The notes under the pieces were generated by a model, which searched no databases, was not told the DNA's origin, and saw nothing but the letters and a program-made list of their open reading frames with translations. From positions 544,001 through 608,000 of the forward strand of contig CAVUDW010000002.1 of assembly GCA_963740355.1 (NCBI GenBank): a stretch of DNA of 64,000 nt, read 5' to 3'. This document shows, one piece after another, positions 1-64,000 of the stretch (its first letter is position 1; the number at the start of each line of letters is the position of its first letter). The position numbers and the translations under genes are program-made. The stretch is from an uncultured Gemmatimonadaceae bacterium (GTDB lineage Bacteria; Gemmatimonadota; Gemmatimonadetes; Gemmatimonadales; Gemmatimonadaceae).

Positions 1-1713
1 AAACGGATCACCGCGCCTGACGTCGTAAGCAACCGAAATCTCGAGCTCGGCCGGGATCTGAGCACCTTCGGCGCCCGCAGTGATCGTGAATCCTCCCCGC
101 ACCTTGGTCAGGCTGAAACGACGCGGCTTCGCGGGAGGGATGACCACGGGCGGGGGATCATTCTCGCCCTTCTTGCGTGGCGTTGGTGAGGGGCGCACCG
201 GTCGCGAAGGATCTGGGGCCTCTGGGAGCGAGAAAAAGTCCGCAAGAATGTCCGGAGCGCTGTCGTCCTCATTCTCTTCGATCATTCGAACGAGCTTCTG
301 AACGCTCGAGCGCACGAAGTTGAGATAACCCGGCCCAAACTTGTACTTGTCCTTAAAGTTTCCGGTGTCGGGCCGCCACTCGGTATGCGCCGGATTCTCG
401 GCATCGCCCAGGAGGTCGGCAAGTGCCTTATCCTTGCACACGACGAGCGATCGAACGCCACGCGCCTTTTCGCCCTTCGCCTCACTGACTATCACGCCCT
501 CCCGGACAAAGACGGGCCGGCCGCTATCGTACGCCGCGTCCCGAATCAGGAATACGTCGAAGTGCGAGTGACGTTCGTCTGCGAACTTGGGCCGAACAAC
601 AATCGGAACCCTCAGCGCAACTGGATCGCCAGCGTCAAGCGAGGCTCGCACCCGAGTCTTGGACTCTTCATCGAGCATTGCTTCGTTCCACTTTGGGCTA
701 TTGTTCTGGTCGGGAGGACCACAAAGGACAGCGGACCGCCCCGCATCCGAGAAGGCGAACCGAGTAAGGTTGACCAGCGGCTCCAGTTCTCGTCGATCAT
801 CCGCGTCGAGCCGTGATATCTCTCCGTCGAGTGAATCACGATTCAGCGTCATAGTACCCGCTGGATCCGTGATCTCAATTTCTAGTTCGCCAGCCATAAG
901 GCAGTAGAACCAGTCACGAATTGCCGCGTCGACCAAAGCTGCCTTCGTAATGTCGTCATCATACCAAGGCACGACCAACGACAGTCCTGGTTCATCGCGC
1001 CGCTTAAGGCGGAAAGTCTCGCGGAATTTTGCGATGAGGTCGCGATCGTCCGACGGCGCCGTAATCATGCCATCTGCGAGAACGACCTTCGATCCGAGAT
1101 AACCATCGGGAACGTGATAGCCCTCTGACGTCCTGTGCGACTTCAAGATGCATCGGCCCAGCAGGAGCGACTGGCGATCGCTTTCGCGAATAGTCCAACC
1201 GACAAACGCACTGCCTTTGCTAGCGCGAGGGAAGACGAATTTCCCGATCCCCCACCGTCCGCGACGGCCCCCGTCCGATTTGGCATTTTCGCCCTCGGCG
1301 CGGAAGAAAGCGAAGAACCCATTTCGCGTACCCTCGATCCGGTGCCACTGGAGCGGGTCGCCTTCGAGCCCCGTCGTTCCGAAATCCTCAAAGGTCAGGA
1401 ACTGACAAGGCTTCGTAATGTCGGGACGCCGGTTGGGCTGGATGCCATTGCCTGCAGCATCCAGATGCGGTCGCAATTTGCCAAAGAGGGCCGACGCTTT
1501 GGTCGCTGACGCTGCCCACTCTGGCCCAGAGATCAGGATCCGGACCTTGGCCATTCCGCTGCCTACGCGCGCATCCATCGTATTTTGGACGCCTTCCCGA
1601 ACTAACGCTTCCGCAGAATTTCGGATTGCTTCCGTGGCGAAGAACTCACCGCTGATCGGGTCGCGGGTGGTGTCGTCGGGCTGCTTCTTTTTAAAAGACC
1701 AATGAGCCGACAT
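1..1713 (-). CDS. Divergent GHKL (HATPase/MORC-like) ATPase, partial (>571 aa, runs off left edge; absent from ORF track)
   Basis: My translation from ATG 1713 stays open to base 1: MSAHWSFKKK...EALVREGVQNTMDA (ExxxNxxDA), FEDFGTTGL (DxGxG-like), GRRGRWGIGKF (G-rich lid), later LGDAENPAHTEW and a Pro-rich linker. Confidence 0.8.
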   Translation of the reverse strand, partial: MSAHWSFKKKQPDDTTRDPISGEFFATEAIRNSAEALVREGVQNTMDARVGSGMAKVRILISGPEWAASATKASALFGKLRPHLDAAGNGIQPNRRPDITKPCQFLTFEDFGTTGLEGDPLQWHRIEGTRNGFFAFFRAEGENAKSDGGRRGRWGIGKFVFPRASKGSAFVGWTIRESDRQSLLLGRCILKSHRTSEGYHVPDGYLGSKVVLADGMITAPSDDRDLIAKFRETFRLKRRDEPGLSLVVPWYDDDITKAALVDAAIRDWFYCLMAGELEIEITDPAGTMTLNRDSLDGEISRLDADDRRELEPLVNLTRFAFSDAGRSAVLCGPPDQNNSPKWNEAMLDEESKTRVRASLDAGDPVALRVPIVVRPKFADERHSHFDVFLIRDAAYDSGRPVFVREGVIVSEAKGEKARGVRSLVVCKDKALADLLGDAENPAHTEWRPDTGNFKDKYKFGPGYLNFVRSSVQKLVRMIEENEDDSAPDILADFFSLPEAPDPSRPVRPSPTPRKKGENDPPPVVIPPAKPRRFSLTKVRGGFTITAGAEGAQIPAELEISVAYDVRRGDPF

Positions 1714-1851
1714 TGCGAAATTTGACTTCGTTTGCGTGCGTGCAGCTGTGAACGACCGGATGATGGTCGCTGTACACAATCAGCTGGAGGGAAGGCATGC
1801 CGTCGCAGACGGTTACACAGACGCTACTCTGCGATCATTTCTGAGCTACGC

Positions 1852-2076
1852 TCAAAGTACCTTGCGCTTGACCTTCATTCGCTGCTTCTGTCCTCCCGCA
1901 TTGTGTCGCGCCGAAATTATCAAGTGTGCGGTATGAGCAAATTCTGTTGCAGTCTGGGCGCCGTTCACCGCAGATCGATTCAGATACTCTAGGATCTCGT
2001 CCGGTGTAAGCGCTTGAGCGCCGCTCAACAGCGGATCCAGGACGAAGAAGTTGCGAATCCTTCGAATTAGCGTCAC
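1852..2076 (-). CDS. Small hypothetical protein (74 aa), basic C-terminus
   Basis: The GTG start overlaps the TGA of the upstream gene (GTGA, 2073-2076) and is preceded by AAAGGGGGG, which suggests translational coupling. Confidence 0.55.
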   Translation of the reverse strand: MTLIRRIRNFFVLDPLLSGAQALTPDEILEYLNRSAVNGAQTATEFAHTAHLIISARHNAGGQKQRMKVKRKVL

Positions 2077-3023
2077 GTTCCCCCCTTTATGAGTTGACCG
2101 TTCGCAGTCGAAATTGTGAGTCTATCGAATAGCGTGGAATATACCTGCGCCAGATGTTCACTGATTGCTTTCATGCTGTCAACGTGCCTTCCATCCAATA
2201 CGCGGCCCGAACGGGATGTCAGAAATAGCAATCCGATCAAATCCTTCCGATCGCCCATCCAACCGACGAGAGGAGCGACTGCAAGTGCCTTAATGTCGTC
2301 GGGAAAAAGCCTATCGTTCTGAGTCATGACATACGCACCTTTCCGAGTCGCTGCAGCCAGATCGGGAATGAAAATGACGCCTTGGCATGGCACGTCTCCA
2401 GATCTAAAGAAGTTGGGAATGCCTTGATCAATCGGGATGGGCTCGCTTGTCGCGGATCGCGCTCGATTCAGTTTGCTGGAGCGTCCGAAGGTCACATACT
2501 GCGTGATCGTGCTTGGCCGCGATTTGTCGACAACCGCAATTCGGACGGCGCAGCCCGTCGTTTCGTCACCCGCCAGCCGACTGAAATGATTGGCAATCGA
2601 CTCACAGATTCCGTTAGAGTAGTCCAGAAGATGTTTGCGCTCATGCGGTGATATTTCAGCCTGTGCGCGAGGCGCCGCTGACTGGCGTTCGAACAAGTCT
2701 ACGATCATATCTCGCGAAGCAGACATGATGAGATGCATGTCTTTCTTCAGGGCGACAGAGCGTCGTGTGCGATTTCGAATCAGAAAGAAAACTGCGCTCA
2801 AAACCGTAATGGCAACTATGAAGCTGAATACGAACAAGTAGCGAGTGGGGAGCGTCACAGCCGCAGGCAACGAATCTGGCCACCAAAAGGGAGTGCCGAG
2901 TACAGGAAGGCCCAAAATTGCTGGGACCACCTGCGCACGCAGCCGGCTGAAAAATCCGCGCATCCCCACATTCCACGAACTCTCCCCGTCAATCCAGTGC
3001 GTTACATCATTCTTAGCAGGCAT
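2073..3023 (-). CDS. Membrane protein with about two N-terminal TM segments and a GAF-like C-terminal domain
   Basis: Hydrophobic segments VVPAILGLPVLG and YLFVFSFIVAITVLSAVFFLI; the C-terminus KALAVAPL...LIGLLFLTS...HVDSMKAISEHLA matches the GAF strand/helix pattern. Confidence 0.6.
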   Translation of the reverse strand: MPAKNDVTHWIDGESSWNVGMRGFFSRLRAQVVPAILGLPVLGTPFWWPDSLPAAVTLPTRYLFVFSFIVAITVLSAVFFLIRNRTRRSVALKKDMHLIMSASRDMIVDLFERQSAAPRAQAEISPHERKHLLDYSNGICESIANHFSRLAGDETTGCAVRIAVVDKSRPSTITQYVTFGRSSKLNRARSATSEPIPIDQGIPNFFRSGDVPCQGVIFIPDLAAATRKGAYVMTQNDRLFPDDIKALAVAPLVGWMGDRKDLIGLLFLTSRSGRVLDGRHVDSMKAISEHLAQVYSTLFDRLTISTANGQLIKGGT

Positions 3024-3185
3024 CAAGTGTTTCTAGGTCCGAGCGGCGCGTAAAGCTTCGAGTTCGGGGCATAGTAGCCGGAAGTAAACCGGAACTGCTG
3101 CTCGAAAGAGCGCGGCCGCACACGGGACGTCAAGTGTCCAGAGTGCTACACCGCGACAGTAGCGGCGCGGGACGCAGCTGTCGAA

Positions 3186-4444
3186 CTAGTCCGTGTAGGT
3201 TACTGCAAGCGCCCAGGGAAGCTTGGAAATGACCCCAAGTAGCGGCAAGCGCTCATGTGGCCACGCCGAAACGCAGGATCGTGCGCATCTGCACGAGGTT
3301 GTACGCGGCGTTCGTGGAGGCGAACACCCTTCGCCCGTGGCGTACCCCCGGTGGTGCAGTTTCCGTAGCCCGCCAATGGTCTTGGCCCACCCGCACACTT
3401 CCTCGACGAGCTTCCGCTTCACCTGACTGATCGCGTAGCCGGCATGGCGCGTCGTGATCATCGATGGCACTCTTGGCCTCGCGGGAATGGAGGTTATGCG
3501 CGACCGGCGGGGTGATGCAACACGCGCGCGTGGCCGCGACAAAGGCTGGACGGTCATAGTTTTTTTCTCCGCTCAGCGTCAATCGTCGCTGCCGGGCGGG
3601 TATGCATGCCGAGCATGGCGACGGCCGCATCCGGTTCCGCGTCGTAGCTTGGCGCGCAGACATCCGTCGCCACGATCAGCCCATGCCGGTTGTCAATCGG
3701 CACACTGCCGAGATCCCCGAGAATTCTCGCCGTCCTGTTGCGCTTGCGAACAAAGGCGCGCCTCGGGAACCGGCATCGACTGATGGCTCGCGCTCGCGCG
3801 CTTTTCCTTCCGGATATTGAACGTCGGATTCTTCGGATCGCCATCCGACGGGAGCGGAGTCGGATCGTCCTACGGCCGCAGACTCTTGCGACTCGCCCAC
3901 TAGTCGAGCAGCATCTCGGAGACGGTGAAGTCCTCGTGCGGGAGCAACCGTCGCTCGTCCGCGGCACGCGGCAATTCCGCCATAAAGGCGTCGGCGATGT
4001 GCCCCGCGATCAGGCGATTCCGATTTCTCCTGAACACCGCCGGGCCCCAAGTGGCGTCATCGGGACTAGTGCCGACGAACCAGCGGAACAGTAGGTTGCA
4101 ATTGAGTTGCTCCATCAGCTGCCGCTCGCTCGGCACGGGAGACGGCACCTGCAGGAGTGGGGCGCGGAGCAAGCGCTCGGGAGGGATCGACGGGCGGCAA
4201 ATCTTCGAGTAGAGCGCCTCGAATTTGGGCGACTGCGCCCCTTAGGATCGGGTTGACGAGCGCATGGATCGTCCGGAGAGGATGGTCGGAGGGAATGCGG
4301 TCTTCGGCCCACACATAGCTGGAAAAGGTCGGCTGCGTCGCGTCGGCCCACTCATGGCTCGGTGCCAGAAAGAGTCGACAACAACTGCTGGAAGCCTCAG
4401 GCCAGCGCGGCGGAAATCGGGCAACTTTTTCAGCAACCTGCTAA
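3186..4444 (-). mobile_element. Degenerate IS5/IS1182-type insertion sequence
   Basis: End sequence TTAG|CAGGTTGCTGAAAAAG (minus strand) at about 4424-4444 plus transposase fragments. The other end near 3186-3210 is only weakly recognisable. Confidence 0.7.
3253..4355 (-). pseudogene. Frameshifted IS5/IS1182-family (DUF772 + DDE) transposase
   Basis: Fragments lie in different frames: EDRIPSDHPLR, SERQLMEQLNCNLLFRWFVG, DNRHGLIVATDV, TTRHAGYAISQVKRKLVEEVCGWAKTIGGLRK, AAYNLVQMR. Several frameshifts and stops. Confidence 0.85.
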
Positions 4445-6219
4445 GACAGTGCTTTTCTGCGATCGAAGAAGTGCCGAAGTAGAATCACTGGTATCGGTTC
4501 GACTCCGAGTGTTTCAGCGCTCAGCTCATGAGTGACTCCATCGAAAACTTGTGCTGAGGGAACTGCAAGAACTAGCCCCGCGTCTTTCAGCTTTTGCTCA
4601 TCCGCATCCCACGCAATCAACAAGTGAATATCCTCGAGATACTTCTTTTCTGTCGCCAGATCCGCGATCAGTGAATCAAGCGAATACTTGAACTCAATAA
4701 GCGTTCTCAGCGGAGCTTGGCCGTCATTCAGGTAGTGCGTGTGAGCATCGTAGCGGTGGCCATATCCAGTCGTCAGCGTTCGGTATCGCGTGAGAATGCC
4801 GGCGCCTATCAACTCGTGAAAAATTGCGGCCACGGCGGCTTCCTGAGCGTCTGGGGCTTTTCCGTAGCGCAACTTCGGCTCCGCAAGGTCGACCAAGCCC
4901 TCTGCTCGCGCCCACTCAGCGGCGATGATGCTCTGCCGTTCCGCCTTCGAGATTTTTGGAGCAGATGGCTCAATTGTTTCGTCACCCTGATATCGCGCAA
5001 TTTCCTCGAACTTCAGGAACATGTCCCTTACCGCAGCCTGAAGCTTTCGCACCTGAGTGTAGTGCAAAGATTTCCGCCCGAGATCAAATTTCAGCTTCTT
5101 TGACTCGACCATGAAGAAGCAGCGCTTGTAGTACGCCGGGTATCTGCCTCCCTCAGGTATTGGGAGACTCATAGCCGTGGGCATTCCCTTCGTGGCAACA
5201 AAGACACCGCTTCTGAAGAGAACGTCGTCACTGCTGGTATCTGTCGGTTCCGGAAGCAGAAGCGTGTCTCGGGACAGGATTTTGAAGGCGTCGTTCTCGG
5301 GGAACATCACGCCATATACGCAAACCTCCCAAGACCCCTCTTTCACTGTTTGCGTGTGCCAAACAGTCTTCGATCCAACAAGCTTCTTTCTAAGTGCTAC
5401 GTCCGACATTGGCACAAAAGCGTTGCGTACGTCTTGGAGAGCAATCCGATTGCTTGTCTTGACGAGAAGATGTGGGGCGTGAAAGTGAGCTTCAGTTGAC
5501 TCCAGAGAGTTTTCGCCTGGTAAGGCCAAGTCAATGTAGGCATCGAACTCAGATAGCGTCTCCGGATCGTACAAGTTCGTGGTTACGCCAACCGCGGTGC
5601 GGGTGCGAATGAGGTACCGTAGCTCGCTCTTGGTCATCGCGAAAAGATTGCGGTCATTCGACGACGGCATAACATGCGATACTGTTATCCGAGAGAACGA
5701 GTTCATCGGATACGCCTTGTCGCAGATAGCAATTGACGCTGGGTAGGCGCGTTCTTCAGAGAAGGGTGCGTAGACTGGGCGGGGAACGCTGGAGTCGTCT
5801 GTTGCGAGCCATTGCTGGGCATTTGCAACCCTTCCGCCAGCTATCGCACTGCCAACGGTACGGCTTTCAATTTCAAATTCGTTTCCTGAAAAGATTGCAT
5901 ACGTCAGTCCGACACCCTTCTCTCCAACCTCCTTCGTGTCACCGTCTTTATCGCCTCCACCAGGTGCTAGTACTTCTTGGATCTTGCTTGCGGGAATTCC
6001 GATACCGTTATCTGTGACTTGAATCAGTGATTTGCTGGCGTCGATCCTTACGTGAACGAAGAAGGGTCCAGTTACGCCGCCGTCCTTCGCACGGGTAATC
6101 GCGTCACGCGAATTCTGGAGCATTTCTGCCAACAGATCCCAGTAGTGGTGGTAGCTGTCCCTAAGGCCGCGAAGTTCTTTCTTGATCGCGCGATCGTTTC
6201 GCTCATTCAGAAAATCCAT
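4441..6219 (-). CDS. GHKL ATPase fused to a C-terminal PD-(D/E)xK-like nuclease; candidate defence protein
   Basis: EMLQNSRDA, TDNGIGI and GEKGVGL motifs; C-terminal QEAAVAAIFHEL...YDA...IEFKY...DIHLLIAWD; GAGGA RBS before the ATG. Confidence 0.8.
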   Translation of the reverse strand: MDFLNERNDRAIKKELRGLRDSYHHYWDLLAEMLQNSRDAITRAKDGGVTGPFFVHVRIDASKSLIQVTDNGIGIPASKIQEVLAPGGGDKDGDTKEVGEKGVGLTYAIFSGNEFEIESRTVGSAIAGGRVANAQQWLATDDSSVPRPVYAPFSEERAYPASIAICDKAYPMNSFSRITVSHVMPSSNDRNLFAMTKSELRYLIRTRTAVGVTTNLYDPETLSEFDAYIDLALPGENSLESTEAHFHAPHLLVKTSNRIALQDVRNAFVPMSDVALRKKLVGSKTVWHTQTVKEGSWEVCVYGVMFPENDAFKILSRDTLLLPEPTDTSSDDVLFRSGVFVATKGMPTAMSLPIPEGGRYPAYYKRCFFMVESKKLKFDLGRKSLHYTQVRKLQAAVRDMFLKFEEIARYQGDETIEPSAPKISKAERQSIIAAEWARAEGLVDLAEPKLRYGKAPDAQEAAVAAIFHELIGAGILTRYRTLTTGYGHRYDAHTHYLNDGQAPLRTLIEFKYSLDSLIADLATEKKYLEDIHLLIAWDADEQKLKDAGLVLAVPSAQVFDGVTHELSAETLGVEPIPVILLRHFFDRRKALS

Positions 6220-6374
6220 CTTGGTCCTCGAGAAGTTATGCCGTGCGGTCGTTGATTGTATGATAACAATACGAAGGGCGTCGGGCGGTAGAAACTATGG
6301 AACGCAGCTTTGCGGGTCGCGACTACTCAGGTTCGAGATAATCTGGCCGACGGGCTAGATCTGCGTCACGGGCG

Positions 6375-7496
6375 TCACCCGAGCATCCTAGCCAACGGAA
6401 CGGCGCCGAACGTGCCTATATTGTCACGCGCGCCAACCGCCAGCGCACCAGTGCCTCGGAAGCGAAGGAGCGTCGCCACATGCGCGGAGAAGGGGGGAAG
6501 TACCGCCGCCAGCGCATGCCCGCGCCCAACCAGCGCTCGCACCGTTTGCATCAACGCCGAGCAATCCCCGACCTCGAACGACACCACCTGTCCATCCGCC
6601 CCAAACACAGGCAGACACCCACCGCCATCAGATGAGACAGTCACCCGATCCACTGGCGCCCCCGATTCCCAGTAGATCTCCAGCGCATCCGCCGCCGAAT
6701 ACGCATCCTCGCCGTCCGCGACTGGAAAATCCGTGATGTCGATGTAACACCCGAACTCCTTCACCAACGCGATCGCTTCGTGAAAGAGCGCTTTCCGTCG
6801 ATTCACATGCGTCGGATTGAACACCCGCGGCGGAATCTCCGAGACCGTCAGCGCCTCGCGAATCAGCTCCAGCCCGCGCAGCCCGTCGCCCACGTGCAGG
6901 TGCAGGATCCCCGCCTTGCCCGTCATCAATCCGGCCACGTGTGCATCGGCCGCGATCCGCAGCAGTTCCTGCAGCGTCGGCTGTGATGATCGATGATCCG
7001 AGATCGCCACTTCGCCCACGCCAATGATGCAATCGATGTTCACTATGTCGCTGCGCACCGAGCCGGTGAGCGTCGTCAGCGGCAGGTGATACCCACCGGT
7101 GTGGCACCAGGCATTGATCCCCTGTGCCCGTAGTGCACGCACACCGGCCACCAGTTCGGCGGTGGATCGCGTCACATCGTCGGTGCCCAGCACCCCGACC
7201 ACCGTCGTCACGCCGGCCTTCCGATACGACTCCGCCAGCGGTGCTGGCACCTTCGACGCCGGCCCCGCCTCACCACCACCACCGGTGATGTGGCAATGCC
7301 CATCGATCAGCCCCGGAATCACCCGCCGCCCTTCGAGGTCGATCTCCTCCACACCCAGGTACGGCGGAAACGACGGCCGCTCCGTCCCCATGTAGAGAAT
7401 CGTGCCGCCACCAATCAGGATGTGCTGGTGCCCCAGGTGCTCCGGCGCGTACACATCGCCGTTGAGCAGGAGAGTCATTGAACTCGTCGTCGTCAT
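6375..7496 (-). CDS. iadA: Isoaspartyl dipeptidase (beta-aspartyl peptidase)
   Basis: PGLIDGHCHITGGGGE, GVTTVVGVLGTD, GEVAISDHRSSQP, HVGDG, PTHVNR, SSDGGG; adjacent to cyanophycin genes. Confidence 0.93.
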   Translation of the reverse strand: MTTTSSMTLLLNGDVYAPEHLGHQHILIGGGTILYMGTERPSFPPYLGVEEIDLEGRRVIPGLIDGHCHITGGGGEAGPASKVPAPLAESYRKAGVTTVVGVLGTDDVTRSTAELVAGVRALRAQGINAWCHTGGYHLPLTTLTGSVRSDIVNIDCIIGVGEVAISDHRSSQPTLQELLRIAADAHVAGLMTGKAGILHLHVGDGLRGLELIREALTVSEIPPRVFNPTHVNRRKALFHEAIALVKEFGCYIDITDFPVADGEDAYSAADALEIYWESGAPVDRVTVSSDGGGCLPVFGADGQVVSFEVGDCSALMQTVRALVGRGHALAAVLPPFSAHVATLLRFRGTGALAVGARDNIGTFGAVPLARMLG

Positions 7497-7552
7497 GCGC
7501 CCAAGCCTACCGCTCCCGCCGCGCCGCCACCACCGGCACGAGCGGTCGCTGT

Positions 7553-8011
7553 CGCTTCGCCAGCGCCGTTAACAGCAATGGGGGCGGGAGGCCACGGAGC
7601 TCACGGAGTAGCTCCCGATGCCACCACTCGCGCTTCGCTACCGCCGTTAACAGCGATGGGGGCGGGAGGCCACGGAGCTCACGGAGTAGCTACGGTTGCC
7701 ACCTGCCGTGCAGCGCGATCCATCCTTGACGAGGAAAAGAGGGAACAGCGGAATAGCAGTCCCCGTCAATCTCGATGGCGGCGAAACGCGACGCCTCGTG
7801 AATGGAGCTACTCCGTGAGCTCCGTGGCCTCCCGCCCCCCTGCAGTTCAGGATGCATCGCTCGCGCGTGGAGTCCTCGTGTCCTACCGCCCACCTGCAGT
7901 TCACACTGCCCGCGAAACGCGACGCCTCGTGAATGGAGCTACTCCGTGAGCTCCGTGGCCTCCCGCCCCCCTGCAGTTGACGATGTCTCGCTCGCGCATG
8001 GAGCCCTCGTG
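7553..8011. repeat. Four copies of a 34-bp core (GGGGGCGGGAGGCCACGGAGCTCACGGAGTAGCT), two forward then two inverted
   Basis: Forward copies at 7580-7613 and 7658-7691 (78-bp period); reverse-complement copies at 7806-7839 and 7937-7970 (131-bp period). Confidence 0.92.
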
Positions 8012-8101
8012 CCGGCGCGGATGTAGTCCGGACACAGGCATGCCAACACTAGTCAGCCGCTCCGGCTCCCTGATCTCGCCCGTCCCCCGTACCTTGCGAC
8101 C

Positions 8102-8938
8102 ATGCCGTCTCCAACCAACCGCAAAGGCTGGCTCGTCCCGATCGGCGGGAAACTGACCGACGCCAACATCCTCGCTCGGTTCATCGAGCTCTGTGGGCCA
8201 CGGAATCCGGTCATCGCCATCATCCCCACCGCCTCGGAAGAGTCGGACATGGGGGCGTGGTACGAGAAGCAGTTCGCCAGGCACGGCGTCAAATACGCCC
8301 GCGCCCTCAACTTCCAGCGCCGATCCGACTGCGACGACCGCGACTGGACCGCGCAGCTCGAAGATGCCGACGGCGTATTCATCACCGGCGGCAACCAGCT
8401 CCGGTTGACCACCATCATGGGTGGAACCCCAGCGGCGCAGATCCTCCACGACCGCTTCTACGCCGGAATGCCAGTGGCCGGCACCAGCGCCGGGGCCGCT
8501 GTCATGTCCACCCACATGATCGCCGGCGGCGAGGAAGGCCCAACCCCTCGCGCAGGCATGGTGACGATGGCGCCAGGATTCGGCCTCACCCGCGACTTCA
8601 TCGTCGACCAGCACTTCCGCCAGCGCGACCGACTCGGACGGCTGCTTACCGCGCTGTCCTACAACCCCGCGCTTTTGGGTCTGGGCGTGGACGAAGACAC
8701 CGCCGCCTTCATCAGCCCGGACGACGAAATCGACGTCATGGGCACCAGCGCGGTCACGGTGATCGATACTGCGGATGTGGAGTTCTCCTCCATGCATGCA
8801 GCGGAACCGTACGACACCGTCACGCTGCTCGGCATCAGGATGCACCAACTCGCTGAAGGCGCCGGATTCAACCTCCGCACCCGCAAGGCGCACGGCAAGA
8901 ACGTCGTCACCCTCCAGCACACCGACCCGGCCGCATGA
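8102..8938 (+). CDS. cphB: Cyanophycinase (peptidase S51), no signal peptide
   Basis: LVPIGG, IPTAS, FITGGNQLRL, GTSAGA (catalytic Ser), DQHFRQRDRLGRL, GVDEDTA; ATGA overlap with cphA. Confidence 0.95.
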   Translation: MPSPTNRKGWLVPIGGKLTDANILARFIELCGPRNPVIAIIPTASEESDMGAWYEKQFARHGVKYARALNFQRRSDCDDRDWTAQLEDADGVFITGGNQLRLTTIMGGTPAAQILHDRFYAGMPVAGTSAGAAVMSTHMIAGGEEGPTPRAGMVTMAPGFGLTRDFIVDQHFRQRDRLGRLLTALSYNPALLGLGVDEDTAAFISPDDEIDVMGTSAVTVIDTADVEFSSMHAAEPYDTVTLLGIRMHQLAEGAGFNLRTRKAHGKNVVTLQHTDPAA

Positions 8939-11820
8939 AGATTCTCGATCGCAACGTCTACGTCGGCCCGAGTCACTACGCCCACTTCCCGGTCATCCGG
9001 CTGGAAGTGGACCTCGGCGTGCTCGAGGCCTGGCCGACCATGCGATTGGGACACGGGTTCATCGACGCGCTGGTCGAACGACTCCCCGGCCTGAAGGAAC
9101 ACGGCTGCAGCTACGGTGAGCCCGGTGGATTCATCCGACGCATGACCGAGGACGAAGGCACCTGGCTTGGCCATGTCTTCGAACATGTCGTGATCGAGAT
9201 GCAGAACACCGCCGGTATCGCCGTCACCTTCGGCAAGACCCGTTCTGCCGGCCGTGATGGTGTCTACGACGTGGCGTTCGAATACGAACAGGAAGATGTC
9301 GGGATCGAAGCGGCCGACCTCTCGCTGAATCTGCTGCACTCGTTGCTGCCGGCTGAACTTCGTCCAGACGACTACGACGCCAGCTTCGACTGGGAAGAAA
9401 GTCGTGACACGTTCATTCGGTATGCACAGCGACGCGCGCTCGGCCCGAGCACCGCGTCCATCGTGCACGCCGCCGAGAAGCGCGGCATCCCATGGATCCG
9501 CCTCAACGAGCAGTCGCTGATCCAGCTTGGATACGGCTGCCATCAGCAGCGCATCCAGGCCACCATCACCGGCCGCACGTCGCACATCGCCGTCGAACTG
9601 GCGAGTGACAAGGAAGAAACCAACAAGATCCTCGCCAACCTCGGCCTGCCAGTGCCGAAGCAGCGGCTGGTGCAGACCGCCGAACGGGCCGTGAATGCGG
9701 CGGAACGGATCGGCTTCCCGGTCGTGCTCAAGCCGTACAACGGCAATCATGGTCGCGGCGTCTCGATCAATCTCAGCGACAAGGACGAGATCCGCGAAGC
9801 CTTCGCGCGTGCGCAGGAACACTCGCGCAGCGTGATCGTCGAGACGTTCATCACCGGCCATGACCATCGCATGGTGGTGATCAATGGTGAGCTGGTCGCC
9901 GTCAGCAAGCGTGAGCCAGGCCATGTCGTCGGCGACGGCGAGCACACCATCGAGCAGTTGGTGGCGATCGTGAACTCCGATCCGCGACGCGGCATCGGAC
10001 ACGAGAAGGTGTTGACGCGAATCGAGCTCGATGCACAAGCCACCGGCCTGCTGACCAAGCTTGGCTATACCGCGCAGACGATTCCGCCGAAGGATGAAGT
10101 CGTGTATCTGCGGCTGACCGCTAACCTCAGTACCGGCGGTACAGCCCGCGACATGACCGACCTCGTGCACCCCGACAACGCCGAGATGGCGGTGCGCGCG
10201 ATCAAGGCGATCGGGCTCGACATCGGTGGCGTGGACTTCCTCACGCCGGATATCACGCAGAGCTACAAGGACATCGGCGGAGCGATCTGCGAGATCAACG
10301 CGGCGCCAGGTTTCCGCATGCACATGGCGCCCAGCGACGGGCGCCCGCGCGATGTCGCGGGCAAGACCATCGACATGTTGTTCCCGGCCGGAAGCCCGAG
10401 CACCATTCCGATTGCAGCCATCACCGGCACCAACGGCAAGACGACCACCTCGCGCATGCTGGCGCACATCCACAAGCTGGCTGGCAAGCGTGTCGGATTG
10501 ACCACCACCGACGGCGTGTACGTCGATGGTCAGCGCACTGTAGTGGGCGACATGACGGGTCCTACCGCCGCGCGCATCGTGCTCAGCGATCCGAATGTCG
10601 AAGTGGCAGTGCTGGAGACAGCCCGCGGTGGACTGCTGCGTGCTGGCATGGCGACCCGACACGTGGACGTCGGCGCCGTGCTCAACGTGCGCCCCGATCA
10701 TCTGGGCCAGAAGAACATCGATACCCTCGAGCAACTCGCCGAGATCAAGCGGACGGTGATCGAGATCGCGCGTGATACGGCGGTGTTGAATGCCGATGAT
10801 CCGCTCACGCTCCGCATGGCGGCGTATACCGAGGCGAAGCATGTCTGTTACGTGACGCTGAACCCGGATCACCAGCTGGTGCGCGAGCATATCCGCGCCG
10901 GCGGTCGTGCCATCGCGCTCGAGAATGGCATCAACGGCTCGATGATCACGATCTACGATCACGGTGCCCACATTCCGTTGCTCTGGACGCACCTGATTCC
11001 GGCCACGATCGAAGGCAAGGCGTTGCACAACGTGCAGAACGCGATGTTCGCCGCCGCAATGGCATTTGCGATGGGTGTGCGTCTCGAGGACATCCGGCAC
11101 GGCCTGCGCACCTTCGACACCAGCTTCTTCCAGGCACCGGGACGTCTCAACGTCTACGAGCAGCATCCGTTCCGCGTGTTGTTCGACTACGGTCACAACG
11201 CCGACGCCGTCGAGCAACTCTGTCAGCTGGCGAACCGGCTCGATGTGAAGGGCCGTCGCATCTGCGTGCTCTCGGCGCCAGGCGACCGTCGGGATCAGGA
11301 TATCGTGGCCATCGCTGACGTCGCGGCGGCCGCTGTCTTCGATCACTACATCTGCCGTCGTGACGACAGTCGGCGTGGTCGAAGTGACGACGAAGTGCCG
11401 CGGATGCTCGCCGAGGCGCTGCTCGCACGCGGCATCGGGAAGGACCGCGTCGAGATCGTCGTCGACGAGCAGGAGGCGATCGAGACTGCGCTGCGCAAGG
11501 CAGAACCGGGTGACCTGGTACTGATCTTCGCCGACGCTTTGGCGCGCGGCTGGAAGCAGATCACGCAGTTCAAGCCCGACTTCGACCGCGCGTCACTCGT
11601 CTCGCCGAAGCGGCAGGCGCCGCAGACCATCACCCCCGATGCGATGGAGTTGGCGGACGACAGCGTACCGCCGCCGGCGCCGCCGAAGGTGGTGGTCGAG
11701 GCGCGTCCTGTCGCACCGGCTCGTGTCCCGATCGCGCACACTGATGCTGAAGGGCATGGCTCCACGACCATCGTCAGGGACGATCGCGGCGTGTTTCTCG
11801 CCCGCGAAGCGAACGACTAG
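8935..11820 (+). CDS. cphA: Cyanophycin synthetase CphA1 (N, ATP-grasp and Mur-ligase domains)
   Basis: HGCSYGEPGGF...GHVFEH, LGPST, KPYNGNHGRGV, ANLSTGG, EINAAPGFRMH, TGTNGKTTT, ETARGG, DYGHN. Confidence 0.97.
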   Translation: MKILDRNVYVGPSHYAHFPVIRLEVDLGVLEAWPTMRLGHGFIDALVERLPGLKEHGCSYGEPGGFIRRMTEDEGTWLGHVFEHVVIEMQNTAGIAVTFGKTRSAGRDGVYDVAFEYEQEDVGIEAADLSLNLLHSLLPAELRPDDYDASFDWEESRDTFIRYAQRRALGPSTASIVHAAEKRGIPWIRLNEQSLIQLGYGCHQQRIQATITGRTSHIAVELASDKEETNKILANLGLPVPKQRLVQTAERAVNAAERIGFPVVLKPYNGNHGRGVSINLSDKDEIREAFARAQEHSRSVIVETFITGHDHRMVVINGELVAVSKREPGHVVGDGEHTIEQLVAIVNSDPRRGIGHEKVLTRIELDAQATGLLTKLGYTAQTIPPKDEVVYLRLTANLSTGGTARDMTDLVHPDNAEMAVRAIKAIGLDIGGVDFLTPDITQSYKDIGGAICEINAAPGFRMHMAPSDGRPRDVAGKTIDMLFPAGSPSTIPIAAITGTNGKTTTSRMLAHIHKLAGKRVGLTTTDGVYVDGQRTVVGDMTGPTAARIVLSDPNVEVAVLETARGGLLRAGMATRHVDVGAVLNVRPDHLGQKNIDTLEQLAEIKRTVIEIARDTAVLNADDPLTLRMAAYTEAKHVCYVTLNPDHQLVREHIRAGGRAIALENGINGSMITIYDHGAHIPLLWTHLIPATIEGKALHNVQNAMFAAAMAFAMGVRLEDIRHGLRTFDTSFFQAPGRLNVYEQHPFRVLFDYGHNADAVEQLCQLANRLDVKGRRICVLSAPGDRRDQDIVAIADVAAAAVFDHYICRRDDSRRGRSDDEVPRMLAEALLARGIGKDRVEIVVDEQEAIETALRKAEPGDLVLIFADALARGWKQITQFKPDFDRASLVSPKRQAPQTITPDAMELADDSVPPPAPPKVVVEARPVAPARVPIAHTDAEGHGSTTIVRDDRGVFLAREAND

Positions 11821-11841
11821 TGTTGCAACGCAGGACCTGAT

Positions 11842-13548
11842 ATGACGCGCCCTCCGCGCGAACCGGACCTCGAGTCGGGTTATCCCTCACCGACCATCGT
11901 GGATTCGCGCCGTCTGATGGGCCCCAACCTGATGCACTCAGGGCTGGGTGCTGTGCTCGATGTTTCGCTCGATGATGCTGCAACGGACCACAACGCCGAG
12001 CTGCTGCGTGTGTGGCACGAGCGTGTGTCTGTGCTGGCGGACGCGCTCGATTGGCCTTACGCCGAGACGGTGCAGCGCGTCTACCCGGGGGGCGCGAGCC
12101 TCTTCGTTCACGCGCCGATCGATCAGTTGATGACTGCAACGGAAGTCTGCGAGTCCGCCTGGGTGTATGCGGAATCGCGGCTCGCTGGCGCGGAATCCGC
12201 GAAGCTGACCGACCCCGTTGCGGCATTGAAGGCGTTTTCGCACGCCGAAGCAGTGCGGACGCCAGGCACCCGGCGCAGACTGCTCGAACTCTGGGACGAA
12301 GCGCAGCGGCTCGGATTGAACTGCACCTTTGATGAAACCCACGCCTTCGTCGGGACTGGCGTTGGCGCCACGGGGTGGCTGATCGATGACATCCCACCCA
12401 TCGATTCGATCGACTGGCTGAGCGTACGCGACATCCCGATCGTGCTCGTCACCGGGTCGAACGGCAAGACCACCGTGGTGCGCATGGTGGCGGCGATGGC
12501 GCGCGCTGCCGGTCACACGGTCGGCTACACCTGCACCGATGGTGTCTGGATCGGCGACATGCAGGTCGAAAGTGGCGATTGGTCAGGGCCTGCAGGAGCG
12601 CGTCGGGTGGTTCAGGACCCAGCAGTGACGCTGGCGGTGCTCGAGACGGCTCGCGGTGGCTTGCTGCGGCGTGGACTGGCGGTGCAGCGCGCCTCAGTCG
12701 CTGCGATCGTCACGCTCTCCCCCGACCACTTCGGCGATTATGGCATCAATGACCTAAGGACACTGGCCGAGGCGAAGCTGGTGGTTGGTCGGGCGGTATC
12801 GGAGACCGGGGCGCTGGTCTACAACGCCGAGGTGCCTGCGCTGGTGGAGGCTGTTGCTGGCTATCAGGGTCGCCGCGTGCCGGTGCGCGCCGACGACGGC
12901 GGCCTTTCCCAGGCCGACATCGCGGCGATCCCTGCAACGCTGGGCGGCACGGCACGCCACAACGTGCTCAACGCGGCCTTCGCGTTCGCCATCGCCACGG
13001 AGTTGAAGCTCGGCGAGGCCGCTGTGGGGGCGCTGAAGGTTTTTGGCGCCGGCTCCGCCGACAACATGGGTCGGCTCATGGTGCGGAAGGTTGGTGGCGT
13101 AACGGTCGTGATCGACTACGCCCACAATCCGCAGAGCGTCGCCGCGCTCATCGACGCGACCCGCCAGATTCAGGCGACCCGGCGCGTGATCTCACTCGGC
13201 ACTGGTGGTGACCGGGACGATGTCGCGCTGCACGCAATCGCGAAGGCCGCGTTGGACTCCGGCATCATCGATCGGTACATCGCGAAGGAGATGCCGAAAT
13301 TCCTTCGCGGCCGCGCATCAGGCTCCATCAGCGGTGTTCTGCTCGATGCCCTGCGCCAGCTCGGCGTGCCGAACGAGCGGATGGAAAGTGCACCGGACGA
13401 CATGAGCGCCGTTCGCTCAGCATTGCAGTGGGCGCACAGTGGTGACCTGCTTTTGCTCTCCGTGCATGATCATCGCGACGATGTGCTCGCTCTGATTGCA
13501 AAACTTGCAGAGAACGGCTGGCACGCGGGCGACGATCTCACGGCGTAG
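11842..13548 (+). CDS. CphA-like protein with N and Mur-ligase domains only (no ATP-grasp)
   Basis: DSRRLMGPN N-terminus, then VTGSNGKTT, ETARGGLLRRG, DHFG, DYAHNP and GDRDD. No ATP-grasp motifs; 568 aa. Confidence 0.85.
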   Translation: MTRPPREPDLESGYPSPTIVDSRRLMGPNLMHSGLGAVLDVSLDDAATDHNAELLRVWHERVSVLADALDWPYAETVQRVYPGGASLFVHAPIDQLMTATEVCESAWVYAESRLAGAESAKLTDPVAALKAFSHAEAVRTPGTRRRLLELWDEAQRLGLNCTFDETHAFVGTGVGATGWLIDDIPPIDSIDWLSVRDIPIVLVTGSNGKTTVVRMVAAMARAAGHTVGYTCTDGVWIGDMQVESGDWSGPAGARRVVQDPAVTLAVLETARGGLLRRGLAVQRASVAAIVTLSPDHFGDYGINDLRTLAEAKLVVGRAVSETGALVYNAEVPALVEAVAGYQGRRVPVRADDGGLSQADIAAIPATLGGTARHNVLNAAFAFAIATELKLGEAAVGALKVFGAGSADNMGRLMVRKVGGVTVVIDYAHNPQSVAALIDATRQIQATRRVISLGTGGDRDDVALHAIAKAALDSGIIDRYIAKEMPKFLRGRASGSISGVLLDALRQLGVPNERMESAPDDMSAVRSALQWAHSGDLLLLSVHDHRDDVLALIAKLAENGWHAGDDLTA

Positions 13549-13672
13549 TCGCCCCGCGGAACGCCGTTGATTTCACGCGCATTTCGGCACCGACTTTTGC
13601 CGCTTCGCTGACATGTGCAATCGCGATGTTTTTCGTCTCGCACGAGACTGGTTCGAGACGTAGCTTCGTGCC

Positions 13673-15529
13673 ATGAAAAATGTGATTCTCACACAACTCA
13701 AGGCGCTGCCGTTCGTGGCAGGGCTTCCGGATGCGCAGCTCTGGCGTTTCGCCCAGTCACTCGAGCCGCATTCCTTCGCCACCGATGATGTGTTCTTCAG
13801 CGAAGGCGATGAGCGATCGATGTTCGCGCTGGTCGTAACCGGTGGCGTGGCCATCGAGAAGACTGCAGGTGGCCGTACCACACGCCTCGTCACGATGGGG
13901 CCCGGTGAGGCCATCGGCGAAGGCATCCTGTTGGACGATACGCGCCACGGCACCACGGCTCGCGCCGTGATCGCCGGTGAGCTGCTGATCCTGAGCAAGG
14001 AGAAGCTGGCCGACATCGTGAAGGACAACCCGCATCTGTACGCCGGGCTTGTGAACCGCGCCGCCCGCGCCATCGCCGGTCGCCTGCGGATCGCCGACGC
14101 CACCCTGGTCGGTCGTGGTCGGACCCTCGGTTTTGGCAGTCGTCGCATGCGCGTCGAACACGATCTGCTTGGGGAGCGGGAAGTGCCGGACGAAGCGCTC
14201 TATGGGGTGCAGACGCTGCGCGCGGCCGAGAATTTCCCGATCACCGGCGTGCCGCTCCGCGAGTTTCCTGAGATCATCGTCGCGTTAGCTGCGGTCAAGA
14301 TCGCTGCCGCTGAAGCCAATCGAGAACTCGGCCTGCTGCCCGACAACGTGGCGGACGCCATCGTGCGTGCGGGCGAGGAGATTCGCGCTGGACGGCACCA
14401 CGAACACTTCATCGTGGACATGATCCAGGGGGGTGCCGGCACCAGCACCAACATGAATGCGAACGAGGTGATCGCGAATCGCGCTCTCGAGATCCTCGGC
14501 CGGTCGCGTGGGACCTATGACGTCGTGCACCCGAACGAACATGTCAATCGCAGCCAGAGCACGAACGACGTGTATCCGACATCGATTCGCATCGCGCTTC
14601 ACATGGCACTCGATGTCCTGCGCGATTCGCTGAAGGATCTGTGCGGCGCGATGGATGCGAAGGCGGTCGAGTTCAGTGACCTGATCAAGATGGGCCGCAC
14701 CCAGCTGCAGGACGCGGTGCCGATGACGCTCGGTCGTGAATTCAAGGCGTGGGCACACACGCTGATGGAAGACGTCGATCGCCTTGGCGAAGCACAGGCG
14801 CTGATGCGCGAGATGAACATGGGCGCGACCGCGATCGGCACCGGCATCACGGCTTCGGAGGAATTCACCGTGTCGGTGCGCAAGCACCTGTCGGAAGTGA
14901 CCGGGCTGGTGATGATCACGGCGCCCGACCTGATCGAGGCCACCAGCGACACCGGTGCTTTCGTGCAGCTGAGTGGCGTGTTGAAGCGCACGGCCACCAA
15001 GCTCTCGAAGATCTGCAACGACCTGCGTTTGCTCAGCTCTGGCCCGCGCGCTGGCTTCGGCGAGATCAACCTGCCGGCCATGCAACCCGGTAGCAGCATC
15101 ATGCCGGGCAAGGTGAATCCGGTCATCCCTGAAGTCGTCAATCAGGTGTGCTTCAACATCATCGGCGGCGATGTCACGGTGACGATGGCGGCCGAGGCAG
15201 GGCAGCTGCAGCTCAACGTCTTCGAGCCGATCATCGCCTACAAGCTGCTGGGCGGCATCCACGAGCTGACGCACGCCATCCAGGTTCTGAAGGACAAGTG
15301 CATCGTCGGCATCACGGCCAATGCCGACCGCATGCGGTACTACGTCGAGCATTCCATCGGCGTCGTCACCGCGTTGTTGCCGGTGATCGGCTACGAGAAG
15401 GCGACCGGTGTGGCCAAGGAAGCGCTGGCGACGGGCCGGGGCGTGACCGAGATCGTGCTCGAGCGCGGGTGGCTGACGCGTGAGCAGCTCGATGACGTGC
15501 TGCGTCCGGAGTCGATGGCGGGACGGTAG
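13673..15529 (+). CDS. aspA: Aspartate ammonia-lyase with an N-terminal cNMP-binding (Crp-type) domain
   Basis: Residues ~1-150 are cNMP-like (FSEGD, VVTGGVAI, GPGEAIGE). They are followed by RVEHDLLGE, YGVQTLRA, QGGAGTSTNMNANE, GRTQLQDA and GSSIMPGKVNP. Confidence 0.92.
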   Translation: MKNVILTQLKALPFVAGLPDAQLWRFAQSLEPHSFATDDVFFSEGDERSMFALVVTGGVAIEKTAGGRTTRLVTMGPGEAIGEGILLDDTRHGTTARAVIAGELLILSKEKLADIVKDNPHLYAGLVNRAARAIAGRLRIADATLVGRGRTLGFGSRRMRVEHDLLGEREVPDEALYGVQTLRAAENFPITGVPLREFPEIIVALAAVKIAAAEANRELGLLPDNVADAIVRAGEEIRAGRHHEHFIVDMIQGGAGTSTNMNANEVIANRALEILGRSRGTYDVVHPNEHVNRSQSTNDVYPTSIRIALHMALDVLRDSLKDLCGAMDAKAVEFSDLIKMGRTQLQDAVPMTLGREFKAWAHTLMEDVDRLGEAQALMREMNMGATAIGTGITASEEFTVSVRKHLSEVTGLVMITAPDLIEATSDTGAFVQLSGVLKRTATKLSKICNDLRLLSSGPRAGFGEINLPAMQPGSSIMPGKVNPVIPEVVNQVCFNIIGGDVTVTMAAEAGQLQLNVFEPIIAYKLLGGIHELTHAIQVLKDKCIVGITANADRMRYYVEHSIGVVTALLPVIGYEKATGVAKEALATGRGVTEIVLERGWLTREQLDDVLRPESMAGR

Positions 15530-15540
15530 CCATACCTGGC

Positions 15541-15581
15541 CATCTGTACTATCTGACTAGTCCGGTCAGCTAGTACAGATG
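15541..15581. terminator. Hairpin between convergent aspA and vapC
   Basis: CATCTGTACTA...TAGTACAGATG inverted repeat with an inner CTGAC/GTCAG pair. Confidence 0.6.
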
Positions 15582-15603
15582 TTCAGGAAACATCGACCGT
15601 CGG

Positions 15604-15990
15604 TCACCATGCCTCGAGCTCGAGGCCGATAATGTCGGAGAAGTCGCTCGCGTTCATGGTCACGAGCCTTGCGCGATGTACGATTGCCTGTGCGGCGATC
15701 ATCCGATCCAGCAGCTTCCTTCGCGAATAGCCCGCCTGCGCCACGATGGCACTGTGCGCGGCTGCGGCGGAATCATCGAATGCCAGCACAGGAACCGCAG
15801 CAAGGATCGCGTCCAGTCGGGCGCGGCGAATCGGTGCATCTGCCGGATGGCGGTACACACCCCCTTCAAGTTCGACGCGCGTCACGATCGACATCACGAT
15901 CGCGTCGTCCAGCGCCGCGATGCGCGACGCGATTGTCTGGTCGCCATCGCGCAGTTGAATGGCGATGTTCGTGTCGATCATGCATGCCAT
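15604..15990 (-). CDS. vapC: PIN-domain toxin
   Basis: MIDTN, SIVTRVEL, DRMIAAQA, LVTMNASDF; 128 aa, downstream of the antitoxin. Confidence 0.92.
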   Translation of the reverse strand: MACMIDTNIAIQLRDGDQTIASRIAALDDAIVMSIVTRVELEGGVYRHPADAPIRRARLDAILAAVPVLAFDDSAAAAHSAIVAQAGYSRRKLLDRMIAAQAIVHRARLVTMNASDFSDIIGLELEAW

Positions 15991-15993
15991 GGC

Positions 15994-16233
15994 TCAGAGG
16001 CCACTGCGTTCAGGAATACCCTCGTCATCCCGCTCATCACGCTCCGTGACCGCGGGCAATGCCGCCAGACGTGCGAGCATCTCCGGAATCGTTGTCGCGG
16101 CCGGGTAGATGGTCATGACGTCGCCGGATCGGACCAAAATCAGTTCGACGTCATCGCCGAACGCCACGTCTTTCGGCAGCCGAATCGCCTCGCTGTTCCC
16201 GCTACGAAATGTGCGACTACGCGCGATGCTCAT
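15994..16233 (-). CDS. vapB: AbrB/MazE-fold antitoxin
   Basis: FRSGNSEAIRLPK motif; ATG at 16233 with a GGAG RBS. Confidence 0.9.
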   Translation of the reverse strand: MSIARSRTFRSGNSEAIRLPKDVAFGDDVELILVRSGDVMTIYPAATTIPEMLARLAALPAVTERDERDDEGIPERSGL

Positions 16234-16251
16234 CGAAGGACTCCAAGTTGG

Positions 16252-16265
16252 ATATACAAGTATAT
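16252..16265. promoter_or_regulatory. Probable VapBC autoregulatory operator
   Basis: Perfect palindrome ATATAC-AA-GTATAT in an AT-rich patch just upstream of vapB. Confidence 0.65.
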
Positions 16266-16326
16266 ACATTGAGTAGTGCCTGACCGCAACCGCGAAATGT
16301 CACGCCGGTGAATCGACCTCCCCCGG

Positions 16327-16728
16327 CTACACCGCGAACAAATCCCTCTGCACCGGCGCCGTCTTGGGATCCCCGGCACGATCGCGCCACACCCCATCGC
16401 GCGCCGTACGCCCGCGCGTGAAGGCCGTCGCATCGTTCTCGCGCAGCAGCCCATCGTCCACATCGCTCTGCAGGTACCCACCCGTGAGCGCCATGCGCAC
16501 CACGATCGCCGTGTCGCAGGCCGGGTTGCTGCAGGGATAGACGGTGCTCGCAACAGCCACGGTTGTTCCCGACGCTTCCTCAGCCTCGCCCGCCTGCACC
16601 CGCCATCCACGGCGCACTTTCCGCGTCGGGCCGAGGTAAGGCGCCGACCAGCACTCCGGACACCGCGGTGTGGGCGGTGTGGCGGGGGCGAAGGCGGCGG
16701 GCCGGCGGGTCGGCGTGCGGTCGGACAT
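16327..16728 (-). CDS. Hypothetical protein with a possible Zn ribbon
   Basis: Two cysteine pairs, CPEC and CSNPAC. Confidence 0.5.
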   Translation of the reverse strand: MSDRTPTRRPAAFAPATPPTPRCPECWSAPYLGPTRKVRRGWRVQAGEAEEASGTTVAVASTVYPCSNPACDTAIVVRMALTGGYLQSDVDDGLLRENDATAFTRGRTARDGVWRDRAGDPKTAPVQRDLFAV

Positions 16729-16775
16729 CCCGACAAATTATCGCACGCCGAGCCGTGTGCAGGTTCTGGCGTTGT

Positions 16776-17309
16776 TCAGAAGTAGACGGCGCCGATCAGG
16801 CGCGCGAGCGAGGCGCCGAACGTCGATCCGTTAGGGTTGTTTCGCGTGACGCTCGCCGTTCCGATCGCGCCCAGAGACACGTGGGGGTTGAAGAAGTAGA
16901 CGGCACCGAGCTCACCGTACGCACCATAGGAGGTGGGGTTGCCCGTGCGGCCGGCGATGAGGAGGCCGCCGCCAACTACCGGCCGCACGCCCAGCCCCGT
17001 GCGTGCGTACCGCCTCGCACCGACCTGCAGCGCCGCCAGCGTGAAACGGTCGTCGATTGCAATGTCACCGCTCTGGAAGCTCGACTTGTACGACGTCAGC
17101 GTCGCGCCGGCGACGACGGCCCACCGCGGCGACAGAAACTTGAGCAGCGACGCACTCTGCCCTTCTCCAACTGCCACTTCGCCACCCCATGTGCCCTTCT
17201 CTGGCGCTCCGCTCCGTGTCGCCTTTTGCGCCGACAGGCTCGCCGGATTCGAGACCGAGAACAGCACTCCAACAGCCGTCACCGCCATCACACGAAATAG
17301 CAGGCCCAT
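16776..17309 (-). CDS. Small outer-membrane beta-barrel protein
   Basis: Signal peptide, alternating amphipathic strands, terminal AVYF. Start chosen at MGLLFRV. Confidence 0.7.
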   Translation of the reverse strand: MGLLFRVMAVTAVGVLFSVSNPASLSAQKATRSGAPEKGTWGGEVAVGEGQSASLLKFLSPRWAVVAGATLTSYKSSFQSGDIAIDDRFTLAALQVGARRYARTGLGVRPVVGGGLLIAGRTGNPTSYGAYGELGAVYFFNPHVSLGAIGTASVTRNNPNGSTFGASLARLIGAVYF

Positions 17310-17443
17310 GCCACACCCCAGCGTGAGAGAAGTCGAACGCGTGAGGCATTGAGTGCTAAACCGTATGTAATTGTTCCACAGACCTGGAGGTCCGAAACGG
17401 CGGGGGTGACTCCGAGGTGACGCCGGTGGCGTAGCTTTCCCGC

Positions 17444-17845
17444 ATGGCAAAGCCCACCGTAGACGGCCCAGGTCAGGCCAAGCTCCAGCAGCTCGAAACC
17501 GCGACCGCGATCACCCAGACCCTGCATGGCATGATCGAGACGTATGCGATCGCCATTCGCGCCGGAAATCCCACTTCGGCCTTTCCGCAGCAGCTGAAGC
17601 GGGCAGCGACCCCGTTGGTGGGCCTCCTGCGGAGCCAGTTCCAGCTCCTCGCCGACCTCTCCAGCGACCTGATCCTGATCGCTACCAGAGGGGGCGGGGC
17701 CGATCAGGCCAAGCTCCGGATGCTGCGCGAGCGAGTGGGACAACTTCGCTCGGGAATCGAGTTGGCGGTGACCTCCACGCTCGCGAAACATGCGGTGGCC
17801 GACCCAGTTGCGAAGACAGACTCGTCAAGCGCTGGCGGCGCGTAA
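17444..17845 (+). CDS. Hypothetical helical protein
   Basis: 133-aa ORF with host-like codon usage filling the intergenic space. Confidence 0.6.
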   Translation: MAKPTVDGPGQAKLQQLETATAITQTLHGMIETYAIAIRAGNPTSAFPQQLKRAATPLVGLLRSQFQLLADLSSDLILIATRGGGADQAKLRMLRERVGQLRSGIELAVTSTLAKHAVADPVAKTDSSSAGGA

Positions 17846-18103
17846 CCCCTGCGCCTTAGTTTTGCGCGATCTGTCTAAGTTTGCTGACGTTGCATCAGTC
17901 AGCCACCGGTTGTAGCTAACCGGTACGTCGGTCGCTAGACCTGGTAGGGGTCGCGGTTGTCGTGCATGACATGACGATATCTGCTCTTTGCGGGATGCGT
18001 GTGCCGTTTCCCGTACCGGCGCTCTGGAACATCTGTTCCCGTCCTGTCGGTTCCTCTCGGGGCGTCTACCCTGGCTCCCCACGACCTTTCCCAAGACCTG
18101 GGC

Positions 18104-19414
18104 ATGGCCAGCTTTTCAAGGTTCCGCCGGCTCCTCGCCGGCGCACTGACCCGACGCGGACTTGCACCCGTCGCGCTTCCCGCGCTGCTGATGCTCGGAT
18201 TCGCCGCCTCCGCCGCGGCGCAACAATATCCGAACACGACGTTCAACTACACCACCGACCTCAATGAGGCGACGACCCATCTCTGGGACAGTCTGCTCTT
18301 CTGGGCCACGGTGGTGTTTGTCATCGTCGAAGTCGGCATCCTCTATATCATCTTCAAGTTCAAGGCGCGCCCGACGTCGCCGGAACCGAAGCACGTGCAC
18401 GGCAACACCACCCTCGAAATCGCCTGGACCGCGATTCCGGCGGTGATTCTGGCGTTCATCGCCGTGCCGACGGTGAAGACGATCTTCATGACGCAGGCCA
18501 AGGCACCGGCCAATGCGCTGCAGGTCGAGGTGATCGGTCATCAGTGGTGGTGGGAGTTCCGCTACCCGGAATACGGCATCACCACCGCCAATGAGCTCTA
18601 CCTGCCGGTGAACCGGCCGGTGAATTTCAAGCTCAACACGGTCGACGTGCTGCACTCGTTCTGGATCCCGCGCCTCGGTGGCAAGCGCGACCTGATCTCG
18701 AACAAGACGAACTATCTCTGGATGACGCCGCGCGACTCGATGGTGATGAAGTCGCTCAACGGCAGCTGCAACGAATACTGCGGCTCCAGCCACGCGAACA
18801 TGAAGTTCCGCGTCTTCACGGTCTCACCCGAGCAGTTCGCCAGCTGGACCGCGCACCAGAAGGCGCCAGCCGTCTTTGGCGTCGCGCCTGCGGCGGCACC
18901 GGTAGCTGCCCCGGTCACGCCGGCCGCTGAGTCGACCACCAAGGCCGGACAGGTCGGCGCCGCCCTCGCGAACGCTGCCGAACCGGCCCCGGTCGGTTTT
19001 GTCTTCCCCCGCGAGAAGCTCGACATCTCGACCATCCCGACGGCCAAGGCGCCGAACTCGATCACGTTCGCGGCTGGCCTCACGGGCGACGCTACGCGCG
19101 GTCAGGCGATCTACTCGCGCTCCGCCTGCATCGGCTGCCACAAGGTGAGCGGGAACCCGATGAGTGCCGGTATCATCGGCCCCAACCTGACGCACTTCGG
19201 CTCGCGCTACACGTTGGCCGGTGCGCTGTACGAGAACACCACCGAAAACCTCGTGCGCTGGATCAAGAACGCGCCAGCCATGAAGCCGGGCAGCTTGATG
19301 CCGGCGATCGGCACGGGTGAGTACAACCCGGCGATCAAGGCGAAAGTCACGATGGGTGGGCTCTCCGATCAGCAGATCGCAGACGTCGCCGCCTATCTGC
19401 AGGCACTCAAGTAA
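18104..19414 (+). CDS. coxB: Cytochrome c oxidase subunit II with fused cytochrome c (caa3-type)
   Basis: LEIAWT, GHQWWW, DVLHSFW, CuA motif CNEYCGSSHANM, heme c motif CIGCH. Confidence 0.95.
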   Translation: MASFSRFRRLLAGALTRRGLAPVALPALLMLGFAASAAAQQYPNTTFNYTTDLNEATTHLWDSLLFWATVVFVIVEVGILYIIFKFKARPTSPEPKHVHGNTTLEIAWTAIPAVILAFIAVPTVKTIFMTQAKAPANALQVEVIGHQWWWEFRYPEYGITTANELYLPVNRPVNFKLNTVDVLHSFWIPRLGGKRDLISNKTNYLWMTPRDSMVMKSLNGSCNEYCGSSHANMKFRVFTVSPEQFASWTAHQKAPAVFGVAPAAAPVAAPVTPAAESTTKAGQVGAALANAAEPAPVGFVFPREKLDISTIPTAKAPNSITFAAGLTGDATRGQAIYSRSACIGCHKVSGNPMSAGIIGPNLTHFGSRYTLAGALYENTTENLVRWIKNAPAMKPGSLMPAIGTGEYNPAIKAKVTMGGLSDQQIADVAAYLQALK

Positions 19415-19438
19415 CCCGCGCCCGGAGCATATAAAGTC

Positions 19439-21337
19439 ATGGCCACGACTGTTGCGCCGCCGACCTACGCGCCGGCTGCATCCTCCGCTTCCTACTCCGG
19501 CGAGAAGACCGGTGTCTGGAGCTGGATCACGACCACGGACCACAAGCGGATCGGCGTGCTGTATCTCTTCACGTCGCTCTTCTTCTTCATCTTCGGCGGG
19601 CTCGAGGCGGCGGTCATCCGCGCCCAGCTGGCCGCACCGAACCAGGCCCTCGTCAGTGCAGAGCTCTACAACCAGCTCTTCACGATGCACGGCACCACGA
19701 TGGTGTTCCTCGCCATCATGCCGCTGTCGGCCGCGTTCTTCAACTTCCTCATCCCGCTGCAGATCGGCGCCCGCGACGTGGCCTTCCCACGCCTGAACGC
19801 CTTCAGCTACTGGGTCTACCTGCTCGGCGGCATCTTCATCACGCTGCCGATCTTCGCCGGCCTCGCGCCGAACGGCGGCTGGTTCGGCTACGCGCCAATC
19901 ACCACCATGGCGTACAACCCGGGTCTCAACATCGACTTCTGGGTGCTCGGCCTCCAGATCCTCGGTATCAGCTCGCTGGCCGCCGGCTTCAACTTCATCA
20001 CCACGATCATCAACATGCGCGCACCAGGCATGCACCTGATGCGCATGCCGATGTTCACGTGGATGAGCTTCGTGGTGCAGTTCCTCGTCGTGCTGGCGTT
20101 CCCGGTGATCACGGTCGCACTGGTGTTCCTGCAGTTCGACCGTTTCTTCGGCACGAACTTCTACACGCTCACCGCCGGCGCTGACCCGCTGCTCTGGCAG
20201 CACCTGTTCTGGATCTTCGGGCACCCCGAGGTCTACATCCTGATCCTGCCAGCCTTCGGCCTCGTGAGCGAAGTGCTGCCGACGTTCAGCCGCAAGCCGC
20301 TGTTCGGCTACGCAGTGATGGTGTACTCCGGCATCCTGATCGGCTTCCTCGGCTTCGGCGTGTGGGCACACCACATGTTCTCGGTCGGCATGGGCCCGAT
20401 CGCCGACACCGTGTTCAGCCTCACCACGATGCTGATCGCGATTCCGACCGGCGTGAAGATCTTCAACTGGATGAGCACGATGTGGGGCGGCAAGCTGCAG
20501 TTCACCACCGCCATGTGCTTCTCGGTCGGCCTCGTCGCGATGTTCACCATCGGCGGTCTCTCAGGCGTGACGCACGCGTCGCCCCCGACCGACCTGCAGC
20601 AGACCGACACCTACTACGTCGTGGCGCACTTCCACTACGTGCTGTTCGGTGGCTCGATCATGGGCATCTTCGCCGGCATCTATCACTACTTCCCGAAGAT
20701 GTTCGGGCGGTTGATGAACGAGACGCTCGGCAAGTGGCACTTCTGGATCAACATGATCGGCATGAACCTGACGTTCGGCCCGATGCATTTGTCCGGGTTG
20801 CTCGGCATGCCGCGCCGCATCTACACGTACGATGCGAACCAGGGCTGGGATCTCTTCAACATGATGAGCTCCATCGGCACCGCGATCATCATCGTCGCGA
20901 CCCTGATCTTCCTCTACAACTTCTTCACGTCGCTGCGCAGTGGACCGCGTGCCGGCCGTGATCCGTGGGGGGCATCGACGCTCGAGTGGTCGATCCCGTC
21001 GCCACCGCCCGAGTACAACTTCGCCGTGCTGCCGAACGTCACCAGCCGCTATCCACTCTGGGACGTGACGGATGGACATGACCTGTCGCGTGAGCATCAC
21101 GAGGGTCACGAAAATCGCGACGATCGTGTGCCGACCGCGAAGGAACTGGGTATCCCGATGCCGTCGAACACGTTCAAGCCGGTCATGGCTGCCATCGGCC
21201 TCGTCACCATGCTGGGTGGCATGACGCTCAAGCACGTCAACGATTACGCCTTCTACGCCGTCGTCGGCGGTGGCGCAACCATGCTCGTCGTGAGCCTGTA
21301 TGCCTGGCTCACCACGCCGCTCGAGGAGTCGCACTGA
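19439..21337 (+). CDS. coxA: Cytochrome c oxidase subunit I (A1 type)
   Basis: TDHKRIG, TMHGT, FGHPEVY, WAHHM, HFHY, MPRR. Confidence 0.97.
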   Translation: MATTVAPPTYAPAASSASYSGEKTGVWSWITTTDHKRIGVLYLFTSLFFFIFGGLEAAVIRAQLAAPNQALVSAELYNQLFTMHGTTMVFLAIMPLSAAFFNFLIPLQIGARDVAFPRLNAFSYWVYLLGGIFITLPIFAGLAPNGGWFGYAPITTMAYNPGLNIDFWVLGLQILGISSLAAGFNFITTIINMRAPGMHLMRMPMFTWMSFVVQFLVVLAFPVITVALVFLQFDRFFGTNFYTLTAGADPLLWQHLFWIFGHPEVYILILPAFGLVSEVLPTFSRKPLFGYAVMVYSGILIGFLGFGVWAHHMFSVGMGPIADTVFSLTTMLIAIPTGVKIFNWMSTMWGGKLQFTTAMCFSVGLVAMFTIGGLSGVTHASPPTDLQQTDTYYVVAHFHYVLFGGSIMGIFAGIYHYFPKMFGRLMNETLGKWHFWINMIGMNLTFGPMHLSGLLGMPRRIYTYDANQGWDLFNMMSSIGTAIIIVATLIFLYNFFTSLRSGPRAGRDPWGASTLEWSIPSPPPEYNFAVLPNVTSRYPLWDVTDGHDLSREHHEGHENRDDRVPTAKELGIPMPSNTFKPVMAAIGLVTMLGGMTLKHVNDYAFYAVVGGGATMLVVSLYAWLTTPLEESH

Positions 21338-21338
21338 T

Positions 21339-22034
21339 ATGAGCGCCACGGCAGTTGAAACCACGTCCGGCGGCCATGCCGACCACGCCGCGCACGGACA
21401 CCATTACACCACGACGGGACTCGACAACCGCAAGATTGCGATCTGGGCCTTCATCGGCTCGGAGTGCATGCTGTTCGTCAGCCTCATCTCGACGTACCTG
21501 ATCTACAAGGGCAAGTCGCGCGTCGGTCCCTATCCGCACGAGATCTGGACTGACCCGGCCACTGGCCAGACGTTCAAGGCCATTCTCAACATCCCGGTCA
21601 CCAGCTTCTCGACGTTCGTGCTGCTGATGTCCTCGTTGGCGATGGTGCTGGCGCACAATGCCGTGGTCAATCGACGCGTCACACGCACGACGTTCATGCA
21701 GAAGCTCGAAGGCAACTCGTTCTTCTGGCTGGTGTCGACGGCGATCCTCGGCATCGTCTTCCTCATGTGCCAGGCGTACGAGTTCACCAGCTTCGTGCAC
21801 GAAGGCCTCGGCCTGACGACGAACCTCTTCAGCAGCAGCTTCTTCGTGCTGACGGGCTTCCACGGTGCACACGTCACGGCGGGTGTGCTCTGGCTTGCCA
21901 CGCTCGCGTCGATCGACAAGAAGCGCGGGCTCCGCGAAGACGAAGCACTCAACGTCGACCTCTGTGCACTCTACTGGCACTTCGTGGACGTGGTCTGGAT
22001 CGCGATCTTCGTTCTTCTCTACCTCATCAAGTGA
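21339..22034 (+). CDS. coxC: Cytochrome c oxidase subunit III
   Basis: FIGSE, LTGFHGAHV, YWHFVDVVW. Confidence 0.95.
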   Translation: MSATAVETTSGGHADHAAHGHHYTTTGLDNRKIAIWAFIGSECMLFVSLISTYLIYKGKSRVGPYPHEIWTDPATGQTFKAILNIPVTSFSTFVLLMSSLAMVLAHNAVVNRRVTRTTFMQKLEGNSFFWLVSTAILGIVFLMCQAYEFTSFVHEGLGLTTNLFSSSFFVLTGFHGAHVTAGVLWLATLASIDKKRGLREDEALNVDLCALYWHFVDVVWIAIFVLLYLIK

Positions 22035-22045
22035 GCCGCGAACCA

Positions 22046-22378
22046 ATGGCACACGGACACGACGACGCGGCACACGGCGATCACCCGACCGCCAGGACCT
22101 ACCTCTGGACGGCCCTCTTCCTCACGATCGTGACGATCGTCGAGATTTCGGCCTACTACATCAAGCCATGGGAGCAGTCGGCGATCTACGTGCCGAGCAT
22201 GATCTTCATGTCGGCGGTGAAGTTTGCGGTGGTCTGCGCGGTCTACATGCACCTCAAGTACGACAACAAGCTGTTCCGGAACCTGTTCGTCGGCCCACTC
22301 GCGATTGCGATCGTGACGTGCGTAGGCCTCCTGTTCCTGTTCGGCAAGGTCGCGATCAATCTCAGCAGCGGTTCGTAA
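22046..22378 (+). CDS. coxD: Cytochrome c oxidase subunit IV family protein
   Basis: Three TM segments, KF...YMHLKYD motif, position in the operon. Confidence 0.85.
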   Translation: MAHGHDDAAHGDHPTARTYLWTALFLTIVTIVEISAYYIKPWEQSAIYVPSMIFMSAVKFAVVCAVYMHLKYDNKLFRNLFVGPLAIAIVTCVGLLFLFGKVAINLSSGS

Positions 22379-22396
22379 CAGTCATGCAGGTCTAGC

Positions 22397-23254
22397 GTGG
22401 TAGCACTCGCGCTGCTTCTCCACCCGGCGCAATCACTGGCGCTGGACAGCTGGACGATCCACCCGAGCACGGTCATTGGATTGACCGCGCTCGGGTGGCT
22501 CTATTTTTGGCGTGCCCGTGCGGCCGACGGTGAGGGGCCGAGTACCGGCCAGCGCCTGTCGTTCGTGAGCGGGCTGGTGCTGTTGTTCGTGATCCTGAAT
22601 GGGCCGCTGCACGACCTGAGCGACTTCTACCTGTTCAGCGGGCACATGGTACAGCACCTGATCATGGAACTGATCGTGCCGCCCTTGCTGATCGCCGGAA
22701 CGCCTGGCTGGATGCTGCGCCCCGCGCTCGGGTGGCCCGTCGTCGGATGGCTTGCACCGCGCATTACCACCGGCGCGATGGCATTCGCGATCTTCAACGT
22801 CACGTTGTCAGTGTGGCACATTCCGGCGCTCTACAACCTCGCGCTGTTGCACCACAATGTGCACATCCTGCAGCACCTGACGTTCCTGATCGCGAGTGTG
22901 CTGATGTGGTGGCCGTTCATGAGTCCACTGCCCGAGCTGCCGCGCCTGAGCTATCCGGGGCAGATGTTGTACTGCTTTTTGATGACCATTCCGATGAGCG
23001 TGGTGGCGATCTACATCGCGATGGCTGACACCGTGCTGTACCCGCTCTACGCGTCGAGCCCCAGGCTGTGGGGGATCTCGCCGAAGATGGACCAGCTCAT
23101 CGGAGGTCTCATCATGTGGATTCCAGGCGGCTTGTTCTTCTACGGCATCATGACGGTGGTGTTCTTCCGCTGGCAGCGACAGGGCAATGGCGGCGACGAC
23201 ATCGCCGACGCGCAGGGGTCGAGCGGAACCCTCGTGACGGCCGCAGGTCACTGA
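22397..23254 (+). CDS. ctaG: caa3-type cytochrome c oxidase assembly factor
   Basis: FSGHMVQH, WHIPALY, HILQH, DQLIGGLIMWIPG. Confidence 0.9.
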   Translation: MVALALLLHPAQSLALDSWTIHPSTVIGLTALGWLYFWRARAADGEGPSTGQRLSFVSGLVLLFVILNGPLHDLSDFYLFSGHMVQHLIMELIVPPLLIAGTPGWMLRPALGWPVVGWLAPRITTGAMAFAIFNVTLSVWHIPALYNLALLHHNVHILQHLTFLIASVLMWWPFMSPLPELPRLSYPGQMLYCFLMTIPMSVVAIYIAMADTVLYPLYASSPRLWGISPKMDQLIGGLIMWIPGGLFFYGIMTVVFFRWQRQGNGGDDIADAQGSSGTLVTAAGH

Positions 23255-23257
23255 CCC

Positions 23258-24517
23258 GTGGCGACGGTCACCCGACCCGATCTGTCGCCCGTTCGCCGCG
23301 AGCGTCCGCCCGTAGCAGCGCCTGCACCCAGCGGCTCGCGCGAGCGATTGCTCTCGCTCGATGTCTTCCGCGGCATGACGGTCGCTGGCATGCTCCTCGT
23401 GAACAATCCGGGGGACTGGGACCACATCTTCGAGCCGCTCGAACATGCGAAATGGAACGGCTGGACTCCGACGGACCTGATCTTCCCGTTCTTTCTCTTC
23501 ATCGTTGGTGTGACGTCGTACCTCTCGTTGTCACAGCGGCGAGCACGGGGTGATGGCGAAGGTGAGATCGTTCGGCAGGTGCTGCGCCGCGGTGTGCTGA
23601 TATTCCTGTTCGGGCTCTTCCTCGCGTGGTTCCCCGGGTTCATGTGGGGCACCATCGACTCGATGCCCAATCCGAGTTTCCTCGACCGCATGGTGTACCG
23701 CCTCGAGCATCTGCGCATCATGGGTGTATTGCAGCGCATCGCCGTCGCGTACGTCGTCGGCGCGCTGATCACATTGCGAGGCACGTGGAAGCAGCACGCC
23801 GTGGTGCTGGTCGGCATCCTGCTCGGCTATTGGGCGCTGATGACGCTCGTGGTCGTGCCGGATCGTGGTGTGCCGGGCTGGCAGCTCCTCGATCAGCCGG
23901 AGGCTGTGTTGAGCGCCTGGGTGGATCGCCTCGTCTTCGGCACCAATCACCTGTGGGTGTCGGCCAAGACGTGGGACCCGGAAGGGCTGTTGAGCACGTT
24001 GCCCGCGGTGGGGACGATGATGCTCGGGCAGTTCGCTGGACGCTGGATCGGAAGCCCACGGCCTCTCGCCGAACGGCTGAATGGCATGTTTGGCTCCGGT
24101 GCGCTGCTGATGATGGTCGGGCTGATGTGGCATTGGGTGTTTCCCATCAACAAGACACTCTGGACGAGTAGCTACGTCGTATTCACCGCCGGCATGGCGC
24201 TGGTGACGCTGGCGACGTGCATGTGGATCATCGACGTGAACGGCTGGAAACGGTGGACGAAGTTCTTCGTCATTTATGGTACGAACCCGATGATCGCCTT
24301 TCTCGGGTCCGGACTGATGGCTCGGCTTACCGTGACGGTGCTCAAGGTCCAGACCGCTGATGGTCCGGAATCGGTGCAATGGGTGGTCTATCAGGCGATC
24401 TTTGCGCCGATACTCGAACCACGAGTGGCGTCGCTGGGGTATGCAGTGACGTTCGTCCTCTTCTGGTTCGTGATTCTTTGGGCGCTCTGGCGCCGGAACA
24501 TCTTTCTCAAGGTGTGA
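23258..24517 (+). CDS. HGSNAT/NagX-like (DUF5009) membrane acyltransferase
   Basis: RLLSLDVFRG, MLLVNNPG, WNGWTPTDLIFPFF, GVLQRI, DPEGLLST, PINKTLWTSS. Confidence 0.88.
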   Translation: MATVTRPDLSPVRRERPPVAAPAPSGSRERLLSLDVFRGMTVAGMLLVNNPGDWDHIFEPLEHAKWNGWTPTDLIFPFFLFIVGVTSYLSLSQRRARGDGEGEIVRQVLRRGVLIFLFGLFLAWFPGFMWGTIDSMPNPSFLDRMVYRLEHLRIMGVLQRIAVAYVVGALITLRGTWKQHAVVLVGILLGYWALMTLVVVPDRGVPGWQLLDQPEAVLSAWVDRLVFGTNHLWVSAKTWDPEGLLSTLPAVGTMMLGQFAGRWIGSPRPLAERLNGMFGSGALLMMVGLMWHWVFPINKTLWTSSYVVFTAGMALVTLATCMWIIDVNGWKRWTKFFVIYGTNPMIAFLGSGLMARLTVTVLKVQTADGPESVQWVVYQAIFAPILEPRVASLGYAVTFVLFWFVILWALWRRNIFLKV

Positions 24518-24518
24518 T

Positions 24519-26153
24519 TTGCGACGCTGCAATCGCCTGCTGTCCGTTTTTCGTTCGCTCACCTTCGTGCTCGTCACCCTCGGCTTTGCGCTTGCCGTCG
24601 AGGCGCAGAAGCCGCGCAAGAAGGCCACCGTGAGTCGCCGAACCGCCGCGAAGTCGCCGGCGCGCGGTGTGGCCCGGACTGGATCGGCCGCCGCACGTAA
24701 TCGGCTGACGCGGACTAAGCCGCGTACGCGCCTTTCGCGGCCCGCTGGCCCTGCGCTCTCGCCGCTCCTGCCACGGTCCTCGTTCGGACTCGATGGGCTG
24801 CGCGCCGACCTTGGGCTGCTCGCCGGCACGTCCATCCGCAACGGATCGTGGGGCATGATGGTCGTGTCGCTGACGCATGGCGACACGCTGTTCTCGATCA
24901 ACGCGGATGTGCCACACCTTCCCGCGTCGACGGAGAAGGTGCTCACGTCCGTGCTCGCGCTCAACTCGCTCGGGCCGCAGTACCGCTATCACACCGATGT
25001 GTTGCACACCGGCACACTGCGTGACGGTGTGCTGGACGGCGACCTGATCCTGCGTGGCGACGGTGATCCATCGATGTCCTCACGTTTCATCGGCGGCAAG
25101 CCCGATGCCGCCATGGATTCGCTCGCGGCGCGGGTGGTGAAGGCAGGGGTTCGTACCGTGACTGGTCGCGTGATCGGTGATGCGTCGGCCTTCGAGACAC
25201 GCAGCATCCCGGAGGGCTGGCATCCCCGCATCCTGCAGGATGCGTATGCCGGTCGCGTGTCTGGTTTGTCGTTGAACGAGAACATCGTCTGGGTCACGGT
25301 GCGTCCGACGACGCGCGGTAATCCCGCTGAGGTGGTGCTGGAGCCGGCCACGACTGCGATTCCGCTTCGTGCGACGGTGCGCACCGTCGCGGGCCGCGGC
25401 GCGTCGTTGAAGATGGCGCGCAACTCGAGCGGCATTTCCGTCACCGGCAGCATCGGCGCCGACGTGTACCAGCGCTCGTACTCTTACATCGTCGAGGATC
25501 CGGCATCTTTCACCACAGGCGCCTTCGCTGCCGCGCTCCAGCGCAATGGCGTGACGGTGGGGAAAGGCATGATGCTTGGCAATACCCCGGCCAATGCACT
25601 GCCGCTCACCACCTGGGAGTCGGTGCCGCTCGAGACTCTCCTCACCGTGATGAATCGTGAATCGGTGAATGTCATCGCCGAGCACATGTACCGGGCGGCG
25701 GCGCGCGGTGCTGATCGCCATACCACCGGGTCAGCCAGCACGGCTGACACGGCGCTGCGGGCACTCCTTCAGCGCACGGCCGGTGTGCGCGAGGACGCCA
25801 TCCGCTCCAGCGACGGCAGCGGGCTGTCGCAATACGACAAGGTCTCGCCGCGCGCGATGGTGCAACTGCTAGGATGGGCCGACAAGTCATCGTGGGGCCC
25901 GTTGCTCCATGCCTCGCTCCCGCTGGCCGGGGAAAGCGGCACGCTGCGCAATCGGATGAAATTCTCGACCGCGCAGACGAACCTGCACGCGAAGACCGGC
26001 ACCACCAACGATGTCGTCGCCCTAGCCGGCTACGTCACCGCCCGCAACGGTGAACTGCTGGCCTTCGCGATGCTCTATAACGGCCGCGATCGTTGGCGTG
26101 CCCGTGAAGCCATCGACGCCATCGGCATCACGCTCGCGAACTGGGCGCGCTGA
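24519..26153 (+). CDS. dacB: D-Ala-D-Ala carboxypeptidase/endopeptidase PBP4 (peptidase S13)
   Basis: PASTEK (SxxK), GDGDP, SVN (SxN), DGSGLS, KTGT. Start uncertain. Confidence 0.92.
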   Translation: MRRCNRLLSVFRSLTFVLVTLGFALAVEAQKPRKKATVSRRTAAKSPARGVARTGSAAARNRLTRTKPRTRLSRPAGPALSPLLPRSSFGLDGLRADLGLLAGTSIRNGSWGMMVVSLTHGDTLFSINADVPHLPASTEKVLTSVLALNSLGPQYRYHTDVLHTGTLRDGVLDGDLILRGDGDPSMSSRFIGGKPDAAMDSLAARVVKAGVRTVTGRVIGDASAFETRSIPEGWHPRILQDAYAGRVSGLSLNENIVWVTVRPTTRGNPAEVVLEPATTAIPLRATVRTVAGRGASLKMARNSSGISVTGSIGADVYQRSYSYIVEDPASFTTGAFAAALQRNGVTVGKGMMLGNTPANALPLTTWESVPLETLLTVMNRESVNVIAEHMYRAAARGADRHTTGSASTADTALRALLQRTAGVREDAIRSSDGSGLSQYDKVSPRAMVQLLGWADKSSWGPLLHASLPLAGESGTLRNRMKFSTAQTNLHAKTGTTNDVVALAGYVTARNGELLAFAMLYNGRDRWRAREAIDAIGITLANWAR

Positions 26154-26172
26154 GCCTTCGCGCGGTCCGGCG

Positions 26173-27309
26173 CTAGCTGATGCGGATGTTGATGCCGCGC
26201 GAAGCCAGTTCGGAGATGTAGCGATCGCCGGGAAAGCACTCGTCGGGAGTGTAGACACCTGACGCCAGTGCGCCGGACGCCATCAGCTGGCCGGTGATCG
26301 AGAGTGTGTAGCCCGTCACGCGCATCATGGCCGTGATCTGGTGCTCGGCGTCGTAGTAATCGAGCAGGTCGTACTGACGCGTGGCCGGGGCTCCCGACTT
26401 GGTACCGGACACCACGACGCGCAGCGCCACGAGATCCGTCCCGCCAGGGCGGCGAAGCTTCGGGCCGACCGTCGCAATGAACACATCACGCGGCACGACC
26501 TGCTGCCCCTTCACGTCGATCGGCGTCGAGTCGTACAGACCGAGGTCGCGCATCGCGGCCATCAACTCCGCGTGACCAGGATAACGGAGGGTCTTGTACT
26601 CCATGACAGGGATCTTGCCCTCGTACCGCCACGCCATCGTCGACAGGCCACCGGCGGTGTGGAATGCCTCGAGGGTACCGATCGGCTCGATGAACTGCAC
26701 CGGCTCCAATTCCGACAGCGCCTTCACCTGCACCCGCTTCCCATCGCGGACGACCCAGGAGAGCGTCGAGTAGTAGTCCAGCACGCCTTCGATCGAGTAC
26801 ACGATCTGATAATTCAGCGGCGGCTCCGGGTGCTGCGGCAGCCCGCCAACGAACAGCTTCACACTCTCGACGGTATCGAGCGACTGGATGCCATGTTCCG
26901 CCAGGACGTTGATCATGCCAGGCGCGAGGCCCGTGTCGGGCACGACGGTGACGTGCTTCAGCCGAGCCGCTTCGTGCAGTTCCTTCTGCTTGAAGACGAT
27001 CTCGGTGTTGCCGCCAAGGTCGGCGAAGTGCACACCGGCCTGCACCGCGAGGGCGGCCAGCTCACCGTTGAAGTAGTACGGAATCGCGCTGAGGACCGCG
27101 TCCACCTCGCTCATTTGCGCCAGCATCGACACACGATCCCGCACGTCGAGCGACACTGCCTTCAGTCGAGTGTCGGCTGTCGGCAGAAACTTCGGGAGAT
27201 CTGAGACGTCGATGTCGGCCAGGCGAACTTCCGTGACGCCGGGACTGCGAAGCAGGTCGAACGCACAGGCAGAACCTTGGGCGCCGCGGCCAAGAACGAG
27301 AAAGCGCAT
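26173..27309 (-). CDS. Saccharopine/lysine 6-dehydrogenase family oxidoreductase
   Basis: VLGRGAQG Rossmann motif, DLGGN, GLAPG, VGGLPQHP, YKTLRYPGH. Confidence 0.88.
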   Translation of the reverse strand: MRFLVLGRGAQGSACAFDLLRSPGVTEVRLADIDVSDLPKFLPTADTRLKAVSLDVRDRVSMLAQMSEVDAVLSAIPYYFNGELAALAVQAGVHFADLGGNTEIVFKQKELHEAARLKHVTVVPDTGLAPGMINVLAEHGIQSLDTVESVKLFVGGLPQHPEPPLNYQIVYSIEGVLDYYSTLSWVVRDGKRVQVKALSELEPVQFIEPIGTLEAFHTAGGLSTMAWRYEGKIPVMEYKTLRYPGHAELMAAMRDLGLYDSTPIDVKGQQVVPRDVFIATVGPKLRRPGGTDLVALRVVVSGTKSGAPATRQYDLLDYYDAEHQITAMMRVTGYTLSITGQLMASGALASGVYTPDECFPGDRYISELASRGINIRIS

Positions 27310-27462
27310 TGGGTAGGGGCAAGGCCGCACGCGCGCCGACTGGGCGCTGCGAGGCAGGCTGATAAATCGGGCGCAGGGTAGGAATCCTGCAGGAGACCGA
27401 GGAATTTACAGAGGCGTGCAGGATTCCGCGCTCAGGCATATCACCCACACCGGCAAAATCCC

Positions 27463-27915
27463 ATGTCCACCAGCGACGAGGCCTGGCGCCAGCACCTGTT
27501 GACCAGCGCTGCGGACATTCACGCCGCGATCAGCCCCCTGAAAACGATCGCCGTCCTCGGCATCAAGCCGGCCGACACCGATGCGCCAGCGTTCTACGTG
27601 CCAGAGTATGCCCAGCGGGCGGGCTATAAAATCATCCCGGTACCGGTGTACTACCCGCTGATGACCAAGGAATTGGGGGAGACGGCGTACCAGTCCCTTC
27701 GCGACATCCCAGTCCCCGTGGACATCGTCGAGATTTTTCGCCGCCCAGCAGACATCCCGCAGCACCTCGATGACATCCTTGCCATCAAGCCGAAGCTGGT
27801 CTGGATGCAACTCGGAATTCGCCACGAAGCCGTGGCCGAGACCCTCGCCCGCGCCGGCATCGACGTCGTGCAGGACCACTGCCTCCTCGTCGAACTGCGC
27901 AAAATGGGGCGGTGA
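27463..27915 (+). CDS. CoA-binding protein (YccU-like)
   Basis: KTIAVLG, DIVEIFR, WMQLGI, VQDHC. Confidence 0.88.
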   Translation: MSTSDEAWRQHLLTSAADIHAAISPLKTIAVLGIKPADTDAPAFYVPEYAQRAGYKIIPVPVYYPLMTKELGETAYQSLRDIPVPVDIVEIFRRPADIPQHLDDILAIKPKLVWMQLGIRHEAVAETLARAGIDVVQDHCLLVELRKMGR

Positions 27916-27984
27916 TCGCTGGCGGACTTTCTCCGCCGATCGAACGCCCGCCTGCGACTCTCACCCCATAAAAACCCAGAACCC

Positions 27985-28060
27985 CCGCCGCCAAAGGCGT
28001 CGAGGGTTCTGCTCCGCGTCTCCGCGTCCCCCGCGGCTCCGCGGGTTTGACTGTGTGGAC
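27985..28060. repeat. Half copy (one arm) of the GTCCACAC-ended repeat element
   Basis: CCGCCGCCAAAGGCGTC...CTCCGCGTCCCCCGCG...GTGTGGAC matches the arm at about 57374-57448. Confidence 0.75.
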
Positions 28061-28088
28061 CTCTGCCGTCGCAGACGTCCAAGATGGA

Positions 28089-29273
28089 TCAGCGCGACGA
28101 AGTGACGCGGAAGATGGTACCGCCGTTGTCATCGCTCACCAGCACCGAGCCGTCGCGAAGAACGGCGAAATCCACCGGGCGACCCCAGCGGGCGCCGGTC
28201 TCACCCTGCCAGCCGGTGATGAAGTCCTCGTAGCTCACCGGGCGGCCGTTCCGCACACGAACACGCACCACCTTTGCACCGGTCGGCGTGTCGCGATTCC
28301 AGCTGCCGTGGAAGGCCACCAGCGCGTCGCCACGCCAATCGGCGGGGAACGACGTCGCCTTGTCGAGGAAGGTCATGCCGAGCGGCGCGGAGTGCGCCTG
28401 CATGCGGAGCGCCGGCGACTCCGTGCGGTTGCAGCGCGCCTGATCGTGGAACTCCGGGTTCGGAATCTTCGGGCCATGGCAGTAGGGCCAGCCGTAGTCC
28501 TTCCCGTCGCGCAGCAGGTTCAGCTCTTCCGTCGGCAGGTCCTGATGGTCTGGCTGCAGGTTGTCGCGCTCATGCTGCGTGACCCAGATCTGCTTGGTGG
28601 TCGGGTTCACCGCCATGCCAACCGCGTTGCGAAGGCCACTGCTGTAGACGCGGCCATTCTGGCCATCCGCGTCGTACTGCATGACGGTCGCACGCTCTTC
28701 AGCCTTTTCGATGCAGATGTTGCAGCTGCTGCCAATCGAGACGTACATCTTTCCGTCGGTGCCGAACAGGATGCTGCGCGTCCAGTGCCCGGTGCCGCCG
28801 TCGTAGCGATTCAGCTGCTCAGCGGCCCCGGTCGGAACGCCGTCCGCGGTGAGCGCGAAACGCACCACGCCGCCCGTGTTCGCGACGTAGAACTTGCCGC
28901 CGTGGAACGCCATGCCGTGCGGGCGATCGAGACCGGTCGTGAGCACAGCGCTCGTCGAGTCGGCGACGCCATCATTGTTGGTGTCGAGCACACGGACGAT
29001 CGTGTTGCGGTTCGGCGTGCTGACGTACACGCTGCCGTCTGGCCCCACCACCATCGCGCGAGCACTGGGCACTGACGCGTACTTCGTGACCGTGAAGCCC
29101 GTCGGCACGCTGAGCTTGCCATCGAGGGTCTGTGCACGAGCCGGAACCAGGCGGCTCGGCGTCGTGTCGATCGACGCCGTTGGCCCCGTCTGGGCCTCGA
29201 GCCCGGCAGCGGAGAAAGTGGCCATGCCGAGCACGGCCAAGGTGTAGAACGAACCGCGCATTGTCTGCCTCAT
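28089..29273 (-). CDS. PQQ-dependent sugar/sorbosone dehydrogenase family beta-propeller, secreted
   Basis: Signal peptide; HWTR, GSSCN, GLRNAVG, YGWPYC, AHSAPLG, HGSWNR, GRPVD. Confidence 0.88.
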   Translation of the reverse strand: MRQTMRGSFYTLAVLGMATFSAAGLEAQTGPTASIDTTPSRLVPARAQTLDGKLSVPTGFTVTKYASVPSARAMVVGPDGSVYVSTPNRNTIVRVLDTNNDGVADSTSAVLTTGLDRPHGMAFHGGKFYVANTGGVVRFALTADGVPTGAAEQLNRYDGGTGHWTRSILFGTDGKMYVSIGSSCNICIEKAEERATVMQYDADGQNGRVYSSGLRNAVGMAVNPTTKQIWVTQHERDNLQPDHQDLPTEELNLLRDGKDYGWPYCHGPKIPNPEFHDQARCNRTESPALRMQAHSAPLGMTFLDKATSFPADWRGDALVAFHGSWNRDTPTGAKVVRVRVRNGRPVSYEDFITGWQGETGARWGRPVDFAVLRDGSVLVSDDNGGTIFRVTSSR

Positions 29274-29369
29274 CGTGTAACTGGAATCGACTGCGTCGAA
29301 GGACTTCACTTCACATCGGGGCTGAGCCCGTGCCGTGCCAGCGTCGGAACGGCCCTGCTCAACCGGTAC

Positions 29370-31463
29370 TTAGAGTTCGATTTGTGTGCCGAGTTCCACC
29401 ACTCGCCCCGGCGGGATGCCGAAGAAGGCGGTCGCAGAGCGTGCGTTGCGAACCATGAGGATGAACAGCTTCTTCCGCCAGCGCGACATGCGCGTTGGAC
29501 CATTGGGGAGCAGCTGCTCGCGCCCGAGGAAATAACTCGTTGAGCCGGTCGAGCAGATCAGCCCAGAGCCCCGCGCGCTGGCCATGATGTCGCGCATCTC
29601 GGGGGTCTGCATGAAGCCGTACATGGCGCGCACCCGCCAGAAACCGGCGCCCAGCGGCTCCACCATCACGCGTTGCGAAGAGTCGATGTAGGGCACGGTC
29701 TTCGAGACCACGCTCAGCAGCACCACCTGGTCGTGCAGCACCTTGTTGTGCTTGAGGTGGTGCAGCAGCACCGGCGGGATGCCATCGGCGTCGGACGTCA
29801 TGAAGACGGCCGTCCCGGAGACGCGAACCGGCTCCTTGCGCTTGATGTCCGCAAGAAAGAGTTCGGTCGGCAACGTACTGCGACGCAGGAGCTGGCCAAG
29901 CGCCTCGCGACCGCGCTTCCAGGTGGTCATCAGCGTGAACAGGCCCATCGCCACGACCAGCGGTACCCATCCACCATCCAGCACCTTGAGCACGTTCGCA
30001 CCGAGGAATGCGATGTCGATGAAGAGGAAGAACCCCGCCAGCGTCATCGCACGCCACTTCGGCCAGTTCCACCGCAGGACGCAAAGCTCATAAAAGAGCA
30101 GCGTGGTGATCGCCATCGTACCGGTCACCGCAATCCCATACGCGGCGGCCAGTGCACTCGACGACTTGAACCCCAGCACCACGAAGATCGTCCCCATGGC
30201 GAGCAGCGTGTTGATCTCGGGGATGTAGATCTGCCCCGACTGCTGTTCCGAGGTGTGGATGATCGTCACGCGCGGGGTGTAGCCAAGCTGCACGCTCTGT
30301 TGCGTGAGCGAGAAGGCACCGGAGATGAGTGCTTGGCTGGCGATGATGGCGGCCATCGTGGCCAGCACCAGCAGTGGGTACTGCAGCACTGACGGTGCCA
30401 GGGAATAGAACGGGTTCACGCGAGCCGACGCATCACTCATCAGCACCGCGCCCTGCCCGAAGTAATTCAGCAGCAGGCACGGGAATACCATGAAGCCCCA
30501 CGCCAATCGGATCGGTCGCTTGCCGAAGTGCCCCATGTCGGCGTACAGCGCTTCCGCGCCGGTCACGGACAGCACCACGGCCCCGAGCAGCACGAATGCA
30601 TGCCAGCCATGCGACAGCATGAACATGATGGCGTACCACGGCAGCAGCGACCGAAGCACGTTCGGGTGCTCGATGATGTGTGGTACACCGAGTGCAGCGA
30701 TGCTTGCGAACCACACGAACATGATCGGACCGAACGCCTTGCCCACACGGTCCGTACCGAAGCGCTGGGCGGCAAAGAGCCCCAGGAGCAGCACGATCGT
30801 GACCGGAACCACGATCTTTTGGAGCGCAGGAGCGATGACCGACACACCTTCCACTGCACCGAGCACCGAGACCGCCGGCGTGATGATCCCGTCGCCGTAG
30901 AGCAATGCCGCGCCGAACAATGCCAGTACGACGACTCGCTTCTTCTTCTTCTCGTCGTTCAAAACGCCGCCCGTCTTCTGCAGCAGCAACGCGAGCAGGG
31001 CGAGAATACCGCCTTCGCCGCGGTTGTCGGCCCGGAGGATGAAGCCGATGTACTTGACGCTCACCACCGTGATCAGCGACCAGACGATCATCGAGAGCAC
31101 ACCAACCACGTTTTCCGGCGTCGGTTCGACGCCGTGCGGGCCGTTGAAGCACTCCTTCAATGCATAGAGCGGGCTGGTGCCGATGTCGCCGTACACGACG
31201 CCAAGTGCGGTCAGCGTCAGTAAGGCGAGCTTTCGCCCCGTCGCGGGATCGCCGACGTGATGATGATTGCTGTCAGCGATGACCGGATGCGAGCCCGTGG
31301 TCATCGTCAGACCAGGCGGCTGCGTCGGTGGCGGTGGCGGTGACGCGGGTGCCGCCGGTTGTTCACCGGTGGCAGCAGGACTGTCGGACTGCACTGGGTC
31401 TGCAGCAGTCCCGGATGATCCCGGGACCGGCGACGCCGAAGGAGAAGGCTGCGGTTCAATCAT
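29370..31463 (-). CDS. kup: Potassium transporter Kup
   Basis: GVVYGDIGTSPLY, ADNRGEGG, GAEALYADMGHFG, GQIYIP, ELGTQIEL. Start uncertain. Confidence 0.96.
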   Translation of the reverse strand: MIEPQPSPSASPVPGSSGTAADPVQSDSPAATGEQPAAPASPPPPPTQPPGLTMTTGSHPVIADSNHHHVGDPATGRKLALLTLTALGVVYGDIGTSPLYALKECFNGPHGVEPTPENVVGVLSMIVWSLITVVSVKYIGFILRADNRGEGGILALLALLLQKTGGVLNDEKKKKRVVVLALFGAALLYGDGIITPAVSVLGAVEGVSVIAPALQKIVVPVTIVLLLGLFAAQRFGTDRVGKAFGPIMFVWFASIAALGVPHIIEHPNVLRSLLPWYAIMFMLSHGWHAFVLLGAVVLSVTGAEALYADMGHFGKRPIRLAWGFMVFPCLLLNYFGQGAVLMSDASARVNPFYSLAPSVLQYPLLVLATMAAIIASQALISGAFSLTQQSVQLGYTPRVTIIHTSEQQSGQIYIPEINTLLAMGTIFVVLGFKSSSALAAAYGIAVTGTMAITTLLFYELCVLRWNWPKWRAMTLAGFFLFIDIAFLGANVLKVLDGGWVPLVVAMGLFTLMTTWKRGREALGQLLRRSTLPTELFLADIKRKEPVRVSGTAVFMTSDADGIPPVLLHHLKHNKVLHDQVVLLSVVSKTVPYIDSSQRVMVEPLGAGFWRVRAMYGFMQTPEMRDIMASARGSGLICSTGSTSYFLGREQLLPNGPTRMSRWRKKLFILMVRNARSATAFFGIPPGRVVELGTQIEL

Positions 31464-31657
31464 ACGGAATGCCACGCACCGCGTTAGCCGTGCGCAGCGA
31501 AACGGAAATGGCGGCGGGCTGCAATCGCAGCAAGCCACCCGAACGGTGCAAACGGGGAACGCCGCCCTACAGTGTCGACAGGCGGCGTCGTGTCACGACA
31601 AGCGGGATGAGACGGGAGGAAGCTATACGTCCCGGTGGGGCGGGGTAGTGGTCGGCG

Positions 31658-32038
31658 TCAACGCCCGGCCCCGCGCGCGCTGTCCTTGCTCATCTCGAGC
31701 AGGACCTGATCCCACTTGGCCTGTTGCACGGCAGAGAGCCGCCCCCGAATCACGCCTCGGGCCACCAGACGCACCGAGTCAAGCTTCGGGCTGACCGGGG
31801 CGAGGATCACCTTCATCTGCTCGTTTCTGTCGTCCAGCACCGAGTCCAGCATTCGGCGCTGTTCCGGGCTCAGCTGCAGGCGATCAGCCAGTTCTGCCCG
31901 CGACGTCTTCTGATCCTTCGGCGCGTCCCGGTGCGCCATGGCGCGATTCGCCGTGAAGCCCAGGGCGCCGCCGACCAGAACCGCACCGAGCAGGAAGAAG
32001 ATCGCCTGCGCCTTGGTGCGCTGAATCGTGCTCGACAT
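31658..32038 (-). CDS. Membrane-anchored Spy/CpxP-like helical protein
   Basis: N-terminal TM segment; LQLSPEQ and LSAVQQ repeats (LTxxQ-like); third gene of the ECF operon. Confidence 0.6.
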   Translation of the reverse strand: MSSTIQRTKAQAIFFLLGAVLVGGALGFTANRAMAHRDAPKDQKTSRAELADRLQLSPEQRRMLDSVLDDRNEQMKVILAPVSPKLDSVRLVARGVIRGRLSAVQQAKWDQVLLEMSKDSARGAGR

Positions 32039-32046
32039 CGGACCGA

Positions 32047-32463
32047 TCAGTAGCGGAAGAGGTCGGGAACCGTCTTTTCCCGTGGAGCGTCGGAGATGGG
32101 CCGGCCGGCCGAATCGAGGGGCGTCGAGAACGCCTCGACCGCGGCCTCGTAAGCCAGCCGATCATCGCGATTCGAGGTACGCCACAGGCCCCAGGCCGTC
32201 AGGACCAGCGCCGCCGCGGCGACGGCGCCGCCAAGCTTCGTCCACTGCGCGAACGGCTCCCACCAGCCACCGATGGTCGCAAACCCACCCGTGACGGTAC
32301 CACTTCGTGTCGCCGAGGAACCATCGGCGACGATTTGGTCCATGATGCGCGCCTCGAGGCCGTCCCAGTACGCGGCATCAGCCGGGGGACGAAGCAGCGA
32401 GCGGAGTTGCAGTGTGACCGCTGGATCGCGGTCGAAATCGTCGGAATGCATGGAAGTAGTCAT
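32047..32463 (-). CDS. Putative anti-sigma factor (single TM)
   Basis: TGATG-coupled to the ECF sigma gene; one TM segment. Confidence 0.6.
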   Translation of the reverse strand: MTTSMHSDDFDRDPAVTLQLRSLLRPPADAAYWDGLEARIMDQIVADGSSATRSGTVTGGFATIGGWWEPFAQWTKLGGAVAAAALVLTAWGLWRTSNRDDRLAYEAAVEAFSTPLDSAGRPISDAPREKTVPDLFRY

Positions 32464-33140
32464 CAGGCCGGGCGTCGAAGCGTCCCGAGGATGGAACGCA
32501 TCGCTGCCCTGGCATGGTGCAGGTCGGACCGCGCGGTGCCCTCGGGAATCCCGAGCATCGCGCCGATCTCGGCGTGCTTGTAACCCTCGACATCATGAAG
32601 CACGAGCACCGACCGTTGCCGGTCGGGTAACTGCGACAGCGCACTGCGCAGACGATCATGCAGCTCATCCGCTTCAGCCGGGTCACGAAATGGACTGGCG
32701 TGAGTATCGACCAGTTCATCCGTGTCCCGCACCTTGCGGCGGCGGGCCAGATCGAGCGCCGCATTGCTGATGATGCGGTGCAGCCAGGCACCGAACGGCT
32801 GGTCCGGCCGGAACCGGCTCAGTGCGCGATGCGCGTGCAAGAAACCTTCCTGCACCGCGTCCTCCGCATCCTCGTGTGACAACAGCACCGCGCGTGCGAC
32901 GGCATAGGCGCGCTGCTGGTGCCGGCGCACGAGTTGGGCGAAGGCCGACGTGTCGCCGTCCTGCGCGGCGAGCACGAACTGCCGCTCTTCTTCCCGGGCG
33001 GCAGCTAACGCCTCGGATGCCGCCTTCGCATCGGCGGGAGCGCCTGCCTGCCCTCGAGCTGGCTTACGCGCCATCGGACCCCGCCGCGCGATCCGCTGCG
33101 TGGAGGTACCAGAGACCAACGTGACTGCTGAAGAGGGCAT
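32463..33140 (-). CDS. ECF sigma-70 factor
   Basis: GDTSAFAQLV, DAEDAVQE, WLHRIISN, EIGAMLGIPEGTARSDLHHAR. Confidence 0.93.
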   Translation of the reverse strand: MPSSAVTLVSGTSTQRIARRGPMARKPARGQAGAPADAKAASEALAAAREEERQFVLAAQDGDTSAFAQLVRRHQQRAYAVARAVLLSHEDAEDAVQEGFLHAHRALSRFRPDQPFGAWLHRIISNAALDLARRRKVRDTDELVDTHASPFRDPAEADELHDRLRSALSQLPDRQRSVLVLHDVEGYKHAEIGAMLGIPEGTARSDLHHARAAMRSILGTLRRPA

Positions 33141-33165
33141 GGCAACGGGACTGAGTTGCCACTGG

Positions 33166-33191
33166 TACGCACCCCGGGTTCGGAGCGTTGC
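33166..33191 (-). promoter_or_regulatory. Candidate ECF-dependent autoregulatory promoter
   Basis: The minus strand reads GCAAC-N17-CGTA about 25 bp upstream of the sigma ATG. Confidence 0.45.
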
Positions 33192-33251
33192 GGTCGAGCC
33201 GCAGGCGCAAAAGCGCGATCGAAACCCCGGGGCAACGCGTCACGGCCGACC

Positions 33252-33419
33252 TTACTTGGTCGACTCGGACGTCTCCTTCTCTCCAGCTTCGCCGGCGAAG
33301 CTGGCGTTGGTCACCTTGACCACCGAAAACAGGATGATGAACACCGCAACGGCGCCGACGATCAGGCCGGTGAACGCGGCCTTGCGGTCGCTTGGAGCCT
33401 CGGAGTGAGGAACGCTCAT
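33252..33419 (-). CDS. Small single-TM membrane protein (55 aa)
   Basis: MSVPHSE...AAFTGLIVGAVAVFIILFSVV; co-oriented with its neighbours. Confidence 0.6.
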   Translation of the reverse strand: MSVPHSEAPSDRKAAFTGLIVGAVAVFIILFSVVKVTNASFAGEAGEKETSESTK

Positions 33420-33486
33420 GGGGACAATCCGGAGAGAGGACGGTCGGACCGGCGACACACCGGTCCGACGGGGTCAGGCAAACAGG

Positions 33487-33948
33487 TTACGAAACGCGAA
33501 CCGTGTTCATGACATCGTTGCCGGCGATGCTGTTCACGACATCCATCCCTTCCGTGACCTGACCGAACACCGTGTGAACGCCGTTCAGGTGTTGCGTATT
33601 GCGCTCGTTGAGCACGATGAAGAACTGGCTGCCACCGGTGTTCTTGCCGGCATGCGCCATCGACAATGCGCCGGGCTTGTGCTTGTGCGGATTACCGGCG
33701 GTTTCGCAGGGAATCGTGTAGCCAGGGCCGCCGGTGCCGATCTGCGGATGACCATTCGGCAGGTCGCGCGACTTCGGATCGCCGCCCTGCACGACGAAGT
33801 CAGGGATCACGCGATGGAACTTCACACCATCGTAGAACTTGTCGTTCGCGAGCTTCTCGAAGTTGGCAGCCGCAAGCGGCGCCTCGGCCTCGAACAGTTC
33901 TGCCTTGATGGTGCCCTTGTTGGTTTCGAACGTGACGATTTTGGCCAC
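33487..33948 (-). CDS. ppiA: Cyclophilin-type peptidyl-prolyl isomerase
   Basis: [41 protein letters not shown] start with a GGAGA RBS. Confidence 0.95.
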
Positions 33949-34064
33949 GGTGTCTCCCGATTGCATTGGTAGTTACTGCGGAATGGCAGCCGCCGGCGAC
34001 CTGGGCCACGGCGCGCAGACCGGAATCTACCAAATATCAGCCGCCCGTGGGCTGCGCCGGCCTG

Positions 34065-34874
34065 CTACTGATCCAGCGGCGCAGACGGGCATCGAGGGCG
34101 CAGGCTGCAACTGCCGCACCGTGGAGACCGCGCGTCGCAGACCTGCCGGCCGTGCCAGATCAGGAGGTGCGACAGCATCGTCCACGTCGACTGGGGGAAA
34201 AGCGGCATCAGCGCCGCCTCGATCTTCACCGGATCGGTCGCCTTCGTCAGGCCGAGACGGTTGGACAGGCGGCCGACATGGGTGTCGACCACGACGCCCA
34301 CGTTGATGTCGAAGGCATTGCCCAGCACCACGTTGGCGGTCTTTCGACCGACTCCCGGGAGGACCACCAACTCGTCCATGGTCGCCGGAATCTGGCCGCC
34401 GTGCCGCGCCACGACGGCCTGGGACATGCCAACGAGGCTTTTCGCCTTCGCGCGGAAGAACCCCGTGGTCTTCACCAGCTCCTCGACATGCTCGATCGGG
34501 GCGTCCGCGAGCGCAGCGGCATCCGGATAGGCGGCGAAGACGGCTGGCGTGACCATGTTCACCCGCTTGTCCGTGCACTGGGCGCTGAGGATGGTGGCCA
34601 CGGTCAACTGGTACGCGTTCTGGTAGTCGAGCTCGCAGTGGGCCGTCGGATAGAGCCGCGCGAGCTCGGCGTATATCGCCGCGGCGCGCTCTTTCAGCGC
34701 GCTCCCCTTGAGCTGCGCAAAACGCGTTCGGAGGACGATCCGTGCGCTGGGCTTCGGCTTCAGCGTGGCCGTGGCGGGCTTTTTCGCGCGTGGCGTTGCA
34801 CCCGACCCGGCTTTGGGCCCGACGACCTTTCCGCTGCGAACCGTCTTGCCGATGGACTTTCGTGCTGGCGTCAT
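34065..34874 (-). CDS. nth: Endonuclease III
   Basis: LSAQCTD, HhH LPGVGRKTANVV, VDTHV, and a C-terminal Cys cluster (CDARSPRCGSCSLRPRC). Confidence 0.96.
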   Translation of the reverse strand: MTPARKSIGKTVRSGKVVGPKAGSGATPRAKKPATATLKPKPSARIVLRTRFAQLKGSALKERAAAIYAELARLYPTAHCELDYQNAYQLTVATILSAQCTDKRVNMVTPAVFAAYPDAAALADAPIEHVEELVKTTGFFRAKAKSLVGMSQAVVARHGGQIPATMDELVVLPGVGRKTANVVLGNAFDINVGVVVDTHVGRLSNRLGLTKATDPVKIEAALMPLFPQSTWTMLSHLLIWHGRQVCDARSPRCGSCSLRPRCPSAPLDQ

Positions 34875-36601
34875 GCGGTCGTCAGGGCGGCATCGCGCCG
34901 GCGGCGCGCGAACGCGAGCACCTCATCGGCGCTTCGGGTATTCAGGACATCCTTCGCACCGAGCCAGCCTTTGCGCGCCATCGAAACACCGAGCGCGACA
35001 TGGTCGAGCCCGGCGATGGAGTGTGCGTCAGGGCCGAGTTCTACCTGCACGCCGGCATCACGCGCGGCTCGGCACCACCGCCAATCCATGTCGAGACGGT
35101 GCGGATCAGCATTGAGTTCGACCGCCACGCCGAGTTGTGCGGCGCGTGCGAGGATCGCGGCGAGATCGATGGCATACGGCTCTCGGGTCAGCAACAGGCG
35201 ACCGGTGGGATGCCCGATAATCGTGACATGCGGATCTTCCATCGCTTTCAGCACGCGGTCGGTCATCTGCGTGCTGTTCATGCCGAACCGTGTGTGGACG
35301 GATGCGATCACATAGTCGAAACGGTCCAACAGCGGCGCGCCGAAATCGACGGTGCCGCACGGCAGGATGTCCGCCTCCACGCCTTTCAGCACGCGAAACC
35401 TGCCCGACAGCGTCGCGTTCACTGCGTCGATCTCGTCGTGCTGCTGCTGGACCGCATCGGCCGTCATGCCATGTGCATTCAGCGCCGAGCGCGAGTGATC
35501 GCTGATGCCGAGATAACTCCACCCGCGCGCCATCGCGGCGTCAGCGAGGTCGGTGATGCCGAAGCCACCATCGGAATACAGTGAATGGCAGTGCAGCACG
35601 CCGCGGATGTCCTGCGCCTCGAGCAGCGACGGCAACGCGTGCCGGCTTGCGGCGGCCGTCTCGCCCATCGCTTCGCGAAGTTCCGGTTCGATGAACGGCA
35701 ATCCGGCCAGTGCGTAGAGCGCTGCTTCATCGACGATGGGCACGACCGCGCCCGTCGCATCGCGCACTTCATCGTCAACCACGCGGTATTTCCGCTCTCC
35801 CAGCCGCTGCAGCAGGTCGCGGACATGTTCCGCATTGCCGGTGGTACGGAGCAACGTCATGGCGAACTGTGTGGGGTGCACACAGTGGAGCGTCGCGGTC
35901 GTCGAGTCGGCGAAATAGAGAGATATGATGCGTGTGCCGCTGCCGACGACACGCTGCACACCGCGCACGTGTGTCAGGGATGCGGCGACGGCAATGGGCT
36001 GTGTCGTACACTCGACGACCAACCCAATTTCGTTCACCGTCTCCATTCGGCGGCGAAGCGCCCCACTCACCACCACACGCGCTACGCCTTCGTGTGCAGC
36101 GATCGCGTGCAGCAGCCGTGCGGCTTCGGCATCTGCATGCGGCAGCAGCACCGATGCACCGGTCTCTCGAAGCTGCAGAATGCCATTGCGAACCCGTTCC
36201 ACGAGGCGCGGTCCGAATCGCGGCAACGCTGCCAGTCGTCCATCGCGCACGGCGTCTTCAAGCTCCTGTAGCGTTTCGATACCGAGTCCGGCGTGCACGC
36301 GTTGAATCGTCGTCGGGCCGAGTCCGGGCACGCGGAGCATTTCCTGGAGCCCTTCCGGCGTGTCCTCGCGCAGGTCGTCGAGCAGGCTGGAGTCGCCGTC
36401 GTGCAGCAACTCCTCCAGCACCGCCGCCACCGCAGGGACAAAGCGTTCAGCCGCGAGCACGTCGGCGAGCGGGCGAGTGGGCTGGCCACCGAGCTGTTTC
36501 GACGCGCTCTCGAACTCGGCCGAGCCCAGCTCGTCCTCGCCCCGGAGCTGACGGAGCGTGGCGATTTCGGAGAGAACGTGGGCGGCGGCGCGGGCATCCA
36601 T
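34871..36601 (-). CDS. polX: DNA polymerase X / PHP fusion with a noncanonical polymerase site
   Basis: VPGLGP HhH, GALRRRMET, TGNAEH, PELRE, and PHP motifs HCH, SDH, HPTGR, DAH. Start at MDARAAA. Confidence 0.9.
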   Translation of the reverse strand: MDARAAAHVLSEIATLRQLRGEDELGSAEFESASKQLGGQPTRPLADVLAAERFVPAVAAVLEELLHDGDSSLLDDLREDTPEGLQEMLRVPGLGPTTIQRVHAGLGIETLQELEDAVRDGRLAALPRFGPRLVERVRNGILQLRETGASVLLPHADAEAARLLHAIAAHEGVARVVVSGALRRRMETVNEIGLVVECTTQPIAVAASLTHVRGVQRVVGSGTRIISLYFADSTTATLHCVHPTQFAMTLLRTTGNAEHVRDLLQRLGERKYRVVDDEVRDATGAVVPIVDEAALYALAGLPFIEPELREAMGETAAASRHALPSLLEAQDIRGVLHCHSLYSDGGFGITDLADAAMARGWSYLGISDHSRSALNAHGMTADAVQQQHDEIDAVNATLSGRFRVLKGVEADILPCGTVDFGAPLLDRFDYVIASVHTRFGMNSTQMTDRVLKAMEDPHVTIIGHPTGRLLLTREPYAIDLAAILARAAQLGVAVELNADPHRLDMDWRWCRAARDAGVQVELGPDAHSIAGLDHVALGVSMARKGWLGAKDVLNTRSADEVLAFARRRRDAALTTA

Positions 36602-36702
36602 GCTGACCAATCTAGTGCTGTCCACCTGCCCACTCCGCCTGTCTGATTGGCGGTGTTCCCAGGTCGTGTGGCTGGTCCGTGTGTTGGCGGCCGTCGCGCT
36701 GG

Positions 36703-37596
36703 TCAGTCGCTCTGTCTCGACACGAATTCGTTCAGGGCTGCCTCGAGCGCGACGGGCTGCTCCACGTAGGGCACGTGACCGCAGTCGCGCAGCTCCACGA
36801 ATGTCGCATCGAGGGCCGTGGCGGTTGCACGGGCGCTCGAGAGGGGGATGGGATCCCGGTCGCCGTGGACCACCAGCGTGGGCAGGCCGACCCGTGGCAG
36901 CGCCTCCACCAGGGCGGCGCCATCGACGCTGGCCCAGGTGGATTGCTGCACCCGACCGGTGACCCGGAAAGGTGTCAGGTTGGCGGATCGTTCGGGGTGT
37001 GCGAAATAGCCGGCGACACTGAGCTCGAAGGCGCGCTGGCGGTAGGCATCGGCATCCCGCTCGCGCAGCCCCGACGCCTGAAGCTCTGCTCGCAGGCCGG
37101 CAACCTCCGGCGCCAGTTGGCGGCGTTGCAGTTCGGCGTCGAACACCGCCCGGTCCGCGGGCATGAACGGCGCGGGAGAGATCAGCACCAGCCAGGGTGG
37201 CAACGCAATCCCGCCTGCCCCCGCACGCGCTGCCACCACCACGTGCATGGCGAGCAGCGCGCCCCACGAATAGCCGACGATCGGAGCGCCGTCGACGCCG
37301 AGCTCACGTGTCACGGCTGCAAAGTCGGCGACATGTGTGCCCACGGTGATTGGGGCCGGATCGTCGGTTTTCGACCGTCCCCCGCCGCGCTGGTCGTAGA
37401 ACACCAACTCGAACCCGTGTCCCAGTGTGGCCAGGGACAACAACTGCGGCAGCAGGTAGTCATGGTGTGCGCCCGGCCCACCGTGCAACACGACCAGCGG
37501 CGGCGCTCCTGCCTGCCCGTACCGGCACCAATACAACGGCACGTCGGTCGTCTGCGTCATGCCGCTCTCGCGCGGCGCTGGAATCGGGATCGGCAT
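36703..37596 (-). CDS. Alpha/beta hydrolase (proline iminopeptidase-like)
   Basis: HGGPG, YDQRGGGRS, GYSWG, GDRD, GHVP. Confidence 0.88.
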   Translation of the reverse strand: MPIPIPAPRESGMTQTTDVPLYWCRYGQAGAPPLVVLHGGPGAHHDYLLPQLLSLATLGHGFELVFYDQRGGGRSKTDDPAPITVGTHVADFAAVTRELGVDGAPIVGYSWGALLAMHVVVAARAGAGGIALPPWLVLISPAPFMPADRAVFDAELQRRQLAPEVAGLRAELQASGLRERDADAYRQRAFELSVAGYFAHPERSANLTPFRVTGRVQQSTWASVDGAALVEALPRVGLPTLVVHGDRDPIPLSSARATATALDATFVELRDCGHVPYVEQPVALEAALNEFVSRQSD

Positions 37597-37655
37597 CCTG
37601 CAATCTACGCGGCATCTCCCGTCGGTCGTGGTGCCGGATTCGGGGGAGCCTCTCG

Positions 37656-37693
37656 TCGCATCTTCGCATCTTCGCATCTTCGCGATTTCGCGC
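37656..37693. repeat. 8-bp tandem repeat (TCGCATCT)x3 plus degenerate copies
   Basis: Read directly from the sequence. Confidence 0.8.
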
Positions 37694-37718
37694 GGCGACG
37701 CTGCGCTTTCGCCTGGTT

Positions 37719-38102
37719 GTCCACACGACTCACGCGGAGCCGCGGGGGACGCGGAGCCGCGGGGAACAGCACCAGACGCCTGCGGGGGCGGAGGGGTCGT
37801 TTTCTGGTCGGAGAATCCCGGGCTTCAAGGGTCAGGATTTCATGGGGCAGAGTTCTTGAAATTTCATGGGATCAGAGTCCTTGAATTTCATGGGGCCAGA
37901 GTTCTTGAAAATTCATGGGCAGAGTCCATGCACAGCGACCGATCTCGAAGCGCCGCCCGCGACGCCAATCGCACAAAAATTCGCCGCGGAGGCGAGCGCA
38001 GTTCTCCTGCAGTTACACCTCCGAGCCACACCGAAGGCTGCTACCGCGTGCGAGCCCCCGCGGCTCCGCGTCCTCCGCGTCTCCGCGTGAGGGAGTGTGG
38101 AC
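37719..38102. mobile_element. MITE/REPIN-like element with GTCCACAC...TCACGCGGAG terminal inverted repeats
   Basis: Left end GTCCACACGACTCACGCGGAG, right end CTCCGCGTGAGGGAGTGTGGAC. Both arms match the element at 57178-57448 in reverse orientation. Confidence 0.75.
37837..37927. repeat. ~24-bp tandem repeat, about 3.7 copies (ATTTCATGGGNCAGAGTYCTTGAA)
   Basis: Units start at 37837, 37861, 37885 and 37910, with no spacers. Confidence 0.88.
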
Positions 38103-38177
38103 CGTCAGCGGCGCAGCCGGGCGGGAGTGCGCGGGAGTGTGGACCGTCAGCGGCGCAGACGCGCGGATTGGTCTCAG

Positions 38178-39080
38178 TCAGGCGTAACGCGACGCAGCAG
38201 CAACGGTGTTCAGATGCACGCGGACCGTGTCCGCAATGTCGCGACCGTAGCCGCCCGCGATGGTGACGCACACCGGCAGGCCAACTTCGCGACAGGTGCG
38301 CAACACGAGGTCGTCGCGTTGCGCGAGGCCATCGAACGTCAGCTTCAGTCGGCCCAGCCGATCGCCTTCATGTGGGTCGGCGCCGGCGAGATAGATCACC
38401 AGGTCCGCGCCAGCGTCGCGCAGAACTGCAGGAAGTGCGTCCGTCAGTCGCGCCAGGTATTCGCCGTCTTCCATCCCGTCGGTCAGCTCTTCATCCCGGC
38501 TGCCGTTCACCTTGTGAAACGGGAAATTCTTGGCGCCGTGCATGTTGAACGTGTAGATCGAGGCATCCCCGGCGAAGATCGCGTTCGTGCCGTTGCCCTG
38601 GTGCACATCGAGATCGATGATGCAGGCGCGGCGGACGAGCCCCAGCGCTTGCAGGCGACGGATGGCAATTGCGACGTCATTGAAGACGCAGAAGCCTTCA
38701 CCTCGATCGGCGAAGGCGTGATGTGTGCCGCCGGCGAGATTCATCGCAATACCGTGGCGGACGGCGAACTCGCTTGCCTCGATCGTCCCGCGCACCACGC
38801 GAAAGGCGCGCTCGACGAACGCCTCGCTCCAGGGTAGTCCGATGCGCCGCTGATGGGCCGGATCGAGCGTCCCAAACTCGACGCCGTCCACGTACTCGGG
38901 TGTGTGCACCAGATGCAGGTCGTCGTGCGACGCACGCTCCGGCTCGTGCACCGTTTCGGGTGTGACCAGGCCCTGCGCCAGTGCGCCTTCGCGCAGCAGC
39001 GCGTACTTCGCCATCGGAAAGCGATGGCCGTCCGGGAGCGTGATCGCGTAGCGGGGTGATGACCAGCAGTGGAGCGGCAT
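38178..39080 (-). CDS. Histone deacetylase family protein
   Basis: GHRFPMAKY, GGTHHA, GFCVFND, DLDVHQGNGT, AGADP, GGY. Confidence 0.93.
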   Translation of the reverse strand: MPLHCWSSPRYAITLPDGHRFPMAKYALLREGALAQGLVTPETVHEPERASHDDLHLVHTPEYVDGVEFGTLDPAHQRRIGLPWSEAFVERAFRVVRGTIEASEFAVRHGIAMNLAGGTHHAFADRGEGFCVFNDVAIAIRRLQALGLVRRACIIDLDVHQGNGTNAIFAGDASIYTFNMHGAKNFPFHKVNGSRDEELTDGMEDGEYLARLTDALPAVLRDAGADLVIYLAGADPHEGDRLGRLKLTFDGLAQRDDLVLRTCREVGLPVCVTIAGGYGRDIADTVRVHLNTVAAASRYA

Positions 39081-39136
39081 ACGTGTCACGCTGCGGCGTG
39101 TGCCCCGATGCACCGAAGTGCACCGGGGATCACTGG

Positions 39137-40204
39137 TCACCGATCGGTGAAGTCCGTGCTCGAGTCCACGCGGCGGCAGGCCTCGGCGATCAGCGTCGCA
39201 GCGCTGTCGAGGTCGTCCAGACTCACCATCTCGTTCGGCGAGTGCATGTAGCGATTCGGGATCGATACCAGCGCCGTCGCAACACCATCGCGCGCGAGCT
39301 GGATCGCGTCGGCATCCGTGCTCGTGGCGCGACCCGCCGCGTGCAACGAATACGGCATCGAGAGCGATTCCGCCGTGTCACGCAGGAGGCGGAAGACGAC
39401 GGGGCTGATCACGCTGCCGCGGCTCAGGACCGGGCCGCCGCCGAGTTTGTGCTCGCCGACTTCCTTCTTCTCGATGCCCGGGTGATCGGTGGCGAACGTC
39501 ACGTCCACCGCGATCGCCATCTGGGGGCCGAGTGACTGTGCCGCGACGCGCGCACCACCGCCCGAGTACCCGATCTCTTCCTGACAGGTGGCCACTGCGA
39601 CCACCCGAGCCGCGCCTGGCTTCTCGGCGTATCGCCGGAGGGCCTCGAGCACGATGAAGGCGCCGATCCGGTCGTCGATGCTGCGCGAGACGATCCGGTT
39701 GTTCGGCATGTCGGTGACTTTCGCATCGAGCACACCGCAGTCACCGACCGAGAGCCGTTCGGCCGCTTCCGCACGGTTCTGCGCCCCGATGTCGACCCAC
39801 ATGTCGGCGAATTTCGTGACCTTCTCGCGTTCCTCGGGCTTCATCAGGTGGATCGGCTTCTTGCCCACCACACCGTAAACCTCTCCGGTGCGGCCGATGA
39901 AGCGGATGCGCTGGCCGACCAGGACCTGCGTGTCCCAGCCACCGATGCCTTCGATGTAGGCGAAGCCGTTGTCGTCGATCCAGGTCACGATCACACCGAT
40001 TTCATCGATGTGGCCGGCGAGGAGGATGGTCGGACCGCCGGTGCCCTGCACCTCGGCGATCGAGTTGCCGATCACGTCGGCCCGGACAGCGGCGAACTTC
40101 GCCGCCTCGGCCCGCCAGACCTTGGCTGGCGCAGACTCGAACCCCGATGGCCCTGGGGTGTCGAGCAGCGTCTTCAGAAATGCAATGGAAGATTCGTTGA
40201 GCAT
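39137..40204 (-). CDS. M42 family aminopeptidase
   Basis: GPSGFE, GHIDEIG, DDRIG, QEEIG, DVT, RYMHSP. Confidence 0.93.
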   Translation of the reverse strand: MLNESSIAFLKTLLDTPGPSGFESAPAKVWRAEAAKFAAVRADVIGNSIAEVQGTGGPTILLAGHIDEIGVIVTWIDDNGFAYIEGIGGWDTQVLVGQRIRFIGRTGEVYGVVGKKPIHLMKPEEREKVTKFADMWVDIGAQNRAEAAERLSVGDCGVLDAKVTDMPNNRIVSRSIDDRIGAFIVLEALRRYAEKPGAARVVAVATCQEEIGYSGGGARVAAQSLGPQMAIAVDVTFATDHPGIEKKEVGEHKLGGGPVLSRGSVISPVVFRLLRDTAESLSMPYSLHAAGRATSTDADAIQLARDGVATALVSIPNRYMHSPNEMVSLDDLDSAATLIAEACRRVDSSTDFTDR

Positions 40205-40270
40205 GATAGAAGACTAATTCGATACGCCAGCGTAACGGTGGCCTCCATCAGTGGGGCCGCCCGCAGCAAG

Positions 40271-41950
40271 TCAGCGCGGCGTCATTTCGTACACCTTCGT
40301 CCCACCGACCCACGTCTGCAGGACGTGCGTCTGCAATACCAGCTCCGGCGCAATCCGCATGATGTCCTGATCCAGCAGCACGAAGTCGGCGTACTTTCCG
40401 GCAGTCAGCGAGCCCAGCACCTGCTCCTGGAAGGCCGCCTTCGCGGGCCAGATCGTCATCGAGCGCAGGGCTTCCTCGCGCGTCATCTTCTGCTCGGGAA
40501 ACCAGCCTCCCACCGGGAAGTCATCCGCGTCCTGTCGCGAAATCGCGGCATGGAAGCTGATCAGCGGATTGACCATCTCCACAGGGAAGTCGCTCCCGTT
40601 GGGAATGATCACCCCGGTCGCGAGCAGCGACCGCCATGCGTACGCACCGCGCAACCGTTCGGCGCCGAGTCGATTCCCGGCCCAGTACATGTCGCTCGTC
40701 TGGTGGCTGGCCTGCATGCTCGGGATCACACCCAGCGTCGCGAACCGGCCAATGTCATCATGGTGGATGATCTGGGCATGCTCGATGCGAAACCGGTGGT
40801 CGGCGGTCGGCACACTCTTCAGCGCGGCGGCATACGCGTCCAGCACGAGTCGGTTGGCCCGGTCTCCGATGGCATGTGTCGCGACCTGCCAGCCCGACCG
40901 GAGCGCGCGTTCACTGACCGACTTGATCCACGCGGGCTGCATCACCAGCAGGCCGTTGTTCTGGGCATCGTCGGCGTACGGATCGAGCAGGGCAGCGCCG
41001 CGCGAGCCGAGCGCGCCATCGCCATAGAGCTTGATACTGCGCACCCAGAGGCGGCCGTCGAACAACGCACTCCGCGGCCCCTTGGCCATGGCCCAGTTCA
41101 CCGTCGCGCTATCGCCCGAGAGCAGCACGTAAGCGCGCAACGTCAGCTCGCCCGCTTGTCCCGCCGCTTCGTACGTGCCGACGATCGATGGGCTGACCCC
41201 CATTTCGTGGACACCGGTCAGCCCCCAGCGATTGGCCTCACGGACTGCATTCCTGAGCACCTCGCGCGGGTTCAGTGCTTCACCGCCCCGAGCGGCCGAC
41301 TCCATCAGCTGCTGTGCATTGTCGACAAAGACTCCGGTCGGTGTGCCACGTGCGTCACGCAAGACGCGGCCACCCTCGGGATCCTTCGTCTCGGCGGTGA
41401 TGCCGGCTTTCGACATTGCGGCGGCATTGGCAAGTAGCGCGTGCCCGTCGACGCGTGTCAGGATCACCGGATGGTCGGGGGTCGCCGCATTGAGCGCCGC
41501 ATTGGTTGGCAGGCGCGTGTCGCTCCAGTCGTTCTGGTCCCAGCCGCGACCGAGGATCGGTGTTCCTTTCGGCGTCGTCGCGGCCTTTGCGACCACGCGA
41601 GCGACCACTTCCTCGTACGACTTGGTGCCGTTCAGGTCGACCTGTCGCAGCTCCACACCCAGGCCATACAGGTGCGCATGGGCATCTGTCATGCCCGGAA
41701 TGATCGTTCGTCCGCCAGCGTCGATGACCTTGGTGGCCGCCCCTTTCAGCGCCAGTGCTTCAACCGTGCTGCCGACGAAGGCGATGCGCCCACCAATCAC
41801 GGCCATCGCTTCGGCAATCGGGCGTGCATCGTCTGCCGTATAGATGCGAGCGTTGTGCAGGATCAGTTCTGCGCGTGGCGACGCAGGTGCCTGGGCGAAC
41901 AGTGGTAGTGCGACGGCGCCAGAGAGCGCGGCGATCGCGAAGCGGAGCAT
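40271..41950 (-). CDS. Amidohydrolase (YtcJ-like) with signal peptide
   Basis: PGMTDAHAH, RVDGH, DGALGSRGA, HAIGDRA, RIEHAQ, GSDFP. Confidence 0.9.
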   Translation of the reverse strand: MLRFAIAALSGAVALPLFAQAPASPRAELILHNARIYTADDARPIAEAMAVIGGRIAFVGSTVEALALKGAATKVIDAGGRTIIPGMTDAHAHLYGLGVELRQVDLNGTKSYEEVVARVVAKAATTPKGTPILGRGWDQNDWSDTRLPTNAALNAATPDHPVILTRVDGHALLANAAAMSKAGITAETKDPEGGRVLRDARGTPTGVFVDNAQQLMESAARGGEALNPREVLRNAVREANRWGLTGVHEMGVSPSIVGTYEAAGQAGELTLRAYVLLSGDSATVNWAMAKGPRSALFDGRLWVRSIKLYGDGALGSRGAALLDPYADDAQNNGLLVMQPAWIKSVSERALRSGWQVATHAIGDRANRLVLDAYAAALKSVPTADHRFRIEHAQIIHHDDIGRFATLGVIPSMQASHQTSDMYWAGNRLGAERLRGAYAWRSLLATGVIIPNGSDFPVEMVNPLISFHAAISRQDADDFPVGGWFPEQKMTREEALRSMTIWPAKAAFQEQVLGSLTAGKYADFVLLDQDIMRIAPELVLQTHVLQTWVGGTKVYEMTPR

Positions 41951-42141
41951 GGACACGGCGGGATGGGCAGGCGTGGTGACGGCGTGGCAAGTTGGGCCAT
42001 GCGCTGACGCATACGCTACCGCCCTGGTACGCGTTGCGCGACGGCCCCGCAAATCCATGTTGGATCTGCGGGGCCGTCACTGCACTCACACGTCAACCGA
42101 TTCCCGAGACTTGGGGCGGAAGACTGCGTCGAACGTCGTGC

Positions 42142-42660
42142 TTAGTGCTTCATCCCACCCATCGAAGCAGGCGGCATGAGGACGGTGTCGATCACGTGGA
42201 TCACGCCGTTCTTCGCCTTGATGTCCGTGGCGGTCACCGTCGAGTTGCCATTCAGCACGACCTTGCCACCCACAACCTTGATCGAAACCTTGCCGCCCTG
42301 GACGGTGGTGGCTTCGGACAGGCCGACGACCTGCCCGGCCATCACGGCACCTGGCACGACGTGATAGGTGAGCACGGCGGTCAGCTTGGCCTTGTCGGCA
42401 AGCAACGCATTCAAGGCTGCCGGCGGCAGCTTGGCGAACGCGGCATCGGTCGGGGCGAACACCGTGAACGGACCAGCGCCCTTCAACGTCTCGATCAAGC
42501 CAGCGGCGGTCAGCGCCTTGGCCAGCGTGTTGAACGTGCCAGCGGCGACGGCGGTCTCGACGATGTCCTTCTCACCCATCGCCATGCCCTGTGCCTGCAC
42601 AGCGCGGGGCGCAAATGCGACTGCGCCCATCAGCGCCACTGCGGTCATGAAACGCTTCAT
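42142..42660 (-). CDS. Fasciclin (FAS1) domain protein, secreted
   Basis: Signal peptide, [27 protein letters not shown]. Confidence 0.93.
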
Positions 42661-42979
42661 AGTATCAACCATCCTGAAATGCGATTCGCGAACCGGCACG
42701 GTGAAGTCCGTGCGTCGATTCCGTGCGATGAAGTCGCATTCCAGCCATCCGGTTCCCAAGCCACAACCGCCCTTCCCATGGAACTTTTGTCTTTCACGCC
42801 CGCTGCATCCAAGCACGGCAGTTCGACGAACACCAAAGGTTAAAGACGCCAAGACGCAGAGAAAAGCAATTGAACGAATGTGGCGGCGCGAGCGCCGCAG
42901 TACTGCCGTTCAAGTTTGCAGACGCTGTTCTTTGCGCCCTCTGCGCCTCTGCATTGAGCAGTTCCCATCGGTACTCGGA

Positions 42980-45220
42980 TCAGCCCTTTGATTTCGATGT
43001 CCCGAAGTGGTACAGCGGCACCAGCAGCACGGCGACGAAGATCGCGATCGCGACGGTCGGATTCTCGCCGATCGTGCCGAGCACCCTCGACCAGTCGTAG
43101 GCCTTGTCCCATTCCTTCACCGTCATGCCAGCCAGCACGATGCCCATGATCGCGCCACCGCCGATCAGGCCCGACGAAAATAGGACTCCGGGTCCGGAAT
43201 CACTTTCCGCCGCCGTCTCACCGCCGGCCTTGGCACTGCGCTTCTCGACGATCCAGCGCAGGACGCCGCCGATGAACATCGTCGCCGATGTCGAGATCGG
43301 GAGATAGACGCCGACCGCCACCGGCAGCGAGTTGATGCCGAAGATTTCCATCGCGATGGCGAGGAAGGCGCCAATGAGGATCAATCCCCACGGCAACTTC
43401 TGCGTCAGGATCCCGTCTACCACCAGCGCCATGATCTGGCTCTTCGGTGAATCGAGCTTCTTCACCGTGCGGCCGAGATAGTCGACCGACTCGCGACCAC
43501 CGATGCCTGGATCGATCAGGAACTTCACCTGATCCGTGTTGCGATCCAGCAGGTAGCGACCGATCGGCACATCGCCTTGCACGGCGTACAATCGGCCGAC
43601 CTTGTACACGTCTTCCGTCTGCGCGGTGCTCGCAATTCGCTGTGTGATGCGCCCCTTCTCCACCACGGCCAGCAGCGGCTCGATGGTGGACATCTTCGCG
43701 GTCGGATAGTCGCGCCGCACCAGCGTGGTGTTCGCAGCGTTGAGGAAGGCGATGATCGCCCCGACCACGAGCGCCGAGGTCATCACACCCGCCAGCAGGC
43801 CGATCTGCTGTCGCGCTGGCGTCGCGCCGACGATGTAGCCCGTCTTGAGATCCTGTGACGTGGCGCCGGCGACTGCCGCGGCGATGCAGACCACACCGCC
43901 GATGCTCAGGGCCAGCACCCGGTGCTCGATGCCCGTCCACCCCACGGCAAGGAAGATCAATGCGGTCAGCAGTACGGTGGCCACCGTCATGCCGCTGATC
44001 GGATTGGACGAGTTGCCGATCTGCCCGGTGACGCGACTCGAAACCGTGACGAAGAGGAAGGCGAAGAACAACGCCAGCACTGCGCCGGTGATGCCGATCG
44101 CGATCGGCGGCACGAAGGCCGTGATCATCGCCAGCAGCGCGACGCCAGCGATCACGAAACTCATCGGCAGGTTGCGCGCAGTTCGGAGCACGGCGCTGCC
44201 AGCCTTCGACCCGCCGATTTCGCCAACGCCGGCGCGGAGCGCAGCCCAGATGGTCGGCATCGACCGGCCAAGGCTGATCAAGCCCGCCGCCGTGACGGCC
44301 CCGGCCCCGATGTAGAACACATAGTTCGCGCGGATCTCCCTTGCGCCCATCTCCGAGATCGGGATAGTCGCCGGAAACATCGGCGTGGTCAGCCCGTCGC
44401 CGAACAGCTTGATCGCCGGAATGAGCACGAAGTACGACAGCACGCCGCCGCCGAACAGGTATCCCGCGATTCGTGGTCCGACGATGAAGCCGACGCCGGC
44501 CAGCTCAGGACTGATCTCCGCCTGCATCTCGCCGAACAGCGCCTTGCGCCCGTTCGGCATCACTTTCTCGAACGTCCACTTCGGCACTTCGACCCACATC
44601 TTGGCGCCGGCATTGAAGAACTTGTACAACGCGCCGATGCCAAAGCCCATGAACACCGTGCGCGCCTGCACGCCGCGCTCCTCGCCGACTATCAACACAT
44701 CAGCGCACGCCGTCCCTTCAGGGTACTTGAGGGTGGCATGCTCCTTCACGATCAGCGTTTCACGCAGCGGAATCATCAGCAGCACGCCCAGCAGGCCGCC
44801 CACCAGGGCGACGCAGGCCACCTGCGACCAGGGCAACTCGTAGCCCAGCAGCAGGAGCGCCGGGAGCGTGAACACGACGCCGGACGCGATCGACTCACCG
44901 GCCGATCCGGTGGTCTGCACGATGTTGTTGCGAAGGATCTGGGGCCCGGTCACGCCGAGCGCCTTGTTGATCGAGCGGAAGATCGTGATCGACAGCACCG
45001 CGATCGGGATCGACGCGCTCACCGTCAGCCCGATCTTGAGGGCGAGGTAGACGCTGCTGGCGGCGAAGAGCAGGCCGAGCAGCGCGCCGATCACGACCGC
45101 GCTGACGGTCAGCTCCGTCACCTCGCGGTCGGCCGTGATGTACGGCGTGAAGTCGTTCTCGTCGCGGCCCGATCCCGGCGTGGGGACGGGGCGAAGGTCT
45201 GGTCGGGAGGTGGTAGCCAT
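42980..45220 (-). CDS. OPT/YSL-family oligopeptide transporter
   Basis: YLALKIGLTVSASIP, NNIVQTTGSAGE, YPEGTAC, SSNPISG, QDLKTG. Confidence 0.93.
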   Translation of the reverse strand: MATTSRPDLRPVPTPGSGRDENDFTPYITADREVTELTVSAVVIGALLGLLFAASSVYLALKIGLTVSASIPIAVLSITIFRSINKALGVTGPQILRNNIVQTTGSAGESIASGVVFTLPALLLLGYELPWSQVACVALVGGLLGVLLMIPLRETLIVKEHATLKYPEGTACADVLIVGEERGVQARTVFMGFGIGALYKFFNAGAKMWVEVPKWTFEKVMPNGRKALFGEMQAEISPELAGVGFIVGPRIAGYLFGGGVLSYFVLIPAIKLFGDGLTTPMFPATIPISEMGAREIRANYVFYIGAGAVTAAGLISLGRSMPTIWAALRAGVGEIGGSKAGSAVLRTARNLPMSFVIAGVALLAMITAFVPPIAIGITGAVLALFFAFLFVTVSSRVTGQIGNSSNPISGMTVATVLLTALIFLAVGWTGIEHRVLALSIGGVVCIAAAVAGATSQDLKTGYIVGATPARQQIGLLAGVMTSALVVGAIIAFLNAANTTLVRRDYPTAKMSTIEPLLAVVEKGRITQRIASTAQTEDVYKVGRLYAVQGDVPIGRYLLDRNTDQVKFLIDPGIGGRESVDYLGRTVKKLDSPKSQIMALVVDGILTQKLPWGLILIGAFLAIAMEIFGINSLPVAVGVYLPISTSATMFIGGVLRWIVEKRSAKAGGETAAESDSGPGVLFSSGLIGGGAIMGIVLAGMTVKEWDKAYDWSRVLGTIGENPTVAIAIFVAVLLVPLYHFGTSKSKG

Positions 45221-45281
45221 GCGCGAATGTAAGGGTGGGTGTGTGCCGTCCGGTGTCCCCACCCTCCGGAACGCCCTCAGC

Positions 45282-46787
45282 TCACGGCGCGCCGCGCGGG
45301 TATCGCCCAACCAGCGCGGCATCACGAGGCCGCGGAGCGCTCGCCCTCGGCCGTCGCATCGCCTGCTCCACCTCCGAGACTTCGCGCGGCAGCCTGGAGA
45401 GCCATTCGAGGCCCGATGCCGTCAGCAAGTAGTCATCCTCGATGCGGATGCCGATCCCGCCGTACGTCGCCACCGCCGGCGCGATCGTCGTCATCAGGGC
45501 GCGGTTCCTCGGGGTGTCTGGCAGGACTTCGGCCAGATTCCTCCGCACATACACGCCGGGCTCGATGGTCACGACACTCCCGGCGAGCCAGACCGCGCTG
45601 GTGTCGGAGACGTCGGGGTCGTGCACTTCGAGACCAATCCCGTGTCCGAGGGCGTGCATGTAGTACAGCCGCACCTGGCGACACTGCCGCTGGCCAGTGG
45701 TGTCGCAGTCGTACGTCGCGGTGGGTGACTCAATCAGTCCTAGCGCCGCCAGGCCGGCGGCGAGGGTGTCGAAGGCGGCCAAGCCAGGGGCGTCGATCGC
45801 GGCGCCAACACGCGTTGCCGTCTCACCTGCCGCCTGCGCACGCCGCACGAGTTCGTAGACGGCCCGCTGCGCAGGCGTGAATCGCCCGCCGATGGGCAGC
45901 GTGCGGGTGACATCGGCGCTGTAGCCGGCGTAACTCGCACCGATGTCCATCACCACCAGCTCGCCGGCCTTCGTCGCGCGGTCGTTTTGCCAGTAGTGGA
46001 GCGTGGTGCCGTTGTCGCCAGAACCGGCAATGCTGGTAAAGCCCGGCCGTTCGGCGCCATTGCGACGAAACACGTATTCCACCAGCGCCTGAATCTCGAA
46101 TTCATTCCACCCCGGTGCCACCATGCGCATCGCTTCCTCGTGCGCCTTCACGGTGATCCCGATGGCGGTGCGGAGCAACGAAACCTCCGCCGCGCTCTTC
46201 CGGCCGCGCAGCTGCAGCACGAACCGATTGCCTTCCGTGACCGTCGACGCCGGTCGTCGCTTGATCAGGTCGTTCAAAAACGCCTGATCCGGTGTAACGG
46301 CCTCGCCGGCAACACTTCGCTGGCCCCGAAACTCGCCGATCACGCGGATGGGAAGCGTCGCGCCGGCAACCGAGTCGAGCACGGCGTTCAGGTCGCCAAT
46401 CGTCCGCGTCTCGATACCCGTGACCTGACGCGCTTCGAGTAGCGACGGACGCACCCCGGTCCAGACTTCTCCTGCTGGATCGCGCTCTTCCACGAACAGG
46501 ATCTCGCGCTGCTGCCCATTCGTCCGCACCAGCACCAGCGCGCCGTTTGGCTGCATCCAGCCGGTGAGATAGCGGAGGTGCGGCGACTGTGAGAACAACT
46601 CGAAGTCTTTCGCTGGCTCGCCAGATCCGAGGACGACCACTGCCGCGTCGCCGGACAGGTTGCCGAGCGCCGCACGCCGCGCTGCGTACTCGGCAGTTGA
46701 AATCTGGGCCGTCAGCGCGGAACTGGCGCTGACGACGCCAAGCAGTGCAACAAATAGTCGATGCTGAACCGTGCGGAACGTGCTCAC
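45282..46787 (-). CDS. Xaa-Pro aminopeptidase (M24B) with signal peptide
   Basis: LHY, DIGA, DVTRT, HALGHGIGLEVHD, TIEPG, RIEDD; GTGA overlap with the upstream gene. Confidence 0.9.
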   Translation of the reverse strand: MSTFRTVQHRLFVALLGVVSASSALTAQISTAEYAARRAALGNLSGDAAVVVLGSGEPAKDFELFSQSPHLRYLTGWMQPNGALVLVRTNGQQREILFVEERDPAGEVWTGVRPSLLEARQVTGIETRTIGDLNAVLDSVAGATLPIRVIGEFRGQRSVAGEAVTPDQAFLNDLIKRRPASTVTEGNRFVLQLRGRKSAAEVSLLRTAIGITVKAHEEAMRMVAPGWNEFEIQALVEYVFRRNGAERPGFTSIAGSGDNGTTLHYWQNDRATKAGELVVMDIGASYAGYSADVTRTLPIGGRFTPAQRAVYELVRRAQAAGETATRVGAAIDAPGLAAFDTLAAGLAALGLIESPTATYDCDTTGQRQCRQVRLYYMHALGHGIGLEVHDPDVSDTSAVWLAGSVVTIEPGVYVRRNLAEVLPDTPRNRALMTTIAPAVATYGGIGIRIEDDYLLTASGLEWLSRLPREVSEVEQAMRRPRASAPRPRDAALVGRYPRGAP

Positions 46788-47530
46788 CGCGGCGACGCCG
46801 GGATGAACTGCCACTTTGCGGTGACCACCGCCGTCACCGTCTGTTCAGTCGGCGCCACGATCGGTGTTGGTTCGTCGGCCGCCTTCGCCCGCATCGACAT
46901 TACCATCCCTTCCATGGGACGGGGCATGTCCTGCATCTGGCTCGAAATCAGGACCAGCGGGCCGAGCGTTCCACCCGCGGCCTTCGCGATCACCTCGGCG
47001 CTGAGGCGTACGCTGCTGGTTGCGCTGGCGAGGGCTTCCCGCTTCGTCGCCTCGATCTGCGAGGCGTAGAAATTTACGCCGTTGATGTTGTTCGCGCCGG
47101 CGCCGAGTGCGGCGTCGATCACCTTGCCCACCAACTCGAGATTGCGCACTTCGACGCGGACCGTGTTGGTCGCGTCATACCCGGTCAGCTCGGGCTTGCG
47201 GCCGTCAGGGTAGTACCGATAGGACGGCGCCACGTTGTAGTTCATGGTGCCGACCTGCTCGCGAGGAATGCCGGCAGCGCGCACCGCCTCGAGGATCGCG
47301 GTCGCCAGCTTCGCATTTTCCTGACCGGCGAGTGCCGCGGTGCGGCCTTTTGTCTGCACGCCGACGTACACCAGCGCGCGGTCGGGCGAGACCTTCGCTT
47401 CTCCCGATCCTGTGACTTCGATCATGGGTGGCGTGGGCTGGGGCATGGTGCCCTGCGCGGCGAGCGGGGCGGCCATCAGCGCGCCGAGGAGGAGCGACGA
47501 GGCCTTCGACGAACGACGGGGATTGCGCAT
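46784..47530 (-). CDS. SIMPL (DUF541) domain periplasmic protein
   Basis: Signal peptide, IEVTGSGEAKVSPD, GANNING, AKAAG. Confidence 0.88.
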   Translation of the reverse strand: MRNPRRSSKASSLLLGALMAAPLAAQGTMPQPTPPMIEVTGSGEAKVSPDRALVYVGVQTKGRTAALAGQENAKLATAILEAVRAAGIPREQVGTMNYNVAPSYRYYPDGRKPELTGYDATNTVRVEVRNLELVGKVIDAALGAGANNINGVNFYASQIEATKREALASATSSVRLSAEVIAKAAGGTLGPLVLISSQMQDMPRPMEGMVMSMRAKAADEPTPIVAPTEQTVTAVVTAKWQFIPASPR

Positions 47531-47890
47531 GGATTCCGGTTCCTGACAAGGGGATCGACGTCGCGCCCCTGCGGGCACGACTGTGAAATACGGTTCGACG
47601 TGCGACTGGGAGATGCGTCCGAGCCTGTCGGATGCACATGGGCGAAGATACCCGACAGCCAGGCTGCCGTGCCGGGGGCACCATGCCCGGATCGCTTCTC
47701 GTGATTCGGCCCCAGCCCAGTGCCTGTAAGGGATCTGGCGGCGTTGGCGGCGGAGCGCGGAGGCGCCGCGCAACCCGTGAATGTCAGGAAACCCTTACCC
47801 CGCTTGCAGAAATCGGCGGCGGCTATCAGCTTCCCGTCGCGCCATTGGCGCGGAAACACGTGTCAAACAGTCATCTCGGAGAATGGTGCC

Positions 47891-48265
47891 ATGAGCAGAA
47901 TCGCGATCGTGAATGCGTTGGTCGACAATGTCGGCCTCTCGAAGAAGCATGCGAATGCAGTCCTGAAGGAGTTGTTCGACGCCAGCGAAGGCGTCATTGC
48001 GAAGGCGCTGAAGAAGGGTGAGAAGGTCGGTATCACCGGCTTCGGCACGTTCAGCGTCGGCAAGCGCAATGCCCGCGTTGGTCGCAATCCGCAGACGGGC
48101 GAGAAGGTGAAGATCGCCGCCAGCAAGGCCCCGAAGTTCAAGGCCGGCGCCAGCCTGAAGGCATTCGTGAACGGCAAGGCCGCCGCCACCAAGGTCAAGA
48201 AGGCAGCGAAGAAGGTGACGAAGAAGGTTGCCAAGAAGGCCGCGAAGAAGGCCGGCAAGAAGTAA
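47891..48265 (+). CDS. hup: HU DNA-binding protein with a Lys/Ala-rich C-terminal tail
   Basis: GFGTF, GRNPQTGE, PKFKAG, followed by KVKKAAKKVTKKVAKKAAKKAGKK. Confidence 0.95.
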   Translation: MSRIAIVNALVDNVGLSKKHANAVLKELFDASEGVIAKALKKGEKVGITGFGTFSVGKRNARVGRNPQTGEKVKIAASKAPKFKAGASLKAFVNGKAAATKVKKAAKKVTKKVAKKAAKKAGKK

Positions 48266-48305
48266 TACGTTCGACGTTCGTGGCTGCATCGTACCAGGGA
48301 GTGAG

Positions 48306-48347
48306 CGCGGGGCGCCGACGGCTTTCGTCGGCGCCCCGCGTCGTTTC
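48306..48347 (+). terminator. Intrinsic terminator after hup
   Basis: 15-bp perfect stem CGCGGGGCGCCGACG/CGTCGGCGCCCCGCG with a short T tract. Confidence 0.75.
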
Positions 48348-48363
48348 TGCGTAAACTCCACCC

Positions 48364-50178
48364 ATGCCCGCAGCCACTCGCGCCCGCCCAACCCTCGACG
48401 CCACCGTCGACGTCGAGACGCCGGAACAGGTCATCGTCTCGTACACGCTCGCCGGCATCGGAACGCGTGGCGCCGCAGCACTGATCGACCTCGTCCTCAT
48501 GCTCGTGCTCACAGGCACGCTCTGGTATGTCGGCGCCTCGATCCCGCGCCTCATGCCGACGTTGCGCGACTTCGGCGGCAAGAGCTGGGTCAACGCGGTG
48601 CTCATCATCGGCCAGTTCCTGATTCTCTGGGGCTTCTTCGTCGTCTTCGAGGCGCTGTGGGACGGACAGACACCGGGCAAGCGATTGCTGGGCCTGCGCG
48701 TGGTGCGAAATGGCGGTGGCGGTGTCGATATCGGCGCCAGCGCCGCGCGTAACCTCATTCGCTTCATCGACTTTCTGCCGTTCGGCTATTTCGTCGGCAT
48801 GATCTGCATCATTGCCAACCAGCGGAACCAACGGCTTGGCGACCTGGTCGCCGGAACGATCGTGGTGCGCGAGCGGCTGCTGCGTCACGCCCGCGCGAAC
48901 GCCACCGCCAGTGCCGTCGAGGATGATGGTGTGGTGATCGTCGCCACGCTCGACGATGATCGATTCGCGCTACTCGATCGGTTCGTGACGCGTGAGGCCA
49001 CACTCGATGATGCGTCGCGCGCACGAATCGCCGCGGCGCTGGTCTCGCGGCTCGGCGTCGACGTTCGCACCGACGCGGTGGCGGCACTGCGGATTCTGCA
49101 CCAGCGCGAACTGCTCGCACGACGAAACCTGCGCCCCACCAGCAGCTCGACTGGCACGCGACGAGAGGAGTGGGCCGTGGTCGCGGAAGGCCGGCCGCGA
49201 TGGGAGGCCTTCTCCACCGAGCTCACCGACACCCGGAAGCGTGGCCTGAACGCGCTCAGCGAGGACGAGGTCACGGCCTTCGTCGAATCGTATCGTGAGG
49301 TGGCAACCGATCTGGCCCGACTCCGGACGGCGGACCGCGGCCGCGGCGGTGATGCCGTGTTCACGCTCTCGCGGCTCGTCTCGGCCGGCCACAACCTGCT
49401 TTATCGCCGCCCGTCGCAGGGCATCGAGCGCGTGGGCCGATTCATCGCGTTCGACGTACCGCGCGAAGTACGCCGGAGTTGGCGCCATCTCGCCGTCGCG
49501 GCGGCGCTGCTGTTCGTGCCGGCCATCGGAACCATCGTCGCCATCGTGCGGCAACCCTCGCTCGCAGCGCGGATGCTGCCGCCGGGAATGATCGAGCGTG
49601 CAGAAGAGGGGCAGAAGCGTGGCAATACCGGCGCTGACTACCTGCCGAATGGCGAGGAGGAAAAAGGCTCGGTACTCTCGGCCTTCCTCATGACCAACAA
49701 CATCCGCGTGTCGATGGTGGCATTTGCCGGTGGCGTCACGGCCGGAATTCTCACGGTGTACGCACTGGTGTTCAATGGTATCGCGGCCCTTGGCGCCGGC
49801 GTCGGCCTCTACATCACGAAGGGGATCGGCGGGCAGATTCTCGGCTTCGTCGCGGCGCACGGTGTGCTCGAGCTGAGCGCGATCTGCATTTCCGGGGCGG
49901 CGGGGCTGCTGCTCGCCACGGCGATGCTGGTGCCGGGCGATCGCACGCGTCGCGAAGCGCTGGCCGCCAACGGCTTGCGATCGCTGCACCTGGTGACGTG
50001 CGTGGTGATCTTCCTCATCCTGGCCGGAATCATCGAGGGCAACATCTCGCCGTCGAAGCTGCCTGACAGCGCGAAGTACGCCACGTCAGTCATCACCGCC
50101 ATCGGCATGGTCTGGTACCTGTCGCTCGGCCAAACCCGCGCCGCCGACGACAGGACTACAGCTCGCCCCGCGCCTTGA
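48364..50178 (+). CDS. RDD domain fused to SpoIIM/DUF95 membrane protein
   Basis: N-terminal RDD motifs (ETPE, RGAAALID, GQTPGK, QRLGDLVAGT); C-terminal DUF95 motifs (NNIRV, FNG, HGVLEL, AGIIEG). Confidence 0.88.
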   Translation: MPAATRARPTLDATVDVETPEQVIVSYTLAGIGTRGAAALIDLVLMLVLTGTLWYVGASIPRLMPTLRDFGGKSWVNAVLIIGQFLILWGFFVVFEALWDGQTPGKRLLGLRVVRNGGGGVDIGASAARNLIRFIDFLPFGYFVGMICIIANQRNQRLGDLVAGTIVVRERLLRHARANATASAVEDDGVVIVATLDDDRFALLDRFVTREATLDDASRARIAAALVSRLGVDVRTDAVAALRILHQRELLARRNLRPTSSSTGTRREEWAVVAEGRPRWEAFSTELTDTRKRGLNALSEDEVTAFVESYREVATDLARLRTADRGRGGDAVFTLSRLVSAGHNLLYRRPSQGIERVGRFIAFDVPREVRRSWRHLAVAAALLFVPAIGTIVAIVRQPSLAARMLPPGMIERAEEGQKRGNTGADYLPNGEEEKGSVLSAFLMTNNIRVSMVAFAGGVTAGILTVYALVFNGIAALGAGVGLYITKGIGGQILGFVAAHGVLELSAICISGAAGLLLATAMLVPGDRTRREALAANGLRSLHLVTCVVIFLILAGIIEGNISPSKLPDSAKYATSVITAIGMVWYLSLGQTRAADDRTTARPAP

Positions 50179-51505
50179 TCGACAGGTAGCGGTTGACGAG
50201 TGCGGCGCTCATGGCCTGGGGTGGCACATCGAGCACCTGCACGCCGGCGCGGCGCATGCGAAGCAGCGCATCCGCGCGGGCATCGAGCAGCGACTCAGCT
50301 GCGGCGCCACGCCACGCCGCTGCTTCGCTCCCCTGCGCCGCCGGCTGCGCCACAGCCACCAGCGAGTCGTTGCGGAGCGCGAGGAACACGGTCACGTGAC
50401 GCAGGGCAGCGTGGCGTGTCTGCGTGACCACGGCACGGCTGGCACGCACGTCGATCACATCGCTGAGGCAGATCACCAGCGCGCGTGAGCGCTGCCGCTG
50501 TGCCAGTGTGCGGAAGGCGAGCGCGTAGTCCGGCTCCACCAAACGCGCATCAGACGCGGCGAGGGTGCTGCGAATGGCTCGCATCGCCGCCGTACCGGTC
50601 GACGGCGGCACCCACCCTCGGATCTGGTCGTCGAACACCAGCAACCCGATCTTGTCGCGACCCTGCAGCGCCACGTCGGCAAGTACGAGGCAGGAGTTGA
50701 TCGCGTACTCGAAGCGCGACCGATCACCGGCCATCTGGGTCATCAGGCGACCGGCGTCGAGTGCCAGAATCACCGTTTGTCCCTGCTCGACGGTGTATTG
50801 TCGCACCTGCGCGGTGCCACGACGCCCACTGGCCTTCCAGTCGATGTGTCGCGGATCGTCACCGGCGACGTATTCGCGCAACGAGTCGAACGTCATGCCA
50901 CCACCGCGGCGTCGCACCTGACGCACACCGGCATCGCGCAACCGACGCTGCACCGCCAGCAAACGGAACTTCCGCACCTGCGAGAGCGATGGCACGACGT
51001 CGACCTGGTCATCGAGGGCGATGTCGCGCACGACGTCCATCAGGCCAAGGGGGCCGTGCACCCGAAGTGCGACCGGGCCCAACGCAGCAGGTCCGCGTCG
51101 CACACCGCGGATCGGCGAGACGACTGACACGCTCTGCATGGCAGGGAGGTGCACCTGTTCAGCGTGCACGGCGCCGCCACCAAGCGACGGTGCCACGCGT
51201 TCCGCAAGAACCAGCGTCAGGTCGTGCGGCCACGCCGAGTTGATCGTATGCGTGATGGTGTCATCGTCGCCGGATCCAAGCTGTGCCGGTGCCGCGCGAG
51301 TCACCGACACCGCATCCCGCGGCGGCAGTCGCAACGCATCTGAAACAGCGGCACCCAGCACCACGGCGATCGCCACCACGCCTGGCAACATCGACCACGG
51401 TGCAGGAAGCGGCACGAGCCAGAGCAGCGCGGCAGCCACCAGCCAGAGCGCAAGCCGCGGCGTGGGGACGAAGCTGGTGACGATCGCGAAGACGCGTCGG
51501 ATCAC
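50156..51505 (-). CDS. DUF58 (vWA-like) protein
   Basis: FDSLREYVAGDDPRHIDWKASGR, LDAGRLM. Start approximate. Confidence 0.9.
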   Translation of the reverse strand: MIRRVFAIVTSFVPTPRLALWLVAAALLWLVPLPAPWSMLPGVVAIAVVLGAAVSDALRLPPRDAVSVTRAAPAQLGSGDDDTITHTINSAWPHDLTLVLAERVAPSLGGGAVHAEQVHLPAMQSVSVVSPIRGVRRGPAALGPVALRVHGPLGLMDVVRDIALDDQVDVVPSLSQVRKFRLLAVQRRLRDAGVRQVRRRGGGMTFDSLREYVAGDDPRHIDWKASGRRGTAQVRQYTVEQGQTVILALDAGRLMTQMAGDRSRFEYAINSCLVLADVALQGRDKIGLLVFDDQIRGWVPPSTGTAAMRAIRSTLAASDARLVEPDYALAFRTLAQRQRSRALVICLSDVIDVRASRAVVTQTRHAALRHVTVFLALRNDSLVAVAQPAAQGSEAAAWRGAAAESLLDARADALLRMRRAGVQVLDVPPQAMSAALVNRYLSIKARGEL

Positions 51506-51509
51506 GCGC

Positions 51510-52475
51510 TCAGACCGGTGCCGGTACGCGAAGCAGCACTGCGGCCAGTACGTCGTCGGTGGTGCGCCCTTCGACATCGAGCTCGGGGCTCAGGATCAAG
51601 CGATGGCGCAGCGCCGCCGGCGCGAAACCCTTCACATCATCTGGCGTCACGAAGTCGCGGCCGGCAAGCATTGCTGCTGCGCGTGCAACACGCAGCAGCG
51701 CCACCGAGGCTCTCGGTGATGCGCCGAGAGCGAGCGACGGATCCTCGCGCGTGGCGCGGACCACGGCGGCGATGTAGGCCACCACCTCAGGGGCGATCGT
51801 GACGCGATCGGTCGCGGCGCGCAATGCATCCAGCTGCTCGGCGGTGATGGCCGCGGCGTCGCCCGACAGTGCGCGCTCCGGATCGTCGCCTCGCGCGTGC
51901 GCTTGCAACATCGCCAGCTCGTCGGCGGCTGCGGGATATCCGACACGCACCTTCACTAGGAAGCGGTCGAGCTGTGCTTCCGGCAACGGATACGTCCCCT
52001 CGAACTCCACCGGATTCTGCGTTGCGACCACGGTGAATCGCTGGCCGAGGTCATGGCGAATGCCATCCACGGTCACCTGCTTTTCCTGCATCGCCTCCAG
52101 CAGCGCCGCCTGCGTCTTCGCCGGTGCACGATTGATTTCGTCCGCCAGCAGGATGTCCGCGAACAGCGGGCCCGGACGAAACTCGAATCGACCATCGCTA
52201 CCGCGCAGCACCGACGTACCGGTGATGTCGGCTGGCATCAGGTCAGGCGTGAACTGAATCCGGCCGAAGTGTACGCCGCAGGCGCCGGCAACCACGCGCA
52301 CGAGCAGCGTCTTGGCGACGCCGGGAACACCCTCGAGCAATACATGCCCGCGGGCCAGGAGCGCCGCGAGCAGCTCGTCGATCGCGGCATCCTGGCCGAC
52401 GATGCGACGCCGAATCGCGGTGCGAAGGGCGGCAACGGAATTGGCGGATGGAAGCGACTGGTCAGGCGAAGTCAT
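51510..52475 (-). CDS. moxR: MoxR family AAA+ ATPase
   Basis: LEGVPGVAKT, RIQFTPDLMP, DEINRA, ATQNPVE, LPEAQLDRF. Confidence 0.95.
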   Translation of the reverse strand: MTSPDQSLPSANSVAALRTAIRRRIVGQDAAIDELLAALLARGHVLLEGVPGVAKTLLVRVVAGACGVHFGRIQFTPDLMPADITGTSVLRGSDGRFEFRPGPLFADILLADEINRAPAKTQAALLEAMQEKQVTVDGIRHDLGQRFTVVATQNPVEFEGTYPLPEAQLDRFLVKVRVGYPAAADELAMLQAHARGDDPERALSGDAAAITAEQLDALRAATDRVTIAPEVVAYIAAVVRATREDPSLALGASPRASVALLRVARAAAMLAGRDFVTPDDVKGFAPAALRHRLILSPELDVEGRTTDDVLAAVLLRVPAPV

Positions 52476-52523
52476 GTGCGTGTGGAAGGTCGGTCATGGA
52501 GCAGGAGCGACACAGGCGTGTCA

Positions 52524-53858
52524 TCACGTCAGGCACTCCGCATCAATGTGCGCTGCAGCCTTACGCAGTGCGGGGAGATCATTCGGTGCTGCGGGGGATT
52601 CCATCGCCAGCGACAGTCGTGCCACATCGTCCGCAATGACCGGGTGACGCTCGGCGAGGGCGGCCAGAAACGCCGCGTCATCGAGTGTCCGCCAACGGCC
52701 CGCCGCGTGGCGCCGCCGGATGCCACGCGCCAGCATGCGGGCCACTGTTCGCGTGCCGCGTACTGCCTGCCACGCGGTCGCGAGGGCATCGACATGCTCC
52801 AGCGCCGAGCGACGCTCCTCGCGCAGTCGGTACACAGGCGCCAGTGTGCGACGGCCGCGCGCCAGCAGCAGCACCATGCACGCGGCGATCATCGTCAGCA
52901 GCATTCGACCCAGCCCGGTGCCGCGCAGCCATTCCCACAGCACGACGCCAGGACCGTCACTGCGGACACCCTGATAGTACTCGGCAAAGACGATGGTGCG
53001 ATCGCGGCCTTCGGAGAGGTATTCGAGGCTGCGAACGATGGTCAGTGCCGACCCCATGCTGCAGTTGCGCATCTGGTCGGTGCGCAACAAGTCGGGATCG
53101 GCCAGGGCCACGACGCGGCCGCGACCCAGTGGAAAGGCGACCACCGTTGGCCGCATTTCCTTCGTGGCCTTTGCGCTGTCCGGCGCGGGCTTCACGGCCG
53201 GTGTCGCGTCGACAAGGTCATCGTTGCTGCCGTCGTCCGAGACCGACACTTCGCTCGACAGCAGCGTCCGCGCATTCCGCGGATACGGGACTGGCGTCGC
53301 CGACTCGTTTGGTGCGGCGGCGGCGGTGTCGAAGGTCAACATCCGGCTGCGCACGCGCAACGCCGAGAATGCATCGGTTTCCGGAGGGCACTTGCCGAGT
53401 GGCGTTGCGCCGACGAATCCAGCGGGCCCTTGGCGGAGCCCGAGCGATTGCAACAACCGGGACGGCTCTGAGCCCGATGGTGCGATCAGCATTCCGGCGC
53501 CGCGCGTCACCGCATCCTGCAGTACTCGCCGCTCGGCTGGCGACATCGGCGTCGGTCCGGCAAACACCGCATAGATGACATTGGAGTCGAGCACACCTGA
53601 CAGCGGCGTACTGCGCGTCCGGACCTGCCAGCCAAGCCGGCGTGCCAGGTCCGATGCCAGCTTCGCGTTGCCGGGGCCGTACTTGAGGGTCGTCAGCCGG
53701 GTGTCGCTGGCATCGTCAGTCACCGGTGTGAGCAACACCACGAGGGTGACCAGCGCCAGCAGCAATCCAAGTGTGATCATCGTTCCGCGTCGTGCACGCT
53801 TTCGTTCGGCGTCGGTGTCGTCGCTGGCGACGATGTCCGCCACTTGCACGGTGGCCAT
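52524..53858 (-). CDS. DUF4350-like membrane-anchored protein
   Basis: Two TM segments flanking an extracytoplasmic domain (GRGRVVALADP, FAEYYQG); usual position in MoxR clusters. Confidence 0.7.
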   Translation of the reverse strand: MATVQVADIVASDDTDAERKRARRGTMITLGLLLALVTLVVLLTPVTDDASDTRLTTLKYGPGNAKLASDLARRLGWQVRTRSTPLSGVLDSNVIYAVFAGPTPMSPAERRVLQDAVTRGAGMLIAPSGSEPSRLLQSLGLRQGPAGFVGATPLGKCPPETDAFSALRVRSRMLTFDTAAAAPNESATPVPYPRNARTLLSSEVSVSDDGSNDDLVDATPAVKPAPDSAKATKEMRPTVVAFPLGRGRVVALADPDLLRTDQMRNCSMGSALTIVRSLEYLSEGRDRTIVFAEYYQGVRSDGPGVVLWEWLRGTGLGRMLLTMIAACMVLLLARGRRTLAPVYRLREERRSALEHVDALATAWQAVRGTRTVARMLARGIRRRHAAGRWRTLDDAAFLAALAERHPVIADDVARLSLAMESPAAPNDLPALRKAAAHIDAECLT

Positions 53859-54499
53859 CAGGCGGCGCGCTCCGTGATCGGTTGCGGTTCGGCGAGGAGC
53901 ATTGGCGACGCAAGCTGCTCGAGGCGACCGAAGCGTACAGAATCACAGAGACCGTCGCCGTAGGCCACGACGTCATACACCTGCGCGAACGCGAAGTACG
54001 GCGCGCTGAAGGGGTCGGCGGTGGCGCGCAGGTCGCGACCATAGTCACCCACCGTCTTCGATGGATGTCGACGCACCCGCTTCTGCTCCACCAGGCGCGT
54101 GACGACAGCCGCGTGCAGCAGGTGCGCCGCTTCCACGTACGCCCCCTGCGCCGCGAGTCCGCGCGCCTGCTGCAGTTGTTCGCCGGAGGTGATCTGGACT
54201 TCACGACGGTTCGCGGCTTGACGTCGCGCGCGCGCCACGATCACCGCGCGCGCCACACTCACGGCAATGGCCGCTGCTATCAGCGACAACGAGATCAGGT
54301 ACGTGCCACGACTCCCGCTCGCCTGCGTGAAGAGGTCGCCGAGCAATCGCGTGAACCAGTCCCAGAATCGCGAGAGCAGCGTCGAGGTGAAGTTCTCGCG
54401 GTAGCCGCGCTCGAGCACGATACGGGAAATGGTGTCGCGTACGGCGGCGGCGGGGATCGGTGCCTGCAACAACAGTGCGCTCAACTGGACCACGCTCAA
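53858..54499 (-). CDS. DUF4129-like membrane protein
   Basis: TM segment, then AAHLLH...KTVGDY...YDVVAYG; coupled to both neighbours. Confidence 0.72.
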   Translation of the reverse strand: MSVVQLSALLLQAPIPAAAVRDTISRIVLERGYRENFTSTLLSRFWDWFTRLLGDLFTQASGSRGTYLISLSLIAAAIAVSVARAVIVARARRQAANRREVQITSGEQLQQARGLAAQGAYVEAAHLLHAAVVTRLVEQKRVRRHPSKTVGDYGRDLRATADPFSAPYFAFAQVYDVVAYGDGLCDSVRFGRLEQLASPMLLAEPQPITERAA

Positions 54500-55407
54500 C
54501 CGGCGGACAGCGATGTGTCGCCCGACAAGGCGTCGAGCGCCGCATCGAGATCGGCGCCTTCGCGTCGCACACGCAGGTCGGCGTACGTCAGCAGCATGAT
54601 GCTACCGATGATTGGCACGACCGGAATGATGATGACGCTCATCAGCGCCTGCACCATCTGCTGCTTGTCCTGAAAGGCCGCCAGCAATCCGGCCAGGACG
54701 AGATAGACCACGCCCACGATGACGACGACGAGGCCGTACGTCTTGGCCAGCAGGAAGTAGTTGCCGCGCGACAGCGCCTGCGAACGCTTGAGCGCCTCGA
54801 TTGGCCCCAGGCCTTCGGCGACGACGAGCGAGGTCATGATCGCCGACCGTGCGAAGATCGTGAGAAACACGAAGAGCATGATGACGAGGATGACCACTGC
54901 GGCCAGCACGGCGCTGACCGCAACGCCTGGGGTCCCGCCGGCAAGTGCCCCGAGCGTCGAGCCGCTCGACACCGCGATGAACGCCGCCACGGCGATGACC
55001 GGCACTGCGACGATCACGAGGACCAGCGCGAGCAGAAGATTCGCGCCGAGCAGCGCGAAGATCCGTCGGAACGCAGCCAGAAACGCGTTCCAGACGGTCG
55101 GCAACGTCTCACCACGCAGCAGGGCCAATGCCCCGCTGATGATGGCGCCGGATTGCACCGTCGCAAAGGCGTACGTCAGCAGCGAGAGCGGCAGCAGCGA
55201 CGCCTGTTGCCGCAGCAGGACCACTGGATCGGTGGGTGTCGTCGGGAAGACGATCAGGGTGATGATCGCCTGGATCAGCGATGGAATGGCCCCGATGGCC
55301 GCGATCCGCAGGAAGTAGCTGAACTGCGGTCGAATCAACTGCACCGCGCCATCCACGATCTCCGTGGCGGATCGCGGCGGCAACGGCGGCAGGGAAGGGA
55401 CAGGCAC
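54496..55407 (-). CDS. Multi-pass membrane protein of the MoxR cluster
   Basis: EIVDGA, EGLGPIEALKRS, YADLRVRREGADL. Start uncertain. Confidence 0.75.
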   Translation of the reverse strand: MPVPSLPPLPPRSATEIVDGAVQLIRPQFSYFLRIAAIGAIPSLIQAIITLIVFPTTPTDPVVLLRQQASLLPLSLLTYAFATVQSGAIISGALALLRGETLPTVWNAFLAAFRRIFALLGANLLLALVLVIVAVPVIAVAAFIAVSSGSTLGALAGGTPGVAVSAVLAAVVILVIMLFVFLTIFARSAIMTSLVVAEGLGPIEALKRSQALSRGNYFLLAKTYGLVVVIVGVVYLVLAGLLAAFQDKQQMVQALMSVIIIPVVPIIGSIMLLTYADLRVRREGADLDAALDALSGDTSLSAG

Positions 55408-55810
55408 TGGGGTGTCGGTCAGGGGGGAGTGCGCTGGTCTTGCGGCCAGCAACCATCAGTACGGTAGCATGCCAACACGGCTACGTCTTCGGCGGTTCGT
55501 CTCGACGCCTGCGATGTGCTAGCGCTACCGGGCTGATTCGGCCGGCAGCACGGGCTCCGGGTAAGGCGTGTCGCGTCGAGCAATATGGTTGAGTCTGGTG
55601 CGTCGAATGTGTGGTAGCGTCGCCACGGAATGCCGCGATATGGAAGAGTCTGCCGGTGCTGATCGTGAACGACGCGCGCGTGCCACAGGCAGGCGTCCTG
55701 CTGCGTAAGATCTGTATTCACAATCACTTGCCATGCAGAGTCCGTCAACCACTGACCGAGCGATACAGTCTGGAGCAATTTCAGATGAACTCGCTCTCGT
55801 TAGTTGAGCG

Positions 55811-55827
55811 GCGGAACGTGACTTGCC
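55811..55827 (+). promoter_or_regulatory. Candidate sigma-54 (-24/-12) promoter
   Basis: CGGAAC-GTGAC-TTGC gives GG-N10-GC about 95 bp upstream of the PEP-CTERM gene. Confidence 0.5.
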
Positions 55828-55922
55828 CTCTTTGCTTTTCGATGTTGGGTGCTCAGTTGGATCAGGCCACTGAGCGCTGCTGCCTATACGACAGCAACAT
55901 CGCCCCCCCGGAGGTATTGCTC

Positions 55923-56987
55923 ATGAGAGTTCTGGTTACGCTCGCCGCGCTAACCATGGCAGCCAGCTCGGCTGCCTCCGCTCAGGCCACGTTCGTGACC
56001 CTGACACACCCCGTTGAATCGTATGTCGTCGTCGGAGACTCGACGGTCGGCGCCGGCGTGGGCATCGACAACCCGCTCTACCTGCCGCCGTCGACGGACA
56101 ACAACTACTCGGGCGTCGTCAACCTGTGGCTCGATGATCTGGACCTGAATCAGCGCTTCGGCTGCACCGGAACGTTGCTCTCGAACCGCCACATCCTGAT
56201 TGCCGCGCACTGCGTGACGACCGCGGGCACCGTGACCACGGATCGCTTCACGGCCCGATTCCGGAACGCCGACGGCACGTTCACGACCGTGACGGGCACG
56301 AAGATCTCGGTGCAGACGAACTACAGCGGCAATGTGCTCGAAGAGCAGGACGTCGCGGTCCTGACGCTCAGCGCCGATGCTCCGGCGTCTGCACGCCGCT
56401 ACACGCTGTTTCAGGGCAACCCGCTCGTCGACTACACCATGGCCGGCTACGGCCGCACGGGTACCGGCGTCACGGGTGGCACGAATAACGTCGCCAACAA
56501 CCAGTTCGGCGCCGTGAACGTCCTGCGCGCCGGCCGCAACACCTTCGAGACGACGGCCAACGATGCGGGCAGCTTCGCCACCATCGCCAACCCGAATCCG
56601 GGTGCGTTCGGTGGTATCCTGGTTTCGGACTTCGATCGCATCGGGCAAAACACCGCTAGCGCCATCTGCGCCTCCCTCGGCGTCTGTGGGAGTGGTGTCG
56701 ACCTCGAATCGTCGATCGGTAGCGGCGACTCGGGTGGTGCGGCGTTCTCCAACACATGGGAAGTGCTTGGCGTGGCCTCGTGGGGCAGCACGCGGAACGG
56801 TGTTGGTGGCCTCTACGGCAGCTACTTCGGCTACGCATGCGTCGCGAATTACTCCGCCAACGCGAATTGCCAGGCGAACTACAACTTCGTGATGGGTGTG
56901 GTACCTGAACCGTCGACCTATGTGCTGATGGTCACCGGTCTCGTCGGCCTCTTCGGCGTCGCCCGTCGCCGCACGCTCCGCAGCTGA
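55923..56987 (+). CDS. Trypsin-like serine protease with a PEP-CTERM sorting signal
   Basis: Signal peptide; triad motifs IAAHC, DVAVL and GDSGG; C-terminus VPEPSTY-TM-RRR. Confidence 0.92.
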   Translation: MRVLVTLAALTMAASSAASAQATFVTLTHPVESYVVVGDSTVGAGVGIDNPLYLPPSTDNNYSGVVNLWLDDLDLNQRFGCTGTLLSNRHILIAAHCVTTAGTVTTDRFTARFRNADGTFTTVTGTKISVQTNYSGNVLEEQDVAVLTLSADAPASARRYTLFQGNPLVDYTMAGYGRTGTGVTGGTNNVANNQFGAVNVLRAGRNTFETTANDAGSFATIANPNPGAFGGILVSDFDRIGQNTASAICASLGVCGSGVDLESSIGSGDSGGAAFSNTWEVLGVASWGSTRNGVGGLYGSYFGYACVANYSANANCQANYNFVMGVVPEPSTYVLMVTGLVGLFGVARRRTLRS

Positions 56988-57060
56988 CACGCACGAGCAT
57001 CGTCCGCGCGCTCCAACCCGCGCGCTCGATCTAGCGAACGAGGGACCACCCTCCCGCACC

Positions 57061-57109
57061 AACGACGCAGGCCAGCCGATCCCCGGATCGCTGGCCTGCG
57101 TCGTTTTTT
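57061..57109 (+). terminator. Intrinsic terminator
   Basis: AACGACGCAGGCCAGC...GCTGGCCTGCGTCGTT followed by a T run. Confidence 0.85.
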
Positions 57110-57177
57110 GTAGCACACCCTCGCCCTGCGCCGACATGAGCAATGCGCGATCGTCGCTCGTGCGTGCCGCACCAACG

Positions 57178-57448
57178 GTCCACACATTCAAACGCGCGGA
57201 GGCGCGGAGGACGCGGAGCCGCGGAGGTTCGCTCGCGGTAGCAGCGTCGCGCGCAGCTCGGAGGTTGAACTGCAGGAGAACTGCGCTCGCCTCCGTTGGG
57301 TACGAAGCACATCACAGCGGTACGTGACTACACACCCAGCGAAACGCAGTTGTCATTCACACGCACTGACCTCTCCGCCGCCAAAGGCGTCTAATGCTGT
57401 TCCCCGCGGCTCCGCGTCCCCCGCGACTCCGCGTGAGGGAGTGTGGAC
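57178..57448. mobile_element. Second copy of the GTCCACAC-ended MITE/REPIN-like element
   Basis: Begins GTCCACAC and ends GTGTGGAC. Arms are similar to 37719-38102 (inverted), but the centre differs. Confidence 0.75.
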
Positions 57449-57546
57449 AGTCAGGCGAAAGCGCAGCGTCGCCGCAAACGACGGAATGACGGGCGACGCG
57501 GAGAATGCGGAGGACGACGACCGTTCTACCGCCTCGCATCGCGCAG

Positions 57547-57960
57547 TTAGAACGTGACCTTGCTCGCGCCTGACTTGAGCTCGATGTGGCAGCGCGACGG
57601 ATCGAGGCCGAGGACGATGCGGGTGCGGCGAGTGCGGCGGGCGTGCGTGAAGGTAACGTCGAATGGTTCGCCCGTCGGGCGCAGGTCGGTCAGGGTGCCG
57701 TCCTCCAGGACCTTGTACTCACCACCACTGCCGAGCGCTTCTACGCGCGGTAGTCGTGCACGGGTGCGAACCCGTGTGACGATGATGCTCGCATCGGAGA
57801 TCGGCGCGCCGGCGCGATCGACCAGGCGCAGTATGATCGCGCGCGCCGACATGTCGCAGACCTGCTCGCCGGCCGGAAGCCGCGCACTGGCCGGACGCTG
57901 CGCGGTCGCTGCTGTTGCAGCGACCGCGAGCAAGAATCCAATCCGGAAGACAACCTGCAT
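57547..57960 (-). CDS. Hypothetical secreted protein
   Basis: Signal peptide; beta-rich sequence with two Cys. Confidence 0.6.
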   Translation of the reverse strand: MQVVFRIGFLLAVAATAATAQRPASARLPAGEQVCDMSARAIILRLVDRAGAPISDASIIVTRVRTRARLPRVEALGSGGEYKVLEDGTLTDLRPTGEPFDVTFTHARRTRRTRIVLGLDPSRCHIELKSGASKVTF

Positions 57961-57970
57961 CAACGATCCG

Positions 57971-59140
57971 CTATTTGAGGACGATTTTCGCGATCGTGTT
58001 CAACTGCATGTTCGACGTTCCTTCGTAGATCGCGCCGATCTTGGCGTCGCGATAGAACTTCTCGGCCGGGTAGTCCTTCACATACCCGTAGCCGCCGAAA
58101 AGTTCGAGTGAGACACTCGTGACACGCTCCGCCACTTGGCTCGAAAAGAGCTTGGCCATCGCGCCTTCGCGCTGGATATCGTGGCCCGCGTCCTTGAGGC
58201 GCGCTGCATTGTAGACCATGAGTCGGGCCGCCTCGAGCTCCGTCGCCGCTTGTGCCACCTGGAACTGGATGCCCTGGAATTCGCTCAACGGCTTGCCGAA
58301 CTGCGTGCGCTCCTTGAGGTAGGCGCAGGCCGCCTGCAAGGCGCCGCCGGCCACGCCGATCATCTGTGCGCCGATGCCGATACGACCACCATTCAGCGTG
58401 TCGATGGCGATCTTGTAACCCTGGCCGATCGGGCCAAGGACGTTCGCGTCCGGAACCTCGACACCCTCGAGGATCAACTCGCAGGTGCTCGAGGCACGGA
58501 TGCCCAGCTTGTCTTCCTTCTTGCCCACCGAGAAGCCCGGGAACGACTTCTCGACGATGAACGCCGTGATCCCGCGATAGCCCTTCTCGAAGTCCGTGTT
58601 GGCGAAGACCACGAAGATCTCGGCGTCGGCACCGTTGGTGATCCACAGCTTCTGGCCAGTGAGTTTCCACCCCGTGGCCGTCTTCTCCGCCTTGGTGCGC
58701 AGCGCGAAGGCGTCGGACCCCGAGGACGCTTCCGAGAGGGCGTAGGCGCCGATCGTGTCCGTCGTCAGGCGCGTCAGGTATCGCGCATGCTGGTCGGCGT
58801 TGCCATAGGCGTGAATCGGGTAGTTCACGAGCGTGTTCTGCACGTCGACCATGATCGCGGCGGCCGGGTCGACCTTGCTGATCTCTTCCACCGCGAGGGC
58901 GATCATCATCGCGGTCCCGCCGGCACCACCAGCCGATTCCGGGAGCTCGATGCCCATCAGGCCCATCTCGAAGTACTTCCGGATGATGTCGGGGTCGATC
59001 TTGCCGGCGGCTTCCATGGCCCGAACCCGAGGGGCGACATCCTCCGCCGCGAAGGCGGCGACCGCGTCGCGGAACATGATCTCGTCTTCGGAGAGCAGGG
59101 TGAGGGGCGGGCGGGCGGTCGAGCTATCGGTCATCGACAT
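57971..59140 (-). CDS. Acyl-CoA dehydrogenase (short/branched-chain type)
   Basis: ALSEASSGSDA, KLWITNG, KLGIRASST, GRIGIGAQ, RDAKIGAIYEGTSN. Confidence 0.95.
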   Translation of the reverse strand: MSMTDSSTARPPLTLLSEDEIMFRDAVAAFAAEDVAPRVRAMEAAGKIDPDIIRKYFEMGLMGIELPESAGGAGGTAMMIALAVEEISKVDPAAAIMVDVQNTLVNYPIHAYGNADQHARYLTRLTTDTIGAYALSEASSGSDAFALRTKAEKTATGWKLTGQKLWITNGADAEIFVVFANTDFEKGYRGITAFIVEKSFPGFSVGKKEDKLGIRASSTCELILEGVEVPDANVLGPIGQGYKIAIDTLNGGRIGIGAQMIGVAGGALQAACAYLKERTQFGKPLSEFQGIQFQVAQAATELEAARLMVYNAARLKDAGHDIQREGAMAKLFSSQVAERVTSVSLELFGGYGYVKDYPAEKFYRDAKIGAIYEGTSNMQLNTIAKIVLK

Positions 59141-59297
59141 GTATGAAATCCGTCTGGACGGCTGGTCGGGTGAGTGCGTGGGAATCTGCCAAAGATCGCA
59201 CATCGTCCGACGAGGTGGCTCCCCCGGCGTCACCGGTGTCGTGCACGCCGCGTTTTCGTGGGTTCGTCGTCGGGGTTTGCCGTCGAAGCCCCTGCCG

Positions 59298-59325
59298 TTG
59301 ACATATAAGCATAGCTTTATATGCT
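59298..59325 (+). promoter_or_regulatory. Sigma-70 promoter overlapped by a SahR-type operator
   Basis: TTGACA-N16-TATGCT with the near-palindrome CATATAAG-CATAG-CTTTATATG at 59302-59323. Confidence 0.75.
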
Positions 59326-59331
59326 TCAGGC

Positions 59332-60321
59332 ATGGCTGCAACTCCGCTCCGAACCGCTGCGCAGGACGCCGAGAGCTCTGGCGCATCCTACCGGTCTCTG
59401 CTGGATGCCCTTCGGGCGGCGGCGGAACCCACCCGGCTGCGATTGCTCGGCATCCTCGCCCAATGCGAGCTGACCGTCACCGAGATCACACAAGTGCTCG
59501 GCCAGAGCCAGCCGAGGGTGTCGCGACACCTGCGCCTGATGTGTGAAGCCGGATTGCTCGACCGCGTTCCCGAGGGCAGCTGGGTCTTCTACCGGCTCGC
59601 TGATGACCGGATCGCCCAGACCTTCGTCGGCTTGCTTGGCAGCGACGACCCGACGCTGGCCGATGATCGGGAGCGACTCGCCGCCGTACAGCGGGCGCGC
59701 CAGGAAGCGGCTGACAGCTACTTCGAGCAGCACGCACACGAGTGGAACGACATCCGATCGTTGCATGTGCCGGAAGAAGAGGTCGAGCTGGCGCTGCAGT
59801 CACTGCTCGGCGACGAGCCGGTCGGCGACCTGCTCGACATCGGCACCGGCACCGGGCGCATCCTCACCCTACTCGCGCCGCGCGCCACGCGGGCGATCGG
59901 AATCGACCGCTCGCACGAGATGTTGGCCTTTGCCCGTGCCGCGCTCGCGTCGGCCGAATACCGCCATGTGCAGCTGCGTCACGGCGACATGTATCACCTC
60001 GCGTTCTCGGCCCGCAGCATGGACCTCGTGGTGCTGCATCAGGTGCTGCACTTCGCCGATGACCCTGTGGCAGTGATGCGCGAAGTGGCGCGCGTCCTTC
60101 GCCCCGGTGGCCGATTGCTCCTCGTCGATTTTGCACCGCACGGCGAAGAATCCCTGCGTGAAACCCAGGCGCATCGTCGCCTCGGTTTTTCCAACGACGA
60201 TGTCGCCCACTGGTGCGCCATGGCCGGCCTGCGGGCGAAAGAAGCCGCTCGCCTGCATGGCGATCCGCTGACCGTGGTCATCTGGGACTGTTCACTTCCT
60301 CACCCGACGGTATCTGCATGA
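59332..60321 (+). CDS. sahR: ArsR HTH + SAM-methyltransferase-fold regulator (SahR family)
   Basis: EPTRLRLL, SQPRVSRHLR, EGSWVFYRL, LDIGTGTG; first gene of the metF-metH operon. Confidence 0.88.
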   Translation: MAATPLRTAAQDAESSGASYRSLLDALRAAAEPTRLRLLGILAQCELTVTEITQVLGQSQPRVSRHLRLMCEAGLLDRVPEGSWVFYRLADDRIAQTFVGLLGSDDPTLADDRERLAAVQRARQEAADSYFEQHAHEWNDIRSLHVPEEEVELALQSLLGDEPVGDLLDIGTGTGRILTLLAPRATRAIGIDRSHEMLAFARAALASAEYRHVQLRHGDMYHLAFSARSMDLVVLHQVLHFADDPVAVMREVARVLRPGGRLLLVDFAPHGEESLRETQAHRRLGFSNDDVAHWCAMAGLRAKEAARLHGDPLTVVIWDCSLPHPTVSA

Positions 60322-61219
60322 GTCCCTCGATTCTCAACCGGCCAAGCGACAGTCGCTTCGGCGTGTCGTTCGAGTTCTTCCCGCCGAAGACCGAGGAGAT
60401 GGAAGCGCAGCTGTGGCGTGCCATCGAGCGATTGGCGCCCTTGTCACCCAACTTCGTGTCGGTCACGTACGGTGCTGGCGGTTCGACGCGTGAGCGCACG
60501 CATGCGACCGTGCGGCGCATCCTGACCGAGACATCGTTGCGTCCAGCGGCGCACCTGACCTGCGTCTCCGCCACGCAGGATGAGATCCTCGAGGTGGCGC
60601 GGGAATACTGGAACACCGGTGTGCGGCACCTGGTCGCGCTCCGGGGCGATCCGGCCAGCGGCATCGGCACCACCTACGAACCGCATCCCGGTGGGTTCGC
60701 CTATGCGTCCGACCTCGTGACCGGGCTGCGCAAGGCCTTCGATTTCGAACTCAGCGTCAGCGCGTATCCCGAGACGCATCCGACGGCTGGCTCGATGGCG
60801 GCGGAGATCGACAATCTGAAGCGAAAGATCGACGCCGGCGCCACACGCGCCATCACGCAGTTCTTCTTCGACAACTCCATCTACCTGCGCTACCGCGACC
60901 GTGCCCGTGCGGCAGGGATCGAGGTGCCGATCGTTCCCGGCATCATGCCGGTCACGAACTTCGCGCAGACGCGCAAGTTCTCGGCGATGGCCGGCGCGTC
61001 AGTGCCTGATTCGATGGCCCGCCACTTCGATGGCCTCGAAGAGGATGCCGATACACGCAAGCTGGTGGCCGCCACTCTCGCTGCGGAGCAGTGCACGAAG
61101 CTCGCGGACGAGGGAGTGGAGGACTTCCACTTCTACACACTCAATCGCGCCGATCTGGCGTACGCCATCTGTCACATCCTCGGGTTGCGCGCGACGCGTG
61201 AACCGGCACAGGTCACCGC

Positions 61220-61223
<4 letters not shown>
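60318..61223 (+). CDS. metF: 5,10-methylenetetrahydrofolate reductase
   Basis: [39 protein letters not shown]. Confidence 0.96.

Positions 61224-64000
<2,777 letters not shown>

Follow-up and report, generated by a model that had tools for sequence, protein, structure and literature searches.

In 2008, a role in restriction-modification (RM) was predicted for the MORC-like ATPases of prokaryotes (Iyer, Abhiman and Aravind 2008, PMC2292703), and a 2026 preprint still presents it as a proposal. The 2008 paper proposes that paraMORCs loop DNA within RM systems, names cytosine methylases and Vsr among the neighbours of paraMORC2, and places MORCs and paraMORCs in general in SF2-helicase contexts. 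Also close are E. coli MutL, which is reported to bind and stimulate Vsr (PMC2715241), and VcSduA, a Shedu protein with a GHKL sensor, for which anti-phage defence is reported to require both the ATPase and the nuclease activity (PMC12137116); MvaI is described as resembling MutH (PMC1874612). The closest system is PDC-M33 (PDLC04582-04587), a predicted candidate in PADLOC from the PDC set of Payne et al. (bioRxiv 10.1101/2024.01.29.577857), where PDC candidates are described as cassettes defined inside other systems. Our search of the open-access literature found no paper under the name PDC-M33 or DUF6339, and no description of the trio of genes, A-B-C, that we report here.

Positions 1–6219 of the 64,000-nucleotide stretch analysed (the window) are the right half of an island of low-GC foreign DNA made of separate units, which extends about 6 kb beyond the left edge in the same low-GC block (Table 1). 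A sequence-only reading had grouped four genes here, namely a GHKL-nuclease fusion (GHKL1), a “2TM-GAF” protein, a coupled 74-aa gene and a second GHKL ATPase (GHKL2), into one candidate defence cassette, and much of its description is borne out: the genes are co-oriented, with GHKL2 running off the left edge, and their composition is less host-like, the GC per kb being 0.525–0.626 over positions 1–6000 versus 0.61–0.69 over 7001–64000. By gene, the GC falls into two tiers, 0.53 for GHKL1, the membrane protein and the 74-aa ORF, and 0.57–0.60 for the trio and the RM genes, compared with 0.64 for two host genes. The reading as a defence island is supported as well: immediately beyond the left edge, genes for a C5 methylase, Vsr and an MvaI/BcnI-family enzyme adjoin one another in the layout of a type II RM system with Vsr, and the closest GHKL1 loci also adjoin EcoRII-Vsr-Dcm genes. 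Of the two domains of the flanking restriction enzyme, only the C-terminal one, an MvaI/BcnI domain, could be assigned. Reading to the left, as had been advised, uncovered these RM genes, and also the true partners of GHKL2, subunits B and C, which lie there and not in the proposed cassette. The four grouped genes are a chance stack of island genes.

Table 1. Features of the island. Positions beginning with C2 are contig coordinates (G000:C2), in which base 1 of the window is C2:544001; all others are window positions.
Feature	Position	Strand	Characteristics
MvaI/BcnI-family endonuclease	C2:539256-540674, left of window	minus	PF15515 E 1.3e-35
Dcm-like C5 methylase with HTH	C2:540632-541903, left of window	plus	PF00145 E 4e-78
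vsr	C2:541881-542312, left of window	plus	Vsr PF03852 E 8e-27
Subunit C (239 aa)	C2:542324-543043, left of window	minus	overlapping gene in trio
Subunit B (253 aa)	C2:543040-543801, left of window	minus	overlapping gene in trio
GHKL2 = subunit A (P0004, 642 aa)	1..1713 (C2:543785-545713, 215 nt past left edge)	minus	GHKL+S5 ATPase
74-aa ORF	1852..2076	minus	GTG overlaps upstream stop, after AAAGGGGG stretch
Orphan membrane protein (P0002, ~316 aa)	2073..3026	minus	1–2 N-terminal TM helices (hydropathy), possibly GAF-like domain
Degraded IS5-family transposase remnant	3186..4351 (approximate limits)	minus	DUF772 E 3.6e-13 at 3903-4172
GHKL1 (P0001, 592 aa)	4441..6219	minus	HATPase_c_3 E 5.9e-7; GHKL ATPase with C-terminal PD-(D/E)XK-type nuclease

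Scans for promoters, terminators and repeats gave nothing above chance, and searches of PDB sequences were uninformative for the flanking restriction enzyme, subunits B and C, and the membrane protein family. CCWGG is depleted genome-wide (0.71), which cannot be tied to the island. The sequencing runs listed include no RNA; one DNA run, with a small share, covers only short pieces.

GHKL1 is a stand-alone unit and likely a self-contained ATP-gated nuclease. The residues of the ATPase (E32, N36, D39, D70, G72, G74, G99, K101, G102 and G104) are kept in 92–93 of the 93 alignment rows, and those of the C-terminal E-D-ExK set in nearly as many (E460 in 86, E469 in 91, D491 in 92, E509 in 86 and K511 in 86), which agrees with the fusion first proposed. 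The family has 111 homologues, and its plasmid relatives amount to five distant records. GHKL1 is one more candidate for a defence nuclease encoded by a single gene, and it falls outside the Shedu family.

The IS remnant had been recognised correctly: in addition to the DUF772 domain, blastn finds IS5-family transposases in 135 plasmid records (66–71% DNA identity), while the coding sequence is split over several short frames, with neither clear terminal repeats nor a second copy in the source genome. The membrane protein is an orphan and no part of a conserved cassette. Hydropathy gives it one strong hydrophobic helix, with two peaks in three of four homologues, so that the two helices stand in part; for the GAF domain there is no Pfam match, and the profile match by hhalign is weak (E 0.006 over 47 columns, against 0.4–0.9 for controls). 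Its homologues form four clusters at 34–40% identity, none occurs in the 300 other genomes, and neither this protein nor subunit C has a relative in the viral collection. The 74-aa ORF does overlap the gene before it, as had been noted, but no relative turned up in any of the searches (a singleton cluster, at no other locus and on no plasmid), and it is therefore an unproven gene.

For GHKL2, which we call subunit A, the ATG at 1713 is the most likely start (homologues align from residues 1–5); its end overlaps the unit formed by B and C. It consists of a GHKL+S5 ATPase, a low-confidence linker and a C-terminal β-sandwich (model pLDDT 88), with the SMCHD1 ATPase as best structural match (Z 16.5, rmsd 5.0, 317 aligned); model and fold search thus agree that it is a second GHKL ATPase, dissimilar to GHKL1. 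The ATPase motifs are intact in 101–102 of 102 rows, and E439, P441 and H443 of the ExxxH motif, within the region aligned to GHKL+S5 structures, are found in all 102. Subunit A has 1837 homologues, and one distant plasmid record. Subunit B, present in 58/80 GHKL2 loci, matches no family, and in the ESM Atlas only unnamed clusters. Subunit C, with 1956 representatives at 50% identity, is modelled with high confidence (pLDDT 94.7) and matches no known fold (Foldseek best E 1.6; VIA best Z 4.0), which is an absence of match and no proof of a new fold. It is fused to HTH-like domains in one homologue, and its viral matches in the ESM Atlas are weak (under 0.9). No known nuclease domain, motif or fold is detectable in A, B or C.

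The three subunits travel together in fixed order, co-evolve, and exchange methylases. The trio is complete in 47 of the 62 GHKL2 loci with enough flank, and order and strand are identical in 49/50 loci; B and/or C are missing in the other 15, mostly from Planctomycetota. Of 185 other genomes, just two were found to have subunit C, in each case at a GHKL2 locus. Over 36 loci, identities correlate at 0.77–0.84 among A, B and C, versus 0.17–0.22 with the methylase. A C5 methylase is near 28 of the 34 well-flanked trios, and Vsr near 25. At least four methylase clades are represented beside the trio, and they are mixed within small, well-supported clades of A, although on the A tree the methylase labels do still cluster (11 changes versus 17.2 when shuffled, on a quick tree with long branches). 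Distant sister trios adjoin IscS/DndA and PAPS-reductase-like genes instead, and therefore what stays constant is a DNA-marking partner. No helicase family recurs in the trio neighbourhood maps.

The explanation we favour, with moderate confidence, is that the island is a set of separate units in which the trio serves methylation-based restriction as a DNA clamp, MutL-like and driven by ATP, and GHKL1 is a self-contained ATP-gated nuclease, with the membrane protein, the 74-aa ORF and the IS5 remnant as passengers. Subunit A would dimerise on ATP and encircle DNA, by analogy with other GHKL+S5 proteins; C would read DNA or its modification state, as its conserved Arg/His and the HTH-like fusion suggest; and B may be an adaptor. 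The A-B-C complex would then form DNA loops, or bring in and switch on a restriction-fold nuclease encoded nearby, against unmethylated incoming DNA. That nuclease might be the MvaI/BcnI enzyme or Vsr at the source locus and an EcoRII-type enzyme at other loci, activated in a manner akin to MutL activating MutH and Vsr. More tentatively, the trio could be an ATP-driven engine of restriction, interchangeable and able to couple to any nearby DNA-marking system, with C as a DNA-reading or DNA-cutting protein of new fold; if so, many apparent orphan methylase-Vsr pairs would amount to complete restriction systems whose type has not been described.

Several loci fit the clamp less well. No methylase was detected near 6 of the 34 well-flanked trios, and at 25 loci with a methylase nearby no enzyme of the two families searched, EcoRII and MvaI, was found; 19 of these 25 have Vsr, which is a mismatch nickase and not a restriction enzyme. 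In favour of the clamp, on the other hand, the methylase is ≤150 nt from the trio in 19 of the 25. Both groups of loci speak for a rather doubtful, though possible, alternative, that the trio defends autonomously through a cryptic effector of its own (for example C, as a nuclease of new fold), either inserting in RM loci or self-protected by any methylase. The near-invariant R122/H123/D215/E231 of subunit C, in a protein with no fold match, point the same way, as does the embedding of PDC candidates in other systems as described by Payne et al.; these residues could equally serve DNA binding, however, and the lack of any recognised nuclease motif or fold in the three subunits counts against an effector among them. 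At the Dcm-clade loci, a complete RM pair is already present in 10/11, the source locus included, and the trio may therefore be dispensable there. The 15 GHKL2 loci that lack B and/or C likewise count against the clamp. Classical type II systems are not known to depend on an ATPase trio.

Among nucleases, Vsr is the neighbour found most constantly beside the trio, whatever the clade of the methylase, and E. coli MutL is reported to stimulate it (PMC2715241), so the trio might instead be a portable helper of the MutL/MutS kind, acting in very-short-patch repair or in the establishment of methylases, which limits the damage from a new C5 methylase and has no direct anti-phage role. We consider this unlikely: the host carries its own MutL, the sister trios have IscS/PAPS-reductase-like genes as partners, a setting that would produce no T:G mismatch, and Vsr co-evolves no more with the trio than with the methylase. 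Indeed, the identity of Vsr correlates at 0.31 with the methylase versus 0.10–0.14 with the trio, and this better tracking of the methylase argues against a tight trio-Vsr pair.

The original proposal, that GHKL1, the membrane protein, the 74-aa ORF and GHKL2 are one system later split by the IS, had taken co-occurrence elsewhere as its own test, and the four genes are together in no other locus or genome searched, so a single interrupted system is not supported. GHKL1, the membrane protein and the 74-aa ORF are found at 0/80 GHKL2 loci, though the upstream flank is at least 1.4 kb in 70 of them and at least 4.6 kb in 52; GHKL2 and the membrane protein are found at 0/80 loci of the GHKL1 search; and relatives of the cassette genes share no genome among the 300 others. 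In favour of the proposal are the shared orientation and low GC, a membrane protein family so rare (four clusters, on short contigs) that its own context is unreadable, and a downstream flank of at least 4.5 kb in only 18/79 GHKL1 loci. Given also the differing GC tiers and the other regular partners of GHKL2, the proposal is very improbable and already largely refuted.

The trio, in contrast to the four-gene cassette as first grouped, which has no comparable value, is a compact system in which to test how cleavage is coupled to a DNA mark by a GHKL clamp, because it is small, widespread (the loci come from about ten phyla), without annotated partner domains, and swaps its methylase. Subunit C, with no fold match, is in addition a target for structure determination.

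Compared with known systems, GHKL1 resembles paraMORC3 and VcSduA in being a single gene, with an N-terminal GHKL ATPase, a C-terminal E-D-ExK nuclease (by sequence motif, the fusion that defines paraMORC3) and no fixed partner. It differs in that its family is without the Shedu SduA_C domain: SduA_C/DUF4263 (PF14082) has no match in the source genome or in the 9 family members scanned, and an assignment to Shedu was rejected on this ground. Tiamat was rejected as well, as the TmtA models (at least 1300 positions) match only ~90 residues of the ATPase (best E 1.5e-4).

The left flank, with its Dcm-like methylase, Vsr and MvaI/BcnI-domain enzyme, is like the Dcm/EcoRII-type type II RM systems (MvaI, BcnI, UbaLAI; PMC1874612, PMC5766183). 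The trio would share with MutL-Vsr and MutL-MutH of E. coli, as described in PMC2715241, a GHKL clamp by which a restriction-fold nickase, itself a separate protein, is activated beside Dcm. Subunit A, however, has only 10% identity to E. coli MutL in the structural alignment, the trio is mobile and patchily distributed, and neither B nor C matches MutS. With paraMORC2 it shares a GHKL+S5 ATPase with intact motifs and a conserved ExxxH late in S5, but the trio loci lack a conserved SF2 helicase neighbour (a helicase-like ORF in only 5/34, by a crude motif scan), and B and C are not among the proteins described in the accessible part of PMC2292703.

The distance from PDC-M33 is greatest in the partner subunits. 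None of 59 trio B members matches PDC-M33B (profile-profile E 0.007, probability 5.5%, which is weak), and none of 48 trio C members matches PDC-M33C or DUF6339, whereas true M33C proteins are DUF6339. Subunit C as a DUF6339 protein is thus not supported, the profile E of 0.36 coming from a shallow 10-row alignment that leaves room for remote homology; PF19866 has no match at the source locus. Subunit A reaches E 3.6e-9 (residues 124–328) with the PDC-M33A model, compared with 1e-99 for a true member, and PDC-M33A was not reported for it in the whole-genome search. The two A proteins are nonetheless homologous over residues 3–465 (hhalign 97.9%, E 4.5e-13) and have the ENPxH motif in common, and the layout is the same: a C5 methylase, a ~650-aa GHKL protein, then two genes of ~250–285 aa (locus L184). 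With its three co-oriented genes headed by a GHKL protein, as in PDC-M33, the A-B-C trio is a divergent sister of this PADLOC candidate.

The ATPase gene at the left edge of the window, GHKL2, is the first member (A) of a three-gene unit, A-B-C, that has a fixed order, co-evolves, keeps its ATPase motifs intact, exchanges its marking partners and carries no recognisable nuclease. B and C are both present in 47 of the 62 GHKL2 loci with at least 1.7 kb downstream, the other 15 being mostly Planctomycetota or truncated copies, and 49 of 50 trio loci agree in gene order and strand. Beyond this genome, C turned up in two of 185, each time at a GHKL2 locus. Planctomycetota loci L061, L065, L068, L069, L071, L073, L080, L082 and L085 have a full-length GHKL2 amid housekeeping-like genes without B, C or methylase, which could reflect decay or domestication; four further Planctomycetota loci have GHKL2 with B only.

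None of the three proteins has a Pfam or NCBIfam match. The predicted structure of A (pLDDT 88) is formed by a GHKL+S5 module, a low-confidence linker and a beta-sandwich, with fold matches to SMCHD1 (Z 16.5), GRP94 (15.4) and MutL (13.5), and no nuclease domain was recognised in it. Invariant in 102 rows are E40, N44, D47, D110, G115, G152, G155, G157 and E439-x-P-x-H443; ExxxH is the paraMORC2 signature in the available text of PMC2292703. The predicted structure of subunit C (pLDDT 94.7) found no match in fold searches, and the C family (1956 representatives) conserves R57, R122, H123, R201, R202, D215 and E231. Fusions of C to extra domains (P0355, P0244, P0378), including a sigma-70 region-4 HTH-like region seen by eye, hint at DNA binding. 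Just upstream of GHKL2, an unannotated protein of ~210 aa (11/80 loci) or ~400 aa (3/80; both among the best 80 of 426) is winged-helix-like by eye, has no Pfam match in the members scanned, and may be an optional fourth subunit.

Coordinates of the island genes and of comparison loci (C2, own contig, the window being C2:544001-608000; L, fetched loci, L001 being the window's own)
Feature	Position	Strand	Remarks
GHKL1	window 4441-6219	-	592 aa
TM gene	window 2073-3026	-	
74-aa ORF	window 1852-2076	-	
GHKL2 (A)	ATG at window 1713; open to left edge	-	642 aa; overlaps B
B	C2:543040-543801		253 aa; overlaps A and C
C	C2:542324-543043		239 aa; overlaps B
vsr	C2:541881-542312		converges on trio
Dcm-like C5 methylase	C2:540632-541903		converges on trio
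MvaI/BcnI-family endonuclease	C2:539256-540674		beyond vsr and methylase
230-aa low-GC ORF	L001:6379-7071		island's left edge, ~5 kb left of window; no family match
Right flank	window 6375-13548		host-like genes resembling isoaspartyl dipeptidase, cyanophycinase, cyanophycin synthetase
Proteins upstream of GHKL2 (~210/~400 aa), examples	L011:9286-9942, L084:8441-9919, L015:8767-9981		
Distant sister trios	L185:3798-10026, L186:5602-10414, L187:9991-16336, L188:4714-9792, L189:4929-11927		
GHKL1 homologue after SF2 helicase and second GHKL gene	L093:212-5214		
GHKL1 homologue between PAPS-reductase gene and helicase	L094:8944-13821		

Among trio loci with 5 kb downstream and 3 kb upstream, 28 of 34 have a C5 methylase and 25 a Vsr. 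The partners were compared in 36 loci with intact trio and methylase (the window's locus and 35 fetched ones), loci with missing or truncated genes being left out, and their methylases form four clades. Clade 1 is Dcm-like (11 loci, including the window's own), and 10 of these loci carry an enzyme of EcoRII or MvaI type; neither type was found in the 25 loci of clades 2-4, where Vsr is present in 19 and the methylase lies at most 150 nt from the trio in 19. Over the 36 loci, the correlation of pairwise identities is 0.77-0.84 between trio members and 0.17-0.22 between these and the methylase, and over 29 loci Vsr tracks the methylase (0.31) above the trio (0.10-0.14); these figures, like those of the tree, are descriptive because related sequences are not independent. 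On that tree of A, a quick one with several long branches, clades 1 and 3 each need four or more changes to fit the well-supported branches, and the methylase label is still clustered (11 changes versus 17.2 shuffled).

The explanation we propose, to which we give an even chance, is that the trio clamps DNA and loops it or activates a neighbouring nuclease: A would clamp DNA through its ATP cycle, C would read the DNA or its mark, B would bridge the two, and the complex would loop DNA or activate a neighbouring restriction-fold nuclease. Precedents, in the accessible portions of the sources, are the stimulation of Vsr by MutL (PMC2715241), the resemblance of MvaI to MutL's client MutH (PMC1874612), and the two-site enzymes for CCWGG, among them UbaLAI (PMC5766183). 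Against the clamp stand trios without a detected methylase, the complete restriction-modification (RM) pair already present in Dcm-clade loci, and Vsr as the sole recognised nuclease offered by clades 2-4. That the trio works on its own through a cryptic effector is a possible but distinctly less probable reading. That it is a plug-in restriction engine is likewise rather unlikely. A repair or establishment helper is improbable, the host having MutL.

The sequence-only reading had instead joined GHKL1, an IS remnant, a "2TM-GAF" protein, the 74-aa ORF and GHKL2 into one cassette. Its ORF positions are right; the cassette fails its own refutation test because its genes do not co-occur in the loci searched or in 300 other genomes and fall into two GC tiers, and as one system it is very improbable. 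The search, with profiles or single sequences, took in every ORF of 80 loci per ATPase, the best of 426 confirmed loci for GHKL2 and of 130 for GHKL1 (GHKL1 ORF recovered in 79 of the latter 80). The GHKL2 set yielded neither GHKL1 nor the TM family nor the 74-aa ORF (0/80 each); it yielded B in 58, C in 50, C5 methylase in 39 and Vsr in 32. The GHKL1 set yielded no GHKL2, B, C or TM-family member (0/80), methylase in 6 and Vsr in 3. Flanks are adequate on the GHKL2 side (at least 1.4 kb upstream in 70 loci, at least 4.6 kb in 52) and thin on the GHKL1 side (at least 4.5 kb downstream in 18). A survey of 300 further genomes from the phylum gave GHKL2 in 6 (one a fragment), GHKL1 in one different genome and no member of the TM family. 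Gene GC separates GHKL1, the TM gene and the 74-aa ORF (0.53) from the trio and RM genes (0.57-0.60), within a low-GC block that begins ~6 kb left of the window (0.525-0.626 per kb over window 1-6000 versus 0.61-0.69 over 7001-64000). The combination is a chance stack within a defence island. The broken IS5-family transposase between GHKL1 and the TM gene (DUF772, E 3.6e-13) is single-copy in the genome and matched in 135 plasmid records. Membrane helices in the TM protein stand, as one or two, while the GAF assignment comes down to a 47-column match (E 0.006); the protein has four other clusters only (34-40% identity, short contigs), and the 74-aa ORF is a singleton in our searches.

We predict that GHKL1 is, quite likely, a one-gene unit encoding a nuclease gated by ATP, with a probable role in defence. 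Searches gave 111 homologues of about its length; ATPase motifs are present in 92-93 of 93 alignment rows and the C-terminal E460/E469-D491-E509xK511 set in 86-92. Its neighbours vary (75 selected ORFs), several being restriction, methylase, helicase or transposase genes and many housekeeping. EcoRII-Vsr-Dcm genes border the closest loci (L089, L090 and L091, 51% identity; the last two near-copies), which raises the possibility that GHKL1, too, has a preference for RM loci of the Dcm type. No Shedu domain was matched in GHKL1; its architecture is that of paraMORC3 of Iyer et al. (PMC2292703) and of VcSduA, whose defence requires both ATPase and nuclease (PMC12137116), as far as the available text of both papers goes.

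For the trio, no description was found in the open-access papers searched. The nearest named relative is PDC-M33, a predicted PADLOC candidate system; the PDC set comprises 145 predicted candidates, and M33 does not appear by name in the available main text of Payne et al. Distant sister trios with weak PDC-M33A/B/C matches come immediately after an IscS/DndA-like cysteine desulfurase, a PAPS-reductase-like gene (weak SspD matches) or both, and are twice followed by a GmrSD_N protein; their marking partner may be of phosphorothioate type instead of a methylase. In a true PDC-M33 locus (L184) the order is methylase, A (661 aa), B (284 aa) and C (260 aa), C being DUF6339. Our trio shares this layout, and its A is homologous to that of L184 (97.9%, E 4.5e-13) and weakly matches the PDC-M33A model (E 3.6e-9). 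It nevertheless falls outside PDC-M33 on B, which matches no PDC-M33B model (0/59) and weakly an 11-row sister alignment (E 0.007), and on C, which matches neither PDC-M33C nor DUF6339 (0/48; E 0.36). The trio is a variant of the predicted paraMORC2/PDC-M33 kind, its activity likewise a prediction.

Follow-up and report, generated by a model that had tools for sequence, protein, structure and literature searches.

A conserved half cyanophycin synthetase encoded beside cphA1 in Gemmatimonadota and Xanthomonadales

We analyzed a 64,000-nucleotide stretch of DNA (hereafter the window) from an uncultured Gemmatimonadaceae bacterium. ORF calling and family profiles place five genes between positions 6375 and 15529: iadA on the reverse strand and, divergent from it on the forward strand, cphB, cphA1, a cphA1 paralog and a cNMP::aspA fusion. 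A preliminary description made from the sequence alone had given this same arrangement, and our coordinates and strands agree with it for all five genes. Its view of the host as non-cyanobacterial is supported by the assignment to Gemmatimonadota, and its remark that the cluster contains no arginine-catabolism gene also holds, as no such family was matched among the window ORFs scanned.

The cyanophycinase gene cphB (8102–8938, + strand; 278 aa) encodes a protein scoring 237.7 bits against TIGR02069 (cut-off 126.6) and 78.8 bits against Peptidase_S51 (PF03575), and its stop overlaps the start of cphA1 by 4 nt. cphA1 (8935–11820, + strand; 961 aa) encodes a cyanophycin synthetase with all three domains (N+G+M), a TIGR02068 score of 1140 bits (cut-off 850), and the Pfam domains Cyanophycin_syn (PF18921), ATP-grasp, Mur_ligase_M and Mur_ligase_C. 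Its N domain contains the motif C58...H80xxE83H84; Cx19HxxEH is the N-domain primer-generating site, present in ~83% of CphA1s (PMC9262961). The isoaspartyl dipeptidase gene iadA (6375–7496, − strand; 373 aa) is separated from cphB by a divergent intergenic region of 605 nt (7497–8101). Its product scores 325.6 bits against TIGR01975 (cut-off 331.25) with profile positions 2–352 of 389 aligned, and a comparison with 11 loci showed that the window protein and four close relatives lack ~25 C-terminal residues of distant orthologs. The dN/dS of iadA (0.13–0.18) argues that it is still functional.

The grouping of cphA1, cphB and iadA is already published: the main text of a survey of 231 genomes reports the three clustered in 37 (Sharon & Schmeing 2023, PMC10206079), and the window likewise has all three within 5 kb. 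A term search of that main text returned no mention of a Mur-ligase or truncated paralog, or of an aspartase. The preliminary description had called the cluster unusually complete, with two non-standard members. We find that its core is documented and its aspartase ordinary for the phylum, so that what stands out is the paralog: the cluster is ordinary apart from one new cyanophycin-synthetase-family variant.

The cNMP::aspA gene (13673–15529, + strand; 618 aa) joins an N-terminal cNMP-binding domain (PF00027, residues 33–118; 48.1 bits, cut-off 27.5) to a lyase region (residues 157–616) that matches the family profiles of class II AspA, and its product passes the aspartate ammonia-lyase cut-offs of both TIGR00839 (681.4 vs 681.2) and NF008909 (728.7 vs 510). 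It differs from class II AspA in the additional ~150-aa N-terminal cNMP-binding domain, which is conserved across Gemmatimonadota. The cNMP cassette reads GEGxLLDDxxHGTTAR; H92 occupies the position that we take to hold an arginine in the canonical phosphate-binding cassette, and 95% or more of 117 fusions carry it.

In the preliminary description, the five genes formed an integrated module that takes polymer to beta-Asp-Arg, then to Asp, then to fumarate and NH3, linking storage directly to ammonia release and TCA entry, with a cNMP gate as a built-in allosteric step and aspA co-regulated with cphAB. The scheme is biochemically sound on established pathway knowledge. aspA also lies on the same strand as the paralog, only 124 nt past it and with no terminator-like site between them, and 13 of 14 close relatives (species whose paralog is at least 60% identical to that of the window) share this order. 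However, aspA was not found within 10 kb downstream in any of the 57 more distant loci whose downstream sequence extends for 900 nt or more, and a SEC-C protein takes its place in the close species L011. Two Gemmatimonas-labeled loci (L041 and L049) likewise have no aspA beside the cph genes. An unrelated caa3 oxidase (cox) operon follows downstream in all 10 close-clade loci that are long enough to be informative; adjacency of aspA is thus no stronger than background synteny. Nor is the cNMP domain peculiar to the cluster: the 120 matches listed for the cNMP part are all cNMP+lyase proteins, including those of Gemmatimonas aurantiaca and G. groenlandica. Of these, 116 carry PF00027, PF00206 and PF10415, and the other four, being shorter or partial, lack the fumarase C-terminal domain.

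Judged by its sequence relatives, cNMP::AspA is the ordinary aspartase of Gemmatimonadota, and aspA is probably a lineage-specific neighbor of the cph genes in one narrow clade. The proposed co-conservation of aspA with cphAB therefore does not extend beyond close species, the direct link from storage to ammonia release finds no comparative support, and the cNMP domain put forward as an allosteric step is a normal feature of aspartases in this phylum. We regard the integrated module as doubtful. Asp freed from cyanophycin could serve as a substrate of cNMP::AspA, but none of our findings links the gene to the cluster, and the case illustrates that a biochemically appealing gene neighborhood can be mere lineage synteny. 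We also searched for a conserved downstream gene outside the close clade, using 48 of 141 candidate ORFs (one from each of 46 distant loci and two from L011). The families were variable, with DUF885 in seven loci and amidase, CstA and 3-keto-disaccharide hydrolase in two each, and none was Lyase_1.

The cphA1 paralog (11842–13548, + strand) encodes a protein of 568 aa in which Pfam recognizes only Mur_ligase_M and Mur_ligase_C. It is 34% identical to residues 491–864 of the window CphA1, and an hhalign comparison of the two proteins aligned CphA1 positions 488–866 only (probability 100, E = 2.5e-72). Its TIGR02068 score of 277.7 bits is below the equivalog cut-off of 850. No Pfam or NCBIfam match to an ATP-grasp G domain was detected, and the secondary structure of an AlphaFold 2 (AF2) model shows the N domain running directly into the M domain, the 568 aa being too short to accommodate a G domain. 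For the N-terminus, hhalign found no similarity to the CphA N domain, Pfam gave no match at E ≤ 10, and ESM Atlas provided a weak lead only (0.79 to a PF18921 cluster).

We next turned to fold comparison. The full-length AF2 model of the paralog is confident (pLDDT 92.3, pTM 0.92), and the best eight matches in a Foldseek search of the PDB are all CphA1, led by 7wae_A (E = 4e-31, TMq 0.79 over 887 alignment columns); MurE structures reach a TMq of 0.52 at most. Since the M domain alone accounts for 348 of the 568 residues, a TMq of 0.79 means that the N domain must superpose too. When the N domain was modeled alone (AF2 pLDDT 91.3), the best 13 Foldseek matches in the PDB were all CphA1 or CphA2 (E = 1e-4 to 2e-3), and significant matches were to these two enzymes only. 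The predicted structures thus identify residues 1–197 (11842–12432, + strand) as a CphA-type N domain by fold alone. The "N+M" label that the preliminary description had given the paralog is borne out by fold comparison only, the sequence methods missing the N domain. No HxxEH zinc motif is present in this domain: the corresponding helix reads T100-E-V-C/N-E104 and contains no histidine, with T100 and E104 unchanged across all 55 sequences compared.

As to family size, a relative occurs in at least 568 species genomes, and the paralog-type N domain is present in 864 clusters (50% identity). In 75 of 77 assessable loci (species) spanning three phyla (Gemmatimonadota, Xanthomonadales and one Holophagales), the gene immediately upstream of the paralog is a cphA1 of the same strand, usually with an overlap or a gap of less than 30 nt, and the paralog's co-conservation with cphAB is in this way confirmed by synteny. 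cphB is upstream of cphA1 in every one of 60 assessable loci, and iadA lies 5' of cphB in 36 of 53 (10 divergent, 26 co-directional). We take cphB-cphA1-paralog to be the conserved functional unit, frequently preceded by iadA. Across 64 loci, the identities of paralog and CphA1 to their window counterparts co-vary (Spearman 0.74), and in a quick tree the M domains of paralogs and CphA1s split on a single branch (SH-aLRT 100). Long frames at loci such as L070, L057 and L052 raised the possibility of a cphA1-paralog fusion; these are other reading frames in high-GC DNA, and cphA1 always ends at its own stop. Neither an N+M paralog nor a cNMP-aspartase is described in the cyanophycin literature that we searched, a search that leaves aside older papers on "cphA-prime" genes, and among the matches listed for the name "CphA3" there was only an Aeromonas beta-lactamase. 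Within this literature, the paralog is an undescribed, conserved half cyanophycin synthetase.

The M domain of the paralog (residues 198–568; 12433–13548, + strand) is a putative Mur-ligase-type ATP-dependent amide ligase whose catalytic residues are intact. Its P-loop (T204, G205, N207, G208, K209, T210 and T211) is conserved at 90% or above in 55 paralogs, ranging down to 39% identity, and in 15 CphA1s, as are E268, D295-H296, N328, N374, N377, R411, H428-N429, G456 and R458. The features of a CphA1 M domain (P-loop, Mg-binding Glu, DH motif, lid Arg/His) are all present, as K209, T210, E268, D295, H296, R411 and H428. In CphA1, K499, T500 and E558 are described as binding Mg/ATP and R731 and H748 as contacting phosphates (PMC9427784), and a D585A/H586A double mutation abolishes M-domain activity (PMC9262961). 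With every ATP/Mg catalytic residue kept, the paralog's M domain is predicted to be competent. One motif is altered: [RK][RE]DD..RGR (CphA1 residues 808–816), invariant in the 15 partner CphA1s, corresponds to K482-[ED]-M-P-x-F-L-RGR in the paralog. Because the DD of CphA1 is replaced by M-P before RGR, at a position that presumably corresponds to the amino-acid-specificity region (DNPR) of MurE, the incoming substrate of the paralog may be other than arginine, or bound differently. Compared with eight related loci, dN/dS is 0.157–0.225 for the paralog and 0.078–0.109 for cphA1, values that indicate purifying selection on the paralog and evolution about twice as fast as that of CphA1.

Among known enzymes, the paralog is closest to CphA1 (7LG5, 7WAE, 7LGM and 7LGN), with which it shares the N fold, the M domain, the ATP/Mg and DH residues and, in the predicted structure, the N-M arrangement. 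It differs from CphA1 in the absence of the ~320-residue ATP-grasp G domain and of the HxxEH motif, and in having M-P for DD before RGR. CphA2 (7TA5, 8FXH/8FXI) is, like the paralog, a reduced derivative of CphA1 of ~570–640 aa with a non-catalytic N domain, and is described from organisms that encode CphA1 as well (PMC10273328, PMC9974463). Its composition is the opposite, however: CphA2 is reported to have an active G as its sole catalytic domain, its M domain being truncated and inactive (PMC10273328), and polymerizes beta-Asp-Arg, whereas the paralog has no G and a full M. CphA2 is also described as cyanobacterial only, in contrast to the occurrence of the paralog in Gemmatimonadota, Xanthomonadales and Holophagales. 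With MurE and other Mur ligases, the paralog has in common two domains (central and C-terminal) and three motifs (P-loop, DH and DxxHN), but its N-terminal domain is CphA-type rather than UDP-MurNAc-binding, and its scores against the NCBIfam models for MurC–F and Mpl are far below cut-off (e.g., 64 vs 257 for murE).

In CphA1, the Asp backbone is extended by the G domain, and the M domain joins Arg to the beta-carboxyl of the Asp just added. From the architecture, conservation and synteny of the paralog we infer a substrate and a reaction, and propose, with a probability of roughly 60%, that it is an accessory ATP-dependent side-chain ligase acting on cyanophycin, descended from CphA1 minus the G domain. 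This role, most likely confined to the side-chain half of the CphA1 reaction, is suggested by the loss of the backbone-extending G domain and the retention of an intact Arg-attaching M domain. In this view the ATP-grasp domain of a CphA1 ancestor was lost, while the N domain and the M domain, the latter catalytically intact, were retained. It would act in trans on cyanophycin from the co-translated CphA1, either loading Arg onto Asp residues that CphA1 has left bare or attaching another amino acid.

CphA1 and CphA2 are the only two enzyme types described for making or remaking cyanophycin; a third would be the N+M half synthetase, which in soil Gemmatimonadota and Xanthomonadales is widespread and strongly conserved beside cphA1. 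Such an enzyme could allow the backbone to be extended and the side chains loaded in separate steps, an advantage in producing tailored polyamides, and could alter how cyanophycin composition is read in non-cyanobacteria.

Some observations run counter to an accessory ligase. The partner CphA1 already has a full M domain, leaving a second Arg ligase without obvious need; the paralog's rate of evolution is about double that of CphA1; and polymer binding by its N domain is suggested by predicted fold alone.

A more specific version of these ideas draws on a peptide at the C-terminus of CphA1, [VI]RDxRG[VI]xxxRExxD (11767–11817, + strand), which follows a variable P/A-rich linker. Among 76 paralog-linked CphA1s, the peptide was found in 73 by regular expression and in 75 by eye; a search among the CphA1 chains of the PDB gave no match at E ≤ 10, and a protein-collection search with CphA1 residues 915–961, a query too short to be informative, returned the query alone. 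On this reading, the paralog would represent a third kind of cyanophycin synthetase, the reciprocal counterpart of CphA2; it would dock on this peptide and either attach a non-arginine side chain or fill bare Asp residues. We consider this rather unlikely. If it were true, the paralog and CphA1 would form a two-protein polymerase, the altered pocket (DD to M-P) would set the non-arginine side chain, and the cyanophycin of Gemmatimonadota and Rhodanobacteraceae would differ in composition from the textbook 1:1 ratio of Asp to Arg.

The same peptide could instead be the docking site for a non-catalytic subunit, with the paralog a pseudo-enzyme or scaffold that binds CphA1 or the granule and tunes oligomeric state or the length of the polymer. 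The paralog's tight translational coupling to cphA1 and its faster evolution are consistent with this idea, and CphA2, whose inactive domain is described as being kept for stability (PMC10273328), offers a precedent. However, ATP/Mg and catalytic residues that are invariant or nearly so in 55 sequences down to 39% identity are unexpected in a pseudo-enzyme, and make a non-catalytic role improbable. A Mur-type ligase unrelated to cyanophycin, acting in peptidoglycan peptide recycling or on another gamma/beta-amide and merely hitch-hiking beside cphA1, would fit the Pfam matches and the database names "Mur ligase family protein" and "UDP-N-acetylmuramyl tripeptide synthase", but is highly improbable given that the nearest relatives by sequence and fold are CphA1 M domains rather than MurC–F, that the N-terminal domain is CphA-type, that every Mur NCBIfam score is far under its cut-off, and that the gene adjoins cphA1 so consistently across three phyla.

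Rfam returned no match over the whole window at the gathering threshold, and a sigma-70 scan of positions 6000–16500 found no site. PADLOC, applied to six ORFs, namely that of a PIN protein (15607–15990) and five from the low-GC region that lies upstream of iadA, gave only a marginal TmtA match (E = 1.5e-4). An ORF at 7578–7949, considered as a sixth gene, has no family match and no tblastn match in related loci, and lies inside the repeats of the iadA-cphB intergenic region; we do not count it as a gene. These are four perfect copies of a 28–36 nt repeat, two per strand, with no match across 80 related loci; all four matches in the window fall within the intergenic region, against a chance expectation of 0.

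Our gene calls, drawn from a six-frame ORF list and from Pfam and NCBIfam scans, agree exactly with the places and strands of the five genes named in the preliminary description. The iadA gene (6375-7496, minus strand; 373 aa) scores 325.6 bits against TIGR01975 (cut-off 331.25). On the plus strand, cphB (8102-8938; 278 aa; TIGR02069, 237.7 against a cut-off of 126.6) overlaps by 4 nt with cphA1 (8935-11820; 961 aa; TIGR02068, 1140 against 850), whose product has the N, ATP-grasp and Mur-ligase domains of a cyanophycin synthetase. The cphA1 stop is followed after 21 nt by the paralog gene (11842-13548, plus strand; 568 aa), in which only Mur-ligase M and C domains were matched, and after a further 124 nt by a cNMP::aspA fusion (13673-15529, plus strand; 618 aa; PF00027 at residues 33-118; NF008909, 728.7 against 510). 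We found no terminator-like site in this 124-nt gap and no sigma-70-like site across 6000-16500. The proteins most like the paralog come from Gemmatimonadaceae MAGs, so the earlier guess at the host was right. No arginine-catabolism family was matched among the scanned ORFs of the window; the preliminary description had named no such gene in the cluster. Thus, the observation itself is confirmed, and its interpretation is supported in part. The core of the cluster is ordinary and already published: cphA1 and cphB cluster in 81% of genomes (PMC10206079), and cphA1, cphB and iadA cluster in 37 of 231 (section 6 of the same paper). In the main text of that paper, the terms "aspartase", "ammonia-lyase", "Mur ligase", "truncated" and "Gemmatimon" do not occur.

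Only the M domain of the paralog is recognisable by sequence: it shares 34% identity with CphA1 residues 491-864, and a profile-profile comparison aligned it with CphA1 positions 488-866 (probability 100, E = 2.5e-72). Residues 1-197 gave no Pfam match, even at E ≤ 10. A full-length AlphaFold2 model based on 55 family members (pLDDT 92.3, pTM 0.92) matched CphA1 structures as its top eight PDB hits (best TMq 0.79 over 887 alignment columns), and MurE structures reached a TMq of at most 0.52. Since the M domain makes up only 61% of the paralog, a TMq of 0.79 means that the N-terminal part must superpose too. When residues 1-197 were modelled alone on 75 sequences (pLDDT 91.3), the only significant PDB matches were N domains of CphA1 and CphA2, which took ranks 1-13 (E 1.2e-4 to 2.2e-3); ranks 14 and 15 were unrelated chains with TMq ≤ 0.25, and rank 16 was another CphA2. 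These fold matches, of the full model and of the isolated domain, bear out the earlier "N+M" label: the paralog is CphA1 minus the G domain, an architecture that fits an origin by internal deletion, though the alignment in that region is weak. The paralog N domain is without the HxxEH zinc site (a motif defined in PMC9262961), and the CphA1 of the window has the N-domain zinc motif (C58, H80, E83 and H84). Searching with a paralog N-domain profile gave 864 clusters at 50% identity (E ≤ 1e-3). Among the matches listed (150 of the 864), the best-matching stretch begins within the first 81 residues and the longest protein has 757 aa, so within these 150 the paralog-type N domain is absent from CphA1-length proteins; many of the profile matches fall below 500 aa and could represent fragments.

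We examined residue conservation across 55 paralogs, with identity as low as 39%. The P-loop residues T204, G205, N207, G208, K209, T210 and T211, together with E268, D295-H296, N328, N374, N377, R411, H428-N429, G456 and R458, are each conserved in at least 90% of the 55 and are the same in CphA1. In TeCphA1, K499, T500 and E558 bind ATP and Mg, and the lid residues R731 and H748 contact phosphates (PMC9427784, in its section 10); in SuCphA1, a D585A/H586A double mutation inactivates the M domain (PMC9262961). Judged by these residues, the paralog looks catalytically competent. The dN/dS ratios obtained against eight related species are 0.157-0.225 (paralog), 0.078-0.109 (cphA1) and 0.032-0.062 (aspA); the paralog is under constraint, though about twofold more relaxed than CphA1. 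A CphA1-invariant motif, [RK][RE]DD..RGR (residues 808-816), lies in a region that we take to correspond to the amino-acid-specificity motif of MurE, and reads K482(55/55)-E/D(55/55)-M(40/55)-P(33/55)-x-F-L-RGR in the paralog. Charge also differs at several positions that are conserved within each of the two groups (paralog/CphA1: R277/A570, R317/E610, D459/R786, D407/Q733 and H542/D867). These differences in the specificity-like motif, in charge and in HxxEH may matter.

A scan of species-representative genomes identified at least 568 with a relative of the paralog, and we analysed the best 80 loci. Directly upstream of the paralog and on the same strand lies cphA1 in 75 of 77 assessable loci (three more are cut by contig ends), confirming that the two genes are co-conserved. 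Of the two exceptions, L019 has a gap of 1.4 kb, and L080 has a cphA of 46% identity on the opposite strand. In most loci, the end of cphA1 and the start of the paralog overlap or are separated by no more than about 30 nt. Upstream of cphA1 is cphB in all 60 assessable loci, and upstream of cphB is iadA in 36 of 53 (10 divergent, 26 co-directional). The loci come from Gemmatimonadota, from 12 Pseudomonadota (including Rhodanobacter, Dyella, Dokdonella, Arenimonas and Rudaea) and from one member of Holophagales. Identity to the window co-varies between paralog and CphA1 (Spearman 0.74, n = 64), and in a quick maximum-likelihood tree of the M domain a single branch separates 55 paralogs from 15 CphA1s (SH-aLRT 100). 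Two frames are broken: the paralog of L054 (10001-11716) is interrupted and open only from 10247, and the 3' end of cphA1 in L048 (2-531) is frame-shifted; either break may reflect an assembly error or a pseudogene in the MAG concerned.

We infer that, acting in trans, the paralog would most likely carry out the side-chain ligation half-reaction. The N+M protein is apparently an undescribed, conserved variant of the cyanophycin synthetase family; we found no description of it in a literature search that was thin on subscription journals. Older surveys reportedly dealt with "cphA-prime" genes. Compared with cyanobacterial CphA2, which combines an N domain and an active G domain with a truncated, inactive M domain (PMC10273328 and PMC9974463), the paralog represents the reciprocal reduction.

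The C-terminus of CphA1 (residues ~945-961; window 11767-11817) carries a peptide of the form [VI]RDxRG[VI]xxxRExxD, preceded by a variable P/A-rich linker of 40-90 aa. The peptide occurs in 73 of 76 paralog-linked CphA1s by regular expression and in 75 of 76 by eye, and had no match among the CphA1 chains in the PDB. The paralog may use this peptide as a docking motif.

The preliminary description had further tied the cluster to ammonia release and TCA entry through aspA, with the cNMP domain as an allosteric step. We located the fusion by tblastn, with its cNMP part and its lyase part as queries. It lies downstream of the paralog in 13 of the 14 loci with a paralog identity of at least 60% (in L011, a SEC-C protein takes its place) and in none of the 66 others; of these 66, 57 have 900 nt or more of downstream DNA. 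Pfam detected no lyase among 48 downstream ORFs (one each from 46 distant loci and two from L011), and the neighbours vary. Our control was the caa3 oxidase operon, which follows aspA in the window and keeps this order in all 10 close loci that are long enough; being equally syntenic, it shows that aspA adjacency is no better conserved than that of an unrelated neighbour. Co-conservation of aspA with the cph genes thus holds in one clade only, and the aspartase link is unsupported outside it. Nor is the cNMP fusion special to the cluster, as it also occurs in other Gemmatimonadota: all 120 listed matches to fusion residues 1-160 are cNMP+lyase proteins, 116 of them with all three domains; proteins of Gemmatimonas aurantiaca and G. 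groenlandica are among the matches. The cNMP domain and the linker RLRxADATLVGRGRTLGFG, which together make up AspA residues 1-156 (window 13673-14140), are strongly conserved in 117 Gemmatimonadota proteins. In the cNMP cassette, GEGxLLDDxxHGTTAR, a His takes the place of the canonical Arg, with a conservation of at least 95% across these 117 fusions. One literature search for papers that link aspartate ammonia-lyase to a cyclic nucleotide-binding domain found none.

A PIN-domain (VapC-like) ORF (15604-15990, minus strand) separates aspA from the cox operon. Since syntenic relatives lack it, it probably came in with a small toxin-antitoxin insertion; we identified no antitoxin.

IadA has 363-375 aa in the window and four close relatives, and 388-403 aa in orthologues from distant loci. 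The shorter proteins, encoded in the window with a 3' end at 6375-6450, are without the C-terminal ~25 residues (DADLVV...RGTFE) of the longer ones, which accounts for the TIGR01975 score just below cut-off. A dN/dS of 0.13-0.18 suggests that iadA is still functional. The divergent iadA-cphB intergenic region (7497-8101) is 605 nt long; in four relatives its length is 276-514 nt. Within it, a word of 28-36 nt occurs in four perfect copies: a pair on the plus strand (78-nt tandem unit) and a pair on the minus strand (131-nt unit), with 36-nt arms that are 100% complementary. No further copy exists elsewhere in the 64 kb of the window, and the 80 related loci have none. The repeat may be a regulatory structure or an insertion of the MITE/REP type. 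On the other side of iadA, window 1-6300 has a low GC content (55-58%, against 62-68% elsewhere in the window) and few high-GC3 ORFs. Two queries from this stretch, a 592-aa HATPase_c_3/HSP90-like ATPase (4441-6219, minus strand) and a 317-aa ORF (2073-3026), are not syntenic in relatives, and PADLOC gave a single marginal match, TmtA. This segment, which borders iadA, may be an island gained by horizontal transfer.

Follow-up and report, generated by a model that had tools for sequence, protein, structure and literature searches.

A CphA paralog without the ATP-grasp domain, encoded beside cyanophycin synthetase: a candidate side-chain ligase

Descriptions of the pathway assign cyanophycin synthesis to a single enzyme, CphA1, and CphA2 is the recycling variant of cyanobacteria. 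Here, in the window (the whole stretch of 64 000 nucleotides of DNA that was analysed), the gene at 11842..13548 (+ strand) encodes a G-less CphA paralog, P0001, that consists of three parts of CphA1, namely the N domain, the opening helix and strands of the G domain, and the complete M domain. Around 285 residues of the ATP-grasp fold present in CphA1 are absent. Because the domains that hold the polymer and ligate side chains are kept, and the domain that builds the backbone is missing, P0001 probably adds side chains to its neighbour's product, a polymer that stores nitrogen. Our main reading, held with moderate confidence, is that P0001 belongs to the cyanophycin pathway as a catalytically active, ATP-dependent ligase of amino acids, and acts in trans on the polymer of the CphA1 encoded upstream. 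Searches of the published literature found no description of a G-less CphA. The original prediction called the protein the mirror image of CphA2, a name that holds for an architecture of N plus M with no G; its observation is confirmed by the results below, and its interpretation, a dedicated side-chain ligase or an oligomer partner, is partly supported.

The ORF list, Pfam, NCBIfam and an AlphaFold2 model together define the protein. P0001 has 568 amino acids plus a stop codon within an open frame of 575, seven codons separating the upstream stop from the ATG. Both domains of the Mur ligase superfamily exceed the Pfam gathering scores, Mur_ligase_M (PF08245) at residues 203–336 (50.5 bits, cut-off 24) and Mur_ligase_C (PF02875) at residues 411–539 (55.6 bits, cut-off 28.4). 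No ATP-grasp Pfam family matched P0001 at E ≤ 0.01, in agreement with the absence noticed originally; the same search on the 961-amino-acid CphA1 next to it found eight ATP-grasp-type families. The best NCBIfam match was the CphA1 model TIGR02068 at 277.7 bits, below its cut-off of 850, and a second CphA1 model, PRK14016, gave 249.1 bits against a cut-off of 877; the MurE models TIGR01085 and NF001124 gave 64.3 bits (cut-off 257.3) and 72.1 bits (cut-off 476), respectively. The AlphaFold2 model has a pLDDT of 91.2 and a pTM of 0.90. Alignment with CphA1 structures, proposed earlier as a check, placed the whole model (17–558) on chain 7lgq_A (1–872) with a Z of 28.9 over 527 residues and a jump across the G domain, and the N domain plus M core on 7wae_C with a Z of 34.3 and an rmsd of 2.8 Å over 381 residues. 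The best structural match outside CphA was MurE, with a Z of 23.7.

The CphA-type N domain occupies 11842..12276 (+ strand; residues 1–145, of which 1–17 are disordered), and is assigned from structure matches and conservation. Comparison of sequence profiles gave a weak local match to CphA1 (hhalign, just residues 18–43 against 2–27, E 0.0044), and the assignment therefore rests on structure. Folded alone, residues 1–197 matched solely CphA chains at Z ≥ 8 among 48 161 representatives, the best being 7ta5_A of CphA2 (Z 10.3); 7lgm_A gave a Z of 9.0. In Foldseek, CphA1 and CphA2 chains were 14 of the 15 best-listed matches of the isolated N region (E 5e-5 to 1.2e-2), and the sole other one of these 15 was a designed protein, 8fg6_B (E 1.1e-2). 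The motifs SRRL(M/T)GPN and APxDxLxxATE are conserved in the family, and 17 sequences from across phyla, 29–40% identical, all have R23, R24, G27, G84, A91, P92, D94 and L96. The N domain of CphA1 of the primer-independent type has a Cx19HxxEH metallopeptidase motif (PMC9262961). As had been claimed, this zinc site is missing: inspection of the P0001 sequence found neither HxxEH nor a matching Cys, and none of 70 full-length short-paralog representatives has HxxEH within its first 200 amino acids.

The surviving first part of the G domain and the linker to the M domain (12277..12432, + strand; residues 146–197) comprise one helix and three short strands, as judged from hhalign and secondary structure. 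Alignments of P0001 with CphA1 jump from around residue 202 of the latter to around 488. The join first placed by eye, which followed CphA up to the equivalent of QLGYG and then jumped, was reproduced by profile–profile alignment (hhalign, E 2.9e-5, probability 74%), in which P0001 144–174 (...EAQRLGLNCTFDETH--AFVGTGV) corresponds to CphA1 170–202 (...AAEKRGIPWIRLNEQSLIQLGYGC). After this remnant, IPIVLVTGSNGKTT stands at residue 198.

The M core (12433..13068, + strand; residues 198–409) carries the P-loop G205–T211, T232, E268, D295–H296, K312, N328 and H373, and the M lid, corresponding to Mur_ligase_C (13069..13545, + strand; residues 410–568), carries R411, D425, H428–N429, G456-D-R458-D-D460, K482–E483 and R489-G-R491. 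BLASTP aligned residues 198–539 with residues 491–864 of the neighbouring CphA1 at 34% identity (E 5e-42), and among solved structures the best relatives were chains of CphA1 (E 1e-48 to 1e-41), MurE reaching only 1e-9. In TeCphA1 the M-domain residues that bind ATP and Mg are N497, K499, T500, T522, E558, F692, R731 and H748 (PMC9427784, section 10), and these align with N207, K209, T210, T232, E268, H373, R411 and H428 of P0001. The Mur-ligase motifs, described earlier as intact, are thus matched at all eight positions; across 44 homologs six of these are invariant, T232 is T or S only, and H373 is present in at least 90%. K312 is retained in short paralogs across phyla, the motif G[ST]NGK[TS] is kept in 68 of the 70 full-length representatives, and 49 alignment columns are at least 90% conserved both in 69 short paralogs and in 27 CphA1 M domains (a comparison that left out L031_S2 and L027_Cph). 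Judged from its residues, the ligase machinery of P0001 looks competent, and activity is predicted.

The paralog is the third gene of an operon with the order cyanophycinase–cphA1–short paralog. The cyanophycinase gene (Peptidase_S51; 8102..8938, + strand; 278 amino acids; PF03575, E 6e-22) overlaps the start of cphA1 by 4 nt, and the full-length cphA1 (8935..11820, + strand; 961 amino acids; TIGR02068 1140.4 bits, cut-off 850) has its stop 21 nt before the ATG of the paralog; this gap is accompanied by no terminator-like site on the + strand. A scan of 7300–16300 for sigma-70-like promoters gave no sites, a result that is uninformative for the phylum of the window. The active-site motifs of the N, G and M domains are all intact in the neighbouring CphA1, whose zinc-site residues C58, H80, E83 and H84 are invariant, together with K502 and E561, in 18 CphA1s partnered with a short paralog. 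A 'split CphA1', with P0001 making up for an M domain absent from its neighbour, is ruled out because that domain is intact in the neighbour. Starting 124 nt downstream of the paralog is a gene for aspartate ammonia-lyase with an N-terminal cyclic-nucleotide-binding domain (13673..15529, + strand; PF00027 at 33–118, PF00206 at 167–498; NF008909, 728.7 bits), and divergent from the operon lies a gene for an IadA-like isoaspartyl dipeptidase (6375..7496, − strand), which scored 325.6 bits with TIGR01975, just under the cut-off of 331.25. An ORF of 339 amino acids at 7901–8920 (− strand) has conserved tblastn matches in other loci; it belongs to no family, and we take it not for a gene but for a shadow ORF opposite the cyanophycinase gene (+ strand). 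A separate MurE-like gene is found elsewhere in the genome.

A profile of the N region detected 881 representatives at E ≤ 0.001, of which 250 reached E ≤ 1e-30. The PGAP-style names in the databases are 'Mur ligase family protein' or 'hypothetical protein'. CphA1 is encoded in the same locus in all 19 informative loci, which represent six phyla, and cyanophycinase directly adjoins cphA1 in 16 of the 19. Within the phylum of the window, the short N domain occurs in 48 of 201 genomes; all 48 also have a CphA1 G domain, which in 46 lies 1.3–4.1 kb upstream of the short N domain on the same contig and strand. All CphA1 G-domain matches at least 64% identical to the CphA1 of the window are accompanied by the paralog, whereas 10 more distant CphA1s (46–55% identity) are without it. 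The β-proteobacterium Rubrivivax also has a short-type paralog (L010, L019), and cultured strains with a homolog include Lysobacter sp. Root916, Luteimonas lutimaris and Plesiocystis pacifica (L008, L017, L024). In a quick IQ-TREE search with SH-aLRT support only, the short paralogs formed a clade of their own apart from CphA1 and MurC–F (group S1, 63 rows, SH-aLRT 99; S1 plus S2, 69 rows, SH-aLRT 98); the partial matches L010, L015 (CphA1) and L032 were left out of this M-domain tree and of the identity counts. One long-branch row, L031, was placed with the CphA1s of Bacillota. A MurC–F identity of P0001 is ruled out by the scores and the tree, and the original prediction stands, because the paralog is conserved beside cphA1 and does not group with MurC–F. 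The CphA1 and short-paralog trees are roughly parallel. Among 136 pairs from 17 genomes, the median pairwise identity of the M domain is 42% for the short paralog versus 67% for CphA1, and in no pair was the paralog the more conserved of the two; the short paralog changes at about double the rate of CphA1.

The polymer bound to CphA1 is placed between its N domain and M core (PMC9427784). The N domain and M core of P0001 retain the rigid arrangement that makes up this cleft in CphA1, where the cyanophycin chain is held at the active site of M. In the cleft of P0001, the free β-carboxylate of a backbone aspartate would be phosphorylated and the α-amino group of an amino acid then ligated to it, the acceptor being cyanophycin or poly-Asp; arginine is assumed as the default donor, and the specificity may differ. 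P0001 cannot extend the backbone because it has no ATP-grasp domain; its task would then be to complete chains, fill their gaps or decorate them anew, not to make them.

Several observations count against this main reading. Since the M domain of the neighbouring CphA1 is intact, a second arginine ligase looks redundant. At the sequence level, the faster evolution of the M domain weighs on the same side, as does the loss of a hairpin segment of around 45 residues from the M core (CphA1 637–683), which is present in CphA1 and in more distant short-paralog members and is replaced by variable low-complexity inserts in the subclade of the window. Likewise, N739, D789 and D810, invariant or nearly so in CphA1, are not retained in the short paralogs, nor is the GDRRD motif, which is changed to GDRDD, and the position of SuCphA1 E607, which contacts the polymer at the N-domain site (PMC9262961), is mostly Arg (R317 in P0001). 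Two reviews (PMC8560796 and PMC11362209) also report that the two cphA homologs of R. eutropha H16, the second of which may be of the short type, yielded no cyanophycin. Some of these differences would suit an active ligase whose job differs from that of the CphA1 M domain, an interpretation that we entertain as possible, though tentative: the paralog might add a non-arginine residue (Lys, Orn, Cit or Glu) that changes solubility, act on undecorated poly-Asp runs, or make or recharge small β-Asp-X peptides or primers. Family-specific changes sit where Mur ligases read their substrates; CphA1 GDRRD[EQ]D becomes GDRDD in S1 and GDRTD in S2, RxDDxxRGR becomes KEMxxxLRGR, R277 is invariant in short paralogs and variable in CphA1, N408 stands where CphA1 has A734, and Arg takes the place of E607. 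H542 is a further family-specific residue. In the N domain, the invariant R23 and R24 correspond to hydrophobic residues in CphA1, and CphA1 enzymes accept Lys, Orn, Cit and canavanine, according to PMC8560796. However, the changes cannot be tied to specificity, because the arginine-binding residues of CphA1 are undefined in the literature consulted, and the N domain, kept in full, favours a polymer over a small molecule as the acceptor.

The short paralog could instead be a partner to CphA1 with a structural or regulatory role, residing in CphA1 oligomers or binding the granule or polymer through the N/M cleft, and altering primer use, chain length or activity, with ATP binding serving regulation and not ligation. 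We consider this unlikely. Tight operon linkage, strict co-occurrence with one CphA1 clade, sequence evolution faster than that of the enzyme CphA1, and the M-core segment lost in the subclade of the window would all accord with it, as would the parallel trees, which joint inheritance alone also yields. Furthermore, the dimer interface of CphA2 is formed by its G and M domains (PMC10273328), and the M domain of the paralog could therefore in principle dock on the G domain of CphA1. Retention across phyla of K312 and of the residues for ATP, Mg and the γ-phosphate would, however, be unexpected of a mere scaffold. That the paralog is a decaying cphA1 duplicate, or an ordinary peptidoglycan ligase of the MurE type, in either case with no role in cyanophycin, is very improbable: loss of the G domain and M-core segment and the database names might suggest it, but it is already contradicted by conservation, as the frame is intact, the family is monophyletic and old (SH-aLRT 99 and 98) with 250 representatives at the stricter threshold, and most catalytic residues are invariant, the rest being conserved. 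The MurE models also score far too low (72 bits where 476 are required), and the genome has its separate MurE-like gene.

A third CphA-type protein, widespread and encoded beside one particular clade of CphA1 across at least six phyla, would mean an unstudied step of, or partner in, the pathway. A bolder generalization, which we advance with considerable reserve, is that many non-cyanobacterial cyanophycin systems have two enzymes, CphA1 building the chain and the G-less paralog serving as a free-standing side-chain ligase whose specificity is its own, either for a non-arginine residue or for re-decorating bare poly-Asp. If so, the natural polymer would differ in composition or solubility from textbook Asp-Arg, and side chains could be turned over without the backbone being remade. 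Such a ligase could explain natural variation in polymer composition, and might be a direct tool for tailored cyanophycins in materials and nitrogen recovery. The function of P0001 is directly testable by existing CphA1 assays.

Among known systems, CphA1 (TIGR02068/PRK14016; 7LG5, 7LGQ, 7WAE, 7LGM and 7LGN) is closest to P0001 in that the two share the N-domain fold, M core, M lid, relative placement of N and M (Z 28.9–34.3), ATP/Mg residues and operon. CphA1 has a full ATP-grasp G domain, whereas P0001 has merely its first 50 or so residues; CphA1 has the Cx19HxxEH zinc site and P0001 does not, the M-lid motifs are altered in P0001, and the clades are separate. MurE, MurC, MurD, MurF and FolC share with P0001 the P-loop, the Mg-binding Glu, and the DH and DxAHNP motifs. 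However, the UDP-MurNAc-binding N domain of Mur ligases is absent from P0001, all NCBIfam Mur models fall far below their cut-offs on it, and structural Z scores are 20–24, compared with 29–34 for CphA1. In β-proteobacteria such as R. eutropha H16, a second cphA homolog (cphA') adjoining cphA was reportedly described by Adames et al. in 2013, as cited in PMC8560796 and PMC11362209. This gene, which may be of the G-less type, is likewise a second cphA-like gene beside cphA; the supplement of PMC5178258 gives cphA1 and cphA2 locus tags without lengths. CphA2 (7TA5, 8FXH and 8FXI) is, like P0001, a CphA cut down to a single catalytic domain, and its N domain likewise has no zinc site (PMC9262961, PMC10273328). 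In CphA2, however, an active G domain is combined with a truncated, inactive M domain, and P0001 is the opposite, with a complete M domain containing the P-loop and no G domain.

The G-less CphA paralog (P0001) is encoded by an ORF of 568 residues at 11842–13548 on the + strand, with an AGGA about 10 nt 5' of its start and only seven codons between the upstream stop and its ATG. The upstream gene (8935–11820, +), separated from the paralog by 21 nt, matches TIGR02068 with 1140 bits, carries N, ATP-grasp (G) and M domains and is, judged by its sequence, a bona fide CphA1. Its start is overlapped by the stop of a Peptidase_S51 cyanophycinase gene (8102–8938, +), and no terminator-like site was found on the + strand at the paralog locus. 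A gene 124 nt 3' of the paralog (13673–15529, +) encodes an aspartate ammonia-lyase (NF008909, 728.7 bits) fused at its N-terminus to a cyclic-nucleotide-binding domain (PF00027, residues 33–118), and an IadA-type isoaspartyl dipeptidase gene (6375–7496, −) is divergent from the operon. The locus therefore covers synthesis, depolymerisation, dipeptide cleavage and aspartate deamination. Because no AspA match was found in 20 related loci (L001–L019 and L032), the fusion, or its position after the cyanophycin operon, may be special to the window's lineage. The G+C content is uniform (62–67%) across the cyanophycin locus, and the genome has a single copy of each cphA-type gene plus one distant MurE-like gene elsewhere. 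An adjoining stretch of lower G+C content (52–58%) contains a 592-aa gene (4441–6219, −) with an N-terminal GHKL ATPase domain (HATPase_c_3) and weak sacsin-/HSP90-like NCBIfam matches. A 339-aa ORF without family at 7901–8920 (−) was rejected as an antisense shadow of the cyanophycinase gene; it nonetheless has 30–44% tblastn matches in other loci, a trap in high-GC DNA.

Two Pfam families, Mur_ligase_M (203–336) and Mur_ligase_C (411–539), exceed their gathering scores in P0001, and neither an ATP-grasp family nor Cyanophycin_syn was matched. Among NCBIfam models the one for cyanophycin synthetase (TIGR02068) scores highest, with 277.7 bits (cut-off 850), and only its M-domain portion is matched; the best MurE score is 72 bits, below the cut-offs of those models (257–476). 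Neither collection has a model for the N region or for the protein in full. Residues 198–539 are 34% identical to residues 491–864 of the neighbouring CphA1, and CphA1 chains take the first five places among its sequence matches to solved structures (E 1e-48 to 1e-41), with MurE next (E 1e-9). The original prediction had joined EAQRLGL...FVGTG of the paralog by eye to AAEKRGI...QLGYG of CphA, with the ATP-grasp domain missing thereafter. Profile-profile alignment bears out this join, pairing residues 144–174 with CphA1 170–202 (E 2.9e-5 for a single comparison, probability 74%). The P-loop strand, IPIVLVTGSNGKTT, starts at residue 198, and about 285 CphA1 residues (approximately 203–487), the ATP-grasp fold proper, are without counterpart, so the absence of this domain also stands.

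The N domain of P0001 is hardly detectable by sequence, hhalign recovering only its first two strands (E 0.0044 and 0.023), and it is structure that settles its identity. An AlphaFold2 model built from 44 homologs (pLDDT 91.2, pTM 0.90) has CphA1 7wae_A as its top Foldseek match (E 3.4e-30, TM 0.78 on the query). In VIA-align, the model matches 7wae_C with Z 34.3 (rmsd 2.8 A over 381 residues, 16–409 against 1–724) and 7lgq_A with Z 28.9 (527 residues, 17–558 against 1–872), and the top non-CphA chain is MurE (Z 23.7). When residues 1–197 were modeled in isolation on the basis of 17 cross-phylum sequences (pLDDT 87.9), just two chains among 48,161 representatives reached Z>=8, namely CphA2 7ta5_A (Z 10.3, 168 residues) and Acinetobacter baylyi CphA1 7lgm_A (Z 9.0, 167 residues, 18–197 against 2–484). 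CphA1 and CphA2 chains make up 14 of the 15 best-listed Foldseek matches of this isolated model (E 5e-5 to 1.2e-2), the sole other being a designed protein, 8fg6_B (E 1.1e-2). By these matches, P0001 is a CphA1 from which the G domain has been excised, with the placement of N and M relative to each other preserved.

According to PMC9262961, the CphA1 N domain owes its primer-generating endopeptidase activity to a Cx19HxxEH zinc site. This site is present in the neighbouring CphA1 (C58, H80, E83 and H84) and invariant in 18 CphA1s with a short paralog alongside. As anticipated, it is missing from the P0001 sequence, and likewise from 70 of 70 full-length family representatives. The Mur-ligase motifs were predicted to be intact, and alignments of 44 homologs agree: the P-loop is present, and the ATP/Mg contacts of TeCphA1 given in PMC9427784 (N497, K499, T500, T522, E558, F692, R731 and H748) correspond in a HMMER alignment, in order, to N207, K209, T210, T232, E268, H373, R411 and H428. 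His at the F692 position is common to non-cyanobacterial CphA1s too. Six of the eight residues are invariant in the 44-sequence alignment, T232 is replaced by Ser only, and H373 is found in at least 90%.

A word-indexed search yielded many proteins of 537–632 aa with both Pfam domains, several from Gemmatimonadaceae, named 'Mur ligase family protein', 'hypothetical protein' or 'cyanophycin synthetase' in their sources. At E<=0.001 the N-region profile matched 881 representatives, of which 641 reach <=1e-10 and 250 reach <=1e-30; among the best 150, 69 are 550–670 aa long, 80 are shorter (mostly contig-end fragments), one has 757 aa and none is of CphA1 length. The 757-aa protein, P0184, has an insertion of about 190 residues within the N domain that by eye looks like a DUF559/Vsr-like endonuclease. 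One type of short paralog, S1, occurs at 21 loci in species-representative genomes of Bacteroidota (Polaribacter), Acidobacteriota, Planctomycetota, Myxococcota, Gemmatimonadota and Gamma-/Betaproteobacteria (Lysobacter, Luteimonas, Steroidobacteraceae and Rubrivivax). Two contigs (L013 and L019) are too short to judge; all 19 informative loci contain CphA1, and the proposed conservation beside cphA is thus observed. CphA1 lies just upstream on the same strand in 17 and is convergent in two (L005 and L015), and cyanophycinase adjoins cphA1 in 16 of the 19. The sister type S2, with a shorter N region (ELRVLDGPN...), adjoins cphA1 mostly convergently at six loci (L020, L022, L023, L025, L026 and L029) from Chloroflexota, Thermomicrobiota, Actinomycetota, Methylomirabilota and one alphaproteobacterium (Thermohalobaculum). 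At L032, from a Gemmatimonadales MAG, cphA1 and the short paralog are each broken across several frames, and are either pseudogenes or long-read frameshift errors.

Among 201 genomes of the phylum, the short N domain (E<=1e-5) was found in 48 and a CphA1-like G domain (E<=1e-30) in 61, including all 48 of the former; since these genomes are related, the counts describe a pattern and are not a statistical test. The short N-domain and G-domain matches share contig and strand in 46 of the 48, the short gene following the G-domain match by 1.3–4.1 kb, and lie on different contigs in two. Thirteen genomes have the G domain without the short N domain: ten with more distant CphA1s (46–55% identity) and three with 31–36% matches in frames of 585–652 aa. 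All G domains at least 64% identical to that of the window are accompanied by a short paralog. Two genomes have a second, more distant cphA1 (G domain 50–51% identical) in the locus of the cphA1-short pair (G019:C4:18426-23995 and G183:C28:25915-32036).

In a quick IQ-TREE of M domains (99 rows, SH-aLRT only), with the MurE-like protein of the window's genome as outgroup, S1 forms a single group (63 rows, SH-aLRT 99) with S2 as its sister (six of seven rows, SH-aLRT 98), separate from the CphA1s (26 rows, SH-aLRT 86). The branching of S1 roughly parallels that of its partner CphA1s, and the S2 partners form a clade of their own. The seventh S2-like row, L031 from a Sarcina sp. MAG, is a long branch among Bacillota CphA1s. 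Its 548-aa frame (L031:7499-9143) combines an M domain with a CphA N-terminus and a VQIGYG stub and lacks ATP-grasp; the 9.8-kb locus contains no full cphA1. L031 may represent an independent G-domain loss. Across 136 pairs from 17 genomes with both genes, median M-domain identity is 42% for the short paralog against 67% for CphA1, and in no pair is the short paralog the more conserved. P0001 and its close relatives (59–87% identity, 22 alignment rows) have lost a hairpin-rich segment of about 45 residues (CphA1 637–683, between the NxDD strand and the HN motif), or carry variable low-complexity inserts there; distant family members have it. On the tree, the loss falls in a clade of 23 rows (SH-aLRT 99); the sister of this clade, the short-family protein P0079, retains the segment. 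Because the catalytic residues are invariant within this clade, we read the loss, from the alignment, as tolerated trimming rather than decay.

A full-text literature search for accounts of a CphA without the G domain found none, and none is contained in the accessible portions of PMC10206079, PMC9262961, PMC9427784, PMC10273328, PMC8560796 and PMC11915815. The cphA' of beta-proteobacteria, as portrayed in papers citing it, could be of the same G-less type.

In CphA1, according to PMC9427784, a chain whose C-terminal Asp is bare sits between N domain and M core; the beta-carboxylate is activated there by ATP and receives Arg. The short paralog retains exactly this cleft and its chemistry residues but has no means of extending the backbone; for these reasons it is a putative side-chain ligase acting in trans on the polymer of the neighbouring CphA1, a reading to which we give an even chance. 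We consider a role as a non-catalytic partner possible, though rather unlikely.

The candidate ligase can be compared with CphA1 column by column. Between 69 short paralogs and 27 CphA1 M domains, 49 columns are conserved (>=90%) in both, including the P-loop, E268, D295-H296, K312, N328, R411, D425, H428-N429, G456, R458, D460, R489 and R491. The differences are few, yet fall in substrate-reading regions. GDRRD[EQ]D of CphA1 is GDRDD (S1) or GDRTD (S2) in the short family, and RxDDxxRGR is KEMxxxLRGR; N739, D789 and D810, invariant in CphA1, are lost, whereas R277 is invariant in the short family only, with N408 for CphA1 A734 and H542 for D867. At the position of SuCphA1 E607, a residue in contact with the polymer at the N-domain binding site (PMC9262961), the short family mostly has Arg (R317 in P0001). 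A donor different from that of CphA1 or, alternatively, a more acidic, under-decorated acceptor would be compatible with the changes in the M-lid motifs and with the additional invariant arginines (R23, R24, R277 and often R317).

Follow-up and report, generated by a model that had tools for sequence, protein, structure and literature searches.

An aspartate ammonia-lyase of Gemmatimonadaceae and other bacteria joined to a CNB-fold domain with histidine in place of the cassette arginine

Aspartase occupies a branch point where amino-acid nitrogen and the TCA cycle meet, and it is also an industrial enzyme; the E. coli enzyme, AspA, is controlled by aspartate together with a divalent metal. The work of Schubert et al. 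in 2021, to go by its title on AspA and GlnB, reportedly provides a precedent for post-translational control of an aspartase, exerted via a separate protein. Among sensors of the cNMP-binding (CNB) fold, the domains of the acetyltransferase Pat and of the EAL enzyme Bd1971 bind cAMP through the canonical arginine. According to the available text of Kannan 2007 (PMC2246266), a glycine in the beta2-beta3 loop (Gly169 of PKA) co-evolves with this cassette arginine. Portions of three sources (PMC10959531, PMC2246266, 10.1101/2024.04.23.590730) also describe Arg-less CNB folds with ligands other than cAMP, namely trypanosomatid PKAR (purine nucleosides), CooA (haem), CprK, NtcA and the Family 2B encapsulin CBD, and in the same portions one Arg-less domain (Arg to Trp) is given as shown not to bind cAMP (10.1101/2024.04.23.590730; PMC2246266).

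In the window, i.e. the whole stretch of 64,000 nucleotides analysed here, an open reading frame on the forward strand (13673..15529, ATG start) encodes a 618-aa product that Pfam and NCBIfam resolve into a CNB-fold sensor and an aspartate ammonia-lyase. Pfam placed cNMP_binding (PF00027) on the beta-barrel at residues 33-118 (13769..14026, +; 48.1 bits vs. a cut-off of 27.5, E 1.2e-12), Lyase_1 at residues 167-498 (320.1 bits) and FumaraseC_C at residues 565-616 (80.5 bits). A preliminary description of this DNA had proposed a cNMP-like domain of ~150 aa in frame with a full AspA, and this is borne out by the reading frame, Pfam and NCBIfam alike. A six-frame search of the whole genome returned the PF00027 match of the fusion (C2:557769-558029, 51.6 bits) as the sole one above the cut-off, the other three matches having E values of at least 0.28. 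The barrel is followed by a C-helix and linker (residues 120-160; 14030..14152, +) that include the invariant ADATLVGRGRTLGFG..R.R; no helix-turn-helix family was found after the C-helix with Pfam or NCBIfam and, unlike in CRP/FNR, the C-helix leads into the aspartase. Translation from Met159, within the frame, was considered and rejected, as this position is mostly threonine in an alignment of 47 sequences; since such a start is not conserved, the single fused product is the real one. As read from its sequence, the gene is a catalytically complete class-II aspartate ammonia-lyase extended N-terminally by a CNB-fold domain.

The aspartase part (residues 159-618 plus the stop codon; 14147..15529, +) is predicted to convert L-aspartate to fumarate and ammonium. 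The product scored 728.7 bits with the NCBIfam subfamily model NF008909 (cut-off 510) and cleared the aspA equivalog TIGR00839 by a margin of only 0.2 bits (681.4 vs. a cut-off of 681.2); the fumarase model fumC_II gave 469.1 bits, under its cut-off of 664.75. With phmmer, residues 159-616 aligned end to end with 6wng (545.8 bits) and with E. coli AspA 1jsw (528.5 bits), Met159 falling on residue 5 of the latter. In residue-level alignments to the same two structures, the SS loop (GSSIMPGKVNP, residues 473-483; 15089-15121, +), of the form GSSIMPxKVNP, and the stretches TSxNMNxNEV, QSTNDxYPT and the MGRTQLQDAVPMTLGQEF-type one were identical or nearly so, and these signature stretches, which we take to contain the catalytic residues, are invariant across 47 fusions. 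The solved aspartases found are 468-478 aa in length, except for one 401-aa chain shortened at its C-terminal end, and in none of them does the match to the query begin before residue 150-159. It had been stated that characterised aspartases lack such a domain, and indeed none was seen among the solved aspartases found or described in the literature searched. Our literature search, with subscription journals and supplements outside its scope, found no publication on a CNB-aspartase fusion, and the family is apparently large, multi-phylum and unstudied.

When a profile of 23 N-domains was aligned to solved CNB domains, His92 of the family fell on the arginine of the phosphate-binding cassette, with 'GEgiLLddspHgts' of the family opposite 'GERALLYDEPRTAS' of a Plasmodium PKG chain; the cassette equivalent in the window reads GEGILLDDTRHGTT (residues 82-95; 13916..13957, +; His92 codon 13946-13948). 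His92, Glu83 and Gly57 are each present in 360/360 listed proteins (120 of Gemmatimonadaceae type and 240 of two other branches), Arg48 in 359/360 with a gap in the remaining one, Gly82 in 353/360 and Thr94 in 328/360. The cassette Gly-Glu, which contacts the ribose 2'-OH in canonical CNB domains, is present as Gly82 and Glu83; the arginine of canonical cAMP/cGMP binders (Arg209 of PKA, Arg82 of CAP) is not, its position being held by histidine in every listed protein. The preliminary description had left it that this arginine was either shifted or replaced by histidine. The replacement by His92 stood, on the profile alignment and the counts above; the candidate for a shifted arginine, Arg91, was rejected since it is not conserved (A55/R26/P10/V6 and others among 120 Gemmatimonadaceae-type homologues, with proline in 240/240 of the two other branches), whereas His92 is. 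Arg48, located in the beta2-beta3 loop (F-x-E-x-x-x-R; codon 13814..13816, +), aligns to a glycine of PfPKG and may have a role in ligand binding. Gly45, at the position of PKA Gly169, is a glycine here and in 119/120 Gemmatimonadaceae-type proteins, with S101/N9/G8 and N99/L16/H5 in the two other branches; Asp88 and Asp/Glu89 are, like His92, conserved. Aside from the arginine, the cassette resembles that of true cNMP binders (G-E, LL-D-[DE], P, [SG]-T-[ST]). The closest solved domains by profile are those of PKG/PKA and actinobacterial CRP proteins, not FNR or CooA, and PDB matches of the N-domain include mycobacterial Pat (4onu, 4oll, 4orf) and Bdellovibrio Bd1971 (6hq2-6hq7). Barrels of different branches share only about 30% identity, yet Gly-Glu of the cassette is invariant between them, as are His92 and Arg48; these pocket residues are under strong constraint, which fits with gating by a ligand.

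A search for homologues with the N-domain (residues 1-160) gave 349 matches, the best 120 of which all carry PF00027 and PF00206. Among 401 sampled genomes of the phylum, 98 have a match at E <= 1e-10, and 68 were counted as having the fusion by the rule that the match runs into the aspartase with an open frame of at least 600 aa. In contigs sampled at one genome per species, 236 loci were confirmed (the best 80 all fused), with another 163 matches in the Longimicrobiales branch and 639 in other phyla, the best 120 of each all being fused; proteins labelled Zixibacteria, Ignavibacteria, Bacteroidota, Acidobacteriota and others have the fusion as well. That the fusion might be unique to this assembly, a possibility entertained at the outset, is refuted by this search of domain architecture, as 68/401 genomes of the phylum and further phyla carry it. 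Judged by its distribution, the fusion is real and ancient and not an assembly artefact.

Loss of the domain has also occurred. Three genera have orthologous aspartases, eleven in all and 69-73% identical, that are without the CNB domain and form one clade (support 96/80), and in one further genome (G088) the domain is broken by a frame change; these cases imply that the domain is not essential for the enzyme. CNB-only remnants were seen in one genome (G308) and in proteins P0130/P0131. A search of representative proteins with residues 1-160 found no new architecture beyond CNB-only and CNB-plus-tail forms; the His-type matches in this set are short fragments of fusions, and the full-length fusions seem to be represented there by aspartase clusters. 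An atlas search gave a hint of a further cluster, under the label Verrucomicrobiota, in which 21% of the members have Lyase_1.

As for coupling of the two parts, the linker (residues 141-160) has 16/20 columns invariant in 47 fusions with a mean pairwise identity of 0.907, both the barrel (0.608) and AspA (0.793) being below this value. The sequence of the linker varies by branch, with the form A-[DN]-x-x-L-x-G-R-G retained. On the enzyme side, when the surface of AspA was screened for positions particular to the fused proteins, only Arg196 emerged, and this within one family: it is conserved in 28/29 fused Gemmatimonadaceae and in 1/11 sequences after domain loss, and is not conserved in the Longimicrobiales branch. 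With Arg196 as the only such position, no clear docking surface is visible in the sequence.

Upstream of the fusion and on the same strand, the window harbors genes for a cyanophycinase (8102..8938, +; TIGR02069 237.7 bits vs. 126.6; Peptidase_S51), the cyanophycin synthetase CphA (8935..11820, +; TIGR02068 1140.4 bits vs. 850) and a CphA-like protein consisting of the Mur-ligase part only (11842..13548, +; Mur_ligase_M, Mur_ligase_C; TIGR02068 277.7 bits, below cut-off), the last of these 124 nt ahead of the fusion; a gene for an IadA-like beta-aspartyl dipeptidase (6375..7496, -; TIGR01975 325.6 bits, just under the cut-off of 331.25) is divergent from the cph genes. This arrangement is that of one genus. 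cphA adjoins the fusion in only 3/68 fusion genomes, all of the source genus (G000, G287, G350), with the gene order of the window repeated in G350 and partly in G287, and by cross-tabulation 28/68 fusion genomes have any cphA match and 40/68 have none. No match to cphA, cphB or iadA was found in 80 named Gemmatimonadota loci. In other phyla, the 140 neighbours at 41 loci included no cyanophycin gene, and the neighbourhoods are heterogeneous and give no hint of a conserved pathway or ligand; in the family f2, cphA is frequent (69/166) but the fusion is absent. The earlier suggestion of ammonia release from stored aspartate finds no support as a general reading in these counts. The usual neighbour is instead an Asparaginase_2 gene (IaaA-type isoaspartyl peptidase/asparaginase; Pfam assignment made on loci L035 and L040), located within 3 kb in 56/80 loci and in 52/70 of those having at least 1500 nt upstream. 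Upstream of the fusion one thus finds IaaA-type Asparaginase_2 in most relatives and IadA with cyanophycin genes in the source genus. IaaA and IadA both cleave beta-Asp-X dipeptides, as stated in the accessible part of PMC10206079, and a softer link does hold, as both kinds of neighbour free aspartate from beta-aspartyl peptides.

Downstream, a small conserved ORF of 133 aa (17444..17845, +; tblastn, no Pfam family) precedes the genes for COX2-cytochrome c and COX1 (17999..21337, +; Pfam), which belong to a caa3-type oxidase operon. The order of fusion and then oxidase is repeated in seven other loci and is not seen in four Gemmatimonas-type loci or in other phyla; the operon downstream of the fusion is ancestral synteny. 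A match to the 133-aa ORF lies downstream of the fusion in 56/80 loci by tblastn, following it in many Gemmatimonadaceae, but as an obligate partner of the domain this ORF was rejected, for it was not found in five Gemmatimonas-type fusion genomes with the positive control at 5/5.

The reading we lean towards, and hold to be rather likely, is an aspartase fused to a CNB sensor, in which binding of a small molecule in the pocket would tune aspartate deamination, the ligand being non-classical but ribose-phosphate-like and the aspartate being supplied by a beta-aspartyl peptidase. On ligand binding, allosteric coupling, the direction of its effect and the ligand class we infer, with the following mechanism in mind. 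A small molecule would bind in the pocket of the beta-barrel and reposition the C-helix, which continues through the short and almost invariant linker directly to residue 5 of the aspartase fold; movement of the C-helix would then alter the activity of what is presumed to be a tetrameric enzyme. In this way aspartate deamination may respond to a metabolite or messenger directly, with no transcription factor in between. In our judgement, which draws on the similarity of the cassette alone, the ligand would belong to a ribose-phosphate-like class and be bound otherwise than classical cAMP/cGMP, examples being nucleotides, nucleosides or a cNMP with weak binding; we judge it not to be 2-oxoglutarate, Arg or beta-Asp-Arg. 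The enzyme would consume aspartate freed by the neighbouring beta-aspartyl peptidase, IaaA-type in most relatives; in the source genus, the probable suppliers are IadA, cyanophycinase and the cyanophycin synthetases acting together. We put forward more tentatively, at somewhat short of even chances, that the His-type CNB domain represents a ligand class new to this fold, not cAMP/cGMP, and directly switches aspartate deamination in hundreds of species of at least six phyla. Candidates would be a nucleoside, a 5'-nucleotide, a cyclic nucleotide of non-canonical type, or an interaction of His92 with Arg48 that depends on protons or metal.

It is also possible, though we doubt it, that the ligand is ordinary cAMP or cGMP and the enzyme a second-messenger-gated aspartase, with His92, perhaps together with Arg48, replacing the cassette arginine. 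The closest solved relatives are true cNMP binders and all cassette contacts but the arginine are kept, but the change to histidine is universal in the listed proteins, and Arg-less CNB folds are reported as unresponsive to cAMP in the available parts of a preprint (10.1101/2024.04.23.590730) and of Kannan 2007 (PMC2246266). A trypanosomatid PKAR in which the arginine had been restored gained a response to cIMP (PMC10959531, in the text available), which suggests that a pocket of this type lies near cNMP binding. A class III cyclase (PF00211) occurs in 63/68 fusion genomes, although cyclases are also found in 224/333 genomes without the fusion and none was seen among the 140 neighbours in other phyla. 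Besides its one above-cut-off PF00027 domain, that of the fusion, the source genome has exactly one cyclase, linked to CHASE2; nevertheless, five fusion genomes that are 94-99% complete have no match to PF00211 or to this cyclase, and four of them (G350 of the source genus, G016, G106 and G266) are without CYTH as well. The sole domain-loss clade likewise is without a cyclase in 10 of its 11 genomes, the exception (G313) having a weak match (6e-13), but, with the unfused sequences united in one clade, this joint loss is a single evolutionary event.

Other readings appear to us less probable. That the domain controls the release of ammonia from aspartate of cyanophycin origin, by sensing compounds of nitrogen status such as 2-oxoglutarate, Arg or beta-Asp-Arg, is unlikely: the gene order of the window and of G350 (partly of G287) speaks for it, as does the capacity of the CNB fold to bind 2-oxoglutarate in NtcA (preprint 10.1101/2024.04.23.590730, as far as its available text goes), but most fusion genomes have no cphA match at all, the named loci and other-phyla neighbours yielded no cyanophycin genes, and the cassette of NtcA, unlike that of the CNB-aspartase family, keeps its arginine (GVLSLLTGSDRFYHAVA; a table of Kannan 2007, PMC2246266, seen in excerpt). 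Moreover, the pocket residues are identical in lineages with and without cyanophycin genes, so a cyanophycin-specific ligand is improbable. Quite unlikely too is a domain with no small-molecule ligand, serving as a structural, oligomerisation or protein-docking module or persisting as a decaying relic; its single loss without loss of the enzyme, the break in G088, the CNB-only remnants and some Arg-less CNB folds without known ligand (10.1101/2024.04.23.590730, available text) would agree with this, but the invariance of Gly-Glu, His92 and Arg48 in such divergent barrels is the pattern of a ligand pocket rather than of a scaffold, and the fusion persists in hundreds of species of several phyla. 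We give very little credence to His92 as a metal or haem ligand in the manner of CooA His77, with the domain sensing redox, O2, CO, NO or a metal ion. A conserved His of CooA, structurally analogous to PKA Arg209, coordinates haem (Kannan 2007, PMC2246266, in the part available), the Gemmatimonadaceae gene sits just upstream of the caa3 oxidase operon, and Asp88, Asp/Glu89 and His92 are all conserved. However, true cNMP binders are also acidic there ('LLYDEPR' in PfPKG), apart from the histidine the cassette has the canonical form for binding ribose-phosphate, with nucleotide binders as the closest solved domains, the oxidase synteny does not extend to the Gemmatimonas-type loci or other phyla, and the invariant columns offer no other Cys, Met or His as a conserved second axial ligand.

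A natural sensor-bearing aspartase would offer a new mode of control as well as a ready-made switchable biocatalyst. For the CNB fold, the family is also a clean experiment set up by nature, in which a near-canonical cassette combines a single fixed change of Arg to His with a new arginine fixed nearby, and identifying its ligand would widen the known chemistry of this widespread sensor; if the proposal of a new ligand class is true, the family would exert direct metabolite-to-enzyme control over nitrogen release, for which the aspartases offer no described precedent. In the source genome, the gene would connect the breakdown of beta-aspartyl peptides and cyanophycin to fumarate and ammonium. 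Gemmatimonas and Longimicrobium have cultured members, and the sensor question is thus open to direct testing.

Compared with known systems, the stand-alone aspartases (E. coli AspA 1jsw, 6wng and Bacillus AspB 1j3u) have the same whole catalytic body as residues 159-616 of the query, but their chains begin at query residue 150-159, without an N-terminal sensor domain. The CNB domains of PKA, PKG and CRP/CAP share with the family the Pfam family, the barrel, Gly-Glu, LL-D-[DE] and the [SG]-T-[ST] after the key position, and differ from it in the arginine that clamps the phosphate, replaced by histidine in this family, and in output, which is a kinase partner or a helix-turn-helix in those proteins and an enzyme here; at the beta2-beta3 loop site where PfPKG has a glycine, the family has an extra fixed arginine, and the co-varying glycine of PKA type is kept only in the Gemmatimonadaceae branch. 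Likeness to the Arg-less CNB folds, as these are described in the parts of the sources cited above, lies in a key arginine that is replaced or re-used within the same fold. CooA has a histidine at the equivalent position (PMC2246266, available text), but CooA-type cassettes are otherwise divergent in contrast to the near-canonical one of the CNB-aspartases; the encapsulin CBD has tryptophan rather than histidine at the key position (10.1101/2024.04.23.590730, available text), and trypanosomatid PKAR, going by the available text, also changes Ala202 to glutamate where the family has I/L/M, S or A. In fusing a CNB sensor to a catalytic domain, the CNB-aspartases resemble Pat and Bd1971, with the difference that the catalytic partner is a lyase of central nitrogen metabolism.

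The gene at 13673..15529 on the forward strand is a single open reading frame with an ATG start, encoding 618 residues in which a cNMP_binding domain (Pfam PF00027, residues 33-118, 48.1 bits vs. a cut-off of 27.5) precedes Pfam matches to Lyase_1 (PF00206, residues 167-498) and FumaraseC_C (PF10415, residues 565-616). NCBIfam places the body of this fusion as an aspartate ammonia-lyase, with 728.7 bits vs. 510 for the NF008909 subfamily, a marginal 681.4 bits vs. 681.2 for the TIGR00839 equivalog and 469.1 bits, well below the cut-off, for the class II fumarase model. In a Protein Data Bank comparison, the body aligned end to end with the aspartases 6wng and 1jsw, to which it is identical in the SS loop and other signature stretches. 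The solved aspartases found there are all 468-478 aa or shorter and match only from query residue 150-159 onward (residue 5 of E. coli AspA aligns with Met159), which makes the sensor domain an addition seen in no solved aspartase.

Query residues 1-160 recovered 349 proteins at E <= 1e-3; all of the best 120 carried both PF00027 and PF00206, with PF10415 as well in 117, and their source names were Gemmatimonas or Gemmatimonadota, apart from one partial MAG named 'Draconibacterium'. A Longimicrobiales-type query yielded 163 proteins and a third query, the protein P0263, 639 longer ones, the best 120 of each being all fused; the former included Longimicrobium terrae, while the latter bore the labels Zixibacteria, Ignavibacteriales/Melioribacteraceae, Bacteroidota, Acidobacteriota, Pirellulales and Syntrophomonadaceae, which are MAG labels and may reflect misbinning. 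Scanning a single genome for each species confirmed 236 loci, of which the best 80 were all fused and had Gemmatimonadota-type titles, four being titled just 'bacterium'. Of 401 genomes sampled from the phylum, 98 had a match at E <= 1e-10 and 68 were counted as fusion genomes (match extending to query residue 169-170 and an open frame of at least 600 aa; the unpublished G157 included), 62 from the family to which the window belongs and 6 from families f4 and f8. Tallies of fusion, cyclase, aspartase and Crp-like protein over the sampled genomes take in the unpublished G157, G057, G182, G418 and G419, with no claim resting solely on these. In most genomes of the window's family a Crp-like protein of ~250 aa scores ~1e-27; the window's genome, G000, lacks it.

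The fusion of a cNMP-binding-fold (CNB) domain to an aspartase, as noted in the preliminary description, is thus real and not unique to one assembly. Judging from sequence, it is a sensor-fused aspartase with a putative ligand sensor and a fixed Arg-to-His pocket, in a widespread family; our literature searches found no paper describing it, and the word 'lyase' is absent from the accessible text of a 2007 census of 30 CNB families (PMC2246266).

The cassette had been read as GEGILLDDTRHGTT (residues 82-95) with its Arg either shifted, to position 91, or replaced by His. Aligned with solved CNB domains, a profile built from 23 N-domains (A3) placed the His of the family on the phosphate-binding cassette Arg ('GEgiLLddspHgts' vs. 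'GERALLYDEPRTAS'). The best solved matches of this profile were apicomplexan PKG/PKA domains and actinobacterial CRPs; the nearest solved domains are true nucleotide binders and not of the FNR or CooA type. Column-wise residue counts over three sets of homologues, 120 listed ones in each (Gemmatimonadaceae, Longimicrobiales and other phyla, in that order), showed that His92, Glu83 and Gly57 are present in all 120 of every set, Arg48 of the beta2-beta3 loop in 119 (plus one gap), 120 and 120, and Thr94 in 120, 104 and 104. Position 91 is variable in Gemmatimonadaceae (A55 R26 P10 V6 and others) and Pro in 240/240 elsewhere, at odds with a shifted Arg. Gly45, the equivalent of Gly169, is G119 in Gemmatimonadaceae, with S101 N9 G8 in Longimicrobiales and N99 L16 H5 in other phyla; accordingly, the loop Gly described in the accessible text of Kannan et al. 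2007 (PMC2246266) as co-evolving with the cassette Arg is retained in the Gemmatimonadaceae branch only. Arg48 aligns with a Gly of PfPKG and is therefore a fixed Arg specific to the fusion family. The cassette is thus near-canonical but for one fixed change (Arg to His), a new Arg being fixed in the adjoining loop, and we surmise that Arg48 may reach into the pocket.

Between the two domains, residues 141-160 (ADATLVGRGRTLGFG..R.R) are invariant in 16 of 20 columns in an alignment of 47 full-length fusions (A1), with a mean pairwise identity of 0.907, higher than in the barrel (0.608) or the aspartase (0.793); Met159 is not conserved among them and hence offers no conserved internal start. 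The Longimicrobiales linker has another sequence of the same form, RLRxANxxLxGRGxxYLSGExR. So constrained a joint would fit a transmission element over a passive tether. Arg196 (nt 14258..14260), which is Ser in E. coli AspA and 6wng, is the sole aspartase position kept in fused Gemmatimonadaceae (28/29) and relaxed in the unfused clade (1/11), and may be considered a candidate contact of the aspartase with the sensor or linker.

The genes of the window run, in order, from an iadA-like gene (reverse strand; 325.6 bits, slightly under the cut-off of 331.25) through cyanophycinase, full-length cphA and, directly after it, a 568-aa CphA-like protein with the Mur-ligase part only (11842..13548, forward) to the fusion, followed by a PIN-domain (VapC-like) gene and a MazE-type antitoxin gene (15604..16269, reverse), an uncharacterised gene (reverse), a small ORF (17444..17845, forward; 133 aa, no Pfam family) and a caa3 oxidase operon. 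The VapC/MazE-like genes break the ancestral gene order of other genera. Many genomes of the phylum repeat the cphA pair, with a second match at model positions ~476-860 beside full-length cphA. Positions 1..6000 of the window have a G+C of 0.55-0.58 vs. ~0.64 in the rest, and this region holds a 592-aa HATPase_c_3 protein (4441..6219, reverse) and a 317-aa ORF without family.

Release of ammonia from aspartate stored as cyanophycin, the mechanism first proposed, does not generalize: just 3 of the 68 fusion genomes, all of the window's genus, have cphA next to the fusion (28 of 68 have it anywhere), cphA, cphB and iadA had no matches in 80 named loci, and among 140 neighbours of 41 loci in other phyla there was no common partner and no cyclase, Asparaginase_2 or cyanophycin gene. 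Near the fusion, 56 of 80 loci have a divergent IaaA-type Asparaginase_2 gene (52 of the 70 whose upstream sequence is long enough; also 20 of 27 short loci, L028 of G157 included), and G000 still has one ~40 kb upstream of the fusion. Beta-aspartyl dipeptides, beta-Asp-Arg included, are hydrolysed by IaaA as well as by IadA according to PMC10206079, the main text of which contains neither 'aspartase' nor 'ammonia-lyase'. Given the recurrence of the IaaA-type gene in relatives and the shared substrates, the stable Gemmatimonadota theme is that of a beta-aspartyl peptidase feeding an aspartase, of which the cyanophycin cluster is a genus-level elaboration. Downstream of the fusion, the small ORF is present in 56 of 80 Gemmatimonadota loci; searches of five genomes from the sensor-loss clade and of five fusion-bearing Gemmatimonas-type genomes did not find it (positive control 5/5), and its Atlas matches were limited to hypothetical clusters of Gemmatimonadota and a weak lead to Hpt at 0.88. 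The oxidase operon follows the fusion in several genera.

In a search with the aspartase part only, the enzymes of the phylum fell into clade A, at least 65% identical to the query, and clade B, a stand-alone paralogue of ~50% identity that is the sole form in most genomes of family f2. G000 has a clade B gene as well (1396..2823 of locus L002, on contig C1, reverse; 475 aa, 48% identical; NF008909 613.6 bits, TIGR00839 527.9 bits, under cut-off). Clade A holds all fusions and 11 unfused orthologues of genera g5, g10 and g22, with open frames of 473-533 aa starting at '..R.EHDLLG'; the genome G228 retains a decayed C-helix and linker remnant. Careful maximum-likelihood inference was run on 48 rows, comprising 35 fused and 11 unfused sequences, the disrupted G088 copy and, for the outgroup, the paralogue; another six g9 loci (L012, L016, L018 and L021-L023), L028 of G157 and the duplicates L035-L039 and L046 were omitted. 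All 11 unfused sequences grouped in a single clade (support 96/80), one change sufficing in 95% of 200 bootstrap trees. This clade is nested inside fused Gemmatimonadaceae, with fused f4/f8 sequences branching outside, on a root made insecure by the long outgroup branch; nevertheless, a single origin of the sensor domain followed by a single loss is the simplest reading. In G088, a frame change breaks the CNB domain. In G308, a CNB-only gene (1991..2455 of locus L141, on contig C30, forward; 154 aa, PF00027 49.7 bits, cassette GEGVLLDDDNHGT) occupies the fusion's usual site, between Asparaginase_2 on one side and the small ORF and COX2 on the other, the aspartase part having been deleted in place. 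P0130, P0131 and P0171 are short CNB proteins of the His type; P0131, with a cNMP_binding domain and a FumaraseC_C tail below threshold (27.5 bits vs. 32.5), looks like a fusion with the lyase core deleted.

As to the ligand, the evidence on cyclic nucleotides is mixed, and we therefore commit to a predicted ribose-phosphate-like compound, bound non-classically. The main rival, ordinary cAMP or cGMP, seems to us possible but rather unlikely: the cassette is near-canonical and its closest solved relatives bind nucleotides, but the cassette Arg is absent throughout the family (His92 in 360/360 listed), and published Arg-less CNB folds are unresponsive to cAMP and bind other ligands, according to the accessible text of PMC2246266, PMC10959531 and the preprint 10.1101/2024.04.23.590730. 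G000 has the fusion as its sole PF00027 domain above cut-off, along with one CHASE2-linked cyclase (P0271, 4438..6249 of locus L146, on contig C3, reverse; 603 aa, CHASE2 and Guanylate_cyc), its only class III match. A class III cyclase is found in 63 of 68 fusion genomes and is missing from 10 of 11 genomes of the sensor-loss clade; however, the co-loss of domain and cyclase amounts to a single event on the tree, and five fusion genomes of 94-99% completeness gave no class III cyclase match, either to the family or to the G000 cyclase protein, one being of the window's genus with a fusion protein 93.7% identical, and four of the five also lacking CYTH.

In the trypanosomatid nucleoside pocket, as described in the accessible text of PMC10959531, Ala202 is also changed to Glu, a change that the fusion family does not have; in CooA, the His at the equivalent position serves haem (PMC2246266, accessible text), whereas the remaining cassette of the fusion is of the nucleotide type.
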